A DNA stretch of 64,000 bases, taken from positions 272,661,749 to 272,725,748 of the forward strand of contig NC_085842.1 in assembly GCF_035594765.1 (NCBI RefSeq), read 5' to 3'. How positions within the stretch are numbered: position 1 is the stretch's first letter; each line of letters opens with the position of its first letter. Shown here one piece after another: positions 1 through 64,000 of this stretch. Made by a program: the position numbers and the translations under genes. This DNA is from Anolis carolinensis. Its lineage: Eukaryota. The notes under the pieces are model-generated. The model saw only the letters and a program-made list of their open reading frames with translations, had not been told where the DNA came from and made no database searches.

Positions 1-870
1 ACCAATAACCATGCGCAGAGACCAGAATCTATCTAATATCTTTATTAAAGGAATATATAAAGTCAATAAAAACAAGTGAAGAATATAGTTCAGAAGTAGA
101 CCTTTCAGGAAAGGTCAAAAATAGTCCAGGAAACCAATGTCCAATATGTGATATTAGAGTCCAAAGTTGTAATCCCAAAACCGAAACACACACTTTGCCA
201 AGCAAAGTGTGGGGAAATGACAGGGTCCTTAAGTCCAATGGAGCTTGACAACAAGGCTGGAAGCAAACTAGATTCTTGGCAAACAAGGCTTGATACGTGG
301 CTACAAAAGACAAGAAGCAAGAACAGGGTCCGTGGCGAGGTCCGTGGAACAAGGAAAGCTTGATGCTAGAACAAGGTCCGTGAAACAAGGCTTGGAACTT
401 GGTCCTGGAGGCAAGGGACTGGAGTAGCGTAGTCCACACACGATCTCACTCCACAAGGTGACGAATTGACTCCGCAAGGATTTCTTTGCGGGCAAACACC
501 TATATAGGATCTTGTTTTCCCGCCAAGGAACACTTTCCCTGGGGAACAAGAAACGAAACCCATACTGTGTCCAGATGCATGACTCCTTAAAGTTTCCCAA
601 GGGAAACAGACTTAATCAGCTAATTGTCTGGCAGCTATCCTGGCGCTCCTGCGAGTCGCCTCCCGAGCGCCTCTATCTCGATTATAATAATCCCGGCGAG
701 AAAATAGGGGAGATTTCTGCTCAAGGCTTGTTTGGCTGACTTCCTGTGGACAAACATCTCGCAGGTGCAAGGGCTCCAATTCTGGCTGAAACGGTAGGAA
801 ACCCAAGTTTTCCTCTTCATCAGCCACAATAGTACTAGGAACGGGACTACATGGCCCATGAGCCATCACA
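1..870 (-). mobile_element. LTR of an LTR retrotransposon (Gypsy-like), truncated by the window start
   Basis: The minus strand begins TGTGATGG at 870. TATATA lies near 501 and AATAAA near 41-46 on the minus strand. Short internal repeats (aaca(a/g)ggtccgtg) lie at 320-390. The layout matches the TSD-flanked solo LTR at 19247-20027. Confidence 0.65.
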
Positions 871-2284
871 TTATCTGGCCTCAATAAATCCTTGTGGTAA
901 AATTCTCTGTCACGTTTCCCTTTGTGGTCACCCAGGATTATTGTAACCAGGGACACAGGTGTTTTGTCCAAAGTAGCTGAGGGTAGGCTGAAAGGGCCAC
1001 TACCTTGGCCTTATCCACACCAAGTTCATGCCATACTTTAGAATTAGCTGCAAGTTACAAAGTTACAAAGTTAAATTAAATAACATTAATAAAAGTTGCC
1101 CATAGTTTAACCCACATCTGTTGTGTTGCCTCTTTATTTCGGGGGTTGTGTGGCAAATGAATGTACCCCCATGCTCAAGATACTTATCTGCACACAGAAG
1201 CCTAGAACTGGTTGGGGGATTGTTTGGATTTCTCAATGACTTACAAATTGCAGATAGTTTTCTGTTCCGAGGAACTAGGATTTAATTATTGGAAGAGACT
1301 TAAGGGATGTGGTGAATTCATTCTGTTTTTTAGTTCAAAAATTGTTGAGAACAATCTAAGGGGCTGAACCACATTTTTGAGATAGGATTCAGCAACTTGA
1401 ATTCTTCTACTAAAGTTCTAAATAAACTAAGAAGTTTAGTCATGTACTGCTTCAATAAAATGGAATCTGCCAAGAAACGTAACCCAGAAATGTAACCCTA
1501 ACTCTCCTTTTGATTGATCAACTAATTAACCTTGAAATTGTGTTGCCTTCTTAAATATGATGGCTTGTAGGGCTATGATGAGGGCAGCCATTCTTCAAAT
1601 AACATAGCAGAGACAGGTACCGTACAAACTCCATTTCTCTGCTTGAGCATTATTTTCAGAATGCCTCTCAGTCTTGAATAACAAACACTTCCTGTGCTTT
1701 AATGATATGAGACACACATTAATTCTCCTGCACAAGAAGCCTAGGCAGGGAGTTTTAAAGCACAGCCTGCCAACTTCACAAATGAATGATGGTTTTATAA
1801 TGAGGGCAATGCTGGACTGCAAACACAGCACAGCCAGCTAGATTTAGTTCACTTGCAACCTTTACAGCCAACCTAAAATCTAATCAGTATAACATCTCAC
1901 CATTAATAATTTTGTTTGAGAGTCTGAAGCTTCTCCAGTCCAACTTCTCATCCAAAGTAGATGAAGTATAATCACACAGTATAAAAGCACATCTACCAAA
2001 TAGTCAGAGGATGGGATAAAATGTGCAATATATATTAAAATTAGGGTTAGGGTAAAACATCTGTGCTCTGCTTCATAATTTGATTTCCAATATGAAATTC
2101 ATATCAGTCAAAAGCTGAACATGGTGTCAGCTAATGACAGATGTCTTCCGTGTGCTTAGCAGCCATCAGACGACTAAAGGACTCTGAAGAGGTTGGAAAC
2201 TGTTTAATCGTAATGAGATATTCTATGCTACCCCATATCCTTAAAGAAACCTGAGAGGATGATCTAACATAAGACTATTTAGAG

Positions 2285-2385
2285 CAGTGGTTCTCAACCT
2301 GGGGTCCCCAGATATTTTTGTCCCACAACTCCCAGAAATCCCAGCCAATTTACCGGCTGTTGGGATTTCTGGGAGTTGAAGGCCA
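2285..2385. mobile_element. Partial hAT (Charlie-type) MITE
   Basis: Starts with the TIR CAGTGGTTCTCAACC and has an internal palindrome (ctcccagaaatccca...tgggatttctgggag). Same family as 20976-21109; the right end is missing. Confidence 0.75.
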
Positions 2386-3009
2386 CCAGCTATAGAGTTT
2401 CCCTGGAGTTATTTGCTTTTTTGCCTCATGGGAGCTGTTTTTCTATACCTGTAAAACATTTTTCATACAGAGCATACACTGAGTAGGCCTTCATAGGTCT
2501 GCTCATGTCATTCTTCTAGAGCAGAGAATGTACAGAAAGTGGATCAGGATGTACAGCAGAGGGAGACTTTGGCATCCATTCTGTTCTGGTGCTCAAAACA
2601 AATGTTCAAGGTCAGGAGCCTTCATATCAAAATGCATGACTGTCCCACCAGATTCTGCTTGGGGTTATTGGAGGAGGAAGAAATAATGTCCCAATTCTGT
2701 CTGCCCTATTCTTGGTACCACCCCTGTCACAAATGTGGCTGGTGGAAACAAGAGAGGAGGCCTTCTCCATGATCACCTCCCTCCTCTTGAACTCCCTCTC
2801 AAAAGAAATAAAAATGGCCCTCACCCTCCTCTCCTTTAAGAAACAGTTATAGACACATCTATGCACCTTAGAGTACGGAGAGGAGGAGGATTAATATAAT
2901 TGTCACCCGATAGCAGCTATGGTCTAAGTGAAACTACTACAGATACTGAACATTTTCTGCAATTTGGTCATTTAATTTGGTCCAGGTATACACTTGCTCT
3001 GTGCAATAA

Positions 3010-3300
3010 TGTTTTTACTGGGTGTCATGTTTAAATTTATTGGGTTTTTTCTAATTTGAAATGTATATTATAATGAGTATGCTATCGTCTTTTTATACTT
3101 TTGATATTAGGTGATGTACTTGTGCCATTGAATGTTTGCATTTATATGTATGTTAATCGCTCTGAGTCCCTCTGGGGAGAGAGGGCGGTCTAGAAATAAA
3201 GATTATTATTATTATTACTCTTATTTACTTATTTCCCACATTGGTACCTGGACCTTCTCATCCCAAAGGGGACTCGGGGCAGCCTTACAACAGGCAAAAA
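3010..3300. mobile_element. Two tail-to-tail L2/SINE-type 3' ends
   Basis: Plus-strand cgctctgagtccctctggggagagagggcgg...aataaa(tta)n, followed by the reverse-strand version (ccttctcatcccaaaggggactcggggcagcc). Confidence 0.6.
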
Positions 3301-3549
3301 TTCTATGCCAACAACATACAATTCCAAAAATAAACAGTTACAATTAATAACCAGACAATTAAAGGATCACTTATTAAATCTTTCAAGTGCCTTTTAAATA
3401 TCTCAATTTCTCTCTTTCTGCCATTTCTTCCTTTGCCTTGGCTTTCTTCAATTGATACAAATTGAGTCACAAGTACACAAATAGTGTGTATTCCATTAAC
3501 ACAGAAGGGGGAAAGGACACTAAGAGGTGGAGTTTTGCTCTTCCCAGTA

Positions 3550-3776
3550 GACACAATATCACATCAGTGTTTTAAAGCAGATTCTCCCGCTTTGCTATTG
3601 TGTGACTGCCTCCTGCAGTATTCTAGGAAATGTAGTCAAGAGGAGCTGAGAACCTCTCTAGCTGAGAATTCCAAAGGCCTCACCCTAAACTACATTTCCC
3701 AGAATTCTGCAGAAAGCAACTACACAATAACAAAGTTGGAGTACCCGCTTTAAAATTCTAATGTGATATCATCGTC
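3550..3776. mobile_element. Palindromic MITE (non-autonomous DNA transposon)
   Basis: Long imperfect terminal inverted repeats: atatcacatcagtgttttaaagc...ctttgctattgtgt versus acacaataacaaag...gctttaaaattctaatgtgatat. Confidence 0.65.
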
Positions 3777-4456
3777 TGAACCATGTCAATGTTAAATTAC
3801 TATTGCCATCTCTTTTCCTTGTAGCATACCAAATCTTATGCACATTTATGGCAAGCAGGCACAGCATGATCCAATCCCAATTATTCATTTATGTATATTT
3901 TTAAAGCATTTGCTAATATTCCTCTTTTTTTGCATAAAAGAGGGAAACCATTTAATTTTTAATGGAATATGGTAGAATGCACATGTGCAAAAGCTATCAG
4001 AACAATATGGCTTACAGTTTGTTGTCATTCAGTTTTTTTATGTTAAATTTCATTGATTTTAAGATCATATGCAGAACGTTCACATTAATGTTCTTCATAA
4101 AACTTTGGGATTTTATTTATTTATTTATTTAAAACGAAGGGGACTCAGGGGGGAGCACAACATATATATGGCAAACATTCAATGCCGGAGCATAAAATAA
4201 ACCATAAATATACATAAACACTAAAATCAGTTATCTTCACATTAAAACCATTATTTATTTATTTTGGGCATAGCATCATGTCCGTGTGGATAATACTTAG
4301 ACCTGATGGCAGATGAGCAGTGACTGAATTTCTACACTAATCATATGTTCATTTCCATGTCTGGCTATGTTTCTGAAATCAACAATGTGATTACAGTATA
4401 TGTAGTAAAATGTTCAATATGCAGAAATACGTGTGTGTGTGTGAATGTATATGTAT

Positions 4457-5045
4457 TAGGTCTGTGCGATAAATGAAAAAGTTTCAATACTCATTACAAA
4501 ATTAGAGGGTGGGGTAAATCATTTCTAAAGTGTTTCCAAAATTGGAAAGGGTCCTTATCATAACAATAATGAGTTAACTACTTTTTTGTTACTTTTCGTA
4601 TAGTAATTGTGTCACTGGGGAAACATCAGTGTCTGCTTTCTCCCTCATTGTTAGAACTATTGGCATGAAACTTGCTACAGCTATAGAACACATTTGCCAC
4701 TGTTAGCCCATCAAGTTTCAAAATGTTTCACTCATCCACAGATTTTTAGGGAATTTTCAAAGTTTTTACAAACAACATTTTTAAAGAGAAAACTACAAGA
4801 GCAATATCCTTGAAATTTCTGTACAATGGCACAAGATAACAGGGGACGATTCCCCAAGTTTCAGAAATATTCATACATCAGCTGATTTTTGGGAATTTTT
4901 AAAAAATTCTGACAAAAACATTTTTAAACTTCCAACAATATTTCATTGAATGTCTTTAACCTAGTGATACCATGAGATGCAGAGCCAATCTTAAGAAATG
5001 GGGCTACAAGTGGAGTCCACGACATGCATGTGTGGACAAGACCTA
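4457..5045. mobile_element. Old non-autonomous hAT related to the giant element at 46209-63391
   Basis: The first ~90 bp (taggtctgtgcgataaatgaaaaa...aaaattagagggtggggt) align with the reverse complement of 63300-63391. A possible TIR agaccta ends at 5045, but there is no matching TSD. Confidence 0.55.
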
Positions 5046-5509
5046 ACCACAGAGCACTTACTACTATGCAGTCTGAGCCCTGCCACACGCACAATAGAGG
5101 GCTTTCTTACAGTGACACCAGAGGCACTCGAAGTGGTCAGCTTCTGGTCAAAGAAAATTTAATATAATGCCAAGTTTTTAACTTTGTGGTTTTTTATACA
5201 TAATAACTGTATTCTCAATTTGCTTCTGACATGATAAATCGATAGCATAAATATTGAAGCCCAAATTACAAACTCAAGGAAGGATGCTAATAGTAAAACA
5301 GCTAGGTGAGTGGCAGGTGCCTTAGAGTAGGAACTGTAGGGCCACCCTGGATAATGTTTCTGGTTACAAGGAAAATATTCATCCCTCCCAAAGCTATTGG
5401 AGGGTCAATGTAGACCTACCTCCTTAATATATAGCTTCACCTGCAGACATCCATGATTACAAAATGAACAGCTATAGTAGAATAGCCCTCATATGTACTG
5501 CTATACTTA

Positions 5510-5775
5510 TAAAATCATAAAATCATTTAATAATGGAGTTAAAAGGTTCCTCATTAATTCAACCCCTGCTCAGCACAGGATTTCTAGCTAAAGCATCCCC
5601 AGCAGGTAGCATCCTGGCTTTTTGAAAATATTCAGAGAAAATATCCACTACCTCTCTAAAAAAATTAGTTCCATTACTGAATTGCTGTTGCTATCAACAG
5701 GTTCCTTCCAATGTTCAATCAATATCTGCTCTCCTGTAATGTAAAACTCCTAGACCTGGTTCTAACCTCACAGAC
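5510..5775 (-). mobile_element. Degenerate CR1 LINE 3' end
   Basis: aatcataaaatcat tail, then caacccctgctc...gttccattactga...gttccttccaatgttcaat, the antisense CR1 3' signature. Confidence 0.65.
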
Positions 5776-8648
5776 AGCAGAAAATACCCAGGTGACTTTC
5801 TTATGGTTCAGGATCAGGGATGTAAACCTTTGTGTATTTTGTTCCTCCATTCAAGAAGGAATCACTTCAAAAATATTCCACCTGGTGGGTTACAGGAGTT
5901 TTTGCTTAGATTTTGATTTTTATTATTTTTGCACATTTTGTTGGACAGGATGATCCCATTTTTCATTATGCCTGAATAGTCCTTTAGACATTTCAGAATG
6001 TACAATACTTGAGACATATGTTTTTAATTATGATAGGAGTATCTGATTGAAAAAAATCAAATATGCTTGGATATAATTACTTAGTAGATAAAATGTAAAT
6101 GATGGCATTAAAACAAAAAATAGCAATACAATTGTCAACAATTCACATTTTAATATATTTCTGAGCTGAGAACTGCTCTGCAAAATCTAAAGAAGTGCAA
6201 AATCTTAAGAATTACTTTGTCATGATCAACACATTACTATAAAATGTTAGCTTGAATCAGAACTCACAAATATAGAATTCCTCAAGCATCACCTCATTTA
6301 TCGAGCATTTCTAGCCATTTTGCCCCACCTGTCTATTACCCTGTGAAAATAATGAGAACCCGAAGTAGAGTCCCTAGCTGCTTCAACTGATGTGAGAAGT
6401 GCAATTCCATTCTGAATTTTTCCCTGTGTTATCAAGGTCTTTGTATGCTGCTTTGATCAGAGTGATGTGCTATCTCTGCCCTTTCCCCTGTTCAGCCTTC
6501 ATAAATCAGAGACACCCATCTAGTAGGTTCACTGGGCAATGCCAATTTAATTTGGCATAATGGATAATAAAACAAGAGGGTTTCCAATGCAGCTGCCTGT
6601 ACCGAACTGACATTTGGCAGTAGGCAACCTTTCTAAAGTTCAGGAACTGCATTAAAGAGAGGATTATAAAGGGCATCATTACAATTTAGCAAGGGGAAAC
6701 TGTTATTCAGCATTTCAATTATTGGACTACTTGGAGTGGCAGGCAGAAATAATAGACACAAATTAGTACTATTGAATGTTCCTAAGTATCTATTCAGTAG
6801 CCTTGAAAAGTGATTTGGACTCCAATGCTGTTATAAATTTGAAAATATTCAAATAAACTTGTGTGCCTGGCAGTCTATGTTTCCTCAAAGCGTTGCTTTC
6901 TAAAGAGCTTTATCAATGTAGAATTATAGACATGCAACATCCACCTTATTAGCCTGATTGTAGCTCTATTAGCATTTTCTCCACCTTACCCACTGCTAAA
7001 GACACACATAATTTATTTAAGACTCACTCACAAGTTACGGCCCAGCAAAATAAACAAGAGTTCTGCTTCTACACAATTTTAATTAGTCCATGGAGACTAC
7101 TTTTGCAGTACCTTGGCATACATAATGCCAGTTCCATATCTCAGCATGCATAATGCTATCTGTATTGTAGTAAATCATATTGCTCAGAAAATAAAGATTA
7201 CCAAGTGGTTTACAGTGGAAAGTGAGAGAAGGCAATGAAGTAAAAAAAAATCATGGATTTCGAAGATGTTCATAATTTGTTTTTTAATCTAAAAATGTCA
7301 CACACCTGTGTTTGTTCACTATATTTTTCACTAAAACTGAAATTGCATACTCTTTCTTACACCTAACAATAAGGTTGTCATTTGCCAAAGTAATTATTAT
7401 AGAAGAAAAATGTAGAATTTGCTTAGACCATCATATACACATATTTTGGAAATTACATGCAGTCAATGAAGGAAAGCCGAACTCAAACTGATGTTCTTTT
7501 TGCCAGGAATATGTAAGTCACATTTTCAAAGTATAAATTGAGTTTGGAATATAAAGTGACCCTTCCTTGGCTATGTGGAAATGCCTTGAGACAAATGGGG
7601 ATGAGTGCTAGAGCATCATGCAACTTTTTCATCCAAGTGCTAAATCCATTTCCCCCACTGCAGTGGATCTGTCCTTGCTCTGGATTCTACAGGCCTCAAA
7701 GTAAGAAACAGAGGTACCCAGCAAGAGGCAGGGGAGAAGATGAGATACATTCCTGCTGCATTGAAATTGTTGTTGCACTTGTAACTAATATTGCTTTGGA
7801 ATTATAACTGTGGTGTATCCATTGATGGAGAGGAGCTTTTGCCCACTTTCAGTTACTTTCTCAGCACTGCATCTTGTAAGACTTACCAGTCCTACAAGTC
7901 TTGTAAGTTTTTCAAGTCTTTAATGTAAGTGTATGAGTGTATGCAAAAGTAACCTTTATCACACACTAAAAATTGCATCCTCCCAGTTCAGCTCTACAAG
8001 TTCAAGTTCATCCTTTACATTCTGGCTAATCTTCTCTCCTTCCGCAACACGACTTTAGGTAGATTAACAGGCAGGAATAGGCCATGGGCTGATTAAAGAG
8101 TAAAAGATGTGGAGGAAGCCACTTAATTCATCTTAATTAACCATAGCAGGCACCAAGAACGTGTGGCTGTATGGCTTACTTAATTTAGTACAGATTCTGT
8201 ACCAAAGAGAAATATCGTATCATCCTTTTGTTCTTTGCCATTCCCTAGCAAATTTCCTGGAGTAATGATGCAGATAATGTTTGGAATTGGGGAGTATGCA
8301 ATGAGTGCTTCCCTACTGCAGAATTTTTAGTCAGATTATGTGCCAGAATCTTTCTAATTTTCAGATTTGGATCATAATTATCACTTTTATAACTACAGCA
8401 GGAGGCTTCCTCAGTAGTGTAGCCATGCCACCTTCTTTTCAGAACTCACTTGGAGATTGCAATTAGAAAAGCAGTGCCAATGCCTAATGCTGAAAAGTTC
8501 ATAAGCAATAGCCTTATGATTGCCAAGACTCTGGGACTTGCAGTTTCTTGGTCATTGATAACAATGCAAACCCTTAGAAGACCAAACTATATTTCCCAGA
8601 GATTTAGGCAACTGGCACTATCCCACTGCATAATAAAGGCATTAGCAC

Positions 8649-9824
8649 TAGAGGTGTGCAAAATGGCTGAAATCTGATTAGTAATTTGTTTTGGAGATTC
8701 AAATGCCCCCTGTTTCATTTCATAATAATTCAAAGGGGTCTTGTTCCAAGGAGTTATCTGAATCCTTGAAACATCGTAATTTCTTTGTTAAGACTTGTTC
8801 AATTAGCAGTAATGGGGAAAAAATCATACTTGTTTCTGTGCCATTTTTATGGCTATCAGGGTGAAACTTAGCACAATTGTAGGAAGCATTTATGACTTTA
8901 AGTCTGCCAAGTTTCATAACATTCCAATCATCCACTGATTTTTAGGAATTTTATTTTTTTTACAAATAATTTTTAAAAGCAACAAAAGGTATCCTCAAAT
9001 TGTTTCACAGTGAGGCAACATGAGCAGAGCATCAAGTCTGCCATGTTTCAGAACAATCAATCGATCCACTGATTTTAAAGAATTTTTCACTTTAAGTATA
9101 TGGGACTTAAGAAAACTAAGGGGAAAAGAAGGGCTGTAATGTTTGGGGAGGGATGGGAATTTGGAAAATATAGGTTAGGGGTAAGACGCACAGACACTGA
9201 AGGGGGCTGACAGGAGGAAGAGGCTACTAGGCCTCCCTCCTCCCACCAACCATCATTTCCCCTCACAGCCCCATCCATTCATGCTCATTGCTTTAGTTGC
9301 ATCAGTTTTTACCTCAGAAATGAGACCCTCCACTCACCTTAAAAATTGAGAGCCACTGTAAGCAGTGTTGGACTAGACCCCACCAGGGATGCTTGTGCCC
9401 TCGGGACCATAGAGTGCCTCACAGGTCATGGCTAGAATGAACGAGCCTGTCTGTGAATAAGCGCAATCTTAACCATAGAGTCTCCCATTTTCCTGAACCA
9501 CACAGCCAGGTGGGTTGTAATGCTAGAGTGGCAGTGGATGCTAATGACCAACTCTCAGAACAGGCCACATACAGCTACTCTTGTCAATGACATCAGCCCC
9601 CTCCTACCCCATGCAATTATGGACGGCGGAGTATGTTACATTGAAAAAAAACCCTCCAAAACAACAAATTTTTATGAATCTCTCCAAAAGGTTTGGAGGC
9701 TTGTGTTTCAATTTGTAATGCTTCAGAGGGCTTCCTTTTCGATTAGTAATTCAGAGATTCATATTACCGAATCATACAAACCTCTGAATTAAGAAACAAA
9801 ATTCTGAAGTTTTGCACACCCCTA
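8649..9824. mobile_element. Non-autonomous hAT element, 1176 bp, with both ends
   Basis: 15-bp TIRs TAGAGGTGTGCAAAA / TTTTGCACACCCCTA (1 mismatch). Perfect 8-bp TSD ATTAGCAC at 8641-8648 and 9825-9832. Confidence 0.9.
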
Positions 9825-9848
9825 ATTAGCACCCATTTTTTATAAAAA

Positions 9849-9910
9849 CAGTCACCCTTTGTATCCATGTATTTTGTATCTATGTATCCCACCTCTACAG
9901 CTTGAAAATA
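9849..9910. mobile_element. Possible Tigger/pogo-type MITE end
   Basis: cagtcaccctttgtatccatg...tgtatct resembles Tigger-type termini; the match is short. Confidence 0.35.
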
Positions 9911-12540
9911 TTTTTTTTTAATTATAAAATCCACGATCTTACTCTCACAAGCAATTGAGTTTCATGAATAGAGTTATCTATTGTCTTGGTTGGGATTTCA
10001 TCTCATACTGAGGAGTGGCTCTGAATTCAGAACTGAATATATTTTGGATTGGTTCAGTATCTGGAAATGCACTTTTAAAGTTATATAAGGTACAGAACCA
10101 TTTTAGGAATAACGTTCAATACTTTGGATAGATCCTTCACAATTCAGATCAAAATCTAATGTAGCCACACTGAAATCAGTGGCAGTACCCATGGTTGCCC
10201 CCACTTCCCTAGAGTGGAGCAAAAGGAAAGTGGAAAGAACGGGGAAAAATTGTGCAAAGCCAAACACATAACATAAGGTTCTGTTTTACAGAAAATGCAG
10301 GTTCTCTGCTACAAAAATGTAGGGTTTATTTGTGCGTGTGCATGTGCATGTGTGCAGGAAAGGCCTACTCTGTGAACATTCATCAAACACTACAGTTTTC
10401 AAACACAGCAAAAGAAGTCTGCTCAAAATAAACCCACTGGATTCCTTCTTTTGCATAGATATACATCTTACTTTTCCTCAAACTGTAATTGTTACTGACA
10501 ATGATGGATTTAGATCTTCAAGCTGAGACAGCTGCACATTTTATTGTTGGCTCACCCAAAAGATATTGCTCCATGGAATTGATATAGTAGCAATGGGCCA
10601 CACTCCCTCACACACACCAATAAATACATCTGCAATGGTAGATGGACAACAGCTGATTTATGAGCTTACAAGATGAAATGGAAAATGCCCCTATTAAAAA
10701 TCTGCCATTTTTTCAGATAGCCTCGCTGGCTTTAAGAAATGTGAGACTTGGTTTGATTTCATTCTGAAGTAATGTAGTTTGAAATTGAAATGAGTCTCTA
10801 TCCCTACACAAAAACTGTTGACATTTCCAGTCTTCCATTTGAGTCCATAAAAGGCAGGACTGAAGGATGGATAGATTCGCAGAATAAACTCTGTACAGGG
10901 TTCTGTACAGAGAATGGGCTTTATAATGAATAGATCCATTACATCTCAAACATTCTGGTTGCATTTCTTTTCCTATCAGTAGACAACAAATTAATTGAAA
11001 GTAATAATATTTTAAATTATCTGATTTTAAAGAACACCTCTTGGATTGTTTGCCCTGGAATATTCTGCAACTTTTGTTAATGCGGTTCAAGGCTGTATTA
11101 ATTAGAATCAGCTCAAGCAGCCATCACAGAGATGATTTGCCCCCTCCCTTTACTTTTCTACCTTGAAACAGAAATATATCTGAAAATAGTAATTTGTTTT
11201 AACATGTTTCTTTTTAAAACTAATTTTGTTTCCATTATTTATCAATAGTTTATGCCACTATTCATTATAATTCTGAAAGGGAACTCATAACACTGCTGTA
11301 CACTGCTAATTTTTTCCCATTTATTTGTATCTTTTATATTGCTCTCTGTTATCTTTTGACTTGATAAGAGATTAATTTTAATCCACTCTTATTTGTTCAC
11401 TTATGGAAAATAACATCATTGTTCTACTCTAATCGTCCATTGCTAACTAGTTTCTGGTAACTACATGGCTTAAATTCACTTTTTCCAAGCTCTATTAAAC
11501 TTAAATATAGTCATCAAGCAATATTTTCTACATTTACTGTCTTGCAAATAGTGGGTTTTAAATGCTCAATCATACCATTAACGGCTATGGAAAATACGGA
11601 TGTAATACTGTTGGTGAGTTATCCCGGAGTAAATATCGTTACACAAAAGTAAGATGCAAGAAGGTGTAAAATAATCCTGATTGGAGATGTTCAAAAAACA
11701 TAAACTTTACATGACAGGTAAGCATGAGATAGAGTCATCTTTTATACAATCAATCATGCAACAGTAAGATCTGCAACAATTCTAGAGTAGCATAACTCTG
11801 GCTTGGCTGTGCATGCAGCTGCTGTAAAGGGTCTTAGCATATATGTATATTTAGCAATGTCAGTTCTTTTTGCAATGAACCAGACTGCAATTGCAAAATC
11901 TAATGAGTGCAGTGCACCACAAGATCAGCCGTGCTACCTTAGCCTCTTGTGAATCAATAAACAGAGTAAATACAAGGACAATCTCAATGATATGAAGCTC
12001 GTGGGATGTGTTTAGATACTGCAGAATGACCAAAAAAGAATGTTCATGTTTAATGTTAACAAACTGAAAAATGGAATATTTAACAAATGGAGCGAAGGAG
12101 CTTATTATCCCCCAGGCACATCACACAATTGAAATTGATAGGCAAGTTTGAAATATTAATTCATATAATTAATTAAATGTTATTTGTCAGTCTTACTTCA
12201 TACTGTGAAAATGTCTAATGCATTTAAGGAAATTTAACTGCATACTTTTAGTTCTCGTCGAGAGTGGTGAAGAAATCTTTCAAAATATGTTTGAGTGAAT
12301 TTTTGTGTTTTTCCCAATTATTCCTAAGGCATGACCCATCTGCTATATTAGTAAATGCAACCTCATGCACATAGATCTGAGTGACAACAATTCTGGCAGC
12401 TTAAATAGTAACTTGCTTTTTTCCTGCATAAACTGTCACGGTCTCTATCCCACTTCATCAGAAACAAGAACTGAGTAAAGGAGTTAACATACCCACCTCT
12501 TTTTGTCAAGTTATAAGATATAAGTTATAAGTTATCAGAG

Positions 12541-13062
12541 GGCCGGGCTGTGGCGCAGCTGGTTAGTAGCCAGCTGCAATAAATCATTACTGAACGAGAG
12601 GTCATGAGTTCAAAGCCAGCCCACGTCTGATTGAGTACCTGACCATTAAAAATAGCCCAGCTTGTTGTTGACCTAAGCAACCCGAAATAATTTGCATCTG
12701 TCAAATAGGAAATTTAGGTACCACTTATGTGGGGAGGCTAATTTAACTAATTTACAACACCATAAAAATTGTCCAGGAGTATGTGGAAAGGAATGAGGAA
12801 GCAATCCATCAAGGACTCAGTGTCACAGTGGATGATGAAGCAGTAGCTTCCCCCTGTGGCCAGAATTGAGCACACCCTCATGAAGCCTGGAAGCTGGAAC
12901 ATGTTAAATTGCCTCTGTGTCTTCGTCTCTGTCTCTGTCTGTATGTCATATGGCATTGAATGTTTGCCATGTATATGTACATTGTGATCCACCCTGAGTC
13001 CCCTTCGGGGTGAGAAGGGCGGAAAATAAATACTTGAAATAAATAATAAAGAAATAAAGAAA
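12541..13062 (+). mobile_element. tRNA-derived SINE with L2-type tail (ACASINE2-like)
   Basis: A-box-like tggcgcagctgg, B-box-like gagttcaaagcc, and the 3' end ccctgagtccccttcggggtgagaagggcgg followed by an (aaat)n tail. Confidence 0.85.
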
Positions 13063-13454
13063 AGGTGTGCAAACTTTATGCAAGCAAAGCAGAGAAAATA
13101 CGTTGTGTAATTGTTGGTAAATACATATTCATTTATTTTCCTAAGCAGATGCTCCTGTCTTCGTGTTATCCATTTGATTTTGCTACTCTTAACAAAAAGG
13201 TTGAAATATTTGCCCTGAGGATCACTAATAGTAAAAGAAAAAGGATGGCATCTGCTAAAGAAATAATATAAATGTGGAATAATCATTGAGGTTTGTTCAA
13301 TAAAAATTTAGGACACAGACGTAAATTTCTAACACAGAAAAGAAAGGGGGTGGGGGAAATCCAGAGAAAACCTTAAAGGCACATGTGCCAGTTATCATGA
13401 GTATTAAGAATACAAGGTTTTCTTGCTATTGTAATGAAATAATATGAGGTAATA

Positions 13455-14004
13455 TGCAAGAGCAGAGAAACTGATTTTTGGCTGCATCAAAAGAAATATA
13501 ATATTTAGTTCAAGGGAAATAATGTTGACTCTCTGTCCTGTTTTAATCAGAACTCACCTAGAATACTGTGTCCAATTCTAGGCACCACAACATAAAAAAG
13601 ATATTGACAAGCTGGAAGGTGACCAGAGAAGGCTATTAAAATGATGAAAGGTCTGGTGCCCATGTCCTATAATGAACGGCTTAAAAAGTTAGGTATGTCT
13701 AACCTGCAAAAGGTTGAGAGGAGACATTATTGTCAAGTTTAAAGATGTGAAAGGACATGATAAGGAAGAGAGAAAAGGCTTGTTTTCTGCTGCCCTGGAG
13801 ACTTGGACTCAGAGCAATGTGTTCAAATTACAAGAAAGGAGATTCAGCAGCTCTCTGCCTCGAAGTGTAGTGGAAGCTCCTTTTTTAGAGGCTTTTAAAA
13901 AGAGTGGATAAACATCTGTCAGGGGTACTTTGTGCTTTTCATACATGGCAGCGGGTTGGACTAGATGGCCATTGTGGTCTCTTCCAACTCTACAATTCTA
14001 TGAT
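13455..14004 (+). mobile_element. CR1 LINE 3' fragment (degenerate ORF2 C-terminus and 3' UTR)
   Basis: cacctagaatactgtgtccaattc (HLEYCVQF) and gacaagctggaa motifs. The end is ggttggactagatggcc...tcttccaactc...attctatgat. Confidence 0.9.
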
Positions 14005-14672
14005 ATATATAAGGTACAACAACCTTGGTTTAATCATTACTTCTTGTGAGAGTTCAAACTTGATTTGATCTCAGACCTACACATTTGTCTTTTTAGCAGT
14101 TCACTGTAACTGCAAAACACTTCTTTAATGCCACATTTCAAATAAGTCAGTTTTCTTCCCATCATCATTTATCATTGTCCAGCTTTGACATAAATTTATT
14201 TTCACAAATTTAAATTCTATTTTTTTCTTCTCAACAGCATCAGTTGAATTTCAATATTTTTATTATTTATACATCAAATTTATATCCTACCTGTCAGCCA
14301 AAAATAATATTCATGGCAGCTTATTTTGAAATAATCCTGGTATTTTGTAAATGTTTGTCTGTCTATTTATTTTGTTTATTTGAGGCATTTATATACAATT
14401 GTCCAGGTAAGCCTTACAAAATGATTAGGCCTTTTAAAAAACTAATTATACAATGAAAAAGATAAAGACAGAAAACCTAGAAGGTTTTTTTTAAAAAATA
14501 AATAAATAAGACTGATATATTTTTTCTCTTCTATAGGCAGGATTGTCCTTCAGTAACCTGAAGATGGGTGAACTTATTAACTTGGTTTTCTTCCCATTTC
14601 TCACATTTTCAATCTTATATGTATTCTGTTCTATTTGCACATCAGTTTTTAACTTTTAGAAAGTCACTATCT

Positions 14673-15317
14673 TTTCTTTATTGCATAATAATTTTTATTT
14701 ATTTCTTGTAAGTGTAGATACAGCGAAACAAAAAGAGAACAAAAAGCAAGTAGTAAAGAATGGCGAGAAGAGAGACAGGGAGTGAAACAAAGAGGAGAAG
14801 AAAAAAATGAAGTGCTATTTGACTTCCCATCTGTGCTTCGGAGACCTTTTTTCATTTTCCTTTAACTTTTGTCATTTTTTCTAGCCTCCTTTCCATTAGC
14901 TCACTTCTTTATACAAGACAGATCTATCGTAAAATCCATTTTTCTTTTTCTCAGGAATTTTATAACATTTGTCCAATCAGTCTTATTTTTCCCTTCTCTT
15001 ATTTTTTGTGGGGAAAAAATAGGAACCTTCTTTCACCAATGGTGGACATGTGGGAAAATCAAAGAATTTTGGAAGACAATTCACCAAATGACACAAAAGA
15101 TGATAGGAACCAAATTCAAATTAAAACCAGAAACATACCTACTAGGATTCTCAAACTCAGTATTAAAGAAAAATGATGATAGAATACTATTTTACATTAG
15201 CACTGCGGCTAGACTAACCTTAGCAAGAGTTTGGAAAAGAAAAGAACTTCTGAATTCGAAAGACTGGCTAACCAAAATATTGGACATTATACAAATGGAC
15301 ATTTTGACACAAAAAAA
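14673..15317 (-). mobile_element. 5'-truncated, 5'-inverted (twin-primed) L1 fragment
   Basis: 15007-15317 encodes the L1 ORF2 C-terminus on + (CGEKIGTFFHQWWTC...ILTQK). 14673-15010 carries the continuation and 3' UTR on -. 17-bp TSD ttagaaag(tc/ca)actatct at 14656-14672 and 15318-15334. Confidence 0.85.
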
Positions 15318-16146
15318 TTAGAAAGCAACTATCTAAATGGAAAATTATACCAGACTAGTTCACTCTCCTCTGTACATGGAAGCCTCCCTGGGATGGAAAT
15401 AGGCATGGAAGGAACATGGAAATAGTTGAAAATATGTTTTTTGTCATGAAATACTGACAAGAATAAATATGTCTTGTAAAGAATCTTAGCAATTTATAAT
15501 TTATTTTTCAGAAAATTCGCACGTGGCTATTTTGTACAGAAAATAGCATGATGGGCACAGAAAGTAATATTTCTGCACACAAACAATTATTATTTTCTGT
15601 GCAGAAATATGTTTTCTATGCTTTTTTTGCAATTTCTGCAAAGAACTATGAAGACTCTCTCACAACAGAAAACTGATAAAACATCATGTGGCTTTTTTGA
15701 CAATGAACTTAGTGAAGAATTTTATCGTTGGATGAAAGTGCTATCTGGAAAATATTATCTGGAAGAGAAAATGCAAACAGGCTGTTATGGGAGGAAGTGT
15801 TCCTTCAAGTTTCTGCACGCCTCACAATTTAAGACTTTCAGAGTAAGCACCAGAAGTTATTATTGAGCCTGATCACAAATAGGCAGCAAATGAATAAATC
15901 TACTGAGATACGATCCATGCCAGACAAAATATTGGTAGCAGTCTTCATGCTCTAGTAGTAGTCATTCTTCATTACCGCAAGGTGTTCATTACAATAATCA
16001 AGACTGACTCCTAGCAGACTATCTCTTATAGAGTGTTAGCTAAAACACAAAACATAACCTAGAAATAATTTAAATTAGAAAGAGTGAAACAGATCTCACC
16101 CCAAGATAGAACTAAAGATATTACAGACTGACCTTACTTACAGTTT

Positions 16147-16304
16147 CAATGCTATGAAACCCTGGGATTTGTATTTAGGTGAAACACCAGCATTCTTTAG
16201 CAGAGAAGGTGAAATACATTGAACAGTTAAAGCTCGCATGATTCAACAGCATAGTCATGATAGCTAAAGTGGTGTCAAACTACATTAATTCTGCAGATGC
16301 ATCC
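16147..16304. mobile_element. Partial Harbinger-type MITE
   Basis: caatgctatg...taaagtggtgtcaaactacattaattc...gatgcatcc; same family as 21163-21365. Confidence 0.6.
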
Positions 16305-19246
16305 TCTCAATCAGGTTAATTAAACTTTCTTTCCCAGAAAATTCTCACTTCTCAACTATAAGCTTATTGGCTAGACCTGTATAAATTACTTTTTTTCTCC
16401 TCCAGTAGTTTTTCAACAAGTGAAAAATGGTAACTCATCTAGTATTTCTATTGACATGCTTATTTTAAAATATTATAAATTTAACCATGCCTTTCCACTA
16501 CAAACACAGTGTTAAGGTGGCAGACAACCATCACTTAAAAGAAACAAGCAGTTAAATTGCTAAGATCATCATAATAATGAAAATAGATTAATGCGCCAAT
16601 TGAAAGATGAATTTTCACACCCTTGGCAAAAGAAGGACAAGTGACTGTAATTCTGAGAGCAATGTATTCCATAGGCTTGGAACAACACAATTTATTTATT
16701 TATTTATTTACTCCATTTATACCCCACCCTCCTCCACCCCGAAGGGGACTTAAGGCGGCTTACACATGGCAACAAGAGAAAGTCTATTTCCATGTACCTG
16801 TCAAGTTGTCCTGAAGATGCTGGCATTCTTAAAATAGCTTCTTCTGAACATCTTAACATTCAGATATAGGTGGCCCCATGCCATTTAGAGGTTAAATGTA
16901 TAAAGGTAACACTTCAAATGATGTCCAGAAAGCAACTGGCAACCAGTGTAGGTCTTTCCGTTTTAGAATAATGTGATCTCAACACTGTTTACTACATCAA
17001 TCCGTTTTCTAATGTTCACATTTTGTACCAACTGAAACTTCTGGGATGTCCATCTAACACTACCTAATGTGACGATGTTCTTGCATTTCTGAAAAATCAG
17101 AAGTAGAACCTCTGAATGCAGCAATTCGACAGCAAACAATTGATTATTTTCCATGATTAACTTGCCCAGGAAATGGGTTCAAACTCCATCATTTCTATGC
17201 CAGCTGTTTCCAATCTTCTTTACAATGAGTCCTCATTCATGCAAACAAAAGCTACATTACTGAAGACTTTGGGGGCAAAATAATTAATAACATCTATCAT
17301 CAAGATAGCAGATTCCTCTCTTTTTTCTTACTACCTTCCCCTTCAATGATCTGTCAGCCTCTGGTCTTTTCATAACTTCCTCTCTAATAGTGCTGTCAAA
17401 TATATGTCTACTTCTGAAGGGCACTTTTTAAAAAAGAAATGCTGATAGTTGTGAATTGATTTTGGATAAAGTCCAATCTTCACATAGTACTTTTTCTTTT
17501 GCCACAGAAATAGCAAAAGCTTAAACCTCAGATGAGGTTGATGGCCTATGATTTCCTATTTTATCAATTTCCAGCTTTATGATGCAAGCTGGGATTTTGA
17601 GGTTGATGTGCATTTTTGATCTCCCTCTCTTTTCTTCTCCTTGTCCAGGGAGATCCATTCTGAAGTTCACACACTGATAATAAATACCATTTAGTCAAAT
17701 AATGAAGAGTGCAGAGAATTAAAATCAGCAAGATGTCTCACGTCGTATTGTTTCAGTATATGCCTCTAGAGAAGACTGTTGCTATTTTTAGAACAGGATT
17801 GAGATGCCTTCTGGAATCTTATTTAACCAATACCTAAGACTTCTCTGTTTCAGCACATCAGGCAAATTCTCTTACTTGCATTACTCACTGGATTTATTTT
17901 ATCATTCTTAATCTGAAGAAATATTGAAAGACATGTTTCTAAAATTAGGCAAGCATGTGTAACTTTAAAAAACAAGATGTCAAACTGTATCTCATAAGAT
18001 GGCATTCATAATCCTAATTAAGCTTCGCGTGCACTGCAACGTGTGGATTTGCCTAAGATTATATTCATCCTTGTTTACACATATCACATAATTCCGTCTC
18101 TTTCACCCTTAGGGACAGCATTGAGAATTTTAGAGGCATGAGTAAGCATGCTAATTTTGAGAGAAATGAAGCAGATCCCGCTAATGAATGTCTTGTGTAA
18201 CCATAAAATAAAAGAGTAAGGGCTTCAAGTACCACTTACAGATCACCTTTTCCTCTCAGTAGACAAGCAGTTCAGCTAAGTGTCTTTGCTTCACATACTC
18301 TTCAGGGATTTAAATCAATCTGCCTGAGCATTACTTTCTCTTTCTTTCTCTGAGAATACAAAGAGAGAAAGAAATTATCTGTTCTAAATATTTTCCCTTT
18401 GATGGCCACTATTTAGGTGATAGCTATGGTGATACATAGACAGTAAGCATACATTGATAACTTGGATTAGCATTACTGAAAGGAGTCTTCCTCTTATACT
18501 TTCCACTAGGATGAATACCAACAGTTTGTTTATAGATATATGTATCCTACAAAGCAAAAGCATTGTTGTTTGATAACATTATGCTACATAGATGTAAATA
18601 AAATCCAGTTTTTTTCTGAAATATCTGTTCTGGTTTTCATACGCATTTTGTTATATCCCTTTATTAATCTTTTTTTTAAAAAAAAACACACCATAAAATG
18701 CACATTTAAATATCTATTGGGAACATTTTTATTAAGTGGGAGTCCCGGAAAACCAATGGAACTTGATTCCCTTAGTATCTTTCAGTTGCAAGCAGCTGCT
18801 TGCAACATGCATCTTTTTGCTTGCTCTTTTCCTCCCTGTAGCAGGGAGCTTTGATTCAAGCACACTGTGTCACAACCTTCAGCCCAGCTGAGTGGTTCAA
18901 ATACTTTATTTACAAGTTACTCACCCAGGTATTCACAGTAGGAGATAAATGATAGAGAGAGAAAAGAGACCACATGGTCTCAACAGACCCTTATCAGCAG
19001 TTGAAACCTCCAAAATGACATAACTCTTGACTGGAGGTTTCATCTTGGCCTGGCCCTTCTAGGCATCCATGTATGAGTCTTAACTCTTTTATTGCCTGCT
19101 AGTTAGCCACATGTCTTGAGGGTGATTTTTTTTCCTGATGTATATGACTCCAACATTTCAACAATTTTCTCTCTCTCTAGTTGCACCTTGAAGACTGACA
19201 ACTTGGGCTGCAGTCCATGAAAATGCACACCAAATAAATTGGTTAG

Positions 19247-20027
19247 TGTTGCACTAGGGCTCTGAAGCCTCTTTTCACCACAAAGCACACACTGTCCAGG
19301 TAATCCAATATGAGAGTTTATTAAAAGCAGAGTATAATAAAAGCTGGATATATGAAACTCAAGCAAATATAAAAAAAGAATCAAAGTTCCAAAGGTTATG
19401 TCTATAGAAGCAAAAAGTCCAAAAATCTCTTTAGAGAAAGTCTCTAAAATAGCTCCAGTGCAATATGCAGAGGTAAGGTACATAAATCCAAGGCAGGCAA
19501 AACTATGCCATTCAAAGACAAGGTACATAAATCCAGGACAGGCAAAACTATTCCTCACAAGATTAGAATGCAAGAATGACTTGACACTGGGTTACATTAA
19601 TTTCATGGCCCTTGCCACCAAGAGCTCTGTACCTGAACACAGCATTGCTTTCACAAAGATTGTATCAACATGAACAACTTTTAAAAAGCCAAAATCCTTC
19701 CCATGAGATCAATTCATTTGCACCTGCTTTCCCAGGCCTTATCTTTAAGCCACTTGGAGAACCAGATCCTTAATTGCAGGCCCTGTTGTCTCCATTCCAA
19801 TCTTTCGTCCCCGACAATCATTTGTCTTCCCAATTTCCTTTGGTCTGCACTGCACTTCTGGCAGGTTCCCATGGGAACTGCTTTCACCATTCTCTTGGGA
19901 ACTGCCAGGAGATTCCAAAACATTTCTGCCAGGAGATTACAAAACATTTCTCTCTGGACCCTCTGAATCTCTCCCAGCATCATTAGCCTCATCTTCTGAA
20001 CATTCAGAATCTGATGAGGCTACAACA
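19247..20027 (-). mobile_element. Solo LTR (781 bp)
   Basis: TGTTG...CAACA termini and a perfect 5-bp TSD GTTAG (19242-19246, 20028-20032). AATAAA lies on the minus strand near 19317. Short internal direct repeats are present. Confidence 0.85.
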
Positions 20028-20336
20028 GTTAGTTTTTGACATGTCACAAGATTCTGTTCAGCAAGAGGTTGGAAAAATAAAAGAAAATACTTACATTTAT
20101 AGATATATTTTATTTTAAAAAGAACACAACTTTAAACGTATATTGATATTTTATTTTAAGGACTACATAGCAATGTTATTCAAATATTCTGTTGCAAAAT
20201 CCAATGGTTTGCAATGTTTCAATCCATACGGTCCAGGAAGAGGGATTAAGTCAATTTATGTTAAAATTCTCAAAGATCAAAAGCATCAAGCCTAGAAGTG
20301 GCTAGACATCTACTTCCAGGTTGTTATTGTTTGGGT

Positions 20337-20482
20337 TGAGGCTCCTTCTTTGGAGGCTTTTAAGCAGAGGCTGGATGGCCATCTGTCGGGGGTGCTTTGA
20401 ATGTCATTTTCCTGCTTCTTGGCAGGGGGTTGGACTGGATGCTCCATGAGGTCTCTTCCAACTCTATAATTCTATGATTCTA
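20337..20482 (+). mobile_element. Young CR1 3' end
   Basis: gaggcttttaagcagaggctggatggccatctgtc...ggttggactggatg...tcttccaactc followed by an (attctatg)n tail. Confidence 0.9.
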
Positions 20483-20975
20483 TTGGTTTCAGGCTTTGGT
20501 GACAAGTGCTGTGGCAGTTTAGACATTAAAAACACAATTCCTGAAATAATCAATTTTGGGCACAAAAATCAGTACAAGAGTCTGGAAAAGTTGTTTTGGG
20601 ACCACATCAAACCCATGTGTCCCAACTGAGCCATCATTGTGCCATATGGTTTTTAAAAAGTTTGCAAAATCCAAAAATGTTTGATAACAGTATAAGGTGA
20701 CTGTGAAAGAATTTCTACAATTCGTGGAAGCAAATGTTTCAATATTTTAAAGTCATGGCATCCATTGCAATAGATTCAACAGATGTTTGAGAATGAAATA
20801 TTTTTAAAAGAAGGCCGTTTACCATTGTGCTGTACTGTTTAAATTGTTCCTTTAAAAACCCTATTTTAAAACATTTTTATGTTTTAAACTGTATTTAAGC
20901 ACATTTAATGGTTTGATTTGATTTTAGCATAGATATTTTAAAAATTATGTTGCCTTTGTTTTAAACTGTCTAGGG

Positions 20976-21109
20976 CAGCAGTTCTCAAACTGTGAGTCCC
21001 CAGATATTTTGGCCTTCAGTTCCCAGAAATCCTAACCATGGTAAACTGGCTGGGATTTCTGGGAGCTGTAGGCCAAAGAACCTGGGGACCTACAGATTGA
21101 GAACCACTG
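20976..21109. mobile_element. Complete hAT (Charlie-type) MITE
   Basis: TIRs cagcagttctcaa / ttgagaaccactg, palindromic body, and a perfect 8-bp TSD GTCTAGGG (20968-20975, 21110-21117). Confidence 0.9.
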
Positions 21110-21162
21110 GTCTAGGGTTTTTAAGCATTTTTGCTATCATCCCCTTAAAAAAATAACATCTA

Positions 21163-21365
21163 GGGAATATCTACAAGGCAGAATGAGTTCATTTTACACC
21201 ACTTTGACTACCATGCATCAATGCTATGGCATCATATAGTTTTACAAGCCACCTCTGCCCAAAAGTGCTGCTGCTTCACCAGTATAACATCCATGCTTCC
21301 ATGCATTCAGATATAGCAGTTAAAGTGGTGTCAAACTGCATTAATTCTACAGTGTAGATGCACCC
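21163..21365. mobile_element. Harbinger/PIF-type palindromic MITE
   Basis: ggg..atctaca ... tgtagatgcaccc termini, with the inner inverted repeat acaccacttt / aaagtggtgt. Confidence 0.75.
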
Positions 21366-21820
21366 TGAGTCACAGGACCTTCACTTTCAAAGTCGTATCT
21401 TTATGCTCAGAATTCTTTCTGGGCATTAAGAAAGAATCAGGTCTTTTACTGTGAGGCAATTTAAAATGATGGGGAACCCTCCGCTCTTTTCAACAAGTTG
21501 AGGGTCCAGCTGTTCAAAGCAGTTATTTTGGTTAGTGTCATTTGAAAGGCAGGCTAAAGGAAGCCTCTGGCATTAATTTAACACACTGACTATAAGAAAT
21601 CTGTTAGATTGTATGGAGCAGTCTGAACAACAGGACTTCATCAATCAATCAGACATCAAGATAGAAAGGCATGTGTGTGTGTTTCCTCCCATTTCAAGAG
21701 ATGGTTAATGTTAGCACTTAATGATAACGATTAAGGTCTGGGCTAGAAGAACTTCAGATACTTAGCTTCAGATTCAACTGTCAGGACCATTAGGACTTTG
21801 ACAGATGCAGGGCGGTCGAA

Positions 21821-24267
21821 TTGTATGCAGCATTTAAAGAAAAAATGACTGTGGAATTGCATGGAAAACTGCATAAAGCATTAAAAAGGATTTCGTTGCA
21901 TAGTGTGAACAATGTGTCCATCAGATTGAAATATAGAAGTTTTAAAGGTTATGCAGAGCTCTTTGTTAGAGCCATATATTAGCTTTAGTTGTTAGTTTCA
22001 TATGTATTGCACTTCCTATACTAAGATCTCAGTAAAGTTTTAATAGCTGCAAATAAAATCTCAGCATCCAATGGCTTACAGAAACAAGATTTAGGAAACC
22101 AATAGGGAAACAAAAATAGACAATTAAACAATGTGTTTTTTTTTAATTTAGTCCTAATCTATAATCTATAGTATAATCTATAATACTATAAGTATTATAT
22201 GGATGTATTCTTCTGGATGTTTTATGCTACTTATAGAAAAATGGCATATTTGGTACCTCGCTTTGTAAACATACAAGATGAGTTAGAGTGATGATAATTC
22301 TGGTACAAAATCGGGGTGGCATATATAGTTTATCTACTTTAACATTCATCTCCTTGGTTTTTAAAAACTATATATTGTAGGTAAAAATATCTGCTTTACC
22401 TGTTTATTTATATCAGTTTTATTCTATACTCCAGGTAAAAGAATCCTGCAGTGTACTTCTAGCGTATTGGCCACTCTATCGACCAACTACTTAGTCTCAA
22501 TAAGTTATAGATAATGTAATAAAAAGAAAAAAGGGGGGGATAAAAGCCATCCTTTTAACACCTATTACCTCCAAAATATACCTGAAATAAAACACACACA
22601 CTGCTCAGCACCAAACAGGAACAATTAAAAGTAATTGATTTTGGAAGCACTGATATAATAATGCCACAACCAGCCCACAAAATAAAAAGTTATTCTCATG
22701 CCACCAACAAATGAGCCCCAATTAGAGTTGGAAAGGATATTCAAAATTATTTGGAAACTGAGTGTAACACATGTTGTGTGTTCAACAACCCAGACAATTA
22801 GAACCTGAAATAATGTGAAACCACAGTTTGAATATGTTTGGTACACAAAAACAGTTTTTGTATGCAGCATTTAAAGAAAAAATGACTGTGGAATTGCATG
22901 GAAAACTGCATAAAGCATTAAAAAGGATTTCGTTGCATAGTGTGAACAATGTGTTCATCAGATTGAAATATAGAAGTTTTAAAGGTTATGCAGAGCTCTT
23001 TGTTAGAGCCATATATTAGCTTTAGTTGTTAGTTTCATATGTATTGCACTTCCTATACTAAGATCTCAGTAAAGTTTTAATAGCTGCAAATAAAATCTCA
23101 GCATCCAATGGCTTACAGAAACAAGATTTAGGAAACCAATAGGGAAACAAAAATAGACAATTAAACAATGTGTTTTTTTTAATTTAGTCCTAATCACCAT
23201 GTTTTTATCATATAATACTATAAGTTTTCTCATATAATACTATAATACACTAAAAGGTACATACTGTTTCTACGCACATCTCCTTGGATTTGTTCCTCCT
23301 ATTCACAAAAGCAAAAAAAAAAATCCCAAGTTTTTTCCTTGATGTTTAACTTAATACAAACAGAGTAGGTTAAAATTTTAGATATGCTCCAAACTTGCTC
23401 CTAGCAGCGTACATTCATGAAAAAAGAGATTCATGTGAAAAGACCCTTGAATCAAAATGAGACATATTTATAGGGTATAATAATATTTATATAGCTTGAA
23501 GTCTGGGGTTTATAGGGGAAAATATCACTAGTAGAGCTGAAAAAGTGACCTCCAGTGAGCAATAATGCCTGTGGATTCAGGCAGTATATCGCCTTTGCTG
23601 GTACTTCTTGCTTTCTTCTTCTGGATGTTTTATGCTACTTATAGAAAAATGGCATATTTGGTACCTCGCTTTGTAAACATACAAGATGAGTTAGAGTGGT
23701 GATAATTCTGGTACAAAATCGGGGTGGCATATATAGTTTATCTACTTTAACATTCATCTCCTTGGTTTTTAAAAACTATATATTGTAGGTAAAAATATCT
23801 GCTTTACCTGTTTATTTATATCAGTTTTATTCTATACTCCAGGTAAAAGAATCCTGCAGTGTACTTCTAGCGTATTGGCCACTCTATCGACCAACTACTT
23901 AGTCTCAATAAGTTATAGATAATGTAATAAAAAGAAAAAAAGGGGGGATAAAAGCCATCCTTTTAACACCTATTACCTCCAAAATATACCTGAAATAAAA
24001 CACACACACTGCTCAGCACCAAACAGGAACAATTAAAAGTAATTGATTTTGGAAGCACTGATATAATAATGCCACAACCAGCCCACAAAATAAAAAGTTA
24101 TTCTCATGCCACCAACAAATGAGCCCCAATTAGAGTTGGAAAGGATATTCAAAATTATTTGGAAACTGAGTGTAACACATGTTGTGTGTTCAACAACCCA
24201 GACAATTAGAACCTGAAATAATGTGAAACCACAGTTTGAATATGTTTGGTACACAAAAACAGTTTTT
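21821..24267 (+). repeat. Near-identical tandem duplication (1410-bp unit; first copy has a 420-bp internal deletion)
   Basis: 21821-22159 matches 22858-23195, and 22208-22859 matches 23616-24267, with only a few substitutions and homopolymer length differences. Confidence 0.95.
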
Positions 24268-24443
24268 CAAAAGAAACATTTCCAGCTTTTTTCCTATGCA
24301 AAGAAAGTACAAAACTCACCCAGAATGTTATTTTCTCTGCAGCTGTTTCCTACATGAAAAGGGGATGTTTTCTAGGCAAATATAGGTTCTGTGTTCACAT
24401 TTTATATAATCATCATCATCATCATACTTTATTTATAACCTGC

Positions 24444-25430
24444 TGTAAAGGATCGTTCAGGCAGGGGAGATCTTTTTCTTTATATCCCACCACTGCCACC
24501 ATTAAAATGTAATGAGCACTCTCACAAAGCAAATGAGTGGCTTTCAAACAGGCAGGGGAAAATCTCTGATATCAAGATCCCAGCCACTGCCAACAATATA
24601 CACAAAAGCGTGTGTGTGCGTATGAGGCACAGAGGGGAGAGTGAGGGATGAATCCTTGCAGACTCTGTGTAGTGCGGTTCACAACTCAAAGACAATATCT
24701 TTATTGAAAACAAAGAAAAGTTCATTTATTAATTCTTTGGCACATAAGCGTATCTTGTTACCACATTCTTTTGACTTCAGTTTCAATTGGTTATATAACA
24801 AATATTGTCTTGCACACACTTGGTTAAACAAAGCTGTTGCTATATAACTTTTCAAGCACTTACACTGAGTTTAACTTGTTGAGGCACTATCTTTCCTTTC
24901 AGATATATATATTTCTCCTCAGCCTTTCTGACTGGGCACTTAAAACTCAAAGTTACTCTTCACTATAGTCAAACTAACTGAAACCTAGTCTTAACAGACT
25001 CCTTATTCCTCTCAGTTCTACTTAACTGAGAACTCAGACTTAAACCAGCCTCACAGGTGCGGCTGGCGGGGACGAGAGACAGGGCCTTTTCAGTAGTGCC
25101 TCCCCCCCTATGGAACGCCCTCCCCATTGAAGTCAGGCAGGCTCCCCCCCTCCTATCCTTCCGTAGGAAGGTTAAAACTTGGTTGTGGGGCCAGGCCTTC
25201 GAATAAGAATCAGCAGCATTAATTACTATTATGTACGCTGGAACTCAATTGACAGACCCAGTCTTTTAAACTTGAACACGCCTATCTGTATTTTATAATG
25301 CGTTTTATGAATGTTTTATGTAAGTTAATTTTTAACTGATTTATAGTGTATTGTACAGGTTGTATATGTGTGTTTTATTGTAAGCTGCCCTGAGTCCCCT
25401 GTTGGGTGAGAAGGGTGGGATATAAATGTT

Positions 25431-25487
<57 letters not shown>

Positions 25488-25877
25488 GAGTCCCTTATTA
25501 CATCAATATAGCATTGGAAATTACAACTCGAACACATACATCTTCCTTCTAGCTTACCGGCTAGAAACTTCACATATACAGAAATCTTTTTACTAGCTCC
25601 CTAGCTAGAACTTCAACATACAGAAGTCTTCCTTCTAGCTCCCTAGCTAGAACCTGAACTGAACTAAATTTTAAAATGTTCCCTCCTTTTTCCTTTCAGC
25701 TAGCTCTGCCCCTTTCTTGCTAGCCTCTCCAAATAGTTACATTTCTACAGCAGCAACTATGTTACCATGGCGACGCACAGCCAATCAGAAATAGCTAACT
25801 CCTGCCTACCTTTACCATTAAATCAACATTAAATAACATAGACAAAAATCCCCATTAAAATAAGGTTTTCCTTTACA
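24444..25877 (-). mobile_element. Solo LTR interrupted by an L2 fragment
   Basis: 9-bp inverted termini TGTAAAGGA...TCCTTTACA and a 5-bp TSD cctgc/cccgc (1 mismatch). It splits an antisense L2/SINE tail (24410-24443 continues at 25878-25907). Confidence 0.75.
25048..25484 (+). mobile_element. L2 LINE 3' end with (TAA)n tail
   Basis: Allowing for frameshifts in C-runs, it translates to an L2 ORF2 end (QVRLAGTRDRAFSV..LWNALP..VKTWLWGQAFE*). It then has the gccctgagtcccc..gagaagggtggg hairpin and about 17 TAA units. Confidence 0.9.
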
Positions 25878-26130
25878 CCCGCCCTCTCTCCCTGAAGGGA
25901 CTCAGAATATGTCTAAAAAAATTAATTATGGTTATTATAATCATCATCCTCCCTGTGGGTTCAAGCAAAGAAAAATAACAGCTAACATGATACATATAAA
26001 AACATGGGGAAAAACCTTAAACCCATATAAACTGAATATATATCAAAATCCATCCATAAATACTTTAAAACATTAATTTAAAATAGGCTTGCCAGAAGAG
26101 ACTAGGCTTTATTGCTGTTTGAAATTTTTT

Positions 26131-26270
26131 CTGGATCTACATTGTTAAATCATGCAATTTGAACTGCATTATATGGTCAGTGTAATAGACCCATACAGAG
26201 CAATTTGAACTTCATTGACACCGACTACATAATGCAGTTCAAACTGCATTATTTGGCAGTGTAAATCCAG
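26131..26270. mobile_element. Short Harbinger-type MITE
   Basis: ctggatctaca...tgtaaatccag inverted termini and repeated aactgcatta motifs. Confidence 0.65.
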
Positions 26271-26666
26271 CATCTGAATAATCTTTACATGAACAAAGAA
26301 TTATATCCTAAGACTGAATAACACATGCAGGAACCACATCACACCTCCATGCATTCAGAAATCTCCTGGCCTATAAGCTTGTCTCTAGCAATTCCCCACC
26401 AGCTTCTGGATATCCACCCTCCAACATTTTTCATATATTGTCTATCCATTTTTATTCATTCCCATCACCACTGCCTTCTACATACACCTTTGAACAGTAC
26501 ACATGCTCTTCGCGCACACTCATGGATCAAACTAGTACCAAAAACAGAGCGAACAGAAAGTAGAGGAGTCCAGGTCATTTTTCTCCACAGCTTTCTCCAG
26601 AGGGTGCCCTATCCATCAAAGACAGAAGCAACAAATGTTATGTATCAATAGTGCTAACTAAACAGC

Positions 26667-26988
26667 GAAGGATCCCCGGTGGCGAAGTGTGTTAAAGCAC
26701 TGAGCTGGAGACCGAAAGGCCCCAGGTTCAAACCCCGGGAGCGGAGTGAGCGGCCACTGTTAGCTCCAGCTCCTGCCAACCTAGCAGTTCGAAAACATGC
26801 CAATGTGAGTAGATCAATAGGTACCGCTCCGGCGGGAAGGTAACGGCGCTCCATGCAGTCATGCCGGCCACATGACCTTGGAGGTGTCTATGGACAATGC
26901 CGGCTCTTCAGCTTAGAAATGGAGATGAGCACCAACCCCCAGAGTCAGACATGACTGGACTTAACGTCAGGGGAAACCTTTACCTTTT
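26667..26988 (+). mobile_element. Full-length Sauria SINE
   Basis: tRNA-like head (ggtggcgaagtg...ggttcaaacc), body gccaacctagcagttcgaaa...ggtaacggcgctccatg and an (accttt)n tail. 12-bp TSD TAACTAAACAGC (26655-26666, 26989-27000). Confidence 0.92.
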
Positions 26989-27714
26989 TAACTAAACAGC
27001 ACAAACCTTGGAACAGATGCTGCAGATGCTATACACATGTATGAGGTTGCCCAAACTTTTTTTCATATATAAGGTTTGGGTCACTGTGTGGGGTTCTGTA
27101 AGACTACTTTTCCAAGCAATTTTGTTACAACCAGTATTCAACATAGTATACATCTTAAATTCAGAATCTTTCCAGGTAAAACTCTCCATAGTGTCATTGG
27201 CAGACCAGACAGTTTTTAAATTACACATAAGGCAAGATAAGGAAGAACATTTTTACTTGTTAAAAGCTATATTTTTGCCTCTGCTACAAGAATAGTTGAG
27301 AGGAAACACGACATCTGGCATTGTTGATTTCCAAGCTTTACAGTGTAAGTTTGAGCAACAGTCTGTTTTACTTGCAAACATAGGTATGAGTCATAAACTC
27401 ATTTTATGCACAGTATGTGTCTGTTCAACTGAGATGAAGAATGAGAATAATGTATTTAATTTAAATTAAAATCATCTCATGCAGAGTCTGGAAGTAATGC
27501 ACTGCTAGCAACAATCTTACCTTGTAACATACTACTTTTTTTAGGTAACAAGGCCATTAAAATATTCCTTTGCATGTTTCTTCTGTCTCAGATTAGGTAT
27601 TTGGATGAGGAACTAAAATCTTGCTTTTGAAAAGTTTTTTGTGGGTTGTCCTTTTAAGTATTTAAAATGTGTTGGTCATGATGATGATGATGACGATGAC
27701 GACTGCAACATTCT

Positions 27715-27952
27715 TTGCTGTTGGGTGATGGTAGTGGTGTGTGCCCTCAAGTCATTTTCAACTTAGAGCAACATTAAGGAAAACATATGATAGGATTTTC
27801 TTGGAAAGATTTGTTCACAGTGGTTTGTAATTGCCTTCCTCTGAAACTGAGGGAGAGTGACTTGCTCAAAGTCTGCCAGTCTGCTTCCAGAGTCAAACAG
27901 GGGTTTGAACCCTGGTCCCCAAAATCCAAGTCCACTTAAACCACTACACCAC
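27715..27952 (-). mobile_element. Old tRNA/CORE-type SINE with RTE-like tail
   Basis: Antisense tRNA head (gggtttgaaccctgg...aaccactacacc), a gtgacttgctcaa core and a tgtgtgccctcaagtc tail. Confidence 0.65.
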
Positions 27953-28354
27953 CATGAGTCATCTTGAAACTTGCTGCTTGTAAAATAATACCCATGTTAC
28001 AAGTTCAGTTTCAAGTCTCCCTACCTATTCTCACCACCACCACCATGGCAGATAAATCCCCTGCGGCAAAGAACTTGGACATTTATGGGGCAGGTTTATT
28101 TGCTAATCAGTGGTTTTCGGCTGCACCATCAGGCAGATATTAGAAGAAAGTGCCATTGAACACAAGCTGGCTTACTTTTGAAAACCTTTATAGGATAGTG
28201 CGTCATAGTAATTTGTCTTAAATATCTAAGGATATTTCCTTCTTAAACACATGTATTAAAATCCATGTTTTGCTGAGAATTGTATTGGATTACTCGAGAA
28301 GGTTAAAAGTGAATAATGAAGTTTCAATATGCACATTATGGGCTATGGATTATC

Positions 28355-28435
28355 GCCCCATATACACTGTCATATAATGCCATTTGAAACTGCATTATAT
28401 ACGTTTGCACATTATATGGCAGTGTAGATGGGACC
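28355..28435. mobile_element. Tiny palindromic Harbinger-type MITE
   Basis: cccatatacactgtcatataatg versus cattatatggcagtgtagatggg. Confidence 0.65.
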
Positions 28436-29198
28436 CATGTCAGTAGAATTTAGAATTTACAAAGCATTCCTCAAGTTTTCCTAATATATTGTTCAATCAA
28501 CATTTTAGTTTTGCTTGTCTATGGCTTTATCTTTTTTAATATTTTTGTTTTGCTATTCCTGTCATTTTAACATTATCTGTTTGCATTTATTTGGCTGTTT
28601 TTAAGTATATTGATTGTCAGCATTCTTAGAATTTTTCACAGTTGAAGAACAGTATGACAATATATGTTTAAAAATTAATAAATAAAATATCCAGTGGACT
28701 GACAAACCTGCAATTCAGTAAAATTACACCTCCTGCTTTAAATGTAGAAATTACATAATTCACCTTGAACAAAGACAATATTACTTAGAACTGAAAATAA
28801 AATCTATAAGAACCAGGTTACTAATCTTGTTGTTGAATGGGGAAAGCTTGTAATAATGTAATTTGGTAATCAGTAAATCAAAATCTAAAGAATTAGAGGC
28901 AAACACTGTGATAATATTTGAGTTTAACATTCAGCCAACTTGGCAAATCTGAAACTGATTTTTAACTGCTGCCTAGAAAGCTATTTGTCAGATTTTAGGG
29001 CAAGATTTTTAAAAATCATCTAAAGAGTTAAGGTATTGAATATCAAGGAGTCATTTATTTAACAAAACAAATAAATCTCTGAATTGTCTTTAGAGTGTTC
29101 CTAACAGGAAATAAGGTATCAATTTTCAGCTGAAAATGTTGTGAAAGGGTATCTGCAATTGCTTCTGGGTCCATACAGTTTTGTGGAAGTATTGAAGT

Positions 29199-30377
29199 TG
29201 TGATTCAGCTACCCAGTAAAGGAGTGGACTGAGGTCCAATGCCCGGGACACCCCACTACTTTGAATACCAGATCAACACACAAACTGGATTTGAAGGCTA
29301 CAGGAACAGAATTTTATTACTTTCAGGCCTGAAAGGATGTCAGACACAGAGTCTGAGCTCTGAACAGAAAGCATGCAGTACAGTACAGACATTTTATTCT
29401 CTTTGACAGCCACTCAAATTACCTGCACCCTCCCCTGATTAGTTAGAAAGCTGGCCCAGTTTCAATCCAAGTTCCTGTTGGCTGGGGATTCCTCCTGAAG
29501 TCAGAGGTGATTGGCATTTCCTCCATGGTGGGAAACATGAGTAGCTGTCATTTGTTGATTTGAAATCAGAGTCATTTGGAAGGTCCGCCTGGGAAAGGGG
29601 CGGACAAGTGGAATGTGTTGAAGTAATATACAAAACAGTCCATTATGGGTTTAATTGTCAAGACCACCTTACACAAAGGTTGAGCATCAGAGAACACAAT
29701 GGATTTCTTGGTAAACATAAACAATTCAGTAAAAAGTATATAAAGTTAATCTGTGTTCTTACAGCGACTCATCTCCAGACCCCATCAGTAAATGGGGGAA
29801 CTTTACATGATGGAATTAACTCTTCAAGCTTGCATTGTCTTCTCCTGACGGTCTCACCTCTCAGCAAGTAGGGAGTCATAAACTCCTCTGGGATATACGC
29901 ACAAGCATATTATTTTAGTTTTCCCAAGAAGTGATCACTGGATTGTATGAGTGTAAATATATTCCTATGCTCCAGTGCATAGGAACATATTTGCTTAGTT
30001 ATTCTTTTCCTTTATTCCTTTATCCAATTTGCTGTTGAACCACTCCTTTGGGCTTCACGCAAATCAACCATTTGTCCTGTGCTATTCTTTTCCATTTCTG
30101 GCCAAATAGCTTAAATTCAGATATTGTTTTGAATTTGGTATTTTAGCAATTCAATTTTGTGGTAGTGTTGTTCGGGTTGTTAGCCCTTGTGACCCTATAA
30201 CCACTTGTCCTTCTATCAGTTCCGGGGCTCAATCCCAACTGCTGGTGCATGGGACACGATGGAACTGTGTCTTTCTAGTTGCCCCCTCTTCACTCCGTGG
30301 TCTCAGAGTGACTGTTGGAGTTTGGGGGAGAGGCTCCCAACTGATGGTGCATGAGACATGAGACATGTGTCTTTCTA
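29199..30377 (-). mobile_element. Possible ERV-like LTR remnant (right boundary uncertain)
   Basis: TGT terminus. Minus-strand AATAAA at ~29313 and ~29393, CCAAT at ~29510, a GC box at ~29598 and a ~40-bp direct repeat at 30233/30335. No TSD found. Confidence 0.35.
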
Positions 30378-32447
30378 ATTTTAGTTATCTTTATTATAAA
30401 ACAAATATGTGAAGGTTCCAAAGAGTTATGGCCATGTAAGTTTTATAAATAATTTTTAAAGAGGACAAATTTATAGTCTTGAGGTAGTGAACGAAACTCC
30501 TTTTGCTAGGAGATTTATAGGTAGACTTTTTCTGGGATTAGTAGACATGCATTTTCTCTTCAGTTGCCCTAAAGTACTTTGTTGGTAAAAGGTTAGTTAA
30601 TCCCTTTTGGAATGTGTAGTTTCCTGACTGGGCAATTGGAAATGAAACCAAATACAGGAAGGGGGGATAATACTCTTTCAATATTGCAAAACCTTATAAA
30701 ATGTAAAAATAAAATAAAATCCATATATGACTTCAGAATTCATGTTGAGACCATCTTCTGGGGTGGGGTGATTTTTCAGTAACAGTATCCTGGTGCTAGT
30801 CATCAGAGTACAATTAAGGAAGGTATAGAGCAGGTGGATGTATAAGACAGCTCTACCCTTCCTTCATTCGCTTTCATCATTATCTTATGCTTCCCATATC
30901 TATCAATATACCTACAAAGTATTGCCTGACATTTCTTAGTTGTGGGGCTAAACCATTTTAAGGACCACAGGTCCCTAGATATTATGTAGACAGCCGGAAG
31001 AGGCTTCTCATTCAATGTGAGAAATATAACCAGACAAGACCTTTGAAATTGTAGGACTTCAATATCCCTACTCTGTAGCAACACCTATGGTGACAGGTTT
31101 CTAAAAAACATAATGAGAAAGTGAACCTCTGATATAAAACAATTTCTATACAATACCAGTAGAAAAACCTCAACTTATCCACTGATAGAAGAACTCATAT
31201 AGTTTCTGCTATGGGGATTCTGAACAGGAAAAATAGTACATCCTAAAATAAGAATCTGAGGTAAAAAAAAAAAAGTGACTAAACACTTAAATGTGACTAT
31301 GTTTTTAAACTGAAAATACAAGCCAGCAGTAACCCTAAATGTGTATGTTACACTGATACAGCCAGGTCAGATGTTATCAAGAAATTGGACCCCCCCCCCC
31401 CCCGCAAAATAATAACTTTAAATAAATGTCTGGAACAATTTCTGAATTTATATATTTTTATTAGCTCATACAAGAAGACGGTGTCTCCAAAACTCAACCA
31501 AACCCAGCCATTCCAAAGAGGATTAGCTAGTTATCCACTGAAATAAGAATGCCCTGGGGGAAGTGGAAAGGAAATGGGGGCTTACCAAATCCTAACACAA
31601 TAGATCAATACCAAATCTCCTTACAAAGTTTTTCTCCAAGCCCTGGAACTATATATCTGATTTTCCCTTTAAATATCATTCATGGTTTATGGTATACACA
31701 TGGATATAAACTAGTTGGGGCTCAGGCATGTATGTTTTATATTAAAAGGGACTAAAATGCACTGAAATGCATATGTGAAGGTATGGTCCAGCATATCCCG
31801 GAAAAAAACAGATTTTGTGCATGCTTGGGGGGGGAGGGGCTTCTCCAGCATACAGCTGTGTGTTGGGCTCACTCAAAAGGACAATCCTGACAGGAAAGGA
31901 CTACTCCTGTTAACAAAAGATCTCTCATCTCCTGAGAGGATCCAGGTGATGGGAGATGCCAGTCACAAATGGCACCTTGATGAAATATTTATGAATCTGT
32001 ATGCTTTCCATTGAATTGTTTATGTTTGCCTAGCCTCCTCAATGTCTCAGAGGCTTTCTGTTTTGTGTACACTGAACCTTAACTATAATTCTATCTTGGA
32101 CTGTTTTCATATTTCCTCAAACTATTTGCCAAGTTCAGCCCTTTCCTCCTGAAAGGATCCTCCAGTTTCAAATAGACAAATGACAACTCTTCATTTTTCC
32201 TGCCACGAGGAAGACCCCATCCACCTCTGATGTCATAGGTATTTCCCAGCCAACTGGAACCCAGATCCAAACTTGACCACTTTTCAGCCAATCAGACAAC
32301 CAGAGCTGTATCAAACATTTTAAAAAGAAAGATAATACTATGAAGCAAGCACATAGGAATCAGATGCAGAAAGATGCATGACTTCACTGAGAAATGAATA
32401 AGTAAAATGATCTCCTGAGATGATAGCAGAAATGCTGCCTTTACCAA

Positions 32448-32598
32448 GGATACATTGACACTGTCAAATTAATGCAGTTGATATCACTTTAACTGCCTTG
32501 GCTCAATGCTATGAAATCATGGGAGTTGTAGTACTACAAGGTCTTTAGCCTTCTCTGCCAAAGAGCTAATGCCTTATCAAACTACAAATTCCATGAGC
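32448..32598. mobile_element. Partial Harbinger-type MITE
   Basis: attaatgcagttg..cactttaactgcc..ggctcaatgctatg..gggagttgtagt; same family as 21163-21365. Confidence 0.7.
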
Positions 32599-32637
32599 AT
32601 TTTTGTAATCTTTGCATGCCTATATTCAGTAATTGCT

Positions 32638-32640
<3 letters not shown>

Positions 32641-32686
<46 letters not shown>

Positions 32687-33625
32687 TTCCTTCTTATACC
32701 CCGCCACCCCGCTTACATGGGGACAAGCCCAACAATAACATCAGTTAAAACACAATACATGAATTAAAACAATATAAACAATAAATGTATATAAAACAAA
32801 ATAAAATAGCAATTCCTTTAAAACCTGGCCTTAGATACTACATATGCTGAGGGAGGTTTGTGCAGGACTCTGAACAGAATTCATGGATAGTAGAGGGACA
32901 GTCAGAGATAGGGCAGAGGGATGGTCTCAACAATACACTGGAGACCTAAAAAGGTGAGGGGTAGTGATAAAGTGCAATAAGAGTTTGTATACAAGATTAC
33001 TATCTAGTGGAGCTGTTCACTCAAACGCGCAACGGAACATCCACATTTTTAGTTCCTTACAGAAGGTGGATAGCAAAGATGCCAGTCTAATCTCCCTGGA
33101 GAGAGAGTTCCAGAGCCGAGGGGCCACCGCCGAGAAGGCCCTTTCCCTCGTTTCCCCCTCCCCCAACCGCACTTGAGATGGAGGTGGGAGCGAGAGAAGG
33201 GCTTCCCCAAAGATCTTAAGGTCTGCATGGGCTCATAGGGGAGGAGACGATCCTGGAGATCAGCAGGTCCTGAACAGTTTAGGGCTTTATAGGTAATAAC
33301 CTGCACCTTGAATTGGGCCCGGAAAGTTATCAGTAACTAATGGAGCTGCTTAAAAAGGAGGGTTGACCGCTCTCTGTAGCTAGCTCCAGTTATTAATCTG
33401 GCTGCCGATCTTTGTACTAATTGTAGTTTCCAAGCCGTCTTCAAAGGCAGCCCCACGTAAAGCGCATTGCAGTAATCCAGTCTAGAGGTAACACCTTGTC
33501 CAAGTCAGACTTCACAAGGTACGGTCACAGCTGGTTCACAAGCTTTAACTGTGCAAAAGCCCTCCCGGCCACAGCCGACACCTGAGCATCAAGCATCAAC
33601 ACTGAATCCAGGAGGACCCCAGACT
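32641..33625 (-). mobile_element. L2 LINE 3' fragment (~1 kb)
   Basis: Trinucleotide tail at 32641-32684. ORF 33049-33306 (QVITYKALNCSGPADLQDRLLPYEPMQTLRS) is an L2 ORF2 C-terminus, and LDYCNALY is encoded at ~33460-33485. Confidence 0.9.
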
Positions 33626-35210
33626 GCATATTAGCTCATTTGCAGATTGCCTGTTTGTTTGCTTTTCTATACCTACTCACTTCCTGCTTCACTCTAAGCT
33701 CTAGCCATCTTCTCTGCACTCTGTGAACTCTATTAGACCCCATGTTTGACTATGAAGAAGCATTTTGGAAGTAAAGAAAGTGTGATCTATTTTTACAGAG
33801 AAGATTTAACCTATTTCTTTCTTTGTTAGACCTTGTGGATTGGTGGGTATGGAACTCGTTGTTCAGCTTCTGCCCTACAAATTTGATTATTCTGCTAGAA
33901 AAATACACAACTATTTCTCACATTTTCAAATAATGAAAGCAGAGTCAGATCTTTTTTCTTATAGTATTTTCTAGACTTTTGCAGTTCATTCAAAAGCCAT
34001 ATAGTACCCTCACTGCTCTGGTATAAATTCTAAGAATCTGATTTAGGTGAAGGCATTTTTGCACCCAAAATAACTGCACTGTATAAGTTCAGATGTGTAT
34101 CTTGGCCCTAATTCTGACTTTTCAAGGAATCCCAAAGTGCCCTTTCCATATTGCATCATGCTTCATTGACATACCTTTAAAGACTACAACCCCTTCTTTA
34201 ATTTGACTGTATATACATATGTGTAACCATCACTGAATTCAGCTTCTTTCATCTCCTACTAAACTATGCAATATATTATGTGCAGTAGCATCTGTGCTGA
34301 AGACACATTCAAGGTAAACCACCAAAAAGGGCTCTCTGCTTTGAAACGTTAAGCTGGACTTTCTAAATAAGATTAATGCACATGGTCTACATAAATTATT
34401 CCTATGTCAGTCATGGGCCAGCTCATTCCCGTATAGAAGAAGCAATATTGGTCCTGGCAAGTGTACAAACACACTTTGAAATGTACGGAGGCAGGGAGTC
34501 CTGTCTGAAATCTGAATTCAAATTACAGCCTGCCTTAATTACAAGTAGTAAAAGTTTTCTTTGATTAAGATTAATGATACTGGCTCTCCAAGTTGATAGC
34601 AGAACAATAGCATTTGCATTGTAAAGCATATATCTGCATGCCGTTATCAACAGCATTTTACAGTGCTAGCGTGTGCATAGGATCCTACAGGACTGTTTAA
34701 CTATGTTCTTAAAATGCCAACTGAAAACGGCTGGCAAAATAGATTGCAAAAAATAAATGGGAACAGTGTGTCATGAAAAAGATATACTGAAATCTTATTT
34801 CTACCTGGAAGGAAAGCAAGATCACTCTACTTTTCAAAGAAATCTTGTTTGAGAATAAAGGGTTTTGGTTGAAGTGGCACAATTATTTGAGGTTAGTATC
34901 TTCTCAGATACATATTGATCTTGATTTATCAGTATCAGATTGATATATCAGAACATTTCGTCACCTGGCATCAGTGAAAATGAAAACAGTAGAGTTTTTA
35001 ATGAAATACAAAACATGGTCAACAAGTTTCCACTCAATATCATTGTCATCATATTCTAATGGCCCATGTGTAGCCTAATTTAATTCTTAATTATGACTAT
35101 TCTAAAAAAATAACTGTGATTTAATTTGTTATCGAAAGCTTTCATGGCTGGAATCACTGGGTTGCTGTGCATTTTCTGGGCTGCATGGTCATGTTCCGGA
35201 AGCATTCTCT

Positions 35211-35251
35211 CCTGATGTTTCACCCACATCTATGGCAGGCATCTTCAGAGG
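35211..35251 (-). ncRNA. Minimal hammerhead ribozyme motif (Penelope pLTR)
   Basis: Minus strand reads CCT-CTGAAGA-tgcctgccatagatgtgggt-GAAACATC-AGG. Confidence 0.65.
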
Positions 35252-35887
35252 TTGTGAGGTATATTGGAAAACTAAGCAATGAATGTTTATATATCTGTGG
35301 AAGGTCCAGAGTGGGAGAAAGAACTCTTGTCTGTTAGAGGTCAGTGTGAATTAATCACCTTGATTAGCATGAATGGCCTTGCAAGCTTTATTCCTGCCTG
35401 GGGAAATCCTTTGTTCTGAGGAGTTAGCTGCCCCTAATTTATTCATGTCTGTAATTACTCTGTTTTCAGAGTGTTGTTCTTTATTTACTCTTCTGATTTT
35501 AGAGGGTTTTTTTTCTACTGGTAGCCAGATTTTGTTCATTTTCATGGTTTCCTCCTTTCTGTTGAAATTGTCCGCATATTTGTGGATTTCAATGCCTTCT
35601 CTGTGTAGTTTGACATGATAGGTGTTAGAGTGGTCCAGCACTCTGTTTTCAGAACAACACTCTGAGAACAGAGGAATTACAGACATGAATCAATCAGGGG
35701 CAACTAACACCTCAGAACATAGGATTCCCCCAGGCAAGAATGAAGCTTGCAAGGCCATTAATGCTAATCAAGGTGATTAATAACAACATTCACACTGGCC
35801 TCCAACAGACAAGAATGCTTTCTCCCAACCTGGACCTTCCACGAATACATAAACACCCCTTGCTTAGTTTTCCAATATACCTCACAA

Positions 35888-35928
35888 CCTCTGAGGATGC
35901 CTGCCATAAATGTGGGTGAAACATCAGG
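35888..35928 (+). ncRNA. Minimal hammerhead ribozyme motif (Penelope pLTR)
   Basis: CCT-CTGAGGA-tgcctgccataaatgtgggt-GAAACATC-AGG. Confidence 0.65.
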
Positions 35929-37719
35929 ATAGAATGCTTCTGGAACATGGCCATACAACCTGGAAAATGCACAACAACCCTGTGATTTAATTGATATTTT
36001 CTCTTAAAATTATTCTTAAAATGACAGTCCTAGCCACTCCTTAAGGAAGCAACCCTCACTAAATCGCAGTGAACTTAATTAGATTTTCTTTCAGATAAAT
36101 TATCATAGAATTATACTGTATCAAATGTTTCTAAATATGATGATCCTTATGGCTGAAACATTTCTGCCCAGTTGTCAATTTTTATATGAAATTATAAGAC
36201 AGATTTGTTTTGTATTCTGTAATCTATGGCATAACAAAAGTATAGGGATTTTTTACTTTTCCAATTCTCTTTTTCCCTCTTTAGCTTCCTCTTAAAAAAT
36301 ATTGATGGACACAGAGCAGCGTTGTGTTGCAAAGCTCGCATGTTCCTTAGGCAGACAGAAGTGGAAAATGTAACACAGTCTAAGATAATAAAAAGGGAAT
36401 CGAATTTACCTGGGAGTTGTGTTTATGAACAGCAATATTTAGACTGCTGTGAAGTATCCTAAGGCGCCATAACGATTCTTAAACAAAATTACAGAATTAT
36501 CCAACTGTACTTAGTCTTTCTGAGTGACAACTATTGTCCATCTTAAAGTTTTGCCTTGGTTGTTGTACTATCCAAATCTTCAGAAAAGTATTATAGTATT
36601 TTGCTTTGCTCTTTTTATTTAAAAAAAACCTTGCAATTAATTGGTTTATGGACTGTAGACGTTATATGCAGTGTGGACTTCATTTATTTAGTACACTCTC
36701 TGTCAGGGAAACTTGAAAATCCATTATCTCGACCCCAGACAATGTAGTTTACAACTTGGTCAATATCATTAAGATTTGGATTAGACAATAAATGTGTGAA
36801 AAATACCTTCCTGTGTCATGAATGTCAACCTCCAGTACTAAATTAGAAAGGGGGAAAGCAAAGTGACACAACAAATGGATAATTGGCTTTTGTTTTTATT
36901 CAACAGTGGATCAAATATTTTAAATTTCATTATATTTACGCACTTAATTTATTTTAATGAATGGACTAACAACATCAAGTTATGTTTTTTAGGTGAACAA
37001 AATGAAAATTGTGCTGTTCATATCAGAAATGTACATTCAATCTATCTCTCACAGATCTAATATAAACAAGAGGAGGAAGACTACAATAGAATACAAAATG
37101 AAGTATCTTCGTGTTGATTTTTCAATGCTTTTAGATAAATGTTATTATTATAGTGCCATTTGCTGCCTTATTAATTAATTTTATCTGGGGCAAACTAGAA
37201 ATTTTTCCCTTGCTTCAAATTAGTTGTACTCACTCTTTACAAAAAGATCATTCTATTTAACAAGGGCTCTTGGCCTGTAGCTCTTAGCCTGAGGATGCAA
37301 CAAAGACCTATTTCACCTACTGAATCCAGATAAGGTGGATTGCAAAGCCAGGTAAGCTATTATGCATGACCTTAGGAAAATTTTGCAGAACAGCATGTTT
37401 TCTTTCTAAATAAGGAAATGGAGCACCTATTGAATAGAATCCCATGAGGTCTATTTTAGTCAAGTATTAGGATTGCTACAGGCTAAACTGACTGTATGTT
37501 TATTTATGATAGGTTGTTTATTCTGTATTTCTGGTCAGCAAATATCTGGTCAGTACTTAGAATATTTCTGGTTAATATTTAGAATATGAAAAGATATTGC
37601 AATTTTAGTTTGTCAAATAGTGCTCAGAATATAAAAGGGTGCTGCAATTTCAATCATAATGGGCAGGGGAACTTATGGTAGTGGATCCAATGGCAGTGGA
37701 ACCTCATCAGACCACAAAG

Positions 37720-38880
37720 TGATGTGAGGTAATGTTATGTCAGAGACTGGGAAAATCCAGGATGTGATCACAGATAAAGAAGCTGACATTGCATGCAACT
37801 GAAACCTGGCTAGCGGAAGAGGTGGGTGCCAACTTTAACTAGTCATGCCTCCCAATTTCCAAGCACAGTGGTAGGCAAGATCTTATGGACAGGGAGATGG
37901 AGATGGAGTGATCTATTGTGAGCTCATTCCTCTGTTGAGATATTGTGTTTGACAAACTCCAAGGTTTGGGTCTATACACCTGGTAGTATGGCAATGAGAT
38001 GGGATGTGAAATTTACCATTCACACCACTGCCCACCTGTCTCCGTCCATGAACTATGAACATAGTCTTAGAGGTGATATTAATTTCACTCAAATGTATTA
38101 TGCAGGAGGATTTTAACATTAATGATGTGGCAATATTGAATCATTTTCTGGATGCAGAAAAGGACCAGATGCAGGTGAATATACCAAGGCTTAATCCAGG
38201 CAAGATAGAAGTACTGCTGGCCAATAAGAAAACCAACCTGGGATTGGGATCATGACCTGTTCTGGATGGGGTCGCACTATCTCTGAAATATTAGGTTCAT
38301 AGCTTGAGGGTTACTCTTACACTCAGTGCTTTTACAGGTTGCTGTCATGGTCATGAACAACTTTGCCCAGCTTCAACTTGTACATAAATTGTGCCCTTTT
38401 TCGCAGAAGTTACATTTGTGCTTCATGCCTTAGTTGCCTTCTGATCAGACTATTGCAATGCATTCTTCATGGGTTCCCCTTGAAAGATGGTCAAAGGTTG
38501 TAGTTAAATCAAAATGCATCAGCTGGACTGGTGTCTGGCATGCATTTTAGGGACCATATAACATGGGCTACCAATTTGCTTCTGAACTCAATTAAAGGTT
38601 CTGGTGTTGACCTTTAAAGCCCTACATGACTTGGGGTCAGGATATATGAAAGCCCCCTCCTCCACTTTCATTGCTTGCCAGAAATTTCAGATCTTCAGAG
38701 GTGGTCTTGTTGTGTGTCTCAACACCTTGTGAAGTTATTTTGATGGGTAAAACCAATAGGGCTTTCTCTTTAACAGCACCCCAACTGTGAAACTCACCAC
38801 CCAAGAGAGTTAGGCAGGTCCCATCTCTTTTAAACTTTTGGTAAGCAGCAAAAACAATGTTGTTCCATATTACATTCAGT
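37720..38880 (+). mobile_element. Old L2 LINE with a large internal deletion
   Basis: APE endonuclease remnants (IQDVITDKEADIAC/ETWL, DFNI) are joined at ~38120 to post-RT motifs (LNPGKIEVLL, DYCN, KVLVLTFKAL, RAFS..AP). Confidence 0.8.
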
Positions 38881-39197
38881 TGTTTGACATTGCTGTTTAA
38901 CTGTCTCAGGACTCAACAATATCTAAACGATGCCTCTCATAAAAGAGGACTAATTTGTAACAAAGCAGGAAAACCCTGCATTGTCGGAATTTCTTTAGAT
39001 ACTACATTAGACCCAGGCCTTCCTGAAAGACCCAGGTAATGAGGTATGGGCCCTGTAAGGACTGATCCCCCTAAATACCCCCTAAAGATTTTAAAATGAA
39101 ATGGTCTTGGGACTACCGAGGGGTCAGTCTGCACAGCTCAGTTTGCTTCCTTGGGCCCCATGGGCCCGAACAAGCACAGAGAACACCCAGCCTCTCC

Positions 39198-39420
39198 CCA
39201 AATCCCCTGTAAAATGTTTAAAATAAAAACTTATTGGGTCACCATTATGCCTCTCTGGAGGCTTCCTGGCACATACCAATGTTGTGCTAGGAGGTGGGTG
39301 TCAAATTGCTCTTCCCCCGACTTCCTGGTGCAACATTGCTATATGCCAGAAGCTTCCACAGAGGCATAATGGCATCCCAGTATGGTTTTCTTTTATTTTA
39401 AAACCTTTAGGGGGTATTTG
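39198..39420. repeat. Imperfect inverted repeat (old palindromic DNA-transposon relic)
   Basis: ccattatgcctctctggaggcttcctggca versus tgccagaagcttccacagaggcataatgg, extended by tttaaaataaaa / ttttatttaaa. Confidence 0.6.
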
Positions 39421-39993
39421 AGTTGTCCCTGTTCCAGCAAGGTAGTTACCATGCTGCAATGATGATAACTCACAGAAAATTTCATTTCTTTTTCTGAGGT
39501 GTGAGGACTTAAGCCCATGCCAAAGCAGATTGAATATATACCTGGAAGGGCCCTCAGATAGGCTTATATAAGAACACAGTCTTTCAGATTAAAAAAATCC
39601 CTCTTAATGAGCAAAAGTGAAGTACACTAGGGACCCACCCCCCAAGAAAAACTAAACATGACAACTGAGTAGTTGTTCTGCCCTCTTGCATAATGACTTA
39701 TTTCTTATTACCTAAAGACAGAAATGTTTTATAAAGAACAATAAATGAGTACATTCCATTCTCTCAAGACAGATGTCATCATTGGGTATATAACTGGATG
39801 ACTGTGAAATTTGGGGATTGTCCAATGAAATACAGTATTCCTTTTCAATGAAAGTTTCCTTCATTCTCCAAAGTAGCATTAGAGTGAATGAGACCCTGAA
39901 AATCATTTGCACACACACAAATACACACACAAACACACACACACGCACACACAATTTTTCCATTTGCTGTGTTTGCATTTTCTAGTTACCATT

Positions 39994-40210
39994 GCCAGGC
40001 TGTGGCGCAGGCTGGATAGCAGCCAGCTGCAACAAATCACTCTGGCCAAGAGGTCATGAATTCGAGGCCATCCCATGCCTGCGTCTGTCTCTGTTCTATG
40101 TTATGGCATTGAATGTTTGCCTTATATGTGTGCAATGTGATCCACCCTGAGTCCCCTTCGGGGTGAGAAGGGCAGAATATAAATACTGTAAATAAATAAA
40201 TAATAAATAA
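39994..40210 (+). mobile_element. Short ACASINE2-like SINE
   Basis: Same head and tail as 12541-13062 but lacks ~300 bp of the middle. Confidence 0.85.
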
Positions 40211-42018
40211 ATTGCCTGCCTCATTTCTTGAATGCAAAAAACAACATTTCTAAATGCACAGCAGAAGTTTTAAGTTACTACAAGGCTAAAAATTTGGGGA
40301 TTGAATGAAAATTCCATGTGGGGGAAATTTTCTTATTTGGGGACATCATCCAAATAGAAACCTTTTAAGGCACTTTGATTTGGAGGGTGCCCCTGCTGAA
40401 AAATGTGATGGTGATAATCCTAGTTGATTGTCTTGTATTGATCCTTTCTGATAGCCACCCTTTAAGGTTGACATTATATAAAATGTATTTTTTCACAATT
40501 GATAAATAAACAATAGTATAATATTCTGGAGAATTCTGAATGCTAAGTTTTCTATCTCCTGCAAACTATAATACTAAATCTATGTAATTTTATGTTTTAC
40601 TGGAAGTTATGCTTTATATTTTTATGAATAATCATTTTTATTTCCATTTTTATATTAGTCTTCAATAATATTGTTATATGAGTCTTCCATCCCAACTTCC
40701 CTAACTTCCATTCATCTCACTATTAATAATACGTTCATTTGTGAGTTTCACACAGAAAGTATTCATAACCATTGCACCAGTCCAAAAATGGTTTAATATT
40801 TTTATTCTCTCTTATACCTTATGGGCACAACATTTATTTCACCCTATCCTTCCACTTCTTCCCCATCAGTCTGCTCTCTACCACATAGCAACTGCAGCAA
40901 CTTGTAAACTCGATAGTCCATCAATCCTCCGCCACTGATCCAGTCATCCCATAAACACTCCTTCAATCAAATCTCTGTCAGCAATTCATCCTATATTTTC
41001 TCACTAGCTTGCCAATCAGTTTTCTAGTCCCTGAACCATTCTTTGACTCAATCCATCTCCTGTAGCCCAGAACCCTGGATAAATTTTCTCTCTCCCTCGC
41101 CGACTCTCCTTTTCTCCATTGATCCCTAATCAATTTTTCAGTCCACTGTTTGCCTAGCCTCCAGCACATTCTCTGGCTACCTCAACAAGTCCCAGATGTC
41201 AGAATACTAGAAAGGGAAATATCAGTGTTCATAAATATAATACATATTGTTATATCATATCTAGTAATGGAGCCAGATACGGTTTGGCTAAACTTCTGTA
41301 ACTGTTAAATCAAATTGACCATGTATCAGAGCAAGAGAAAACAACTGCAATACAGCACAGTATTTTTTTTATTCATTTGGAACTTCTCAAAGGAATGGAT
41401 TGCATGCCCTAATACTAAATAAATAAAAAGAAGCATTCAATAAATTCTCACTTACTTTGACATTTAGCTATTACATAATCTAGCTATAGGTACATAGAGT
41501 CAGGGGCTTAAAAGTCAATGGTCATGGGAGACATCTAATAATGTGTAGGCCAATAAAACAAGGATGATGTGATGCCACAGACAGTAACATGAAATGACTT
41601 GTCTTTATCAGTTGTTGGTTTTTTAAATCTAAATTGTAATGTCTCATTTTGCAATTCTTTATCATAGTCCATCTCAGACTGAAAGAGGACAAAAAAGACA
41701 GTCCAAGATAATACTGTGAGGTATTCCTCTAAAAAATGTTGCTACAAAATCAGTGACATGATCTGAGTCAAGTGCATCATCAAATGTATTGCGCACCTCA
41801 ATTTTCCAAACCCCAAAACCAGAAAAGGTATTTGCTGGCAAATGGAATGCACAGTGGCAAGAGCACAGTTGATGTGTTCATAGAATTTCTTCTTAAAAAC
41901 AAAAAGTGTTAAAACACCAAAGCTTCCAGCAATCGAAAGAAAAACCAGAGAAACAGATAACCCGTCCCTCAAGGAGCCTCTCCTGTTTATCCCACCTCAG
42001 CTTCCTCGGGTAAACAAC

Positions 42019-42150
42019 TTGACACCATTCTATCTGCCATGGCTCAATGCTATGGAATCCTGGGGGCTGTAGTTTTACAAAGTCTTGAGCCATCTCAATC
42101 AAACGGGCTGCTGCTGCCGCATCAAACTACAAATCCCATGATTCCATAGC
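42019..42150. mobile_element. Partial Harbinger-type MITE
   Basis: gccatggctcaatgctatggaatcctggg..tgtagttt versus aaactacaaatcccatgattccatagc. Confidence 0.7.
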
Positions 42151-42198
42151 TCTTCCAAAAAAAAGGTTAGGCTTATATAGACTCTTACAGGTGCATCT

Positions 42199-42641
42199 TG
42201 TCATGGTTTGCAAAGGCACTGTGCTGTGTGTGTTAACTGGAAAATGAAGTGCATGAAGTCGATTGGCTAAGCCTGCAAAGATCTGGGGATTGATTTGATA
42301 CTGTTTCTGTTCTGCTGCTTGTTTGGACAAGTTTTCAGTGTTGACTGAGTACTGCTAGTAAAGAGAGCAGTGTACTCAGAGAGGCTTTGCTATTTTGAGG
42401 CCTGTTTGCTGCTGAGAAAAGATGGAGGAGAACCAGGACTGTATTATTCTCTGAAGCAGATTTGTGGACTGAGAAAGGACTATTTATGACTATAGACATC
42501 TGTAAGTGATCATAGGGACCATTGTAAATACTACTGTTTTTTTTATTTCTTGGCATCAGTAAAGTTCCTGTATTTTTGTTCTGTAAACCTGAGTGGCATG
42601 CTATTGTTCTGTGGGTGACTCTGGATCGCGGTCACGTGAAA
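42199..42641 (+). mobile_element. Possible old solo LTR
   Basis: TGTCA start, an AGTAAA signal at ~42558 and a degenerate cgtgaaa end. The TSD is not convincing. Confidence 0.4.
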
Positions 42642-43004
42642 GAGCTTCCATTTATCATTATCAATCTGCTACACATCTTAGTGCTTCCTTAGTGCTACAA
42701 ATGTTCAGGTGGTAAATGACATCTGCTTGTAATTTTTCCTTTTCTGGCCAAAACACAGAGAAAAAAAACATCAAATGGGATCTCATTCTCTTTCACAGAC
42801 AGACAAAATGTCCATCCATTCATATGCATCCTGTCAATCCATCATCCATCCATTTTTCTTTCACCAATTCATTCAGCCCTTTCTCTCCCCCTCTCTCCCT
42901 CTTCCCTGACTCATAATATACACATAAATGTACCCCCATCCATTCAAAATTAACACAAGTACACATCATATTACTCTGATACTGCCATCTTTCACCTCCT
43001 CCTT

Positions 43005-43302
43005 CAATTTATTGATATCCCCAGGATAGCCAACAATTTAAAAATTGATGCAATTAAAACATATTAAAAGTAACGCTTAAAATAAAAATAAACTAGTTTG
43101 ATTAATTTTTAAAAATCAATCAAAATACAATTATAAAATAAAACTATTGAAACAACTATAGTAAAACACCTCCTGTTTCTGTTTTAAAAGCCTATTCGAA
43201 TAAAAAAAAACTTAGCCTACTGGTAGGGAAACAAGGATGGCACCAAGGTAGTTTCAGAGTCCAGAGGCAGCCACTGAGAAGACCCTATCTCGCATCCCCT
43301 AC
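43005..43302 (-). mobile_element. Degenerate L2 3' end
   Basis: aaaagcctattcgaataaaa...gcagccactgagaagacccta...cgcatccc, an antisense L2 ORF2 end. Confidence 0.55.
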
Positions 43303-46117
43303 AATCCTTTCTCCCTTTCACGCCCACATCACATTAATGCAAATACATATGCACAAGATTACATCACAGACACCTATTAATCAATTTCCCTCCTTCCCTC
43401 CCTCCCTCTCTTTTGCATACAAAGGTTCATAACAACACAATTGTGCATTCCTTTCATCTATCAGGTCTTCTATTGTGTCATTCTCTCTACCAACTCCTCT
43501 GACTGACATGCTAGCACATACTCTTTGTTTTTTCTTCCAATACTTCACTTTTTCTATTCTCCAAAATTCAGAACAGGAGAACTGTGAAAGAAAGAGGCCT
43601 TTGACCTCCCTCTGTGTAGCCTTCAGCAACCTTCTTGTACTTTTGTTGTGCTGCCCCTGTTCCAAATTGAAACAGCGAAAATGTGAAAACAAAAACAAAC
43701 AAAAACCACCATGCCCCCTTAAGCTGTTTTTCCCTCTTAAGGTCAGTATTGACTTATTACATGTATATGCCCCTAAAAATAACCAAAGAGTCAATCAATT
43801 TAAAAACAAACAAACAAAACCAGGAACTATCCAAATATTATATATTGTTGAAACACTTATGTGAAAACAATTATATATGTTTTGCTATATTATATTATTG
43901 ATTATATTTGTTCATTCATAAGCACACACTAAAAAAATCATACTTTTAAGATGCCAGTCATGTTGAGTGTTTTTAACTCCAGCAATCAAGAGAAGATCAG
44001 TTTCTACACCTAGCTAGACATTTACATGTCAAATTTCAAAAGCCAGTATTTTTCTTAAGTTATAGTGAAACAAAAGCAGCTGTCTTTATTAATTTCCAAA
44101 AGCAGGAAGCACACGTTAAGACTTACACCTTGACCTAAAGCTATCATATAATTACATAAACCCATACATCCAGGCAAGCACTGACATTGTGTGTGAGTGT
44201 ACGTGGATAAATAAGCTTCAATAGCATCCATAAGAGCCCTTGATTCCCCATCCCGATTTATAGATGCTTCTTCTTTTTCTTCTACCCTACATTCCAATAA
44301 TTCAAACATTGGTTAAGTATTGAACTGTAAAAGTTGGAGAGGCGAGAGGAATCCTTTCCCCAATCCATCCCAAAGTAGGGCAGAAGGATGAGAATGTCTG
44401 GGTGTGAAGGAGGTATGTAGAGGAAGTATGTAGCTAGAGGGCTTCATATCACCTCACAGTAGCATTACCCATTGCTTCCAACATGGTCCATTGCTCAAAT
44501 GTTTCCTAAGCCTCTTACAAATTTCACCTCCAAAATGTTGCCTCTCACCCTAAATGGCAATGGTACCTTTTGAATGCTTTCTGAACTACTCAGTGGCCTT
44601 CCTTATTCAGACCCATGATGGTTGACTTGCTGAAGATAACACCTGCATATGCCCATGTATGCTGTCTTTGTGAACTCTCTCTGGATGGAATGTCAGCATT
44701 CTTGACTACATAGAAAGCCTCTATAAAGGAGACTCATTTTTTAAAATATATATATATCCTCTGGTTTAGGAGGCCAACAGAAATTATGTCTGATGACAGC
44801 AGGGGCTACACACTTTCTCTTCTTAGGTATTTAATCAACAGACAATCTGAGTAGGGTTTGTTTCACACTACTCTTGTGTCCATACATTTTCCTGTATGTG
44901 GTTATTTCTTGAATACCAGTTTTCCTGGAAATTCATTGATCCTTATCATTTAAACCTCTTCCACTGTATAGTATTTCCAAATTCAGACATGGTAGAGTTA
45001 ATGTTCCAGATTATCCAAATGTTTCCCATTCACTTTCCCTTAAAAGAAATAACAAACAGCCCATAAATGTTGACAATGGAGTCATATTCCCTGCACAACT
45101 TCTCTGCAGTTTTCAGGCATCTTCTAGCCATCAGCTTGCTTGTGTTCTGTTAAGTAAAAGCTTTCATGCTACCCAGAATGCTGACATTTCGTCTACCTTC
45201 AAACCAATTGCTCTGCATGCTGATTGTGCATAAAAGTTAATAATATAGGTTTACGTAGGTTTGATGACTTTTGTATGTTGGCATATCCATGGAGACATCA
45301 GCTGTACATTCAGTTGCTAAGATCACTTCATTAAAAGTAATGGGTTCCACACCATATATTAAAACTCAGGGGGATCCTTTCAGAATAGGGCTTTGAGAGT
45401 TTAAACCAACATTTAATGTTTAATTCTTGAAATTCATTTCTCCATTGGGAATACTTGACTTCATTGCTATGATGATTAAAGCTTAATTTACATTTTTAAA
45501 AGCATTACATTTCTAGGAGACCTATTTTTAAAACATTTTAAAGTGTGACCTCATTCAGGTTGATTGTCTTGCTCTGTTAGCCTTTACTTTACTAGTGGTG
45601 GATTTTTTATACCAGGTTGCAAATGATTCTGTAGACAAAGAAATCATTAAAGTGCTTTTTTGCTGTGATAAAATTGATAGAGCAAGTACAGAGTTACCAG
45701 GTTTCGCCAATTAAGCTCTGGAATCGTTCCTTCATTCTTTATAAAACCCAGTGAAGCCAGAAGGAATTACCCTTGAAAAAGAATAAACATTTCACATGGT
45801 TACGTATTCATAAAAATGAGGAAAAGAGAAAGCATGGGCTATTTGATATCAAAAATGGAGGACTGGATAATGTAGAACCCAATGGGAAACGAAATCAGAG
45901 GGAAAATACAGTTTTCATTCTTTGCTGACAAGGTGATTGAATATTCACCTGTTTTCTTTTCTAATTGGCCCTCTTTCAGTCACATATCTAGTGGCACCAA
46001 TACCTCCAAGAAATTTTTATGTCACATTTGTCTCATGGTCATGTTTACTTTTCATACTAAAGGTTTCTAAAAGAGGGATTATTAATACTCTTACTGATTC
46101 TTAAAATCATAAAAATG

Positions 46118-46162
46118 ATTCATATAATATATATTCATATAATATTCATATAATATATATTC

Positions 46163-46210
<48 letters not shown>
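46118..46210. repeat. (TA)n microsatellite preceded by attcatataatat repeats
   Basis: Directly visible; forms the left flank of the hAT element. Confidence 0.95.
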
Positions 46211-46214
<4 letters not shown>

Positions 46215-46560
46215 TTGCTCAAATAATTCGATTTCCCCGTTACTCGTTACTAATTCGTTACTTTTGTAACTTGTGAAGCAATATACGACCTTGATTGTCC
46301 ACACGTCTGGATATCGTGGTTTCGAACCGCGACAGGCCCTTTTTCTTATGTCGTCATTTTTTTTCGTTGGGAAAAAAAGGTTTTTGCAAATCACCCAAAC
46401 TTGTTTAAGTGCACTGGGGCAACCTAGCGTGTTGTTTCCACCTTGTGGCCAATCAGAGAGCACGTTTAACCCAGGGGAGGGGCTAGTAGTACGTCCTGAA
46501 TGAAAAGAGCGTGCACGGGCGCCTCGTGGCTCATTTCGGGATCTGCAGAGAGAGGGTGGG

Positions 46561-47147
46561 TTGGGAGTGAGATTCCGCAGGCAGGCAAGATTGCTGCATC
46601 ACAGCTTCCTTGGCTGAGCTAGAGTTACAGATTAGAAGACCGGGAGAAAAGGTTGGGTGGGTGAGGTGGGGTGGGAAAGTGTTGGATGTTTCTGAATTTT
46701 TTTTTCCAAAGGGCCTGTGGCCTTTTTTCCCCACAAGCTTGGCGTTTGCCATTTTCCCACCAGGCCTGTAATTTTTCTGCTGCGCCATTTTGCCTGATGC
46801 GGGCGGGGTGGGCTTTCGTTTTGATTAGGAAACTTTTCTTTTTTCAACGCTAGTTGGGAGTGAGATTCCAGGCAGGCAGGCAGGCAAGATTGCTCCGTCA
46901 CAGCTTCCTCGGCTGAGCTACAGATTATAAGACCGGGAGAAAAGGGTGGGTGGGTGAGGTGGGGTGGGAAACTGTTGGGTGTTTCTGAATATATATTTTT
47001 CCAAAGGGCCTGTGGCCTTTTTTCCCCACAAGCTTGGCGTTTGCCATTTTCCCACCAGGCCTGCAATTTTTCTGCTGCGCCATTTTACCTGGTGCGGGCG
47101 GGGTGGGCTTTCGTTTTGATTAGGAAACTTTTCTTTTTTCAACGCTA
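46561..47147 (+). repeat. Tandem repeat, ~293-bp unit x2
   Basis: ttgggagtgagattcc at 46561 and 46854; both copies end ttttcaacgctag. Confidence 0.95.
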
Positions 47148-47149
47148 GT

Positions 47150-48106
47150 AGCAAAGTCTGGCAAAAGGATTGCACATCCCATCCTCCTCCGTAGAATAAC
47201 ACCTGTTTTTGGAAAAAAGGGACCCTGATTTTGGTTCCTTTCCTGCTCTGCTGCTCTAAAGGGCTTGTCTGTGCCAGGGCAGCAGTGATTCAAAAGCAAA
47301 GTCTGGCAAAAGGGTTGCACATCCCATCCTCCTCCCTAGAATAACACCTGTTTTGGGAAAAAAGGGACCCTGATTTTGGTTCCTTTCCTGCTCTGCTGCT
47401 CTAAAGGGCTTGTCTGTGCCAGGGCAGCAGTGATTCAAAAGCAAAGTCTGGCAAAAGGATTGCACATCCCATCCTCCTCCCTAGAATAACACCTGTTTTG
47501 GGGGAAAAGGGACCCTGATTTTGGTTCCTTTCCTGCTCTGCTGCTCTAAAGGGCTTGTCTGTGCCAGGGCAGCAGTGATTCAAAAGCAAAGTCTGGCAAA
47601 AGGGTTGCACATCCCATCCTCCTCCCTAGAATAACACCTGTTTTGGGAAAAAAGGGACCCTGATTTTGGTTCCTTTCCTGCTCTGCTGCTCTAAAGGGCT
47701 TGTCTGTGCCAGGGCAGCAGTGATTGAAATCAAAGTCTGGCAAAAGGGTTGTACATCCCATCCACCTCCCTAGAATAACACCTGTTTTGGGAAAAAAGGG
47801 ACCCTGATTTTGGTTCCTTTCCTGCTCTGCTGCTCTAAAGGGCTTGTCTGTGCCAGGGCAGCAGTGATTCAAAAGCAAAGTCTGCCAAAAGGGTTGCACA
47901 TCCCATCCTCCTCCCTAGAATAACACCTGTTTTGGGAAAAAAGGGACCCTGATTTTGGTTCCTTTCCTGCTCTGCTGCTCTAAAGGGCTTGTCTGTTCCA
48001 GGGCAGCAGTGATTCAAAAGCAAAGTCTGGCAAAAGGATTGCACATCCCATCCTCCTCCCTAGAATAACACCTGTTTTGGGAAAAAAGGGACCCTGATTT
48101 TGGTTC
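47150..48106 (+). repeat. Tandem repeat, 145-bp unit x~6.6
   Basis: agcaaagtctggcaaaagg..gcacatccc recurs every 144-145 bp with near-identical units. Confidence 0.97.
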
Positions 48107-48128
48107 CCCCTCTTTCCTTTCTTCTCAG
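48094..48128 (+). promoter_or_regulatory. Predicted 3' splice acceptor upstream of the transposase ATG
   Basis: Branch-point-like CTGAT, a polypyrimidine tract of ~23 nt and CAG ending at 48128. Confidence 0.45.
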
Positions 48129-48355
48129 CTGCTCAAGTAAGGCTTGCTGCAAATATCTTTCTCCTATATTAACCCTATCAAGGTCTGGAAAATACAGGTA
48201 TCCCCTTTTTAACGTATAACAACAAGAACAACTGTAATAGAAGGGTTTGCGGCAGTTCGACCCAGAACACATTGCCAATCAAGAAACAACACATCTTTCC
48301 CCCCAGTAACACAATACCTTCCTCCCTTCTGTAACCTCAAAACACTCCCGTTATC

Positions 48356-50830
48356 ATGAAGCGTTCAGCTGAACGCAGGTCTGGTGGAGCAAGTCCTGCT
48401 AGTGGTCAAGCAACAGCCCGGACACTGTGGGGGGCCAAAAAAGTTAGAGTGGGTCCCATCAGTCTGGAACGCAGAACGATGGGAGTGGGTGGACTTGATG
48501 AAGAAGCTGGCTGTTCGACTGCTGAAAGTTCACAGCCCTCCACCCGGAGCCAGTTGTCGGTTGGAGCTGAGACAAGTGGACGATCAATGGAACATGCAGG
48601 TGTTGCCATCTTGGAACTACAGGTGGTGGATAGTGAGGATCTTGATAACCCCACCCCTCCACCCGCTACTGACAGTGAGGAGAAGGTAGAGGAGGTAGTA
48701 CCATCAAATCATAGACTTTCTCATGCTGCTGAAAGGGTGCCCACGACTCCTATCTCCGTGGGCGTCGGCACAGTGGCTGTGGGGAGGCCAAGGTCATATA
48801 TTTGGGACCATTTCCATGTCCACACTCAGCGTGCCACTTTGGCAGTTTGTAGACACTGTGGGGCAAATATCAGCAGAGGCAGAGACCTGAGACATCTTGC
48901 GACCTCGGGGTTGAGCTCTCACATGAAGCGACACCATCCCTCGATATCGGTAGGAGGGGGAGCTGCAAGCCCTTGCAGTGGCAGCATTAGCACACAAAGT
49001 TCTCCTGGTGTAGATGGTGGAAGGCAGACACAGTCCACCTTGGAGGATTGGGGCATGCCTTTAGCCAGGAAGAGAACGGGGGAAACATTACCGACACCCC
49101 AGCAGATAACCCAAAGTGTGGGAGAGATGATGGCCCTTGATCACCATCCCTTCCGCCTGGTTGAACAAGAAGGCTTCGTCCGCCTTATGAAAGGCCTGTG
49201 CCCCCGCTACAAAATCCCCTCCCGTCACACCTTTTCCAGAAAAGTTATTCCCGGATTGTACGAGGGCTGCAAGGAACGCATTATCCAGATGTTGCGGAGT
49301 GCCATGGGAGGACACATCCATTTTACCTCTGATATTTGGTCAAGCTTGGGAGGAGGCCATTCCTACCTCTCTCTCACGGCACATTGGTGGGAGAAGGAAG
49401 GCAGTATGGATACATCCCATCATTGGGCACTCCTCGCTTTGGAGGTAGTTGATCATGATCACAAGGCAGAGACCATCTGCAGCTATCTGGGAAACATGAT
49501 GGGGGAGTGGATGCGGTGCAGGCCGGAAGAAATGAGGAGGGGCTTCATGGTGACTGACGCTGGTAAAAATATGATCAAAGCGGTTGAAAGTGCAGGGTTT
49601 TTGAATGTCACCTGCATGGCCCACTTGCTTCACAATACCGTCAAGGAAGGTTTAAAGAGCCCGGAAGAGCAGCCGGCCAGCACCGCAAACATCGCCCTGC
49701 TGATCGAGCGCTGTAGAAAGATCGCGGGCTACTTCCACAGGAGCATCAAGGCAGCCCGGCAGCTGAGAGACAGGCAGAGCCTTGAAGGCCTCCCGCAGCA
49801 TAAGCTGCTCCAGGACGTCTCTACCCGGTGGAATTCAACCTATAAGATGCTCGAACGCATGGTCGAGCAGCAGAAGGCGGTACACGGCATCTCCCTTACA
49901 TTGGTTGCGCCTGTTAGCAAGCTTGTTCCAACTAAGCAAGAGTGGGACACCATCTCCCAGCTGGTAGACGTCCTAAAGCCATTCAAACATGCCACAGAGA
50001 CCCTTTCGGAATCAAAAGCCCTTCTTAGCCAGGCAGTGCCCATAGTCTTGGGGCTAAGGAGGCACCTAGAAAGGCTTGGGGCCGGTCGAACACTGGACTC
50101 CCTGGCTGGACCGCTGACACCGCCGGTCCAGGAGGTGGTGAGGAGGTTGTCCTTTGCTGTACGGAAACGCCTTGAGCCACTTCTTTCCAGCAAGGTCCAT
50201 ATGCTGGCGGCCTTGTGTGATCCACAGCTAAAGTACGTCTGCCCAAAAGACTTTACTGTATGGAAGGCCCAACTAGTTAACCTTGTGAGGGAGGTCTTTG
50301 CTGCCAGGGTGGGGGAAACGGGCACAGTGGCCCCTCTACCGGAAATGCCTGCCACCCCCAGCACTAGCGCTAGTGGCAAGAGTGATAGTCCCGGGGAGCC
50401 GGCAGGGGGTTGCCGTAGGGTTACGGATCTCCAGCCGCGACCAGGAAACGCTTTCTTTGCAGAGACGGTGGCCATACTAGCCTGCTCGGAAGATTCCTCT
50501 TTGCTGGCTTCTGCGCAAAAGGTAGACTCGGCCGAGTGCTCGGTCAACAGGTACTTTGAGGAGCCTCCTGAGATAATTTCTTGTGATCCATTGGCCTATT
50601 GCGCTTCACGTGATCACATGTGGCCGGATCTGTCGCACGTAGCCCGCCAGTTTCTCAGCTGTCCGCCCACCAGCGTGCAGAGCGAAAGGGTCTTCAGCCT
50701 AGCGGGAGATGTAGTCACGCCCCACCGCAGCTTGCTGGACCCTCAAACAGTTGAGAAACTGGTCTTCCTGAAGGCCAACCTTCCCGTGTTGAATTACCCC
50801 GATTTGGATTTTGACACCGACGCCTCCTAG
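48356..50830 (+). CDS. hAT (Ac-family) transposase, 824 aa, ZBED4/ZBED6-like architecture
   Basis: BED finger (IWDHF..AVCRHC..ISRG..LSSHMKRHH), DDE triad (FTSDIW, MVTDAG, SERVFS), CxxH motif (CMAH), TRWNS and a C-terminal hAT dimerisation domain. Confidence 0.95.
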   Translation: MKRSAERRSGGASPASGQATARTLWGAKKVRVGPISLERRTMGVGGLDEEAGCSTAESSQPSTRSQLSVGAETSGRSMEHAGVAILELQVVDSEDLDNPTPPPATDSEEKVEEVVPSNHRLSHAAERVPTTPISVGVGTVAVGRPRSYIWDHFHVHTQRATLAVCRHCGANISRGRDLRHLATSGLSSHMKRHHPSISVGGGAASPCSGSISTQSSPGVDGGRQTQSTLEDWGMPLARKRTGETLPTPQQITQSVGEMMALDHHPFRLVEQEGFVRLMKGLCPRYKIPSRHTFSRKVIPGLYEGCKERIIQMLRSAMGGHIHFTSDIWSSLGGGHSYLSLTAHWWEKEGSMDTSHHWALLALEVVDHDHKAETICSYLGNMMGEWMRCRPEEMRRGFMVTDAGKNMIKAVESAGFLNVTCMAHLLHNTVKEGLKSPEEQPASTANIALLIERCRKIAGYFHRSIKAARQLRDRQSLEGLPQHKLLQDVSTRWNSTYKMLERMVEQQKAVHGISLTLVAPVSKLVPTKQEWDTISQLVDVLKPFKHATETLSESKALLSQAVPIVLGLRRHLERLGAGRTLDSLAGPLTPPVQEVVRRLSFAVRKRLEPLLSSKVHMLAALCDPQLKYVCPKDFTVWKAQLVNLVREVFAARVGETGTVAPLPEMPATPSTSASGKSDSPGEPAGGCRRVTDLQPRPGNAFFAETVAILACSEDSSLLASAQKVDSAECSVNRYFEEPPEIISCDPLAYCASRDHMWPDLSHVARQFLSCPPTSVQSERVFSLAGDVVTPHRSLLDPQTVEKLVFLKANLPVLNYPDLDFDTDAS

Positions 50831-51390
50831 AACAACAGCTGTCCTCCTTTAAGCAGCTCTGCTTCTGATTAACTTTGGCTATTTCTGTTGGGGGGGGTGC
50901 CCCTTTGGCCTATGTCCAACAACTCTCTCCTCTATCCTACTATGCTTTCCTTCCTCTCATCCCTTCTGTTCTCGTCTTTATCATCACACACCGTTGCCCA
51001 CTTTCGTTTTTGGGTAATTCAATCTCTAGGGGCCGTTCCCTGAGGTTCTTTAGGTTTTGTCTCCTGTAATACTGATTCTGGATGGGAAGAAGGATATTCT
51101 GGGGGAACTTAGTCCATAAAAGCCAAGGTAGGAAATGCAACCGCTTTGGGTTCAGAATGGATTAAATTCAATTCTCTACCCTTTTTTTATCAAAAAATAT
51201 TTCGGGAATGAGCCATGACTGTTAGGTCTTCTCCAGATTCTCGCAGCTTCTGTACAGAAAGAACATTGTTATAATCGATGTGGATCCTTCGGTAAGACAT
51301 ATTTGGTGAAGGAATACGGCAGAGTCTCACTTTACAGAGATAACGGTCCATCAGAACCTTTGTGGCTGTGTCTTGCCGCATTAAGTAGTA

Positions 51391-52209
51391 CACCTCGGCC
51401 TTGGCCACCACTTCTCAAAATTTTTCTCTTTCACTGTCCCATCGCCTTGAGTGGGTGTGGTCAACGCAGTGGCCGCGGGACGGCCGCCCTAGGGTCCCCT
51501 CGCCCTCTGGCCACGCACACGGACGGTGCTGTTTGCCCGTCAGGGCGTGTGCCTTTGCGGCTGCTAGTGACCTGTGGGCGCAGGTTCTGTGGCGTGGGAA
51601 CTTCAGTTTGCTGGCTTGTTGGTAGGACAATAGAAGAGGGTGGAATCACACCGCAGAAAGCAGGACACCTCGGCCTTGTCCACCACTTCTCAAATTTTTC
51701 TTCTTCCACTGTCCCATCGCCTTGAGAGGCTGTGGTCGACACTGTGGCCGCGGGACGGCCGCCTTATGGTCCCCTCGCCCTCTGGCCGCGCACGCGGACT
51801 GTGCCGTTTGCCCGTCAGGGCGTGTGCCTTTGCGGCTGCTAGTGACCTGTGGGCGCAGGTTCTGTGGCATGGGAACTTCAGTTTGCTGGCTTGTTGGCAG
51901 GACGATAGAAGAGGGTGGAATCACACCGCAGAAAGCGGGACACCTGGGCCTGGCCACCATTTCTCAAAATTTTTCTCTTTCACTGTCCCATCCCCTTGAG
52001 CGGGTGTGGTCGACGCTGTGGCCGCGGGACGGCCGCCTTAGGGTCCCCTCGCCCTCTGGCCGCGCATGCGGACGGTGCCGTTTGCCCGTCAGGGCGTGTG
52101 CCTTTGCGGCTGCTAGTGACCTGTGGGCGCAGGTTCTGTAGCGTGGGAACTGTTTTTTGCTGGATTGTTGGTAGGACGATAGAAGAGGATGGAATCACAC
52201 CGCAGAAAG
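51391..52209 (+). repeat. Tandem repeat, 275-bp unit x3, GC/CpG-rich
   Basis: cacct(c/g)ggcc at 51391, 51666 and 51941; units end ggaatcacaccgcagaaag. Confidence 0.97.
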
Positions 52210-54309
52210 TCTTTCACTCTGAGCTAAGACTTGTAGTCTTCTCCGATCTATGGAGAACTCTTGGATGGATTCACAAAAGAATTCCCTGTCGGACATCAAC
52301 GGTGACATTTCCTTCAAGTCCATGCCATCCTCATGCTATGCCTGTAATTTCACTACCTCCTTGAAGTGGACGGGCATTAAAACATGGAGGATGGACCAGT
52401 TGGATCTTCTTACACTCCCAGGCACTGTCCTGTTTTTCAAAAAGCAATTATTTTCAAAAGTGCCATTCTTCCCACGCTCTGCCTTCCTTACGGTCAAGCT
52501 CTCACATCCACAGGTTGCTGGGGTATGGCATTGCGATGACAATGCGAGTATGCGGTCCTCCAATGTTTGCGTGAAGTCTCTGCTCTTATTTTGTCAAGTG
52601 TAGACATAGCTCTGCAAAACCTCTACTAACTTGCAGGCCACAGTCCGCACCTACAGTGATATGTCGCAAGAATAAATAAAACGTCTGTCAAACCCTCCCC
52701 ATCCAATCCATGTTGTTGACAGTTATAAATCTGTGTGGTTCCCTTTGGCTTCCTTCTCTTACAACCCAGCTTTGGTCCTTTCTTCTTTCACCTTTGAGAG
52801 AAGGCTCCTCTGCCCCTACTCTCTTTCAGCCAGCAGACTGTTATCTCATACCATAGGTTGTAAATGTGCCTTTCATAAATTTTAAATCCTGCCTACAGGT
52901 CCTCTAGCCACGCATGTCGCATTTAATGTTCCACACAAACAGCTAGATGATTCCAGAGGCTGAACTTATGCGGCCCTGCCGCAACCCGTTCCGAATCATG
53001 AAAACAGCGGTTGATCCGTTTTCTGTTCCCAGCATGTCAACTAACACTTTTCGTGGGACAGACTAGGTGACTTGGAATTCCCAAATAACCCAGCACATTC
53101 CATTAATTATCCTCCAAGCAGTTCAAGGCTTTGAAGAGAGTATTCAACATGGCCGACGATGGTGTGACCCCTTGCAGCAGCTTGCCGAGTGACCGATCTG
53201 AGAATACTCTTCCTCGAGGCCAAACTCCCGGTCCTGGAATATCAAGAAATCCCTTCGAAGCGAGGAGGACTCTCAGAGAGTTTATAAAACGATCAATGTT
53301 AAATGATTAAAAAAAATTCTATTTCCCACCAACATCTCCCTGCGTGGACTCGGTGCGGACTACTTGGGGCAGCGGCCCAAGCAACATAAGGACAAAATAA
53401 AATAAAATAATTTAGAATTAATTTTTTTTAATGAAAGTAATAAAATAATTTTATGTCTTGACATCATAAAATATTACGATACTTGCAGAAATGTCTGCTG
53501 TGCAAAAGTATCAGGTACACTTTTCCAACACTTTTGCTGAAACAGTCCAGGACAATTCTTAGCGTTTTGTATTTGAAAATGAGGACTGTGTTTTGACGGA
53601 TGAGACGAAAGGTGGTTTACAAGCCAAATTTGTTAACGCAGCCATCGTTAAATGTGGGACACCCTGCCCAAAGCCTCTTGTCATTTAGGATAAAGAAAAC
53701 ATTTTATTTATCTCCCACCCCTTTACAATGCTTTTACAATATGGGATAACTGAAATCCCACAATGACAGGGATAAACCTTTTTTTAATGGATCCCAGCCA
53801 TTGCCTGCTACAAGTTTTATCTCTATGTGTGTGTCTGAGAGGATAAGACACAGAAGGTAAGTATGTGATGCTAATCTTCTGCAGACCCATAAGTAGAGAA
53901 ACAAACCACTCAGAAACTCTGTATTGCTATTAAAAACAATGAGTTATGTCTTCATGGTTTCTTTTGTCTCAACATTTGTGCTATGTTTTAGTTCTTTGGA
54001 TTCATTTCTACTCCATAAAGACAATATCTTTCATTATTTTACATCCACAACTTTACTGAAACTGTATACCAACAGAAGTCATTTCCCTCTTTCCAGCTCA
54101 GCTGCTAGAGATCTTTTTTTTTTAAATTTTTATTTATGAGTGTTTTGTGATACATAAAACAAAAGGGAAGGAAGAGAAAAAAAGAAGAAGAAGAAAAAAA
54201 GCCCCACCCCTCTTGACCTTCCAGAACTTTTACATGACAACATTTTTAACTCTATCTTAACGGCGTCCATGGGGATAATCCCAAGGTAATTTCATACCAT
54301 AAATCGTCT

Positions 54310-57300
54310 TCAGTTCATTCTTTCTTTTTCTATGTATTCACTCAGTAGATTCCATTTTGTCTCTCGCCTGGTTGCACTGTCCTGTTTTAAAAATTGAGTT
54401 AGTAAGTCCATGTTTCTGATGTCCAAAAGTTTCAGAAACTAGTTTTCTTTAGGTGGGATTTCTTGTGACTTCCACATTTTTGCCAGGCTTATCCTAGCTG
54501 CCGTCACCATATATGTAAATAGCTTTTCTGTATTATAGTCCATCTGAAAGTCCGTTATTCCTAACAGGAAATACTCCGGCTTGATATCGAATTTCATTTT
54601 GATTATTTTCTCCATTTCTTTATGTATAGTTTGCCAATATTTTTTGACCTTTTTACACCTCCACCACATATGCATGAAATCACCTATATGCTTTCCGCAT
54701 TTCCAACATTTGTCATCCCTTTTCCCTTTACTCATTTTTACAAGCTTTTCTGGGGTTAGGTACCACCTATAGAATACCTTGTACCAGTTTTCTTTTATTT
54801 CTGCCGCATATGTGTATTTGATTTTTGTTTTCCATATTTTTTCCCATTCTGACATGCTTATCGATCGCCCTATCTCTCTCGCCCACTTCGTCATTACCTC
54901 TTTAACCTGCACATCTTCCGTTTCCCATATTAACAACTGATTGTATAATATTTTAATTATTTTCTTTTCTGATTTTAACATTTTATCCCAACAGGTTTCA
55001 TTCTTTTCAAATCCTATCTTGCAATCCTCTTTAAAACTTTCATTTATTTGCCAGTAATTCAACCATGTCATTTTTGGTTCCAGCTGTCTTATTTCTTCAT
55101 ATCTTTTCAATTTAATTTCTTGATTCTCTACCTTTAACATCTGTCCATACGTTAGCCAATTCTCTCTTGGTGTTTCCCTTCTGTGCTCTGCTTCTAAAGG
55201 TGAGTACCACATCGGGGTCTTTGCATAAAATCTTCTTTTATACCTATACCAAGTTCCTATCAGGGCTGATCTTAGGTAGTGGTTTCTAAAGTTTTTTTCC
55301 TTTTTGTCTTTTTCTTTCCATAAATAGCTATGCCATCCCTTGTTTAAATCATATCCTTCCAGATCTAGTGTTCTCTTATCTTTTAGATTGGCCCAATCTC
55401 TGATCCAGTTCAATGCTGCTGCATCGTAGTATAATTGTAGATCTGGTAACCCCAGCCCTCCTCTTTTCACGTCATCTTTCAAATGTTTTAAAGCAATTCT
55501 GGCCTTTTTACCTTCCCACAAAAATCTACTTATTTCTTTATGCCAGTTTTGGATCATTTTTTTATTTTTTAGGACCGGTATATTTTGAAAAAGAAATAAA
55601 ACCTCCGGCAAAATTTTCATCTTAACTACAGCTATTTTACCCAATAATGAGAGTTTAAGAAACCCCCATTTTTTCATTTTTTCCCTTATCTCCCTCCATT
55701 TCTTTTCATAATTGTTTTTTTGTAGCTGAGCATTACTTGCCATCAGCTCTATCCCTAAATATTTTATCTTTTTCACAATCTCTATCCCCGTTTTCACTTC
55801 AAGATTTTCCTTGTTCTTCTGTGACATATTTTTTGTTAAAATTTTTGTTTTTTCGCGGTTGATCTTCAATCCTGCTACTTCCCCGAAGTTCCCAATTACC
55901 TCCCACCAACCTTCAAACTGCTCTAGTGGATTCTCTATCAAGCAAACTACGTCGTCGGCAAAGGCGCGGATTTTATAGTTATGGTTTCTTACTCTTAAGC
56001 CTTGAAGATCTTTGTTTTTCCTGATTGCTTCCAATAGAACTTCCAGAGTCATCACAAACAATAGCGGGGAGAGTGGGCACCCCTGCCTTGTTCCTTTGTT
56101 TATCTTAATACTACTTGACAGTTTCCCATTTGTTATTATTCTTGCCGTTTGTTGAGTGTAAATTGCCTTTACTGCCTTTATAAAGAAAAAACCTGCATCC
56201 ATTTCTCTAAGAATTTCTAACATGCAATACCAGTTGACGTTATCAAATGCCTTTTCAGCGTCTAGAAATAAAAATGCTATTTCCTTTTGAGGATTTTTAT
56301 CGTAATATTCTATGGCATTCAAAATGTTTCTGATGTTTTCCTTCATATGTCTACCTGGTAAAAAGCCTGTTTGATCGTTCTTAATTCTTTCCTTTAGTAT
56401 CTCTTTAAGTCTTGCTGCTAAGATACTTGTAAATATTTTGTAATCGGTGTTCAGAAGCGATATTGGTCTGTAATTCTTTACCTTGGTATTATCTGCCTTT
56501 TCCTTTGGTAATAATGTAATATTTGCACTTTTCCAGGTTGCTGGGATTATTCCTTCTTCTAATATTTTATTCATAACCTTTTGGAGTGGGGTGGTTAAAA
56601 TCTCCTTAAATGTTTTATAGTATAGCATTGTGAATCCATCGGGTCCCGGTGCTTTATTAGATGGAAGTTTTTTGATGACTCTATTTATTTCCTCTTGTGT
56701 TACCTTCCTGTTTAGAGTCTCTCTCTGGCTTTCAGTGATCCTTGGAATTTCTTGCTTTCCTAGATATTCTGTAATCCTTTCTTTTGGAATCTTATCTTCT
56801 GAATATAATCTTTCATAATACTGTAGGAATTGCTTCTCTATATCCTCATTATTGTAATACGTTTTCTCCCCTTCATGTATCTTATTAATTATATTTGCCT
56901 GCTTTTTTTTATTTATCCTCCTTGCCAACCATCTACCTACTTTATTCGCGTTTTCGAAATGGTATTGTCTAGTATATTTTAATTTTTTTCCTATTTCCTC
57001 CACATGCAATGCCTCTATTTCTTTCCTGGCCACTTCAATTTTTAATTTAATTTCTTTATCTTGGGGTTTTCCTTTTAGTTTAGTTTCTAATTTCTCCATG
57101 TCCTCTAGTAAATTCCTGTATCTTAAAGATCTTGCTTTGTTCATTATGACATTATGCTGTATCATCAGTCCTCTTATGTACGCCTTGCTGGCGTCCCATA
57201 TCACTTCAATTGGTGTATCCTCCTCCTTGTTGTTTTCGAAGTATTCGTGTAGTAATTCTCTATATCTATTTTGGTCCGATGCCTTTTTTAATAGTAAATC

Positions 57301-58060
57301 ATTTATTCTCCAATTAAATTCTTTATTTCTCTCCCCTTTATTCTCTATTGTCATTTCTAAAGGAGAGTGGTCTGAATTTAGTCTGGGCAGTATTTTAATT
57401 TTGCTTACTTGACTCGTTATTGACTTTGTACCCCATATCATATCTATCCGAGTCCAAGTTGAGTGTCTGTGAGAGAGAAATGTATAATCTCTTTCGTCTG
57501 CATGTTTAAACCTCCATATATCTTGTAGTCTGAGATCTTCTTTCATTTTTTAAATTTTTTGGGCAATTCTCCTATAGCTTTCCCTTCCCTAATTTTCCCC
57601 TGTTTAGATTTATCCAATTTTGCGTTCAATACCCCGTTAAAATCTCCCATTAGTAGAAGGTCATCATATTCCTGTTCCAATATTTTTTCAAATAACATTT
57701 CTACAAACTTTGTTTTACTCCCATTGGGGACGTATATATTACAAATTAAGATTTTCTTCCCTTCCCTTTCTATCATGACCCCTAACATCCTCCCTTCATG
57801 GTCGTTGAATATTTTTCTAGAAGGAATCTTGTCATTCACATATGTTACTACCCCCCTTTTTTTTCCGCGCACGATGCATAGTATGTTGTTCCTAGATTCT
57901 TTTGTGTTAAATGTGCAACATGTCTGCTTGAAATATGTGTTTCTTGCATACAAATCACATCATATTTCCCTTTTTTCAATTGATGCCATATTTTACTTCT
58001 TTTATTAGGAGAATTAAAACCATTAATGTTGTTTGAATATATTTTAATTCCTTGCGCCAT
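54310..58060 (-). pseudogene. L1 ORF2 (APE endonuclease, reverse transcriptase, CCHC), disrupted
   Basis: NINGFN, MQETH, MGDFN, RIDMIW, SDH, APGPDGF, YRPISLLN, GTRQGCPLSP, FADD and CWKC..H..C motifs. Two 1-nt frameshifts (~57860, ~57548) and a premature TAG at 54439-54441; the frame continues to TGA at 54310. Confidence 0.93.
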
Positions 58061-59129
58061 CGTCTTCTTTTACTGCACTAACCTTATCTACTATCCCTCT
58101 CTCGAAATCCATTAAATTTATAAAATCTTCTGGTGATTTTTCTCTTATTCTTTTCTTTTGTCTACCTATCTCTTCGTCCTTATCCCCTCCCTCCTCCCCC
58201 CTCTCTCCCCCCTCCCTCCTCCCCTCCTGCTCTTCTCCCCCTGCTCCCTTCCTCAGATGTTTGTCGTAAAAAGCTCTTGCTTTATGTTCACTTATTATCC
58301 AATGCCTGTTCCCTTCCCATGTCAGCATCAGGCCTTCCTTTTTCTCCCACTTAAATCTTATATTCCTTTTTCTTAATTCATCTGTCAAGAAAAAATACTT
58401 GCGTCTTTTTTCCAATACTGATACGGGGTGTTCTTTGAGTATTGCTATTTTGTTTCCTCTATCAATTGTTGGGTTGTTGGCGTTTCCCTTCAAAACCTCA
58501 TCTCTCAGATTCTTTTTACAAAAATGAACTAATACATCTCTTGGGGTGTTATATTTTTTGGCATAATTTGATTGTATTCTGTACACTCTATCTATATTGA
58601 TATCCACCCCTTCTCTTGTTTTTTGTGTAATATTTGATACAATTTCCACAATCTTGTCCCTTATATTTTCGTTTTTTTCCTCTCTTAGATTTCGAAATCT
58701 CAATTGGAATTCTTTTTCTTTTGATTCTAAAATTTCCTGCTGTGTCTTCACTATATTTATTGTTTTCTCAATTGCCCCCATCTCTTTTCTCAGGACTCCT
58801 TGTTGTTTTTTAATTATTTCCACTTCCTTTTCCCTTTCTTTACAGCCTTCTTTCGTTAGCTCTAAATCTTCTCTTATTCTATTTATTTCCTCCTTTACTA
58901 GAGTTTGTATTTCTTCCTTTATATCCCTTTTCATCTCTGTCATCTCTTCTCTCATCTTGAGATATTGTCTATCTTGTTTTTCCTGAATTTTAGTTACCTC
59001 TGTTTGTAATTTTAAAATCTCCATCATCACATCTTTGATGCTATACTCATCTGTCAGCGTTTCCTTTCTTACACTTATACTTCCTCTCCTTTCCTTATCC
59101 TTGTCTATCTTTGTTTTTGGTATATTCAT
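58044..59129 (-). CDS. L1 ORF1p (coiled coil, RRM, CTD), 361 aa
   Basis: Long E/K-rich heptad region, then LRFRNLRE, IDRVYRI and PRDVLVHF. It overlaps the ORF2 start by 17 nt. Confidence 0.9.
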   Translation of the reverse strand: MNIPKTKIDKDKERRGSISVRKETLTDEYSIKDVMMEILKLQTEVTKIQEKQDRQYLKMREEMTEMKRDIKEEIQTLVKEEINRIREDLELTKEGCKEREKEVEIIKKQQGVLRKEMGAIEKTINIVKTQQEILESKEKEFQLRFRNLREEKNENIRDKIVEIVSNITQKTREGVDINIDRVYRIQSNYAKKYNTPRDVLVHFCKKNLRDEVLKGNANNPTIDRGNKIAILKEHPVSVLEKRRKYFFLTDELRKRNIRFKWEKKEGLMLTWEGNRHWIISEHKARAFYDKHLRKGAGGEEQEGRREGGERGEEGGDKDEEIGRQKKRIREKSPEDFINLMDFERGIVDKVSAVKEDDGARN

Positions 59130-60354
59130 GGCTTCTAAAAATCCTTTCAGATACTCCCCTCTCTACTCCCCCACTCCTCCCCGTTCCCTCCCCCAAGGGA
59201 GAAAAAGACAAAAAAAAAAAGTAAGCCCCAATTCTCCCCTGAGAGAGCAGAGGAGTGATATGTTATTTTGATAGTGTTGGTACTACTACACTACACCACC
59301 CTCTGCACGCCTCCTTAATCCCTCCAGTCCACTCATGCACCTTTATCAGTATTGCAATACCCCATTTACCCTCCCAGTTTACGGTTCACCTCGATCGAAT
59401 ATTGCTCATTTAACAGGTATGATGTATCTTGACCTTTACTGTCCTCTATGCCTCGGCCACTCTGTTGGTCCTGAGGATCCTGAAGGCTTCCTTTTATTTG
59501 CCCTTGGCTTTCGGAGCTCCACGCCGCCGTTTCCTCCTTCCTCCTTACGCTCCCTCCACTCTTTCCTTCCCGCAGCGCCCTCGCGTCCTCGCGTCGCGTC
59601 ACGCCAATCTTTACGTTGCTGCGTTGCTGCGTTGCTGCGTCTTGCGTCTTACGTCTGACGTTTCCGTCATCCTGACATCCTGGTGTCCGACGTCCCGTTT
59701 CCGGCGTCCTGTGCCTCTCTGTCCGGCCCCGATCCGTCGTCTCCTCTCCTCCCCTCTCCTCACCTCTCCTCACCGGATCTTCCCTTCTTCCCTGCTGTCG
59801 GCCTTCTGCCACCGGTTAGTTGTTCAATTATTTATATTTATATTTAGTTTCCACCTTCCCGCTTGTTGTTCCCCCATACTTAGTCCATGTAACAGCAAAA
59901 TAAGGTGAAATAAGGTGAAATGAATTCAAAACAAACAGTCCTCACCTTCCCTTTAAGTCTTTGTATGTTGTATACTATCCTTGCGGACAATGCAAATTAG
60001 AGTCCAGTTCTCAGTTCCTTCCAAGCATGAATAGCCTCCGCTTTGCCGTTGTCCGTTTCTTTTTTCACGCAAAGTTCTTTTTTCTTCAATACCAATTCTA
60101 CCCTTTTTCTTCTTGAGTTTAAAATAATGGCAGGCGTTCTATCCCAGCCGTACCTGGGTGCCTCACCGCACTCCGCCTTCCTTAGCACCTCCTCACCTGA
60201 AGCCCTCTTATGAGGTGCCTCTGGGTTTCAGAAGTCCCACGGTTTCGCGCCTCACTGGTCTCCAACCATGAATGAGGGGGAGCCGCAAGCGGCTCGACCT
60301 GAGTGCCTGGTGAGGGCCGAACGCAAGATTTTGCAGAGAGATCCTCAGCGTTCG

Positions 60355-60389
60355 GCTGCGTCCGCCATCTTTGCCATTACCGGAAGTTC
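60355..60389 (-). promoter_or_regulatory. L1 internal promoter start with ETS-like (CCGGAAGT) and YY1-like (AAGATGGCG) sites
   Basis: Plus strand reads tccgccatctt...accggaagttc at the 5' end of the element, in CpG-rich context. Confidence 0.6.
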
Positions 60390-60469
60390 CAGCTGCTAGA
60401 GATCTTTAATAACACCAGACACACACAAGTCTTCCCTCTAGTTCAACTCCATAGAAACATTAACCTTAC

Positions 60470-60875
60470 ATCAGAGTCTTAAAACCTTCCACTTCCAAAA
60501 AGCCTTCGAGGACTGTGGGGTGGATCGCTGCCAGTGGAAGAATTGGTTGCCAGGCCAAGAGTATTTCACACTTTATTGATTTTTAACTCTCAAACTACCT
60601 CATCTCTGTGGAAGTATTCAGCCCTCGGCCCAGAGCCGTGTTTTTACACCACTGTTTTTTAAGCAGGTAATGCTGTATGCTGACTGTGACAGCTTTTTTA
60701 TTTTATGTGTTATTGATGCAACATTTTCTTTAATATATATAAAATTTTTGGGTTTAATTGTTCCCATTGTATTGTTGACAGGCACGCCCCATGGAAGCCG
60801 CTCAGAGTCCCTCCGGGAAGATGGGGCGGGGAATAAAAATAAAGATCTTACTGTTGTTATTATTATTATAATCAT
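60470..60875 (+). mobile_element. L2-like 3' end inside the hAT element
   Basis: LKTFHFQKAF-coding stretch, aagccgctcagagtccctccgggaagatggggcgggg hairpin and a (tta)n tail. Confidence 0.6.
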
Positions 60876-61036
60876 TATTGATGTGATGGTGGCCACGACT
60901 ACCCTGCGGCCAGCTTGCTTGTGTCCACCCGGTAGGGGTGCGGCCAGGGCCGCTGACGGTTTGCTGTCAGGGAGTGTGCCTTTGTGGCAGCTAGAGACTT
61001 TGGGGCTCTGGTCTGGTTGACACAGAAGTCAGTGGA

Positions 61037-61610
61037 GCTTGGGCCCACATTTCACTAGCAGACGTGAAGAAAACACGCCCTTCACCTTGGGTGGTGGGGA
61101 GGTGGTGTGGGGCCGGCCAACGGTGGCCGGCCGCCCTGGGCAGTGGGGCTTGGGCCCACATTTCACTAGCAGACGTGAAGAAAACAAGCCCTTCCCCTTG
61201 GGTGGTGGGGAGGTGGTGTGGGGCCGGCCAACGGTGGCCGGCCGCCCTGGGCAGTGGGGCTTGGGCCCACATTTCACTAGCAGACGTGAAGAAAACAAGC
61301 CCTTCCCCTTGGGTGGTGGGGAGGTGGCGTGGGGCCGGCCAACGGTGGCCGGCCCCCCTGGGCAGGGGGGCTTGGGCCCACATTTCACTAGCAGACGTGA
61401 AGAAAACAAGCCCTTCACCTTGGGTGGTGGGGAGGTGGTGTGGGGCCGGCCAACGGTGGCCGGCCGCCCTGGGCAGTGGGGCTTGGGCCCACATTTCACT
61501 AGCAGACGTGAAGAAAACAAGCCCTTCCCCTTGGGTGGTGGGGAGGTGGTGTGGGGCCGGCCAACGGTGGCCGGCCCCCCTGGGCAGTGGGGCTTGGGCC
61601 CACATTTCAC
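61037..61610 (+). repeat. Tandem repeat, 111-bp unit x5.2, G-rich
   Basis: gcttgggcccacatttcactagcagacgtg recurs every 111 bp with almost identical units. Confidence 0.97.
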
Positions 61611-62379
61611 CCTCTGTTTTTTTCTCTCTCTCTCTCTATAGGGGATGCATGCCGGTCAACTGTGGCCGGCTCAGGGTGGGGTCTTTGCTGCCTGCGGCTT
61701 TTTTCTTTCTTTTCTTTTTGCTGCCTCTAGGCCTACGTGGTCGAGTTTCCCACGATGCATCGCATCTCTCTTCTCTCGCAGCTGTCCCTCCGCACACGTT
61801 TGGGCAATTTTGCCCAGATCCTTCCTTTGGGGCGGGGTCCTCTGGTTTTTTTTTCTCTCTCTCTCTCTCTAGGGGATGCATGCCGGCCAAGTGTGGCCGG
61901 CTCAGCGTGTGGCCTTTGCTGCCTGCGGCTTTTTTCTTTCTTTTCTTTTTGCTGCCTCTCGGCCTACGTGGTCGAGTTTCCCACGATGCATCGCATCTCT
62001 CTTCTCTCGCTGCTGTCCCTCCGCACATATTTGGGCAATTTTTCCCAGATCCTTCCTTTGGGGCAGGGTCCTCTGGTTTTTTCTCTCTCTCTCTCTCTCT
62101 CTAGGGGATGCATGCCGGCCAACTGTGGCCGGCTCAGGCTGGGGTCTTTGCTGCCTGCGGCTTTTTTCTTTCTTTTCTTTTAGCTGCCTCTCGGCCTACG
62201 TGGTCGAGTTTCCCACGATGCATCGCATCTCTCTTCTCTCGCAGCTGTCCTTCCATTCATATTTGGGCAATTTTTCCCAGATCCTTCCTTTGGGGTGGGG
62301 TCCTCTGTTTTTTTTTTCTCTCTCTCTAGGGGATGCATGCCGGCCAACTGTGGCCGGCGCAGGGTGGGGTCTTTGCTGC
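61611..62379 (+). repeat. Tandem repeat, ~231-bp unit x3.3
   Basis: ggggatgcatgccgg at ~61641, 61872, 62104 and 62329; the (CT)n tract length varies between units. Confidence 0.95.
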
Positions 62380-63447
62380 TGAGATAGACATTGGGGTTCG
62401 GATCCCCACGGGGATTTTTTCTTTCTGCTTTTTTCTCCATCTTGGCCATTGCGGTTCGGATCACCACGTTGATTTTTTCTTTCTTTTGGCTGCAATTCTT
62501 CCCACTCCCCCTGCCAGTGCTTTTAATGGATCCAAACCCTCATGTGTATCTCTGCAGCTGAGCCCCCGCCCTACTGCTTTAGGGAAAGGGGCAGGGGTGT
62601 GGGATCCATGCCCCCATGTCTATTTCCGCAGTTTAAGCCCATGCCCTGCTACTTTGGGGAAAGGGGCGGGGGTGGGAGCCGGCCCACGGTGGCCGGCTCC
62701 CCAGGGGAGTGGGATCCAAGCCCCCATTTTGCCATCAGGCGATAAATCAAACCAACATCGCACAAATCTTACATTTCTTGGGAGGGGGAGGGGTTTGACC
62801 ACTGTGGTATAATGGCCTCCAATATGGATGCCTGGGGAAAGTCATTGCGCATTGTGGCAGGCAGCACAATGTGTCTCTTGGCCAATGGCCCCCAATGCCC
62901 TAACATTTTGACAGATTTACGGGCACTGAAACAATGTTACACAAGTAGAAGAAGGACTTTCACAGTGAAGGAACCCCTATTGAACAGGAAATAACAATTC
63001 AAAAGCAGGAACAGATTTTTTGCAATTGGTAAATAAAGTTTTTTTATATGAACTATAAAATTGCGCAATAAATCTTAGGAAAGGGCAAACGCTCTGCAAT
63101 TTTGCGAACAAGCAGGGTGGATTGTGTTCTCCCACTGTACCAAATTTGATCAGTATAGCTGAAAAAATGAGTGCAGGAGAGCCCCCTAACTCCCCCCCCT
63201 CTTGGGCTGTTTTTGGGGCACTGCGCATGCGCGTCCGCCATTAAGGAATTAATTTAGAAAATAATGAATTTTTATTAATTTCGAATTTTTTGGGGGGCAA
63301 AATTCGGAAATGACTTCAGAAACGAAACGCTACCCCCCTCTACTTTTGAAACGAGTTTAGAATCAATTTTTTCATGGATCGCTCAAGCCTAATATATATA
63401 TATCGTGAGTCCCTTTCTGTCTCAAATCTAGAGAGAAAAGTGGGGTG

Positions 63448-63506
63448 TGAAGAAGAAGAAGAGAAGAAAAGGAAGAAGAAGAAGAAGATGATGATGATGA
63501 TGATGA
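63448..63506 (+). repeat. Compound (GAA)n(GAT)n microsatellite
   Basis: Directly visible. Confidence 0.9.
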
Positions 63507-63729
63507 TCAGGGTAATTCAAAATAATAGGGGGGGGGGGAATTGTGGAAAATCCTTAGCCGGGTGATAGTTTTCCCTGTCCATTGGGTGGAGAGTTCTAGT
63601 TTGGGGTTTTGCCAGCACATTGGGATTGATCCCCCTGCTTTTCCCCTTTTCCTCACTTAAAGTTTCTGGCTAAGGCAGGAGGAGTTTTGCAAGGGAGATC
63701 CTGCAGAATTAAAGCCCTGCAATTATCAG

Positions 63730-63860
63730 GCTCCCTCCCTTTTGCAAGCCCCGGTTTAAGCGTGGGAAGACAAAGTGGTTCACAAGGGAGATCCTCCCTC
63801 CACTTTTGCAAGCCCGGGTTTAAGCGCGGGAAGACAAGATCCAGGCTCCCTCCATTTCTG
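63730..63860 (+). repeat. ~63-bp tandem repeat x2 (probably part of another repeat element)
   Basis: ctccctcc..ttttgcaagccc(c/g)ggtttaagcg(t/c)gggaagacaa occurs twice. Confidence 0.7.
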
Positions 63861-64000
63861 AAGCTGGTTTAAGAGACCCATAGAAACCAACCACTCCAAA
63901 ACGGGAAGGGGATCTTCCATGTCAGTTGGGGGTGGAGCCTCCAACAGAAGTTGAGGGATGCGATGGGCTACATGCCCATTTGAATAGCAAAGGTTGCTTG

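Follow-up and report, generated by a model that had tools for sequence, protein, structure and literature searches.

The window, the whole stretch of 64,000 nucleotides of Anolis carolinensis DNA that was analysed, contains a single complete hAT element at positions 46209-63391. The element measures 17 kb and is lengthened by a nested L1. Its features are given below, together with their counterparts in L001, a further copy of the element in A. carolinensis.

46122-46209, no strand: (AT)n microsatellite that includes the 8-bp target-site duplication (TSD) of the left side, ATATATAT, the phase of which is ambiguous by 1 nt
46209-46220, plus strand: 5' terminal inverted repeat (TIR), off-consensus, TA(T)GGCTTGCTC versus TAGGCTTGCTC in L001
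46221-46576, plus strand: 5' subterminal region, 94.9% identical to L001, its first 160 bp containing three TCGTT/CGTTAC motifs
46577-47149, plus strand: 295-bp tandem array, 1.9 copies; present in L001:8264-8942
47150-48107, plus strand: CpG-poor 145-bp tandem array, 6.6 copies; in L001 a 159-bp unit in 5.0 copies
48356-50830, plus strand: single-exon transposase open reading frame (ORF) of 824 aa, with BED finger, DDE RNase-H-like core and hAT dimerisation domain
51376-52209, plus strand: 275-bp tandem array, 3.0 copies; in L001:13018-13595 a 270-bp unit in 2.1 copies
52210-54098, plus strand: part A of the extra DNA specific to this copy, absent from L001, containing the decayed relic of a hAT C-terminus at 53134-53251 (plus strand, two frames)
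54099-54113, no strand: L1 target-site duplication, left copy
54114-60389, minus strand: nested full-length L1, its poly-A at the low-coordinate end, with ORF2 in pieces at 54439-57546 and 57543-57953, ORF1 at 58044-59129 and a CpG-rich 5' UTR
60390-60404, no strand: L1 target-site duplication, right copy
60405-61029, plus strand: part B of the extra DNA specific to this copy, without a counterpart in the L001 element, containing a dispersed-repeat fragment at 60786-60879
61030-61610, plus strand: 111-bp tandem array with a GC-rich palindrome, 5.2 copies
61617-62379, plus strand: 231-bp tandem array, 3.3 copies; 5.9 copies in L001:13613-14995
62380-63380, plus strand: 3' subterminal region; the tested part (62700-63391) is 96.1% identical to L001:15337-16016
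63381-63391, minus strand: 3' TIR, TAGGCTTGAGC on the minus strand, identical at L001:16006-16016
63392-63399, no strand: right 8-bp TSD ATATATAT

A preliminary description of this DNA had proposed that matching termini enclose an uninterrupted 824-aa transposase and five tandem arrays with units of 293, 145, 275, 111 and ~231 bp, and all three observations were recovered. The left terminus, starting at 46209, reads T-A-T-GGCTTGCTC and is preceded by (AT)47. The right terminus reads GCTCAAGCCTA and is followed by ATATATAT. The TSD fits the motif NTRNNYAN on both sides, but is uninformative alone because it lies within an AT repeat. The short TIRs and the 8-bp TSD, of the type nTnnnnAn, agree with what is expected of the hAT/Ac family. 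TCGTT/AACGA sites occur 16 times in the 17.2-kb element; five of these are located no more than 160 bp from an end, are inversely oriented and may have a role in transposase binding. A search of the window and three fetched loci yielded no hobo-type termini beyond those of the two copies.

Pfam placed a zf-BED domain at residues 149-195 of the transposase (E 5.6e-11) and the hAT dimerisation domain PF05699 at residues 731-809 (E 1.1e-14), and phmmer matched the protein to Hermes structures (E 4e-19). Alignment to Hermes and its residue numbering placed the DDE triad at D326, D401 and E777, the CxxH motif at C420/H423 and the RW motif at R491-W492; by this alignment all catalytic residues and domains are retained in an open ORF. 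Nine changes are private to this protein, R356H, W749C and F814Y among them. Protein matches comprise several A. carolinensis proteins at 96% identity and a full-length subfamily of 16 members at 89%, which identify the host as Anolis.

The window element was compared with L001:8267-16016, a copy of 7.75 kb that shares both its 5' and its 3' terminus. Searches for contigs encoding exactly the window's transposase or the protein P0005 returned none, and L001 is the one further genomic copy covered by the comparison. L001 is collinear with the window at 46205-52209 and 61611-63391, and lacks the 9.4 kb in between (52210-61610), a stretch made up of the L1, the 111-bp array and a further 2.5 kb of extra DNA. 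Since the same two termini recur in this independent copy, the ends belong together. The TSD of L001 is GTGTGTAT on one side and GTGTTTTT on the other, with six of eight positions equal, and its left copy fits NTRNNYAN. Hence, both ends co-occur with a TSD of six matching positions in another copy, as had been proposed as a check. The alternative, that the two ends do not belong together, is contradicted by L001.

Tandem arrays were called by TRF, with units of 295, 145, 275, 111 and 231 bp. Four of the five arrays are common to both copies; at the 111-bp array L001 has no array, merely 53 nt of similarity at 15300-15350. The 145/159-bp array is 97-98% identical within each copy and 86% identical between copies. 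In contrast, identity is similar within and between copies for the 275-bp array (87-92%) and for the 231-bp array (93-94%). The arrays may turn over by lineage-specific homogenisation, a pattern seen so far for the 145/159-bp array. The suggestion that the element generates or transports satellites was borne out in part. Four of the arrays travel with the element, whereas generation of satellites found no support: array units were not detected elsewhere in the window, and in the DNA analysed no long arrays were seen outside elements. Satellite DNA forms long free-standing arrays of tens to thousands of units, while those described here consist of 1.9-6.6 units within the element. The term satellite therefore overstates what are internal tandem duplications of two to seven copies. 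A literature search for work on arrays within hobo_AC, the family considered below, yielded none.

The break at the start of the extra DNA falls inside a 275-bp unit. The hAT relic in part A is weak, consisting of two collinear tblastn pieces (E 0.002), and the repeat fragment in part B matches L001:18810-18859 and two sites in locus L003 at 77-88%. A clean nested-transposon origin of 52210-61029 was rejected, as the breakpoints have neither TSD nor TIR. A second gene at 50.9-53.3 kb was also considered and rejected; the ORFs there either read through the 275-bp array or lack a match in Pfam. The L1 measures 6.3 kb and is flanked by an exact 15-bp duplication (chance expectation 0.00), and with this perfect duplication of its own it is a later, nested insertion. 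Its reverse transcriptase was recognised by Pfam (RVT_1, E 1.8e-39), while the matches to the endonuclease and the L1 ORF1 RBD were weak and under the Pfam cut-offs. After subtraction of the L1 and one target duplication the element measures 10.9 kb, in agreement with the oversized length proposed before, and the transposase gene occupies less than one quarter of the element.

The ORFs of the window and L001 are 97.7% identical at the nucleotide level (2.3% difference), with a dS of 0.042 and a dN/dS of 0.41, and the non-coding blocks differ by 4-5%. Judging from these comparisons, the copy is young: it has diverged neutrally from L001 by ~4-5%, and its CpG has not yet decayed. The preliminary reading of a fairly young Ac-family hAT lineage thus stands. 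The dN/dS fits selection on active lineages mixed with neutral decay after insertion. The window copy itself has probably lost full function, given its off-consensus left terminus and the private substitutions at invariant protein positions.

Taken together, host, length, TIR, TSD and divergence, as compared with the published description, make it very probable that 46209-63391 is one insertion of hobo_AC, a family of long (9-15 kb) autonomous hAT DNA transposons of the Ac/hobo group in the green anole. Novick et al. (2011, Genome Biol Evol 3:1-14; PMC3014272) described hobo_AC with the TIR TAGGCTTGMTC and an 8-bp TSD, which is NTRNNYAN in its non-autonomous derivatives. They reported a length of ~15 kb (range 9-15 kb) through incorporation of extraneous DNA, with inter-element recombination and structural plasticity, and a pairwise divergence of 1.93% between autonomous copies over the ~3-kb transposase region (PMC3014272). 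The two copies studied here resemble this family in host genus, in the TIR core TAGGCTTG, in an 8-bp TSD fitting the published motif, in the exact 11-nt TIR TAGGCTTGMTC at the 5' end of L001 (TAGGCTTGCTC at 8267-8277), in a length of ~11 kb without the L1, in the presence of foreign DNA and fragments of transposable elements, and in copies that differ structurally with ~2% divergence of the transposase region. They also differ from it in several respects. The 5' end of the window copy has one nucleotide extra or shifted relative to the published TIR. The 3' end of both copies, TAGGCTTGAGC, fits TAGGCTTGMTC over its first 9 nt but has G at position 10, as in the published group B families; it ends in ...AGC, the group B non-autonomous type, rather than in the ...MTC tabulated for autonomous hobo_AC. 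Furthermore, the text of the paper does not mention internal tandem arrays (PMC3014272), the window copy has a later full-length L1, and L001 falls below the published length range. The family has been known since 2011, and the locus was correctly observed but is ordinary. The preliminary description had missed the published family, for which the length of 9-15 kb, the plasticity and a possible lateral transfer were already in the literature (PMC3014272).

It is improbable, by contrast, that the element represents a recently horizontally transferred hAT lineage whose CpG-rich interior reflects a foreign origin. Lateral transfer of hobo_AC was already speculated upon by Novick et al., who could not exclude it (PMC3014272), and the copies are young. 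Moreover, the interior is richer in CpG than the flanking DNA, as noticed before: the observed/expected ratio is 0.20 in the left flank, 0.34 in the left arm, 0.53 in the ORF, 0.66 at 50.8-53.5 kb and 0.59 at 59.3-63.4 kb, the 145-bp array being a CpG-poor exception (0.12 for 47001-48000). However, the ratio is equally raised in the nested L1 (0.44-0.86), which implies that raised CpG marks the age of an insertion rather than foreign origin. Outside A. carolinensis, a word-based search of 5.8 billion predicted proteins also returned nothing that exceeded 65% identity; outside Anolis, matches reached at best 36-39%, in other squamates and a caecilian. Paralogues of the same clade occur at 61-65% in A. 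carolinensis and at 58-62% in A. sagrei, some of them KRAB-BED-hAT genes, so the transposase clade has long been present in anoles. Hence, horizontal transfer, which had been suggested as possible from the CpG content, was not supported.

There is very little chance that the two ends do not form a pair and that a shorter hAT element adjoins, at 60.9-63.4 kb, a repeat-rich arm unrelated to it. The inverted repeats at the termini span only ~8-11 nt, the remainder of the two ends does not align, and L001 lacks the middle 9.4 kb. Yet L001 unites the left end, the transposase, the 231-bp array and the right end in 7.75 kb between the two sides of its TSD. Contigs of ~100 nt from four DNA runs, placed on the right junction (62700-64000), likewise point to an end at this position: 23 contigs of one run (X1) stop exactly at 63391, and their continuations are unrelated. 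Summed contig depth rises ~3-fold from 63096 and at least 10-fold from 63228, and collapses after 63403. In one DNA run the final 170-300 bp of the element are far more abundant than its interior, and such a rise in depth toward the right end is expected if abundant non-autonomous relatives share that end. In the right flank, a high-copy repeat occupies 63570-63930 and a (GAA)n tract interrupts the contigs.

That the ORF is a domesticated ZBED-type host gene can be dismissed almost entirely: it is open with a dN/dS below 1, and relatives are labelled 'ZBED4-like' by NCBI, but TIRs and a TSD enclose it, many near-identical copies occur at different loci, the catalytic residues are all kept, and, in contrast to the KRAB fusions at loci L002 and L003, it lacks introns and carries no fused host domain.

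If the hobo_AC insertion works as the chemistry of the hAT family suggests, the single-exon transposase would bind the element ends through its BED finger and cut with its DDE site, after which the element would be reinserted with an 8-bp target duplication. The target of the window copy was an (AT)n tract. The length of the element is unrelated to the transposase and has three sources. Non-coding segments have been tandemly duplicated and are carried as passengers, with copy numbers differing between copies of the element. Another 2.5 kb of extra DNA was probably gained through internal rearrangement, and the L1 inserted as a later event.

Hermes, hobo and Ac elements are 2.7-4.6 kb long. Their transposases share with that of the window the BED finger, the DDE triad, the CxxH and RW motifs and the C-terminal dimerisation domain, and the elements share the 8-bp nTnnnnAn TSD, whereas sequence identity to Hermes is low. 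Internal tandem repeats of some transposons can seed satellites, as in Tetris of Drosophila virilis. The hobo_AC locus resembles this type in that non-coding segments of a DNA transposon are tandemly duplicated, with copy number varying between copies and one array homogenised per copy; it differs in that no expansion of its two to seven units into long free-standing arrays was seen. The KRAB/SCAN-hAT fusion genes of anoles contain transposase-derived domains of the same clade (61-62% amino-acid identity, in A. carolinensis and A. sagrei). However, they are host genes of several exons, KRAB exons among them (L002, L003), whereas the window element is a copy of a mobile element, and no TAGGCTTG termini were found around the fusion genes within the 22-31 kb fetched.

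A more tentative reading, which we consider possible but somewhat doubtful, is that the window copy and L001 represent an autonomous hobo_AC subfamily with the group B 3' end and with arrays that turn over by lineage-specific homogenisation. If so, this subfamily would mobilise hobo-N7 to N13 and N15, either as their missing source or as a recombinant of that source.

The significance of the locus lies mainly in annotation. It shows that raised CpG in the anole genome indicates young insertions, not foreign origin. Two points may add to the description of 2011: an autonomous copy type with a group B 3' terminus in the current assembly, and four tandem arrays as stable cargo of the family, one of which is homogenised separately in each lineage. 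The locus also offers a worked example of how a cut-and-paste transposon can reach four times the usual size without losing its ability to spread.

The 64-kb window contains no N. The element begins at 46209 with TA(T)GGCTTGCTC, immediately 3' of an (AT)47 run, and ends at 63381-63391 with GCTCAAGCCTA, followed by ATATATAT. The inverted-repeat match between its two ends stops at about 11 nt; in hAT elements it is normal that the ends cannot be aligned as inverted repeats past a short TIR. The five arrays and the open transposase claimed in a preliminary description were all recovered, the arrays with Tandem Repeats Finder (repeat units and copy numbers below), but calling them satellites was an overstatement, as each has only 2-7 units.

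46577-47149: tandem array, 295 bp x1.9
47150-48107: tandem array, 145 bp x6.6
48356-50830, + strand: transposase ORF, 824 aa, with a BED zinc finger and a hAT C-terminal dimerisation domain
51376-52209: tandem array, 275 bp x3.0
54099-54113 and 60390-60404: exact 15-bp target duplication of the L1, expected by chance 0.00 times
54114-60389, - strand: nested L1 with RT ORF, ORF1 and poly-A at the low-coordinate end
61030-61610: tandem array, 111 bp x5.2
61617-62379: tandem array, 231 bp x3.3

The nested L1 is full-length and young, and was inserted later than the hAT element. Its ORF1 is open (361 aa, with a weak match to the L1 RBD), while ORF2 is split over two frames, an RT piece at 54439-57546 (1035 aa) and an endonuclease-like piece at 57543-57953, the frame changing in the endonuclease region. 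When the L1 and one target duplication are subtracted, the element comes to about 10.9 kb, and its reading as an oversized, young hAT was correct.

Five autonomous hAT families, hobo_AC among them, have been described in A. carolinensis (Novick et al. 2011, PMC3014272). hobo_AC has the TIR TAGGCTTGMTC and an 8-bp TSD and is about 15,000 bp long (range 9-15 kb), with 25 copies at >90% identity, 290 ORFs and a pairwise divergence of 1.93%; its non-autonomous derivatives comprise 15 families with the TSD consensus NTRNNYAN, and its lineages differ through DNA gain and loss and inter-element recombination (PMC3014272). The TIR core of the window element matches, its length is in keeping, and ATATATAT as well as the left TSD of a second copy (GTGTGTAT) fit NTRNNYAN. 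Furthermore, the window copy carries a copy-specific 2.5-kb insert with a dispersed-repeat fragment (60786-60879), and its ORF differs from that of the second copy by 2.3% at the nucleotide level, compared with the published 1.93%. Hence, the element fits hobo_AC in every tested feature, an assignment made through published descriptors rather than a consensus alignment.

The second copy was found at the locus of a 96% identical protein (P0004) on CM069371.1 (GCA_035594765.1), which was fetched with 10-kb flanks and is termed L001 here. BLASTN aligned L001:8264-16016 collinearly, first to window 46205-52209 and next to 61611-63391. This sister element opens with TAGGCTTGCTC at position 8267 and closes with GCTCAAGCCTA at position 16016, and its flanks, GTGTGTAT and GTGTTTTT, are identical at 6 of 8 positions. 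Another copy of the transposase is thus enclosed by both of these termini, and the refuting condition set in the preliminary description, that other copies end well before 63391, does not overturn its reading. Close upstream of the sister copy is a gene (L001:2554-7465, - strand) with annotated Ty3 capsid and PEG10 N-capsid domains.

Contigs from four DNA runs of one organism were compared with window 62700-64000. Summed contig depth rose about 3-fold from 63096 and at least 10-fold from 63228, and collapsed past 63403; as contig depth does not equal copy number, this argument is qualitative. In one run (X1), 23 contigs had unrelated continuations immediately past 63391, and thus many insertions terminate exactly at this base. 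The last 170-300 bp are shared, on this qualitative evidence, with far more abundant relatives, which are presumably non-autonomous. The right flank itself contains a (GAA)n tract (63449-63488) and a high-copy dispersed repeat (63570-63930), which hundreds of contigs match at 90-99% identity, many with internal skips of 63-160 nt.

L001 also contains four of the five arrays, at different copy numbers (159 bp x5.0, 270 bp x2.1, 231 bp x5.9, and a duplicated 295-bp unit). These four arrays are stable cargo of the family, moved by transposition. Within each copy, units of the 145/159-bp array are 97-98% identical, compared with only 86% between copies; each lineage has rebuilt or homogenised this array on its own. 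In the 275-bp and 231-bp arrays, identity is similar within and between copies, and these arrays are therefore older than the split of the copies. No array units were found elsewhere in the 64-kb window. Of the earlier proposal that the lineage generates or transports satellites, transport is borne out for four arrays by L001, while nothing in these data shows the arrays seeding satellites. A GC-rich palindrome of 26-30 nt recurs in the 111-bp units (e.g. 61331-61356 and 61553-61578) and again downstream of the 231-bp array (62674-62703). The 275-bp and 111-bp units share a stretch of 30-35 nt in inverted orientation (77-80% complementary).

Neither the 111-bp array nor the 2.5-kb stretch of extra DNA (52210-54098 and 60405-61029) occurs in L001. 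The left breakpoint of this extra DNA falls within a 275-bp unit, and neither a TSD nor a TIR was found at the breakpoints, which argues against a clean nested insertion. The extra DNA looks instead like an internal rearrangement, in line with the DNA gain and loss of hobo_AC; such changes in hAT elements are usually explained by template switching in gap repair. Within it, at 53134-53251 (+ strand), a small search recovered a weak hAT C-terminal relic (E 0.002) as two collinear pieces that lie in different frames, which hints at another, older hAT as the source of the extra DNA. The dispersed fragment of about 95 bp, found at 77-88% identity at window 60786-60879, L001:18810-18859 and twice in another A. 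carolinensis locus (L003:15124-15216 and 21123-21215), probably represents the tail of a different anole transposable element.

Alignment to Hermes transposase structures (E 4e-19) located the catalytic residues D326, D401 and E777, and also placed the pairs C420/H423 (CxxH) and R491-W492; the BED finger is intact. Several A. carolinensis proteins are 96% identical to the transposase, and a second full-length subfamily (16 members) is 89% identical. Between the window and L001 ORFs, dS is 0.042 and dN 0.017. As dN/dS is 0.41 and unique non-coding blocks differ by 4-5%, some purifying selection has acted on the coding sequence in the lineages leading to both copies, as expected of an autonomous family. 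The window transposase has nine private changes relative to close relatives, four of which (R356H, E675K, W749C, F814Y) hit positions invariant even among 61-65% relatives; in addition, it lacks one codon after residue 627. Judged from these differences, it may be impaired although its ORF is open. An open ORF alone would not make an active copy, and the left terminus is also off-consensus. By analogy with other Ac-family hATs, the transposase would bind subterminal regions, cut at the TIRs and reinsert the element with an 8-bp duplication. TCGTT motifs cluster at both ends in inverted orientation (of the 16 sites in 17.2 kb, 5 are no more than 160 bp away from an end), which hints at candidate binding sites.

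The preliminary description took the CpG content as compatible with horizontal transfer. CpG o/e is indeed higher in the element segments (0.34-0.66, except for the CpG-poor 145-bp array) than across the 46 kb to the left (0.20). However, the nested L1, a vertically inherited lineage, is equally CpG-rich (0.44-0.54 in the body, 0.86 in the 5' UTR at 59.2-60.4 kb), and raised CpG thus marks young insertions generally rather than foreign origin. A word-based search of 5.8 billion proteins, good at detecting close relatives, returned, outside A. carolinensis, no transposase relative above 65% identity. Beyond Anolis, the best matches (36-39%) were from other squamates and a caecilian. Relatives of 58-65% are present in A. 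carolinensis and A. sagrei, which shows that this clade has long resided in anole genomes. Two of them (61-62%), at L002:8798-12375 in A. sagrei and L003:10001-20916 in A. carolinensis, are annotated with upstream KRAB exons and are KRAB-BED-hAT host fusion genes; with a nucleotide identity of only about 75%, the two may not be orthologues but paralogues. Together, these results lend no support to horizontal transfer. Transfer from an unsampled donor is possible, a reservation shared by the 2011 authors, who found a similar element nowhere else yet left lateral transfer possible (PMC3014272).

The family, its unusual size, its plasticity and its possible lateral origin were all published in 2011 and are already known. 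The 3' TIR of both copies is TAGGCTTGAGC, which Table 1 of that paper gives for the 'group B' non-autonomous families hobo-N7 to N13, whose autonomous parent its authors thought to be gone from the genome (PMC3014272). No 3' TIR variants at a share of at least 10% were found in the contigs of the abundant relatives sharing this end. A group-B-type 3' TIR on autonomous copies is a lead that may exceed the 2011 description. The text of PMC3014272 does not mention tandem arrays, and a literature search found no other paper on them; the tandem arrays inside hobo_AC may likewise add to what was described in 2011.

Follow-up and report, generated by a model that had tools for sequence, protein, structure and literature searches.

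As judged from sequence comparison, a 20-bp palindrome that recurs in the right arm of a hobo_AC-type hAT DNA transposon of Anolis carolinensis is one inherited site within a module of ~110 bp. Copies of this module have arisen in both orientations, and some have grown into arrays. The pattern GCCGGCCA-N4-TGGCCGGC was scanned, with up to two mismatches allowed, over the 64-kb window (the whole stretch of DNA analysed), and 100 shuffles served as the control. All ten copies (10/10) reported in a first-pass annotation of this DNA were recovered at exactly the reported starts, with zero matches elsewhere in the window and 0.00 expected from the shuffles. The intact palindrome is confined in the window to two arrays, with units of 111 bp and 231 bp, and to one single unit of 110 bp. 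All copies lie 0.7-2.3 kb inside the right end of the transposon, the nearest being 694 bp from that end, and a scan of viral contigs with the palindrome pattern gave 0 matches.

Eight of the ten palindromes are exact. The remaining two carry one uncompensated change each: a C>T in the left arm at 61651 and an A>C at the innermost pair at 62678. The proposed check of arm covariation gave no support, with 0 compensatory and 2 uncompensated changes in the core. The four-base loop reads ACGG in six copies, ACTG in three and AGTG in one. It does vary, in three versions, but it is not free to do so, being identical (4/4) between the 111-bp and lone copies and matching the 231 type at 3/4 positions in the forward orientation. 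The lone copy at 62678 has, as first described, a longer stem of 11 bp (62674-62701), one pair of which is A-T, compared with G-C in the 111-bp units. This single paired change sits just outside the core and falls short of covariation, because the position that is paired in the 111 and 110 types is T-T in the 231 type.

The host transposon

The palindromes are carried by an element with the following parts.

46202-46209: left flanking copy of the 8-bp duplication ATATATAT
46210-63391, + strand: hobo_AC-type hAT DNA transposon, 17,182 bp (10,891 bp without the nested L1), identified by its TIRs, 8-bp duplication, length and transposase
46210-46220, + strand: left TIR, reading ATGGCTTGCTC; matches TAGGCTTGMTC at 9/11 positions, with the first two bases swapped, and adjoins a TA microsatellite
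48359-50830, + strand: single-exon hAT transposase of 823 aa in an open frame, with zf-BED and Dimer_Tnp_hAT (hAT dimerisation) domains
54114-60389, - strand: nested, full-length-looking L1-type LINE, with ORF1 and with an ORF2 that contains RVT_1 and whose frame is broken near 57545
63381-63391, - strand: right TIR TAGGCTTGAGC, 10/11 to TAGGCTTGMTC and 11/11 to the group B form
63392-63399: right flanking copy of the 8-bp duplication ATATATAT

By these features the element matches hobo_AC, which is described as a young autonomous hAT family of Anolis carolinensis with the TIR TAGGCTTGMTC, the target duplication NTRNNYAN and a length of 9-15 kb (PMC3014272). Species, TIR, duplication pattern, length and hAT transposase all match, and the assignment rests on the TIRs, duplication and length as compared with Table 1 of that paper, in addition to transposase identity. 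The copies of ATATATAT fit NTRNNYAN at both sides; as they lie inside TA runs, this match is weak. The transposase is 97-98% identical to several Anolis carolinensis proteins. The same paper describes internal hobo_AC DNA as quickly gained, lost and recombined, a further likeness to the present element, and ascribes the length of the family to captured genomic DNA. Non-autonomous copies of the transposon number ~3,300. A difference lies at the right end, where this transposase-bearing copy ends in TAGGCTTGAGC. The paper lists that form for families of the non-autonomous group B, and its authors believed the autonomous parent of these to be gone from the genome (PMC3014272).

The base swap in the left TIR lies beside an expanded TA run, and this copy may be immobile in cis despite its open transposase frame. 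The L1 is bounded by a perfect 18-bp duplication (54099-54116 and 60390-60407) and interrupts the right arm of the hAT; the segment 54099-60407 is a true insertion into the hAT, unlike the captured old fragments described for hobo_AC. Lizard relatives of the transposase (P0012, P0015, P0016 and P0026) are fused to PF01352 or PF02023 domains, which we take to be KRAB and SCAN; these fusions suggest domesticated versions that could read motifs of the family. Proteins with 48-62% identity to the transposase occur in A. sagrei. Scans of metagenome contigs yielded 0 matches to a 24-mer pattern from the right end and 48 matches to a transposase pattern, 0 of which were confirmed.

Repeat units sharing one module

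The whole element is rich in repeats (295 bp x1.9, 145 bp x6.6, 275 bp x3, 111 bp x5.2, 231 bp x3.3, 58 bp x2 and 75 bp x2). Those that bear on the palindrome are listed here.

51376-52209, + strand: 275-bp array x3, each unit with an inverted relative of the ~110-bp module in which the palindrome is at most a decayed remnant (z 8.1; HMM E 0.013-0.018)
60907-61015, + strand: single diverged module copy of the 275 type, with no palindrome (z 14.6; z 5.1 to 62359-62420)
61030-61610, + strand: 111-bp array x5.2, units 97% identical, palindromes at 61112, 61223, 61334, 61445 and 61556
61617-62379, + strand: 231-bp array x3.3, units 93% identical, palindromes at 61651, 61882, 62114 and 62339, each after a (CT)n run
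62190-62208, + strand: second, decayed hairpin in the 231-bp unit, with 7-bp arms (one mismatch) and a 5-nt loop
62359-62406, - strand: module of the 110/75-bp type in inverted form, lying immediately 3' of the final palindrome in the 231-bp array (z 11.1 and 14.8; HMM E 3.3e-5)
62528-62601, + strand: 75-bp unit, the 110-bp module without its palindrome segment (z 20.7)
62602-62711, + strand: 110-bp unit that carries the lone palindrome at 62678-62697 and is homologous to the 111-bp unit (z 14.3)

The units that carry the palindrome had been taken to be otherwise unrelated, and the alignments contradict this. The 110-bp and 111-bp units can be aligned over their whole length, and the upstream parts of the two still align when the palindrome is removed (p 0.037 and 0.007 under two scorings). 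In the 231-bp array, the 3' flank of the last palindrome, when reversed and with the palindrome excluded, matches the 110-bp and 75-bp units at the z scores of 11.1 and 14.8 given above, and the first ~20 bp of this inverted module is present in every 231-bp unit. An HMM built from palindrome-free 110/75-type pieces alone finds the inverted flank at the E value listed and recovers neither the 111 nor the 275 units at E<5; an earlier HMM contained 110-type sequence, which made its 110-type hits circular. A joint alignment preserves the order of module, palindrome and TCCCC(T)AG, with a G-rich spacer of ~29 bp missing.

Direct alignment of the inverted 231 flank with the upstream part of the 111-bp unit gave no match (p 0.75), so that the 231 and 111 types are linked indirectly, by way of the 110-bp and 75-bp units. 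The remaining ~170 bp of the 231-bp unit has a weak likeness to the module when its upstream part is compared with that of the 110 type (p 0.007-0.01), and no likeness was found to the upstream part of the 111 type (p 0.8-0.9). The 231-bp unit was also tested as a 115-bp dimer, and this was rejected (p 0.6). As the 111 and 110 units align fully and the 231 flank is the inverted module, the ten copies represent three lineages of one ancestral site. Simple common descent with alignment over the full length, which had been set against a special role for the palindrome, is largely borne out: the 110 and 111 units align in full, and the 231-bp unit has in common with them an inverted stretch of the module.

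On the same alignments, the 275-bp units and the copy at 60907-61015 are more distant relatives of the module without an intact palindrome. The palindrome was not found in the 295-bp, 145-bp, 275-bp or 58-bp repeats, the 145-bp array with its 6.6 copies being the largest, and these arrays, together with the module copies that lack it, undercut the suggestion that multiplying the palindrome is what the satellites are for. The left-arm arrays (46577-48107; 295 bp x1.9 and 145 bp x6.6) lie upstream of the transposase, are without the palindrome and have no significant likeness to the right-arm units. The second hairpin at 62190-62208 bears a weak likeness to the palindrome (p 0.01, for a comparison chosen after the fact).

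Conservation of the palindrome arms

The arms were set against the remainder of the units in one element copy and three lineages, for a motif that was chosen for being shared and that also anchors the alignments, so that the conservation values lean high. Within arrays, 1/32 arm columns and 29/302 other columns are variable, a difference that is not significant (p 0.19). The arms had been said to keep their CpGs, and they do so at 18/18 positions in the two arrays, but 30/34 other CpG cells are also kept, with 1 TpG/CpA among them. Between unit types the arms stand out more clearly. The 111 and 110 units are identical at 19/20 palindrome positions vs 55/87 elsewhere (p 0.003, or 0.033 in a permutation test on the best window). 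The inverted 231 type is identical to the 111 type at 16/16 arm positions vs 30/57 elsewhere, and across the three lineages 15/16 arm columns are invariant vs 21/57 elsewhere (p<1e-4). With each pair counted once the three-lineage excess has p 0.009, and against G/C columns only it has p 0.05. Measured against the nearest flanks, the excess has p 0.03 for the 20-mer and p 0.34 with pairs counted once. An equal mutation rate of arms and surroundings does not fit the comparison between unit types, where the arms are better kept; this excess weakens under stricter controls (p 0.009-0.34) and is not detectable within the arrays. The unit types probably do differ less in their arms than elsewhere, though to a modest degree, as far as these alignments indicate.

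Sibling copies in public runs

Short contigs from four public runs were aligned to 62150-63385, a range with the 111-bp type outside it. Joints going back from 62725 imply that the palindrome-bearing 110-bp unit occurs in tandem in sibling copies, with periods of 109, 112 and 97. An opposite-strand joint between 62366 and 62659 was present in 2/4 runs; its orientation is ambiguous, and it may merely mirror the homology of the inverted module. One contig, from 1/4 runs and thus weak evidence, joins the 75-bp unit to a shorter hairpin with the outer arms kept and the inner core missing. Among the 40 differences listed (39 places, with 63 further rows beyond the listing), 0 fell in the two palindromes, which is uninformative with ~1.3 expected. 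Terminal bins were 7-18 times deeper than palindrome bins in 3/4 runs and 0.9 times as deep in the fourth, where depth is not to be read as copy number. The region of the second hairpin (62190-62208) had the highest contig depth in 2/4 runs and formed a local peak in the remaining 2/4. A skipped microsatellite nearby may account for the very high depth at 62192-62233.

What may keep the palindrome intact

We lean, with a little better than even confidence, towards the reading that the palindrome was inherited and owes its preservation to template switching from one of its arms to the other, and not to a protein that binds it. The loop of the 231 type matches the others at 3/4 bases in the forward orientation and at 1/4 in the orientation of the module. 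A forward loop next to a reversed flank is the trace expected if synthesis switched strands, or the loop flipped, at the hairpin, on the strength of four bases. In the mechanism that we propose, the right arm would become single-stranded, during gap repair after excision or during replication, and the GC-rich stem of 8-11 bp would fold. Synthesis that switched strands at the folded stem would give the 231-type junction, with loop forward and flank reversed, and synthesis that slipped across it would give the 75-bp unit. One arm could be corrected against the other during synthesis, which would preserve the palindrome, and ordinary slippage or unequal exchange would multiply whole units with or without the hairpin.

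We infer this switching and correction from what is observed, namely the descent of the copies, the inverted 231 context, the loss of the site and the conservation of the arms. Counting for hairpin-driven rearrangement are the inversion in the 231 type together with the palindrome-less 75-bp, 275-bp and 60907-61015 copies, the sibling tandems of the 110-bp unit and the 62366/62659 joint, the single (weak) sibling contig with the outer-arms hairpin, and the fast internal turnover reported for hobo_AC (PMC3014272). In bacteria, perfect short inverted repeats are described as conserved, which the authors credit to template-switch correction (PMC5941160), and a clam MITE is described with a conserved palindrome in each core repeat (PMC3879986). 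The two uncompensated core changes mean that any arm-to-arm correction is incomplete. In addition, symmetric repair alone predicts paired changes and not constancy, which weighs against a self-templating hairpin, and selection explains at least as simply the 16/16 arm identity between the 111 and inverted 231 types and the 4/4 loop identity between the 111 and 110 types.

Selection could act on the 20-mer as a cis-regulatory site (an enhancer, a boundary or an anti-silencing target) for a host factor or for the element's own transposase, such that autonomous copies with more sites fare better, in the manner of VANDAL/VANC. We regard this as possible but rather unlikely. The arm excess between lineages (p<1e-4, and 0.009 with pairs counted once) and between the 111 and 110 units (p 0.003, permutation p 0.033) argues for it, as does the presence of the palindrome in two arrays here and in a third array in siblings, and there are precedents in VANDAL/VANC (PMC5735166) and in work on transposases as transcription regulators (10.64898/2026.08.24.746577). 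Against it, the excess drops to p 0.05 and 0.34 under the G/C-column and nearest-flank (pairs once) controls, the motif was picked for its conservation and anchors the alignments, the palindrome has been lost from other module copies, and a scan of the right arm for unspliced frames gave short ones, none of them convincing as a second gene. By analogy, a vertebrate hAT might multiply a 20-bp dyad in internal satellites because selection favours it as a docking site, where either its own transposase or a host factor would act as a regulator and keep the element expressed or free of methylation. This would be an animal counterpart of plant VANDAL/VANC; we consider this more specific proposal doubtful. 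A neutral palindrome, simply part of a duplicated module and better conserved through chance and ascertainment, is a still less likely account. It agrees with arms that are not significantly steadier within arrays, with the near-flank p of 0.34 and with a sample of three lineages only, and it sits poorly with p 0.03 or lower in most between-unit tests and with loop and flank orientations that disagree exactly at the palindrome. The likeness of the palindrome to CTCF, NFI and AP-2 sites, judged by eye, looked poor.

The other candidate functions are less probable again. The first-pass annotation had suggested a site for a dimeric protein, and as a subterminal repeat bound by transposase BED domains for excision the palindrome is very improbable. 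The transposase does carry a BED domain, and the BED domains of Hermes cooperatively bind a quasi-palindrome (PMC10368747), but position argues against such an end site: neither the left arm (2.1 kb) nor the final 690 bp of the right arm holds a TGGCCG half-site (0 in each), and the nearest copy lies 694 bp inside, compared with ~200 bp for hAT subterminal repeats. In Tol2, Tag1 and Ac, ~100-200 terminal bp are needed. In Hermes, the BED domains recognise a motif of 4 bp that lies at bp 11-27 from the left end (PMC10368747). The terminal 300 bp at the two ends of the present element share short CpG motifs, TTCG 5 and 5 times and AACG 5 and 3 times (as raw counts); CGTTAC also occurs three times at the left (46220-46300) and AAACG three times at the right (63100-63380). 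Going by sequence, such motifs are likelier candidates for BED-binding subterminal repeats than the palindrome is. An action of the palindrome as an RNA hairpin in a right-arm transcript is equally improbable. It would fit the stability of the 8-11 bp stem (z about -2 when windows picked by hand were folded as DNA) and the sibling contig that keeps a shorter stem, and it is opposed by the lack of any compensatory core change, by a lone paired change that lies outside the core and is T-T in the 231 type, and by Rfam, where no match came near the threshold (3 hits, 11-14 bits vs 70). A stem of 8-11 bp is also too short for a microRNA precursor.

Two other origins were dropped. A Helitron 3' end has a GC hairpin ~10 nt before CTRR, followed by a target T, at the element boundary. 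On the minus strand, the hairpin is followed after 9 nt by CTAG in 3/4 copies of the 231 type and 0/6 others; this CTAG is followed by A, and the sequence around it corresponds in the alignment to what normally flanks the palindrome on the 3' side in the 110-bp unit, and the candidate was rejected. An origin of the palindrome as an excision footprint was dropped as GGCCGGCC does not fit NTRNNYAN.

Relation to known systems

Among described systems, MITEs of the DTC84/pearl type (PMC3879986) resemble the present element in their short internal arrays, with one palindrome per repeat in a segment of low variability and an adjoining microsatellite, and the 231-bp unit shares the DTC84 layout of (CT)n followed by the palindrome. 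The DTC84 palindrome has been proposed as a hotspot of array change. DTC84 differs in being small and non-autonomous, in duplicating an AA target and in having a single type of array, whereas the element here is a coding autonomous hAT of 10.9 kb with an 8-bp duplication, several unit types and one palindrome in both orientations. The inverted repeats maintained by template switching (PMC5941160) are likewise perfect, short, conserved beyond expectation and without known function, but they were shown in proteobacteria and not in a vertebrate transposon. VANDAL/VANC targets (PMC5735166) are similar in that a motif is gathered in differing tandem repeats of non-coding transposon DNA; those motifs are 8-9 bp long, share one orientation and are bound by a separate element-encoded protein, for which the right arm here has no convincing unspliced frame. 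The BED-bound subterminal repeats of hAT elements (Hermes, Tol2, Ac; PMC10368747) have in common with it the BED domain and a palindromic arrangement of half-sites, and differ as short motifs within ~200 bp of the ends, compared with a palindrome 0.7-2.3 kb inside one end only.

The main text of PMC3014272 has 0 mentions of palindromes, hairpins or minisatellites and uses 'tandem' once, in an unrelated sense. The combination of module and conserved hairpin was not found in the literature searched, which took in the main text of that paper; its supplements may show the arrays. Searches with two arm strings returned matches that are unrelated by title.

If the hairpin reading is true, this very large hAT uses sequence of its own to rebuild its arm, and a short hairpin is the hinge on which inversions and deletions turn. 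Such self-rebuilding would add to the published view of hobo_AC growth by genomic capture and would not be a new kind of system. If the arms instead prove to be selected, they would provide a young family of vertebrate transposons with a regulatory site that is defined and open to testing.
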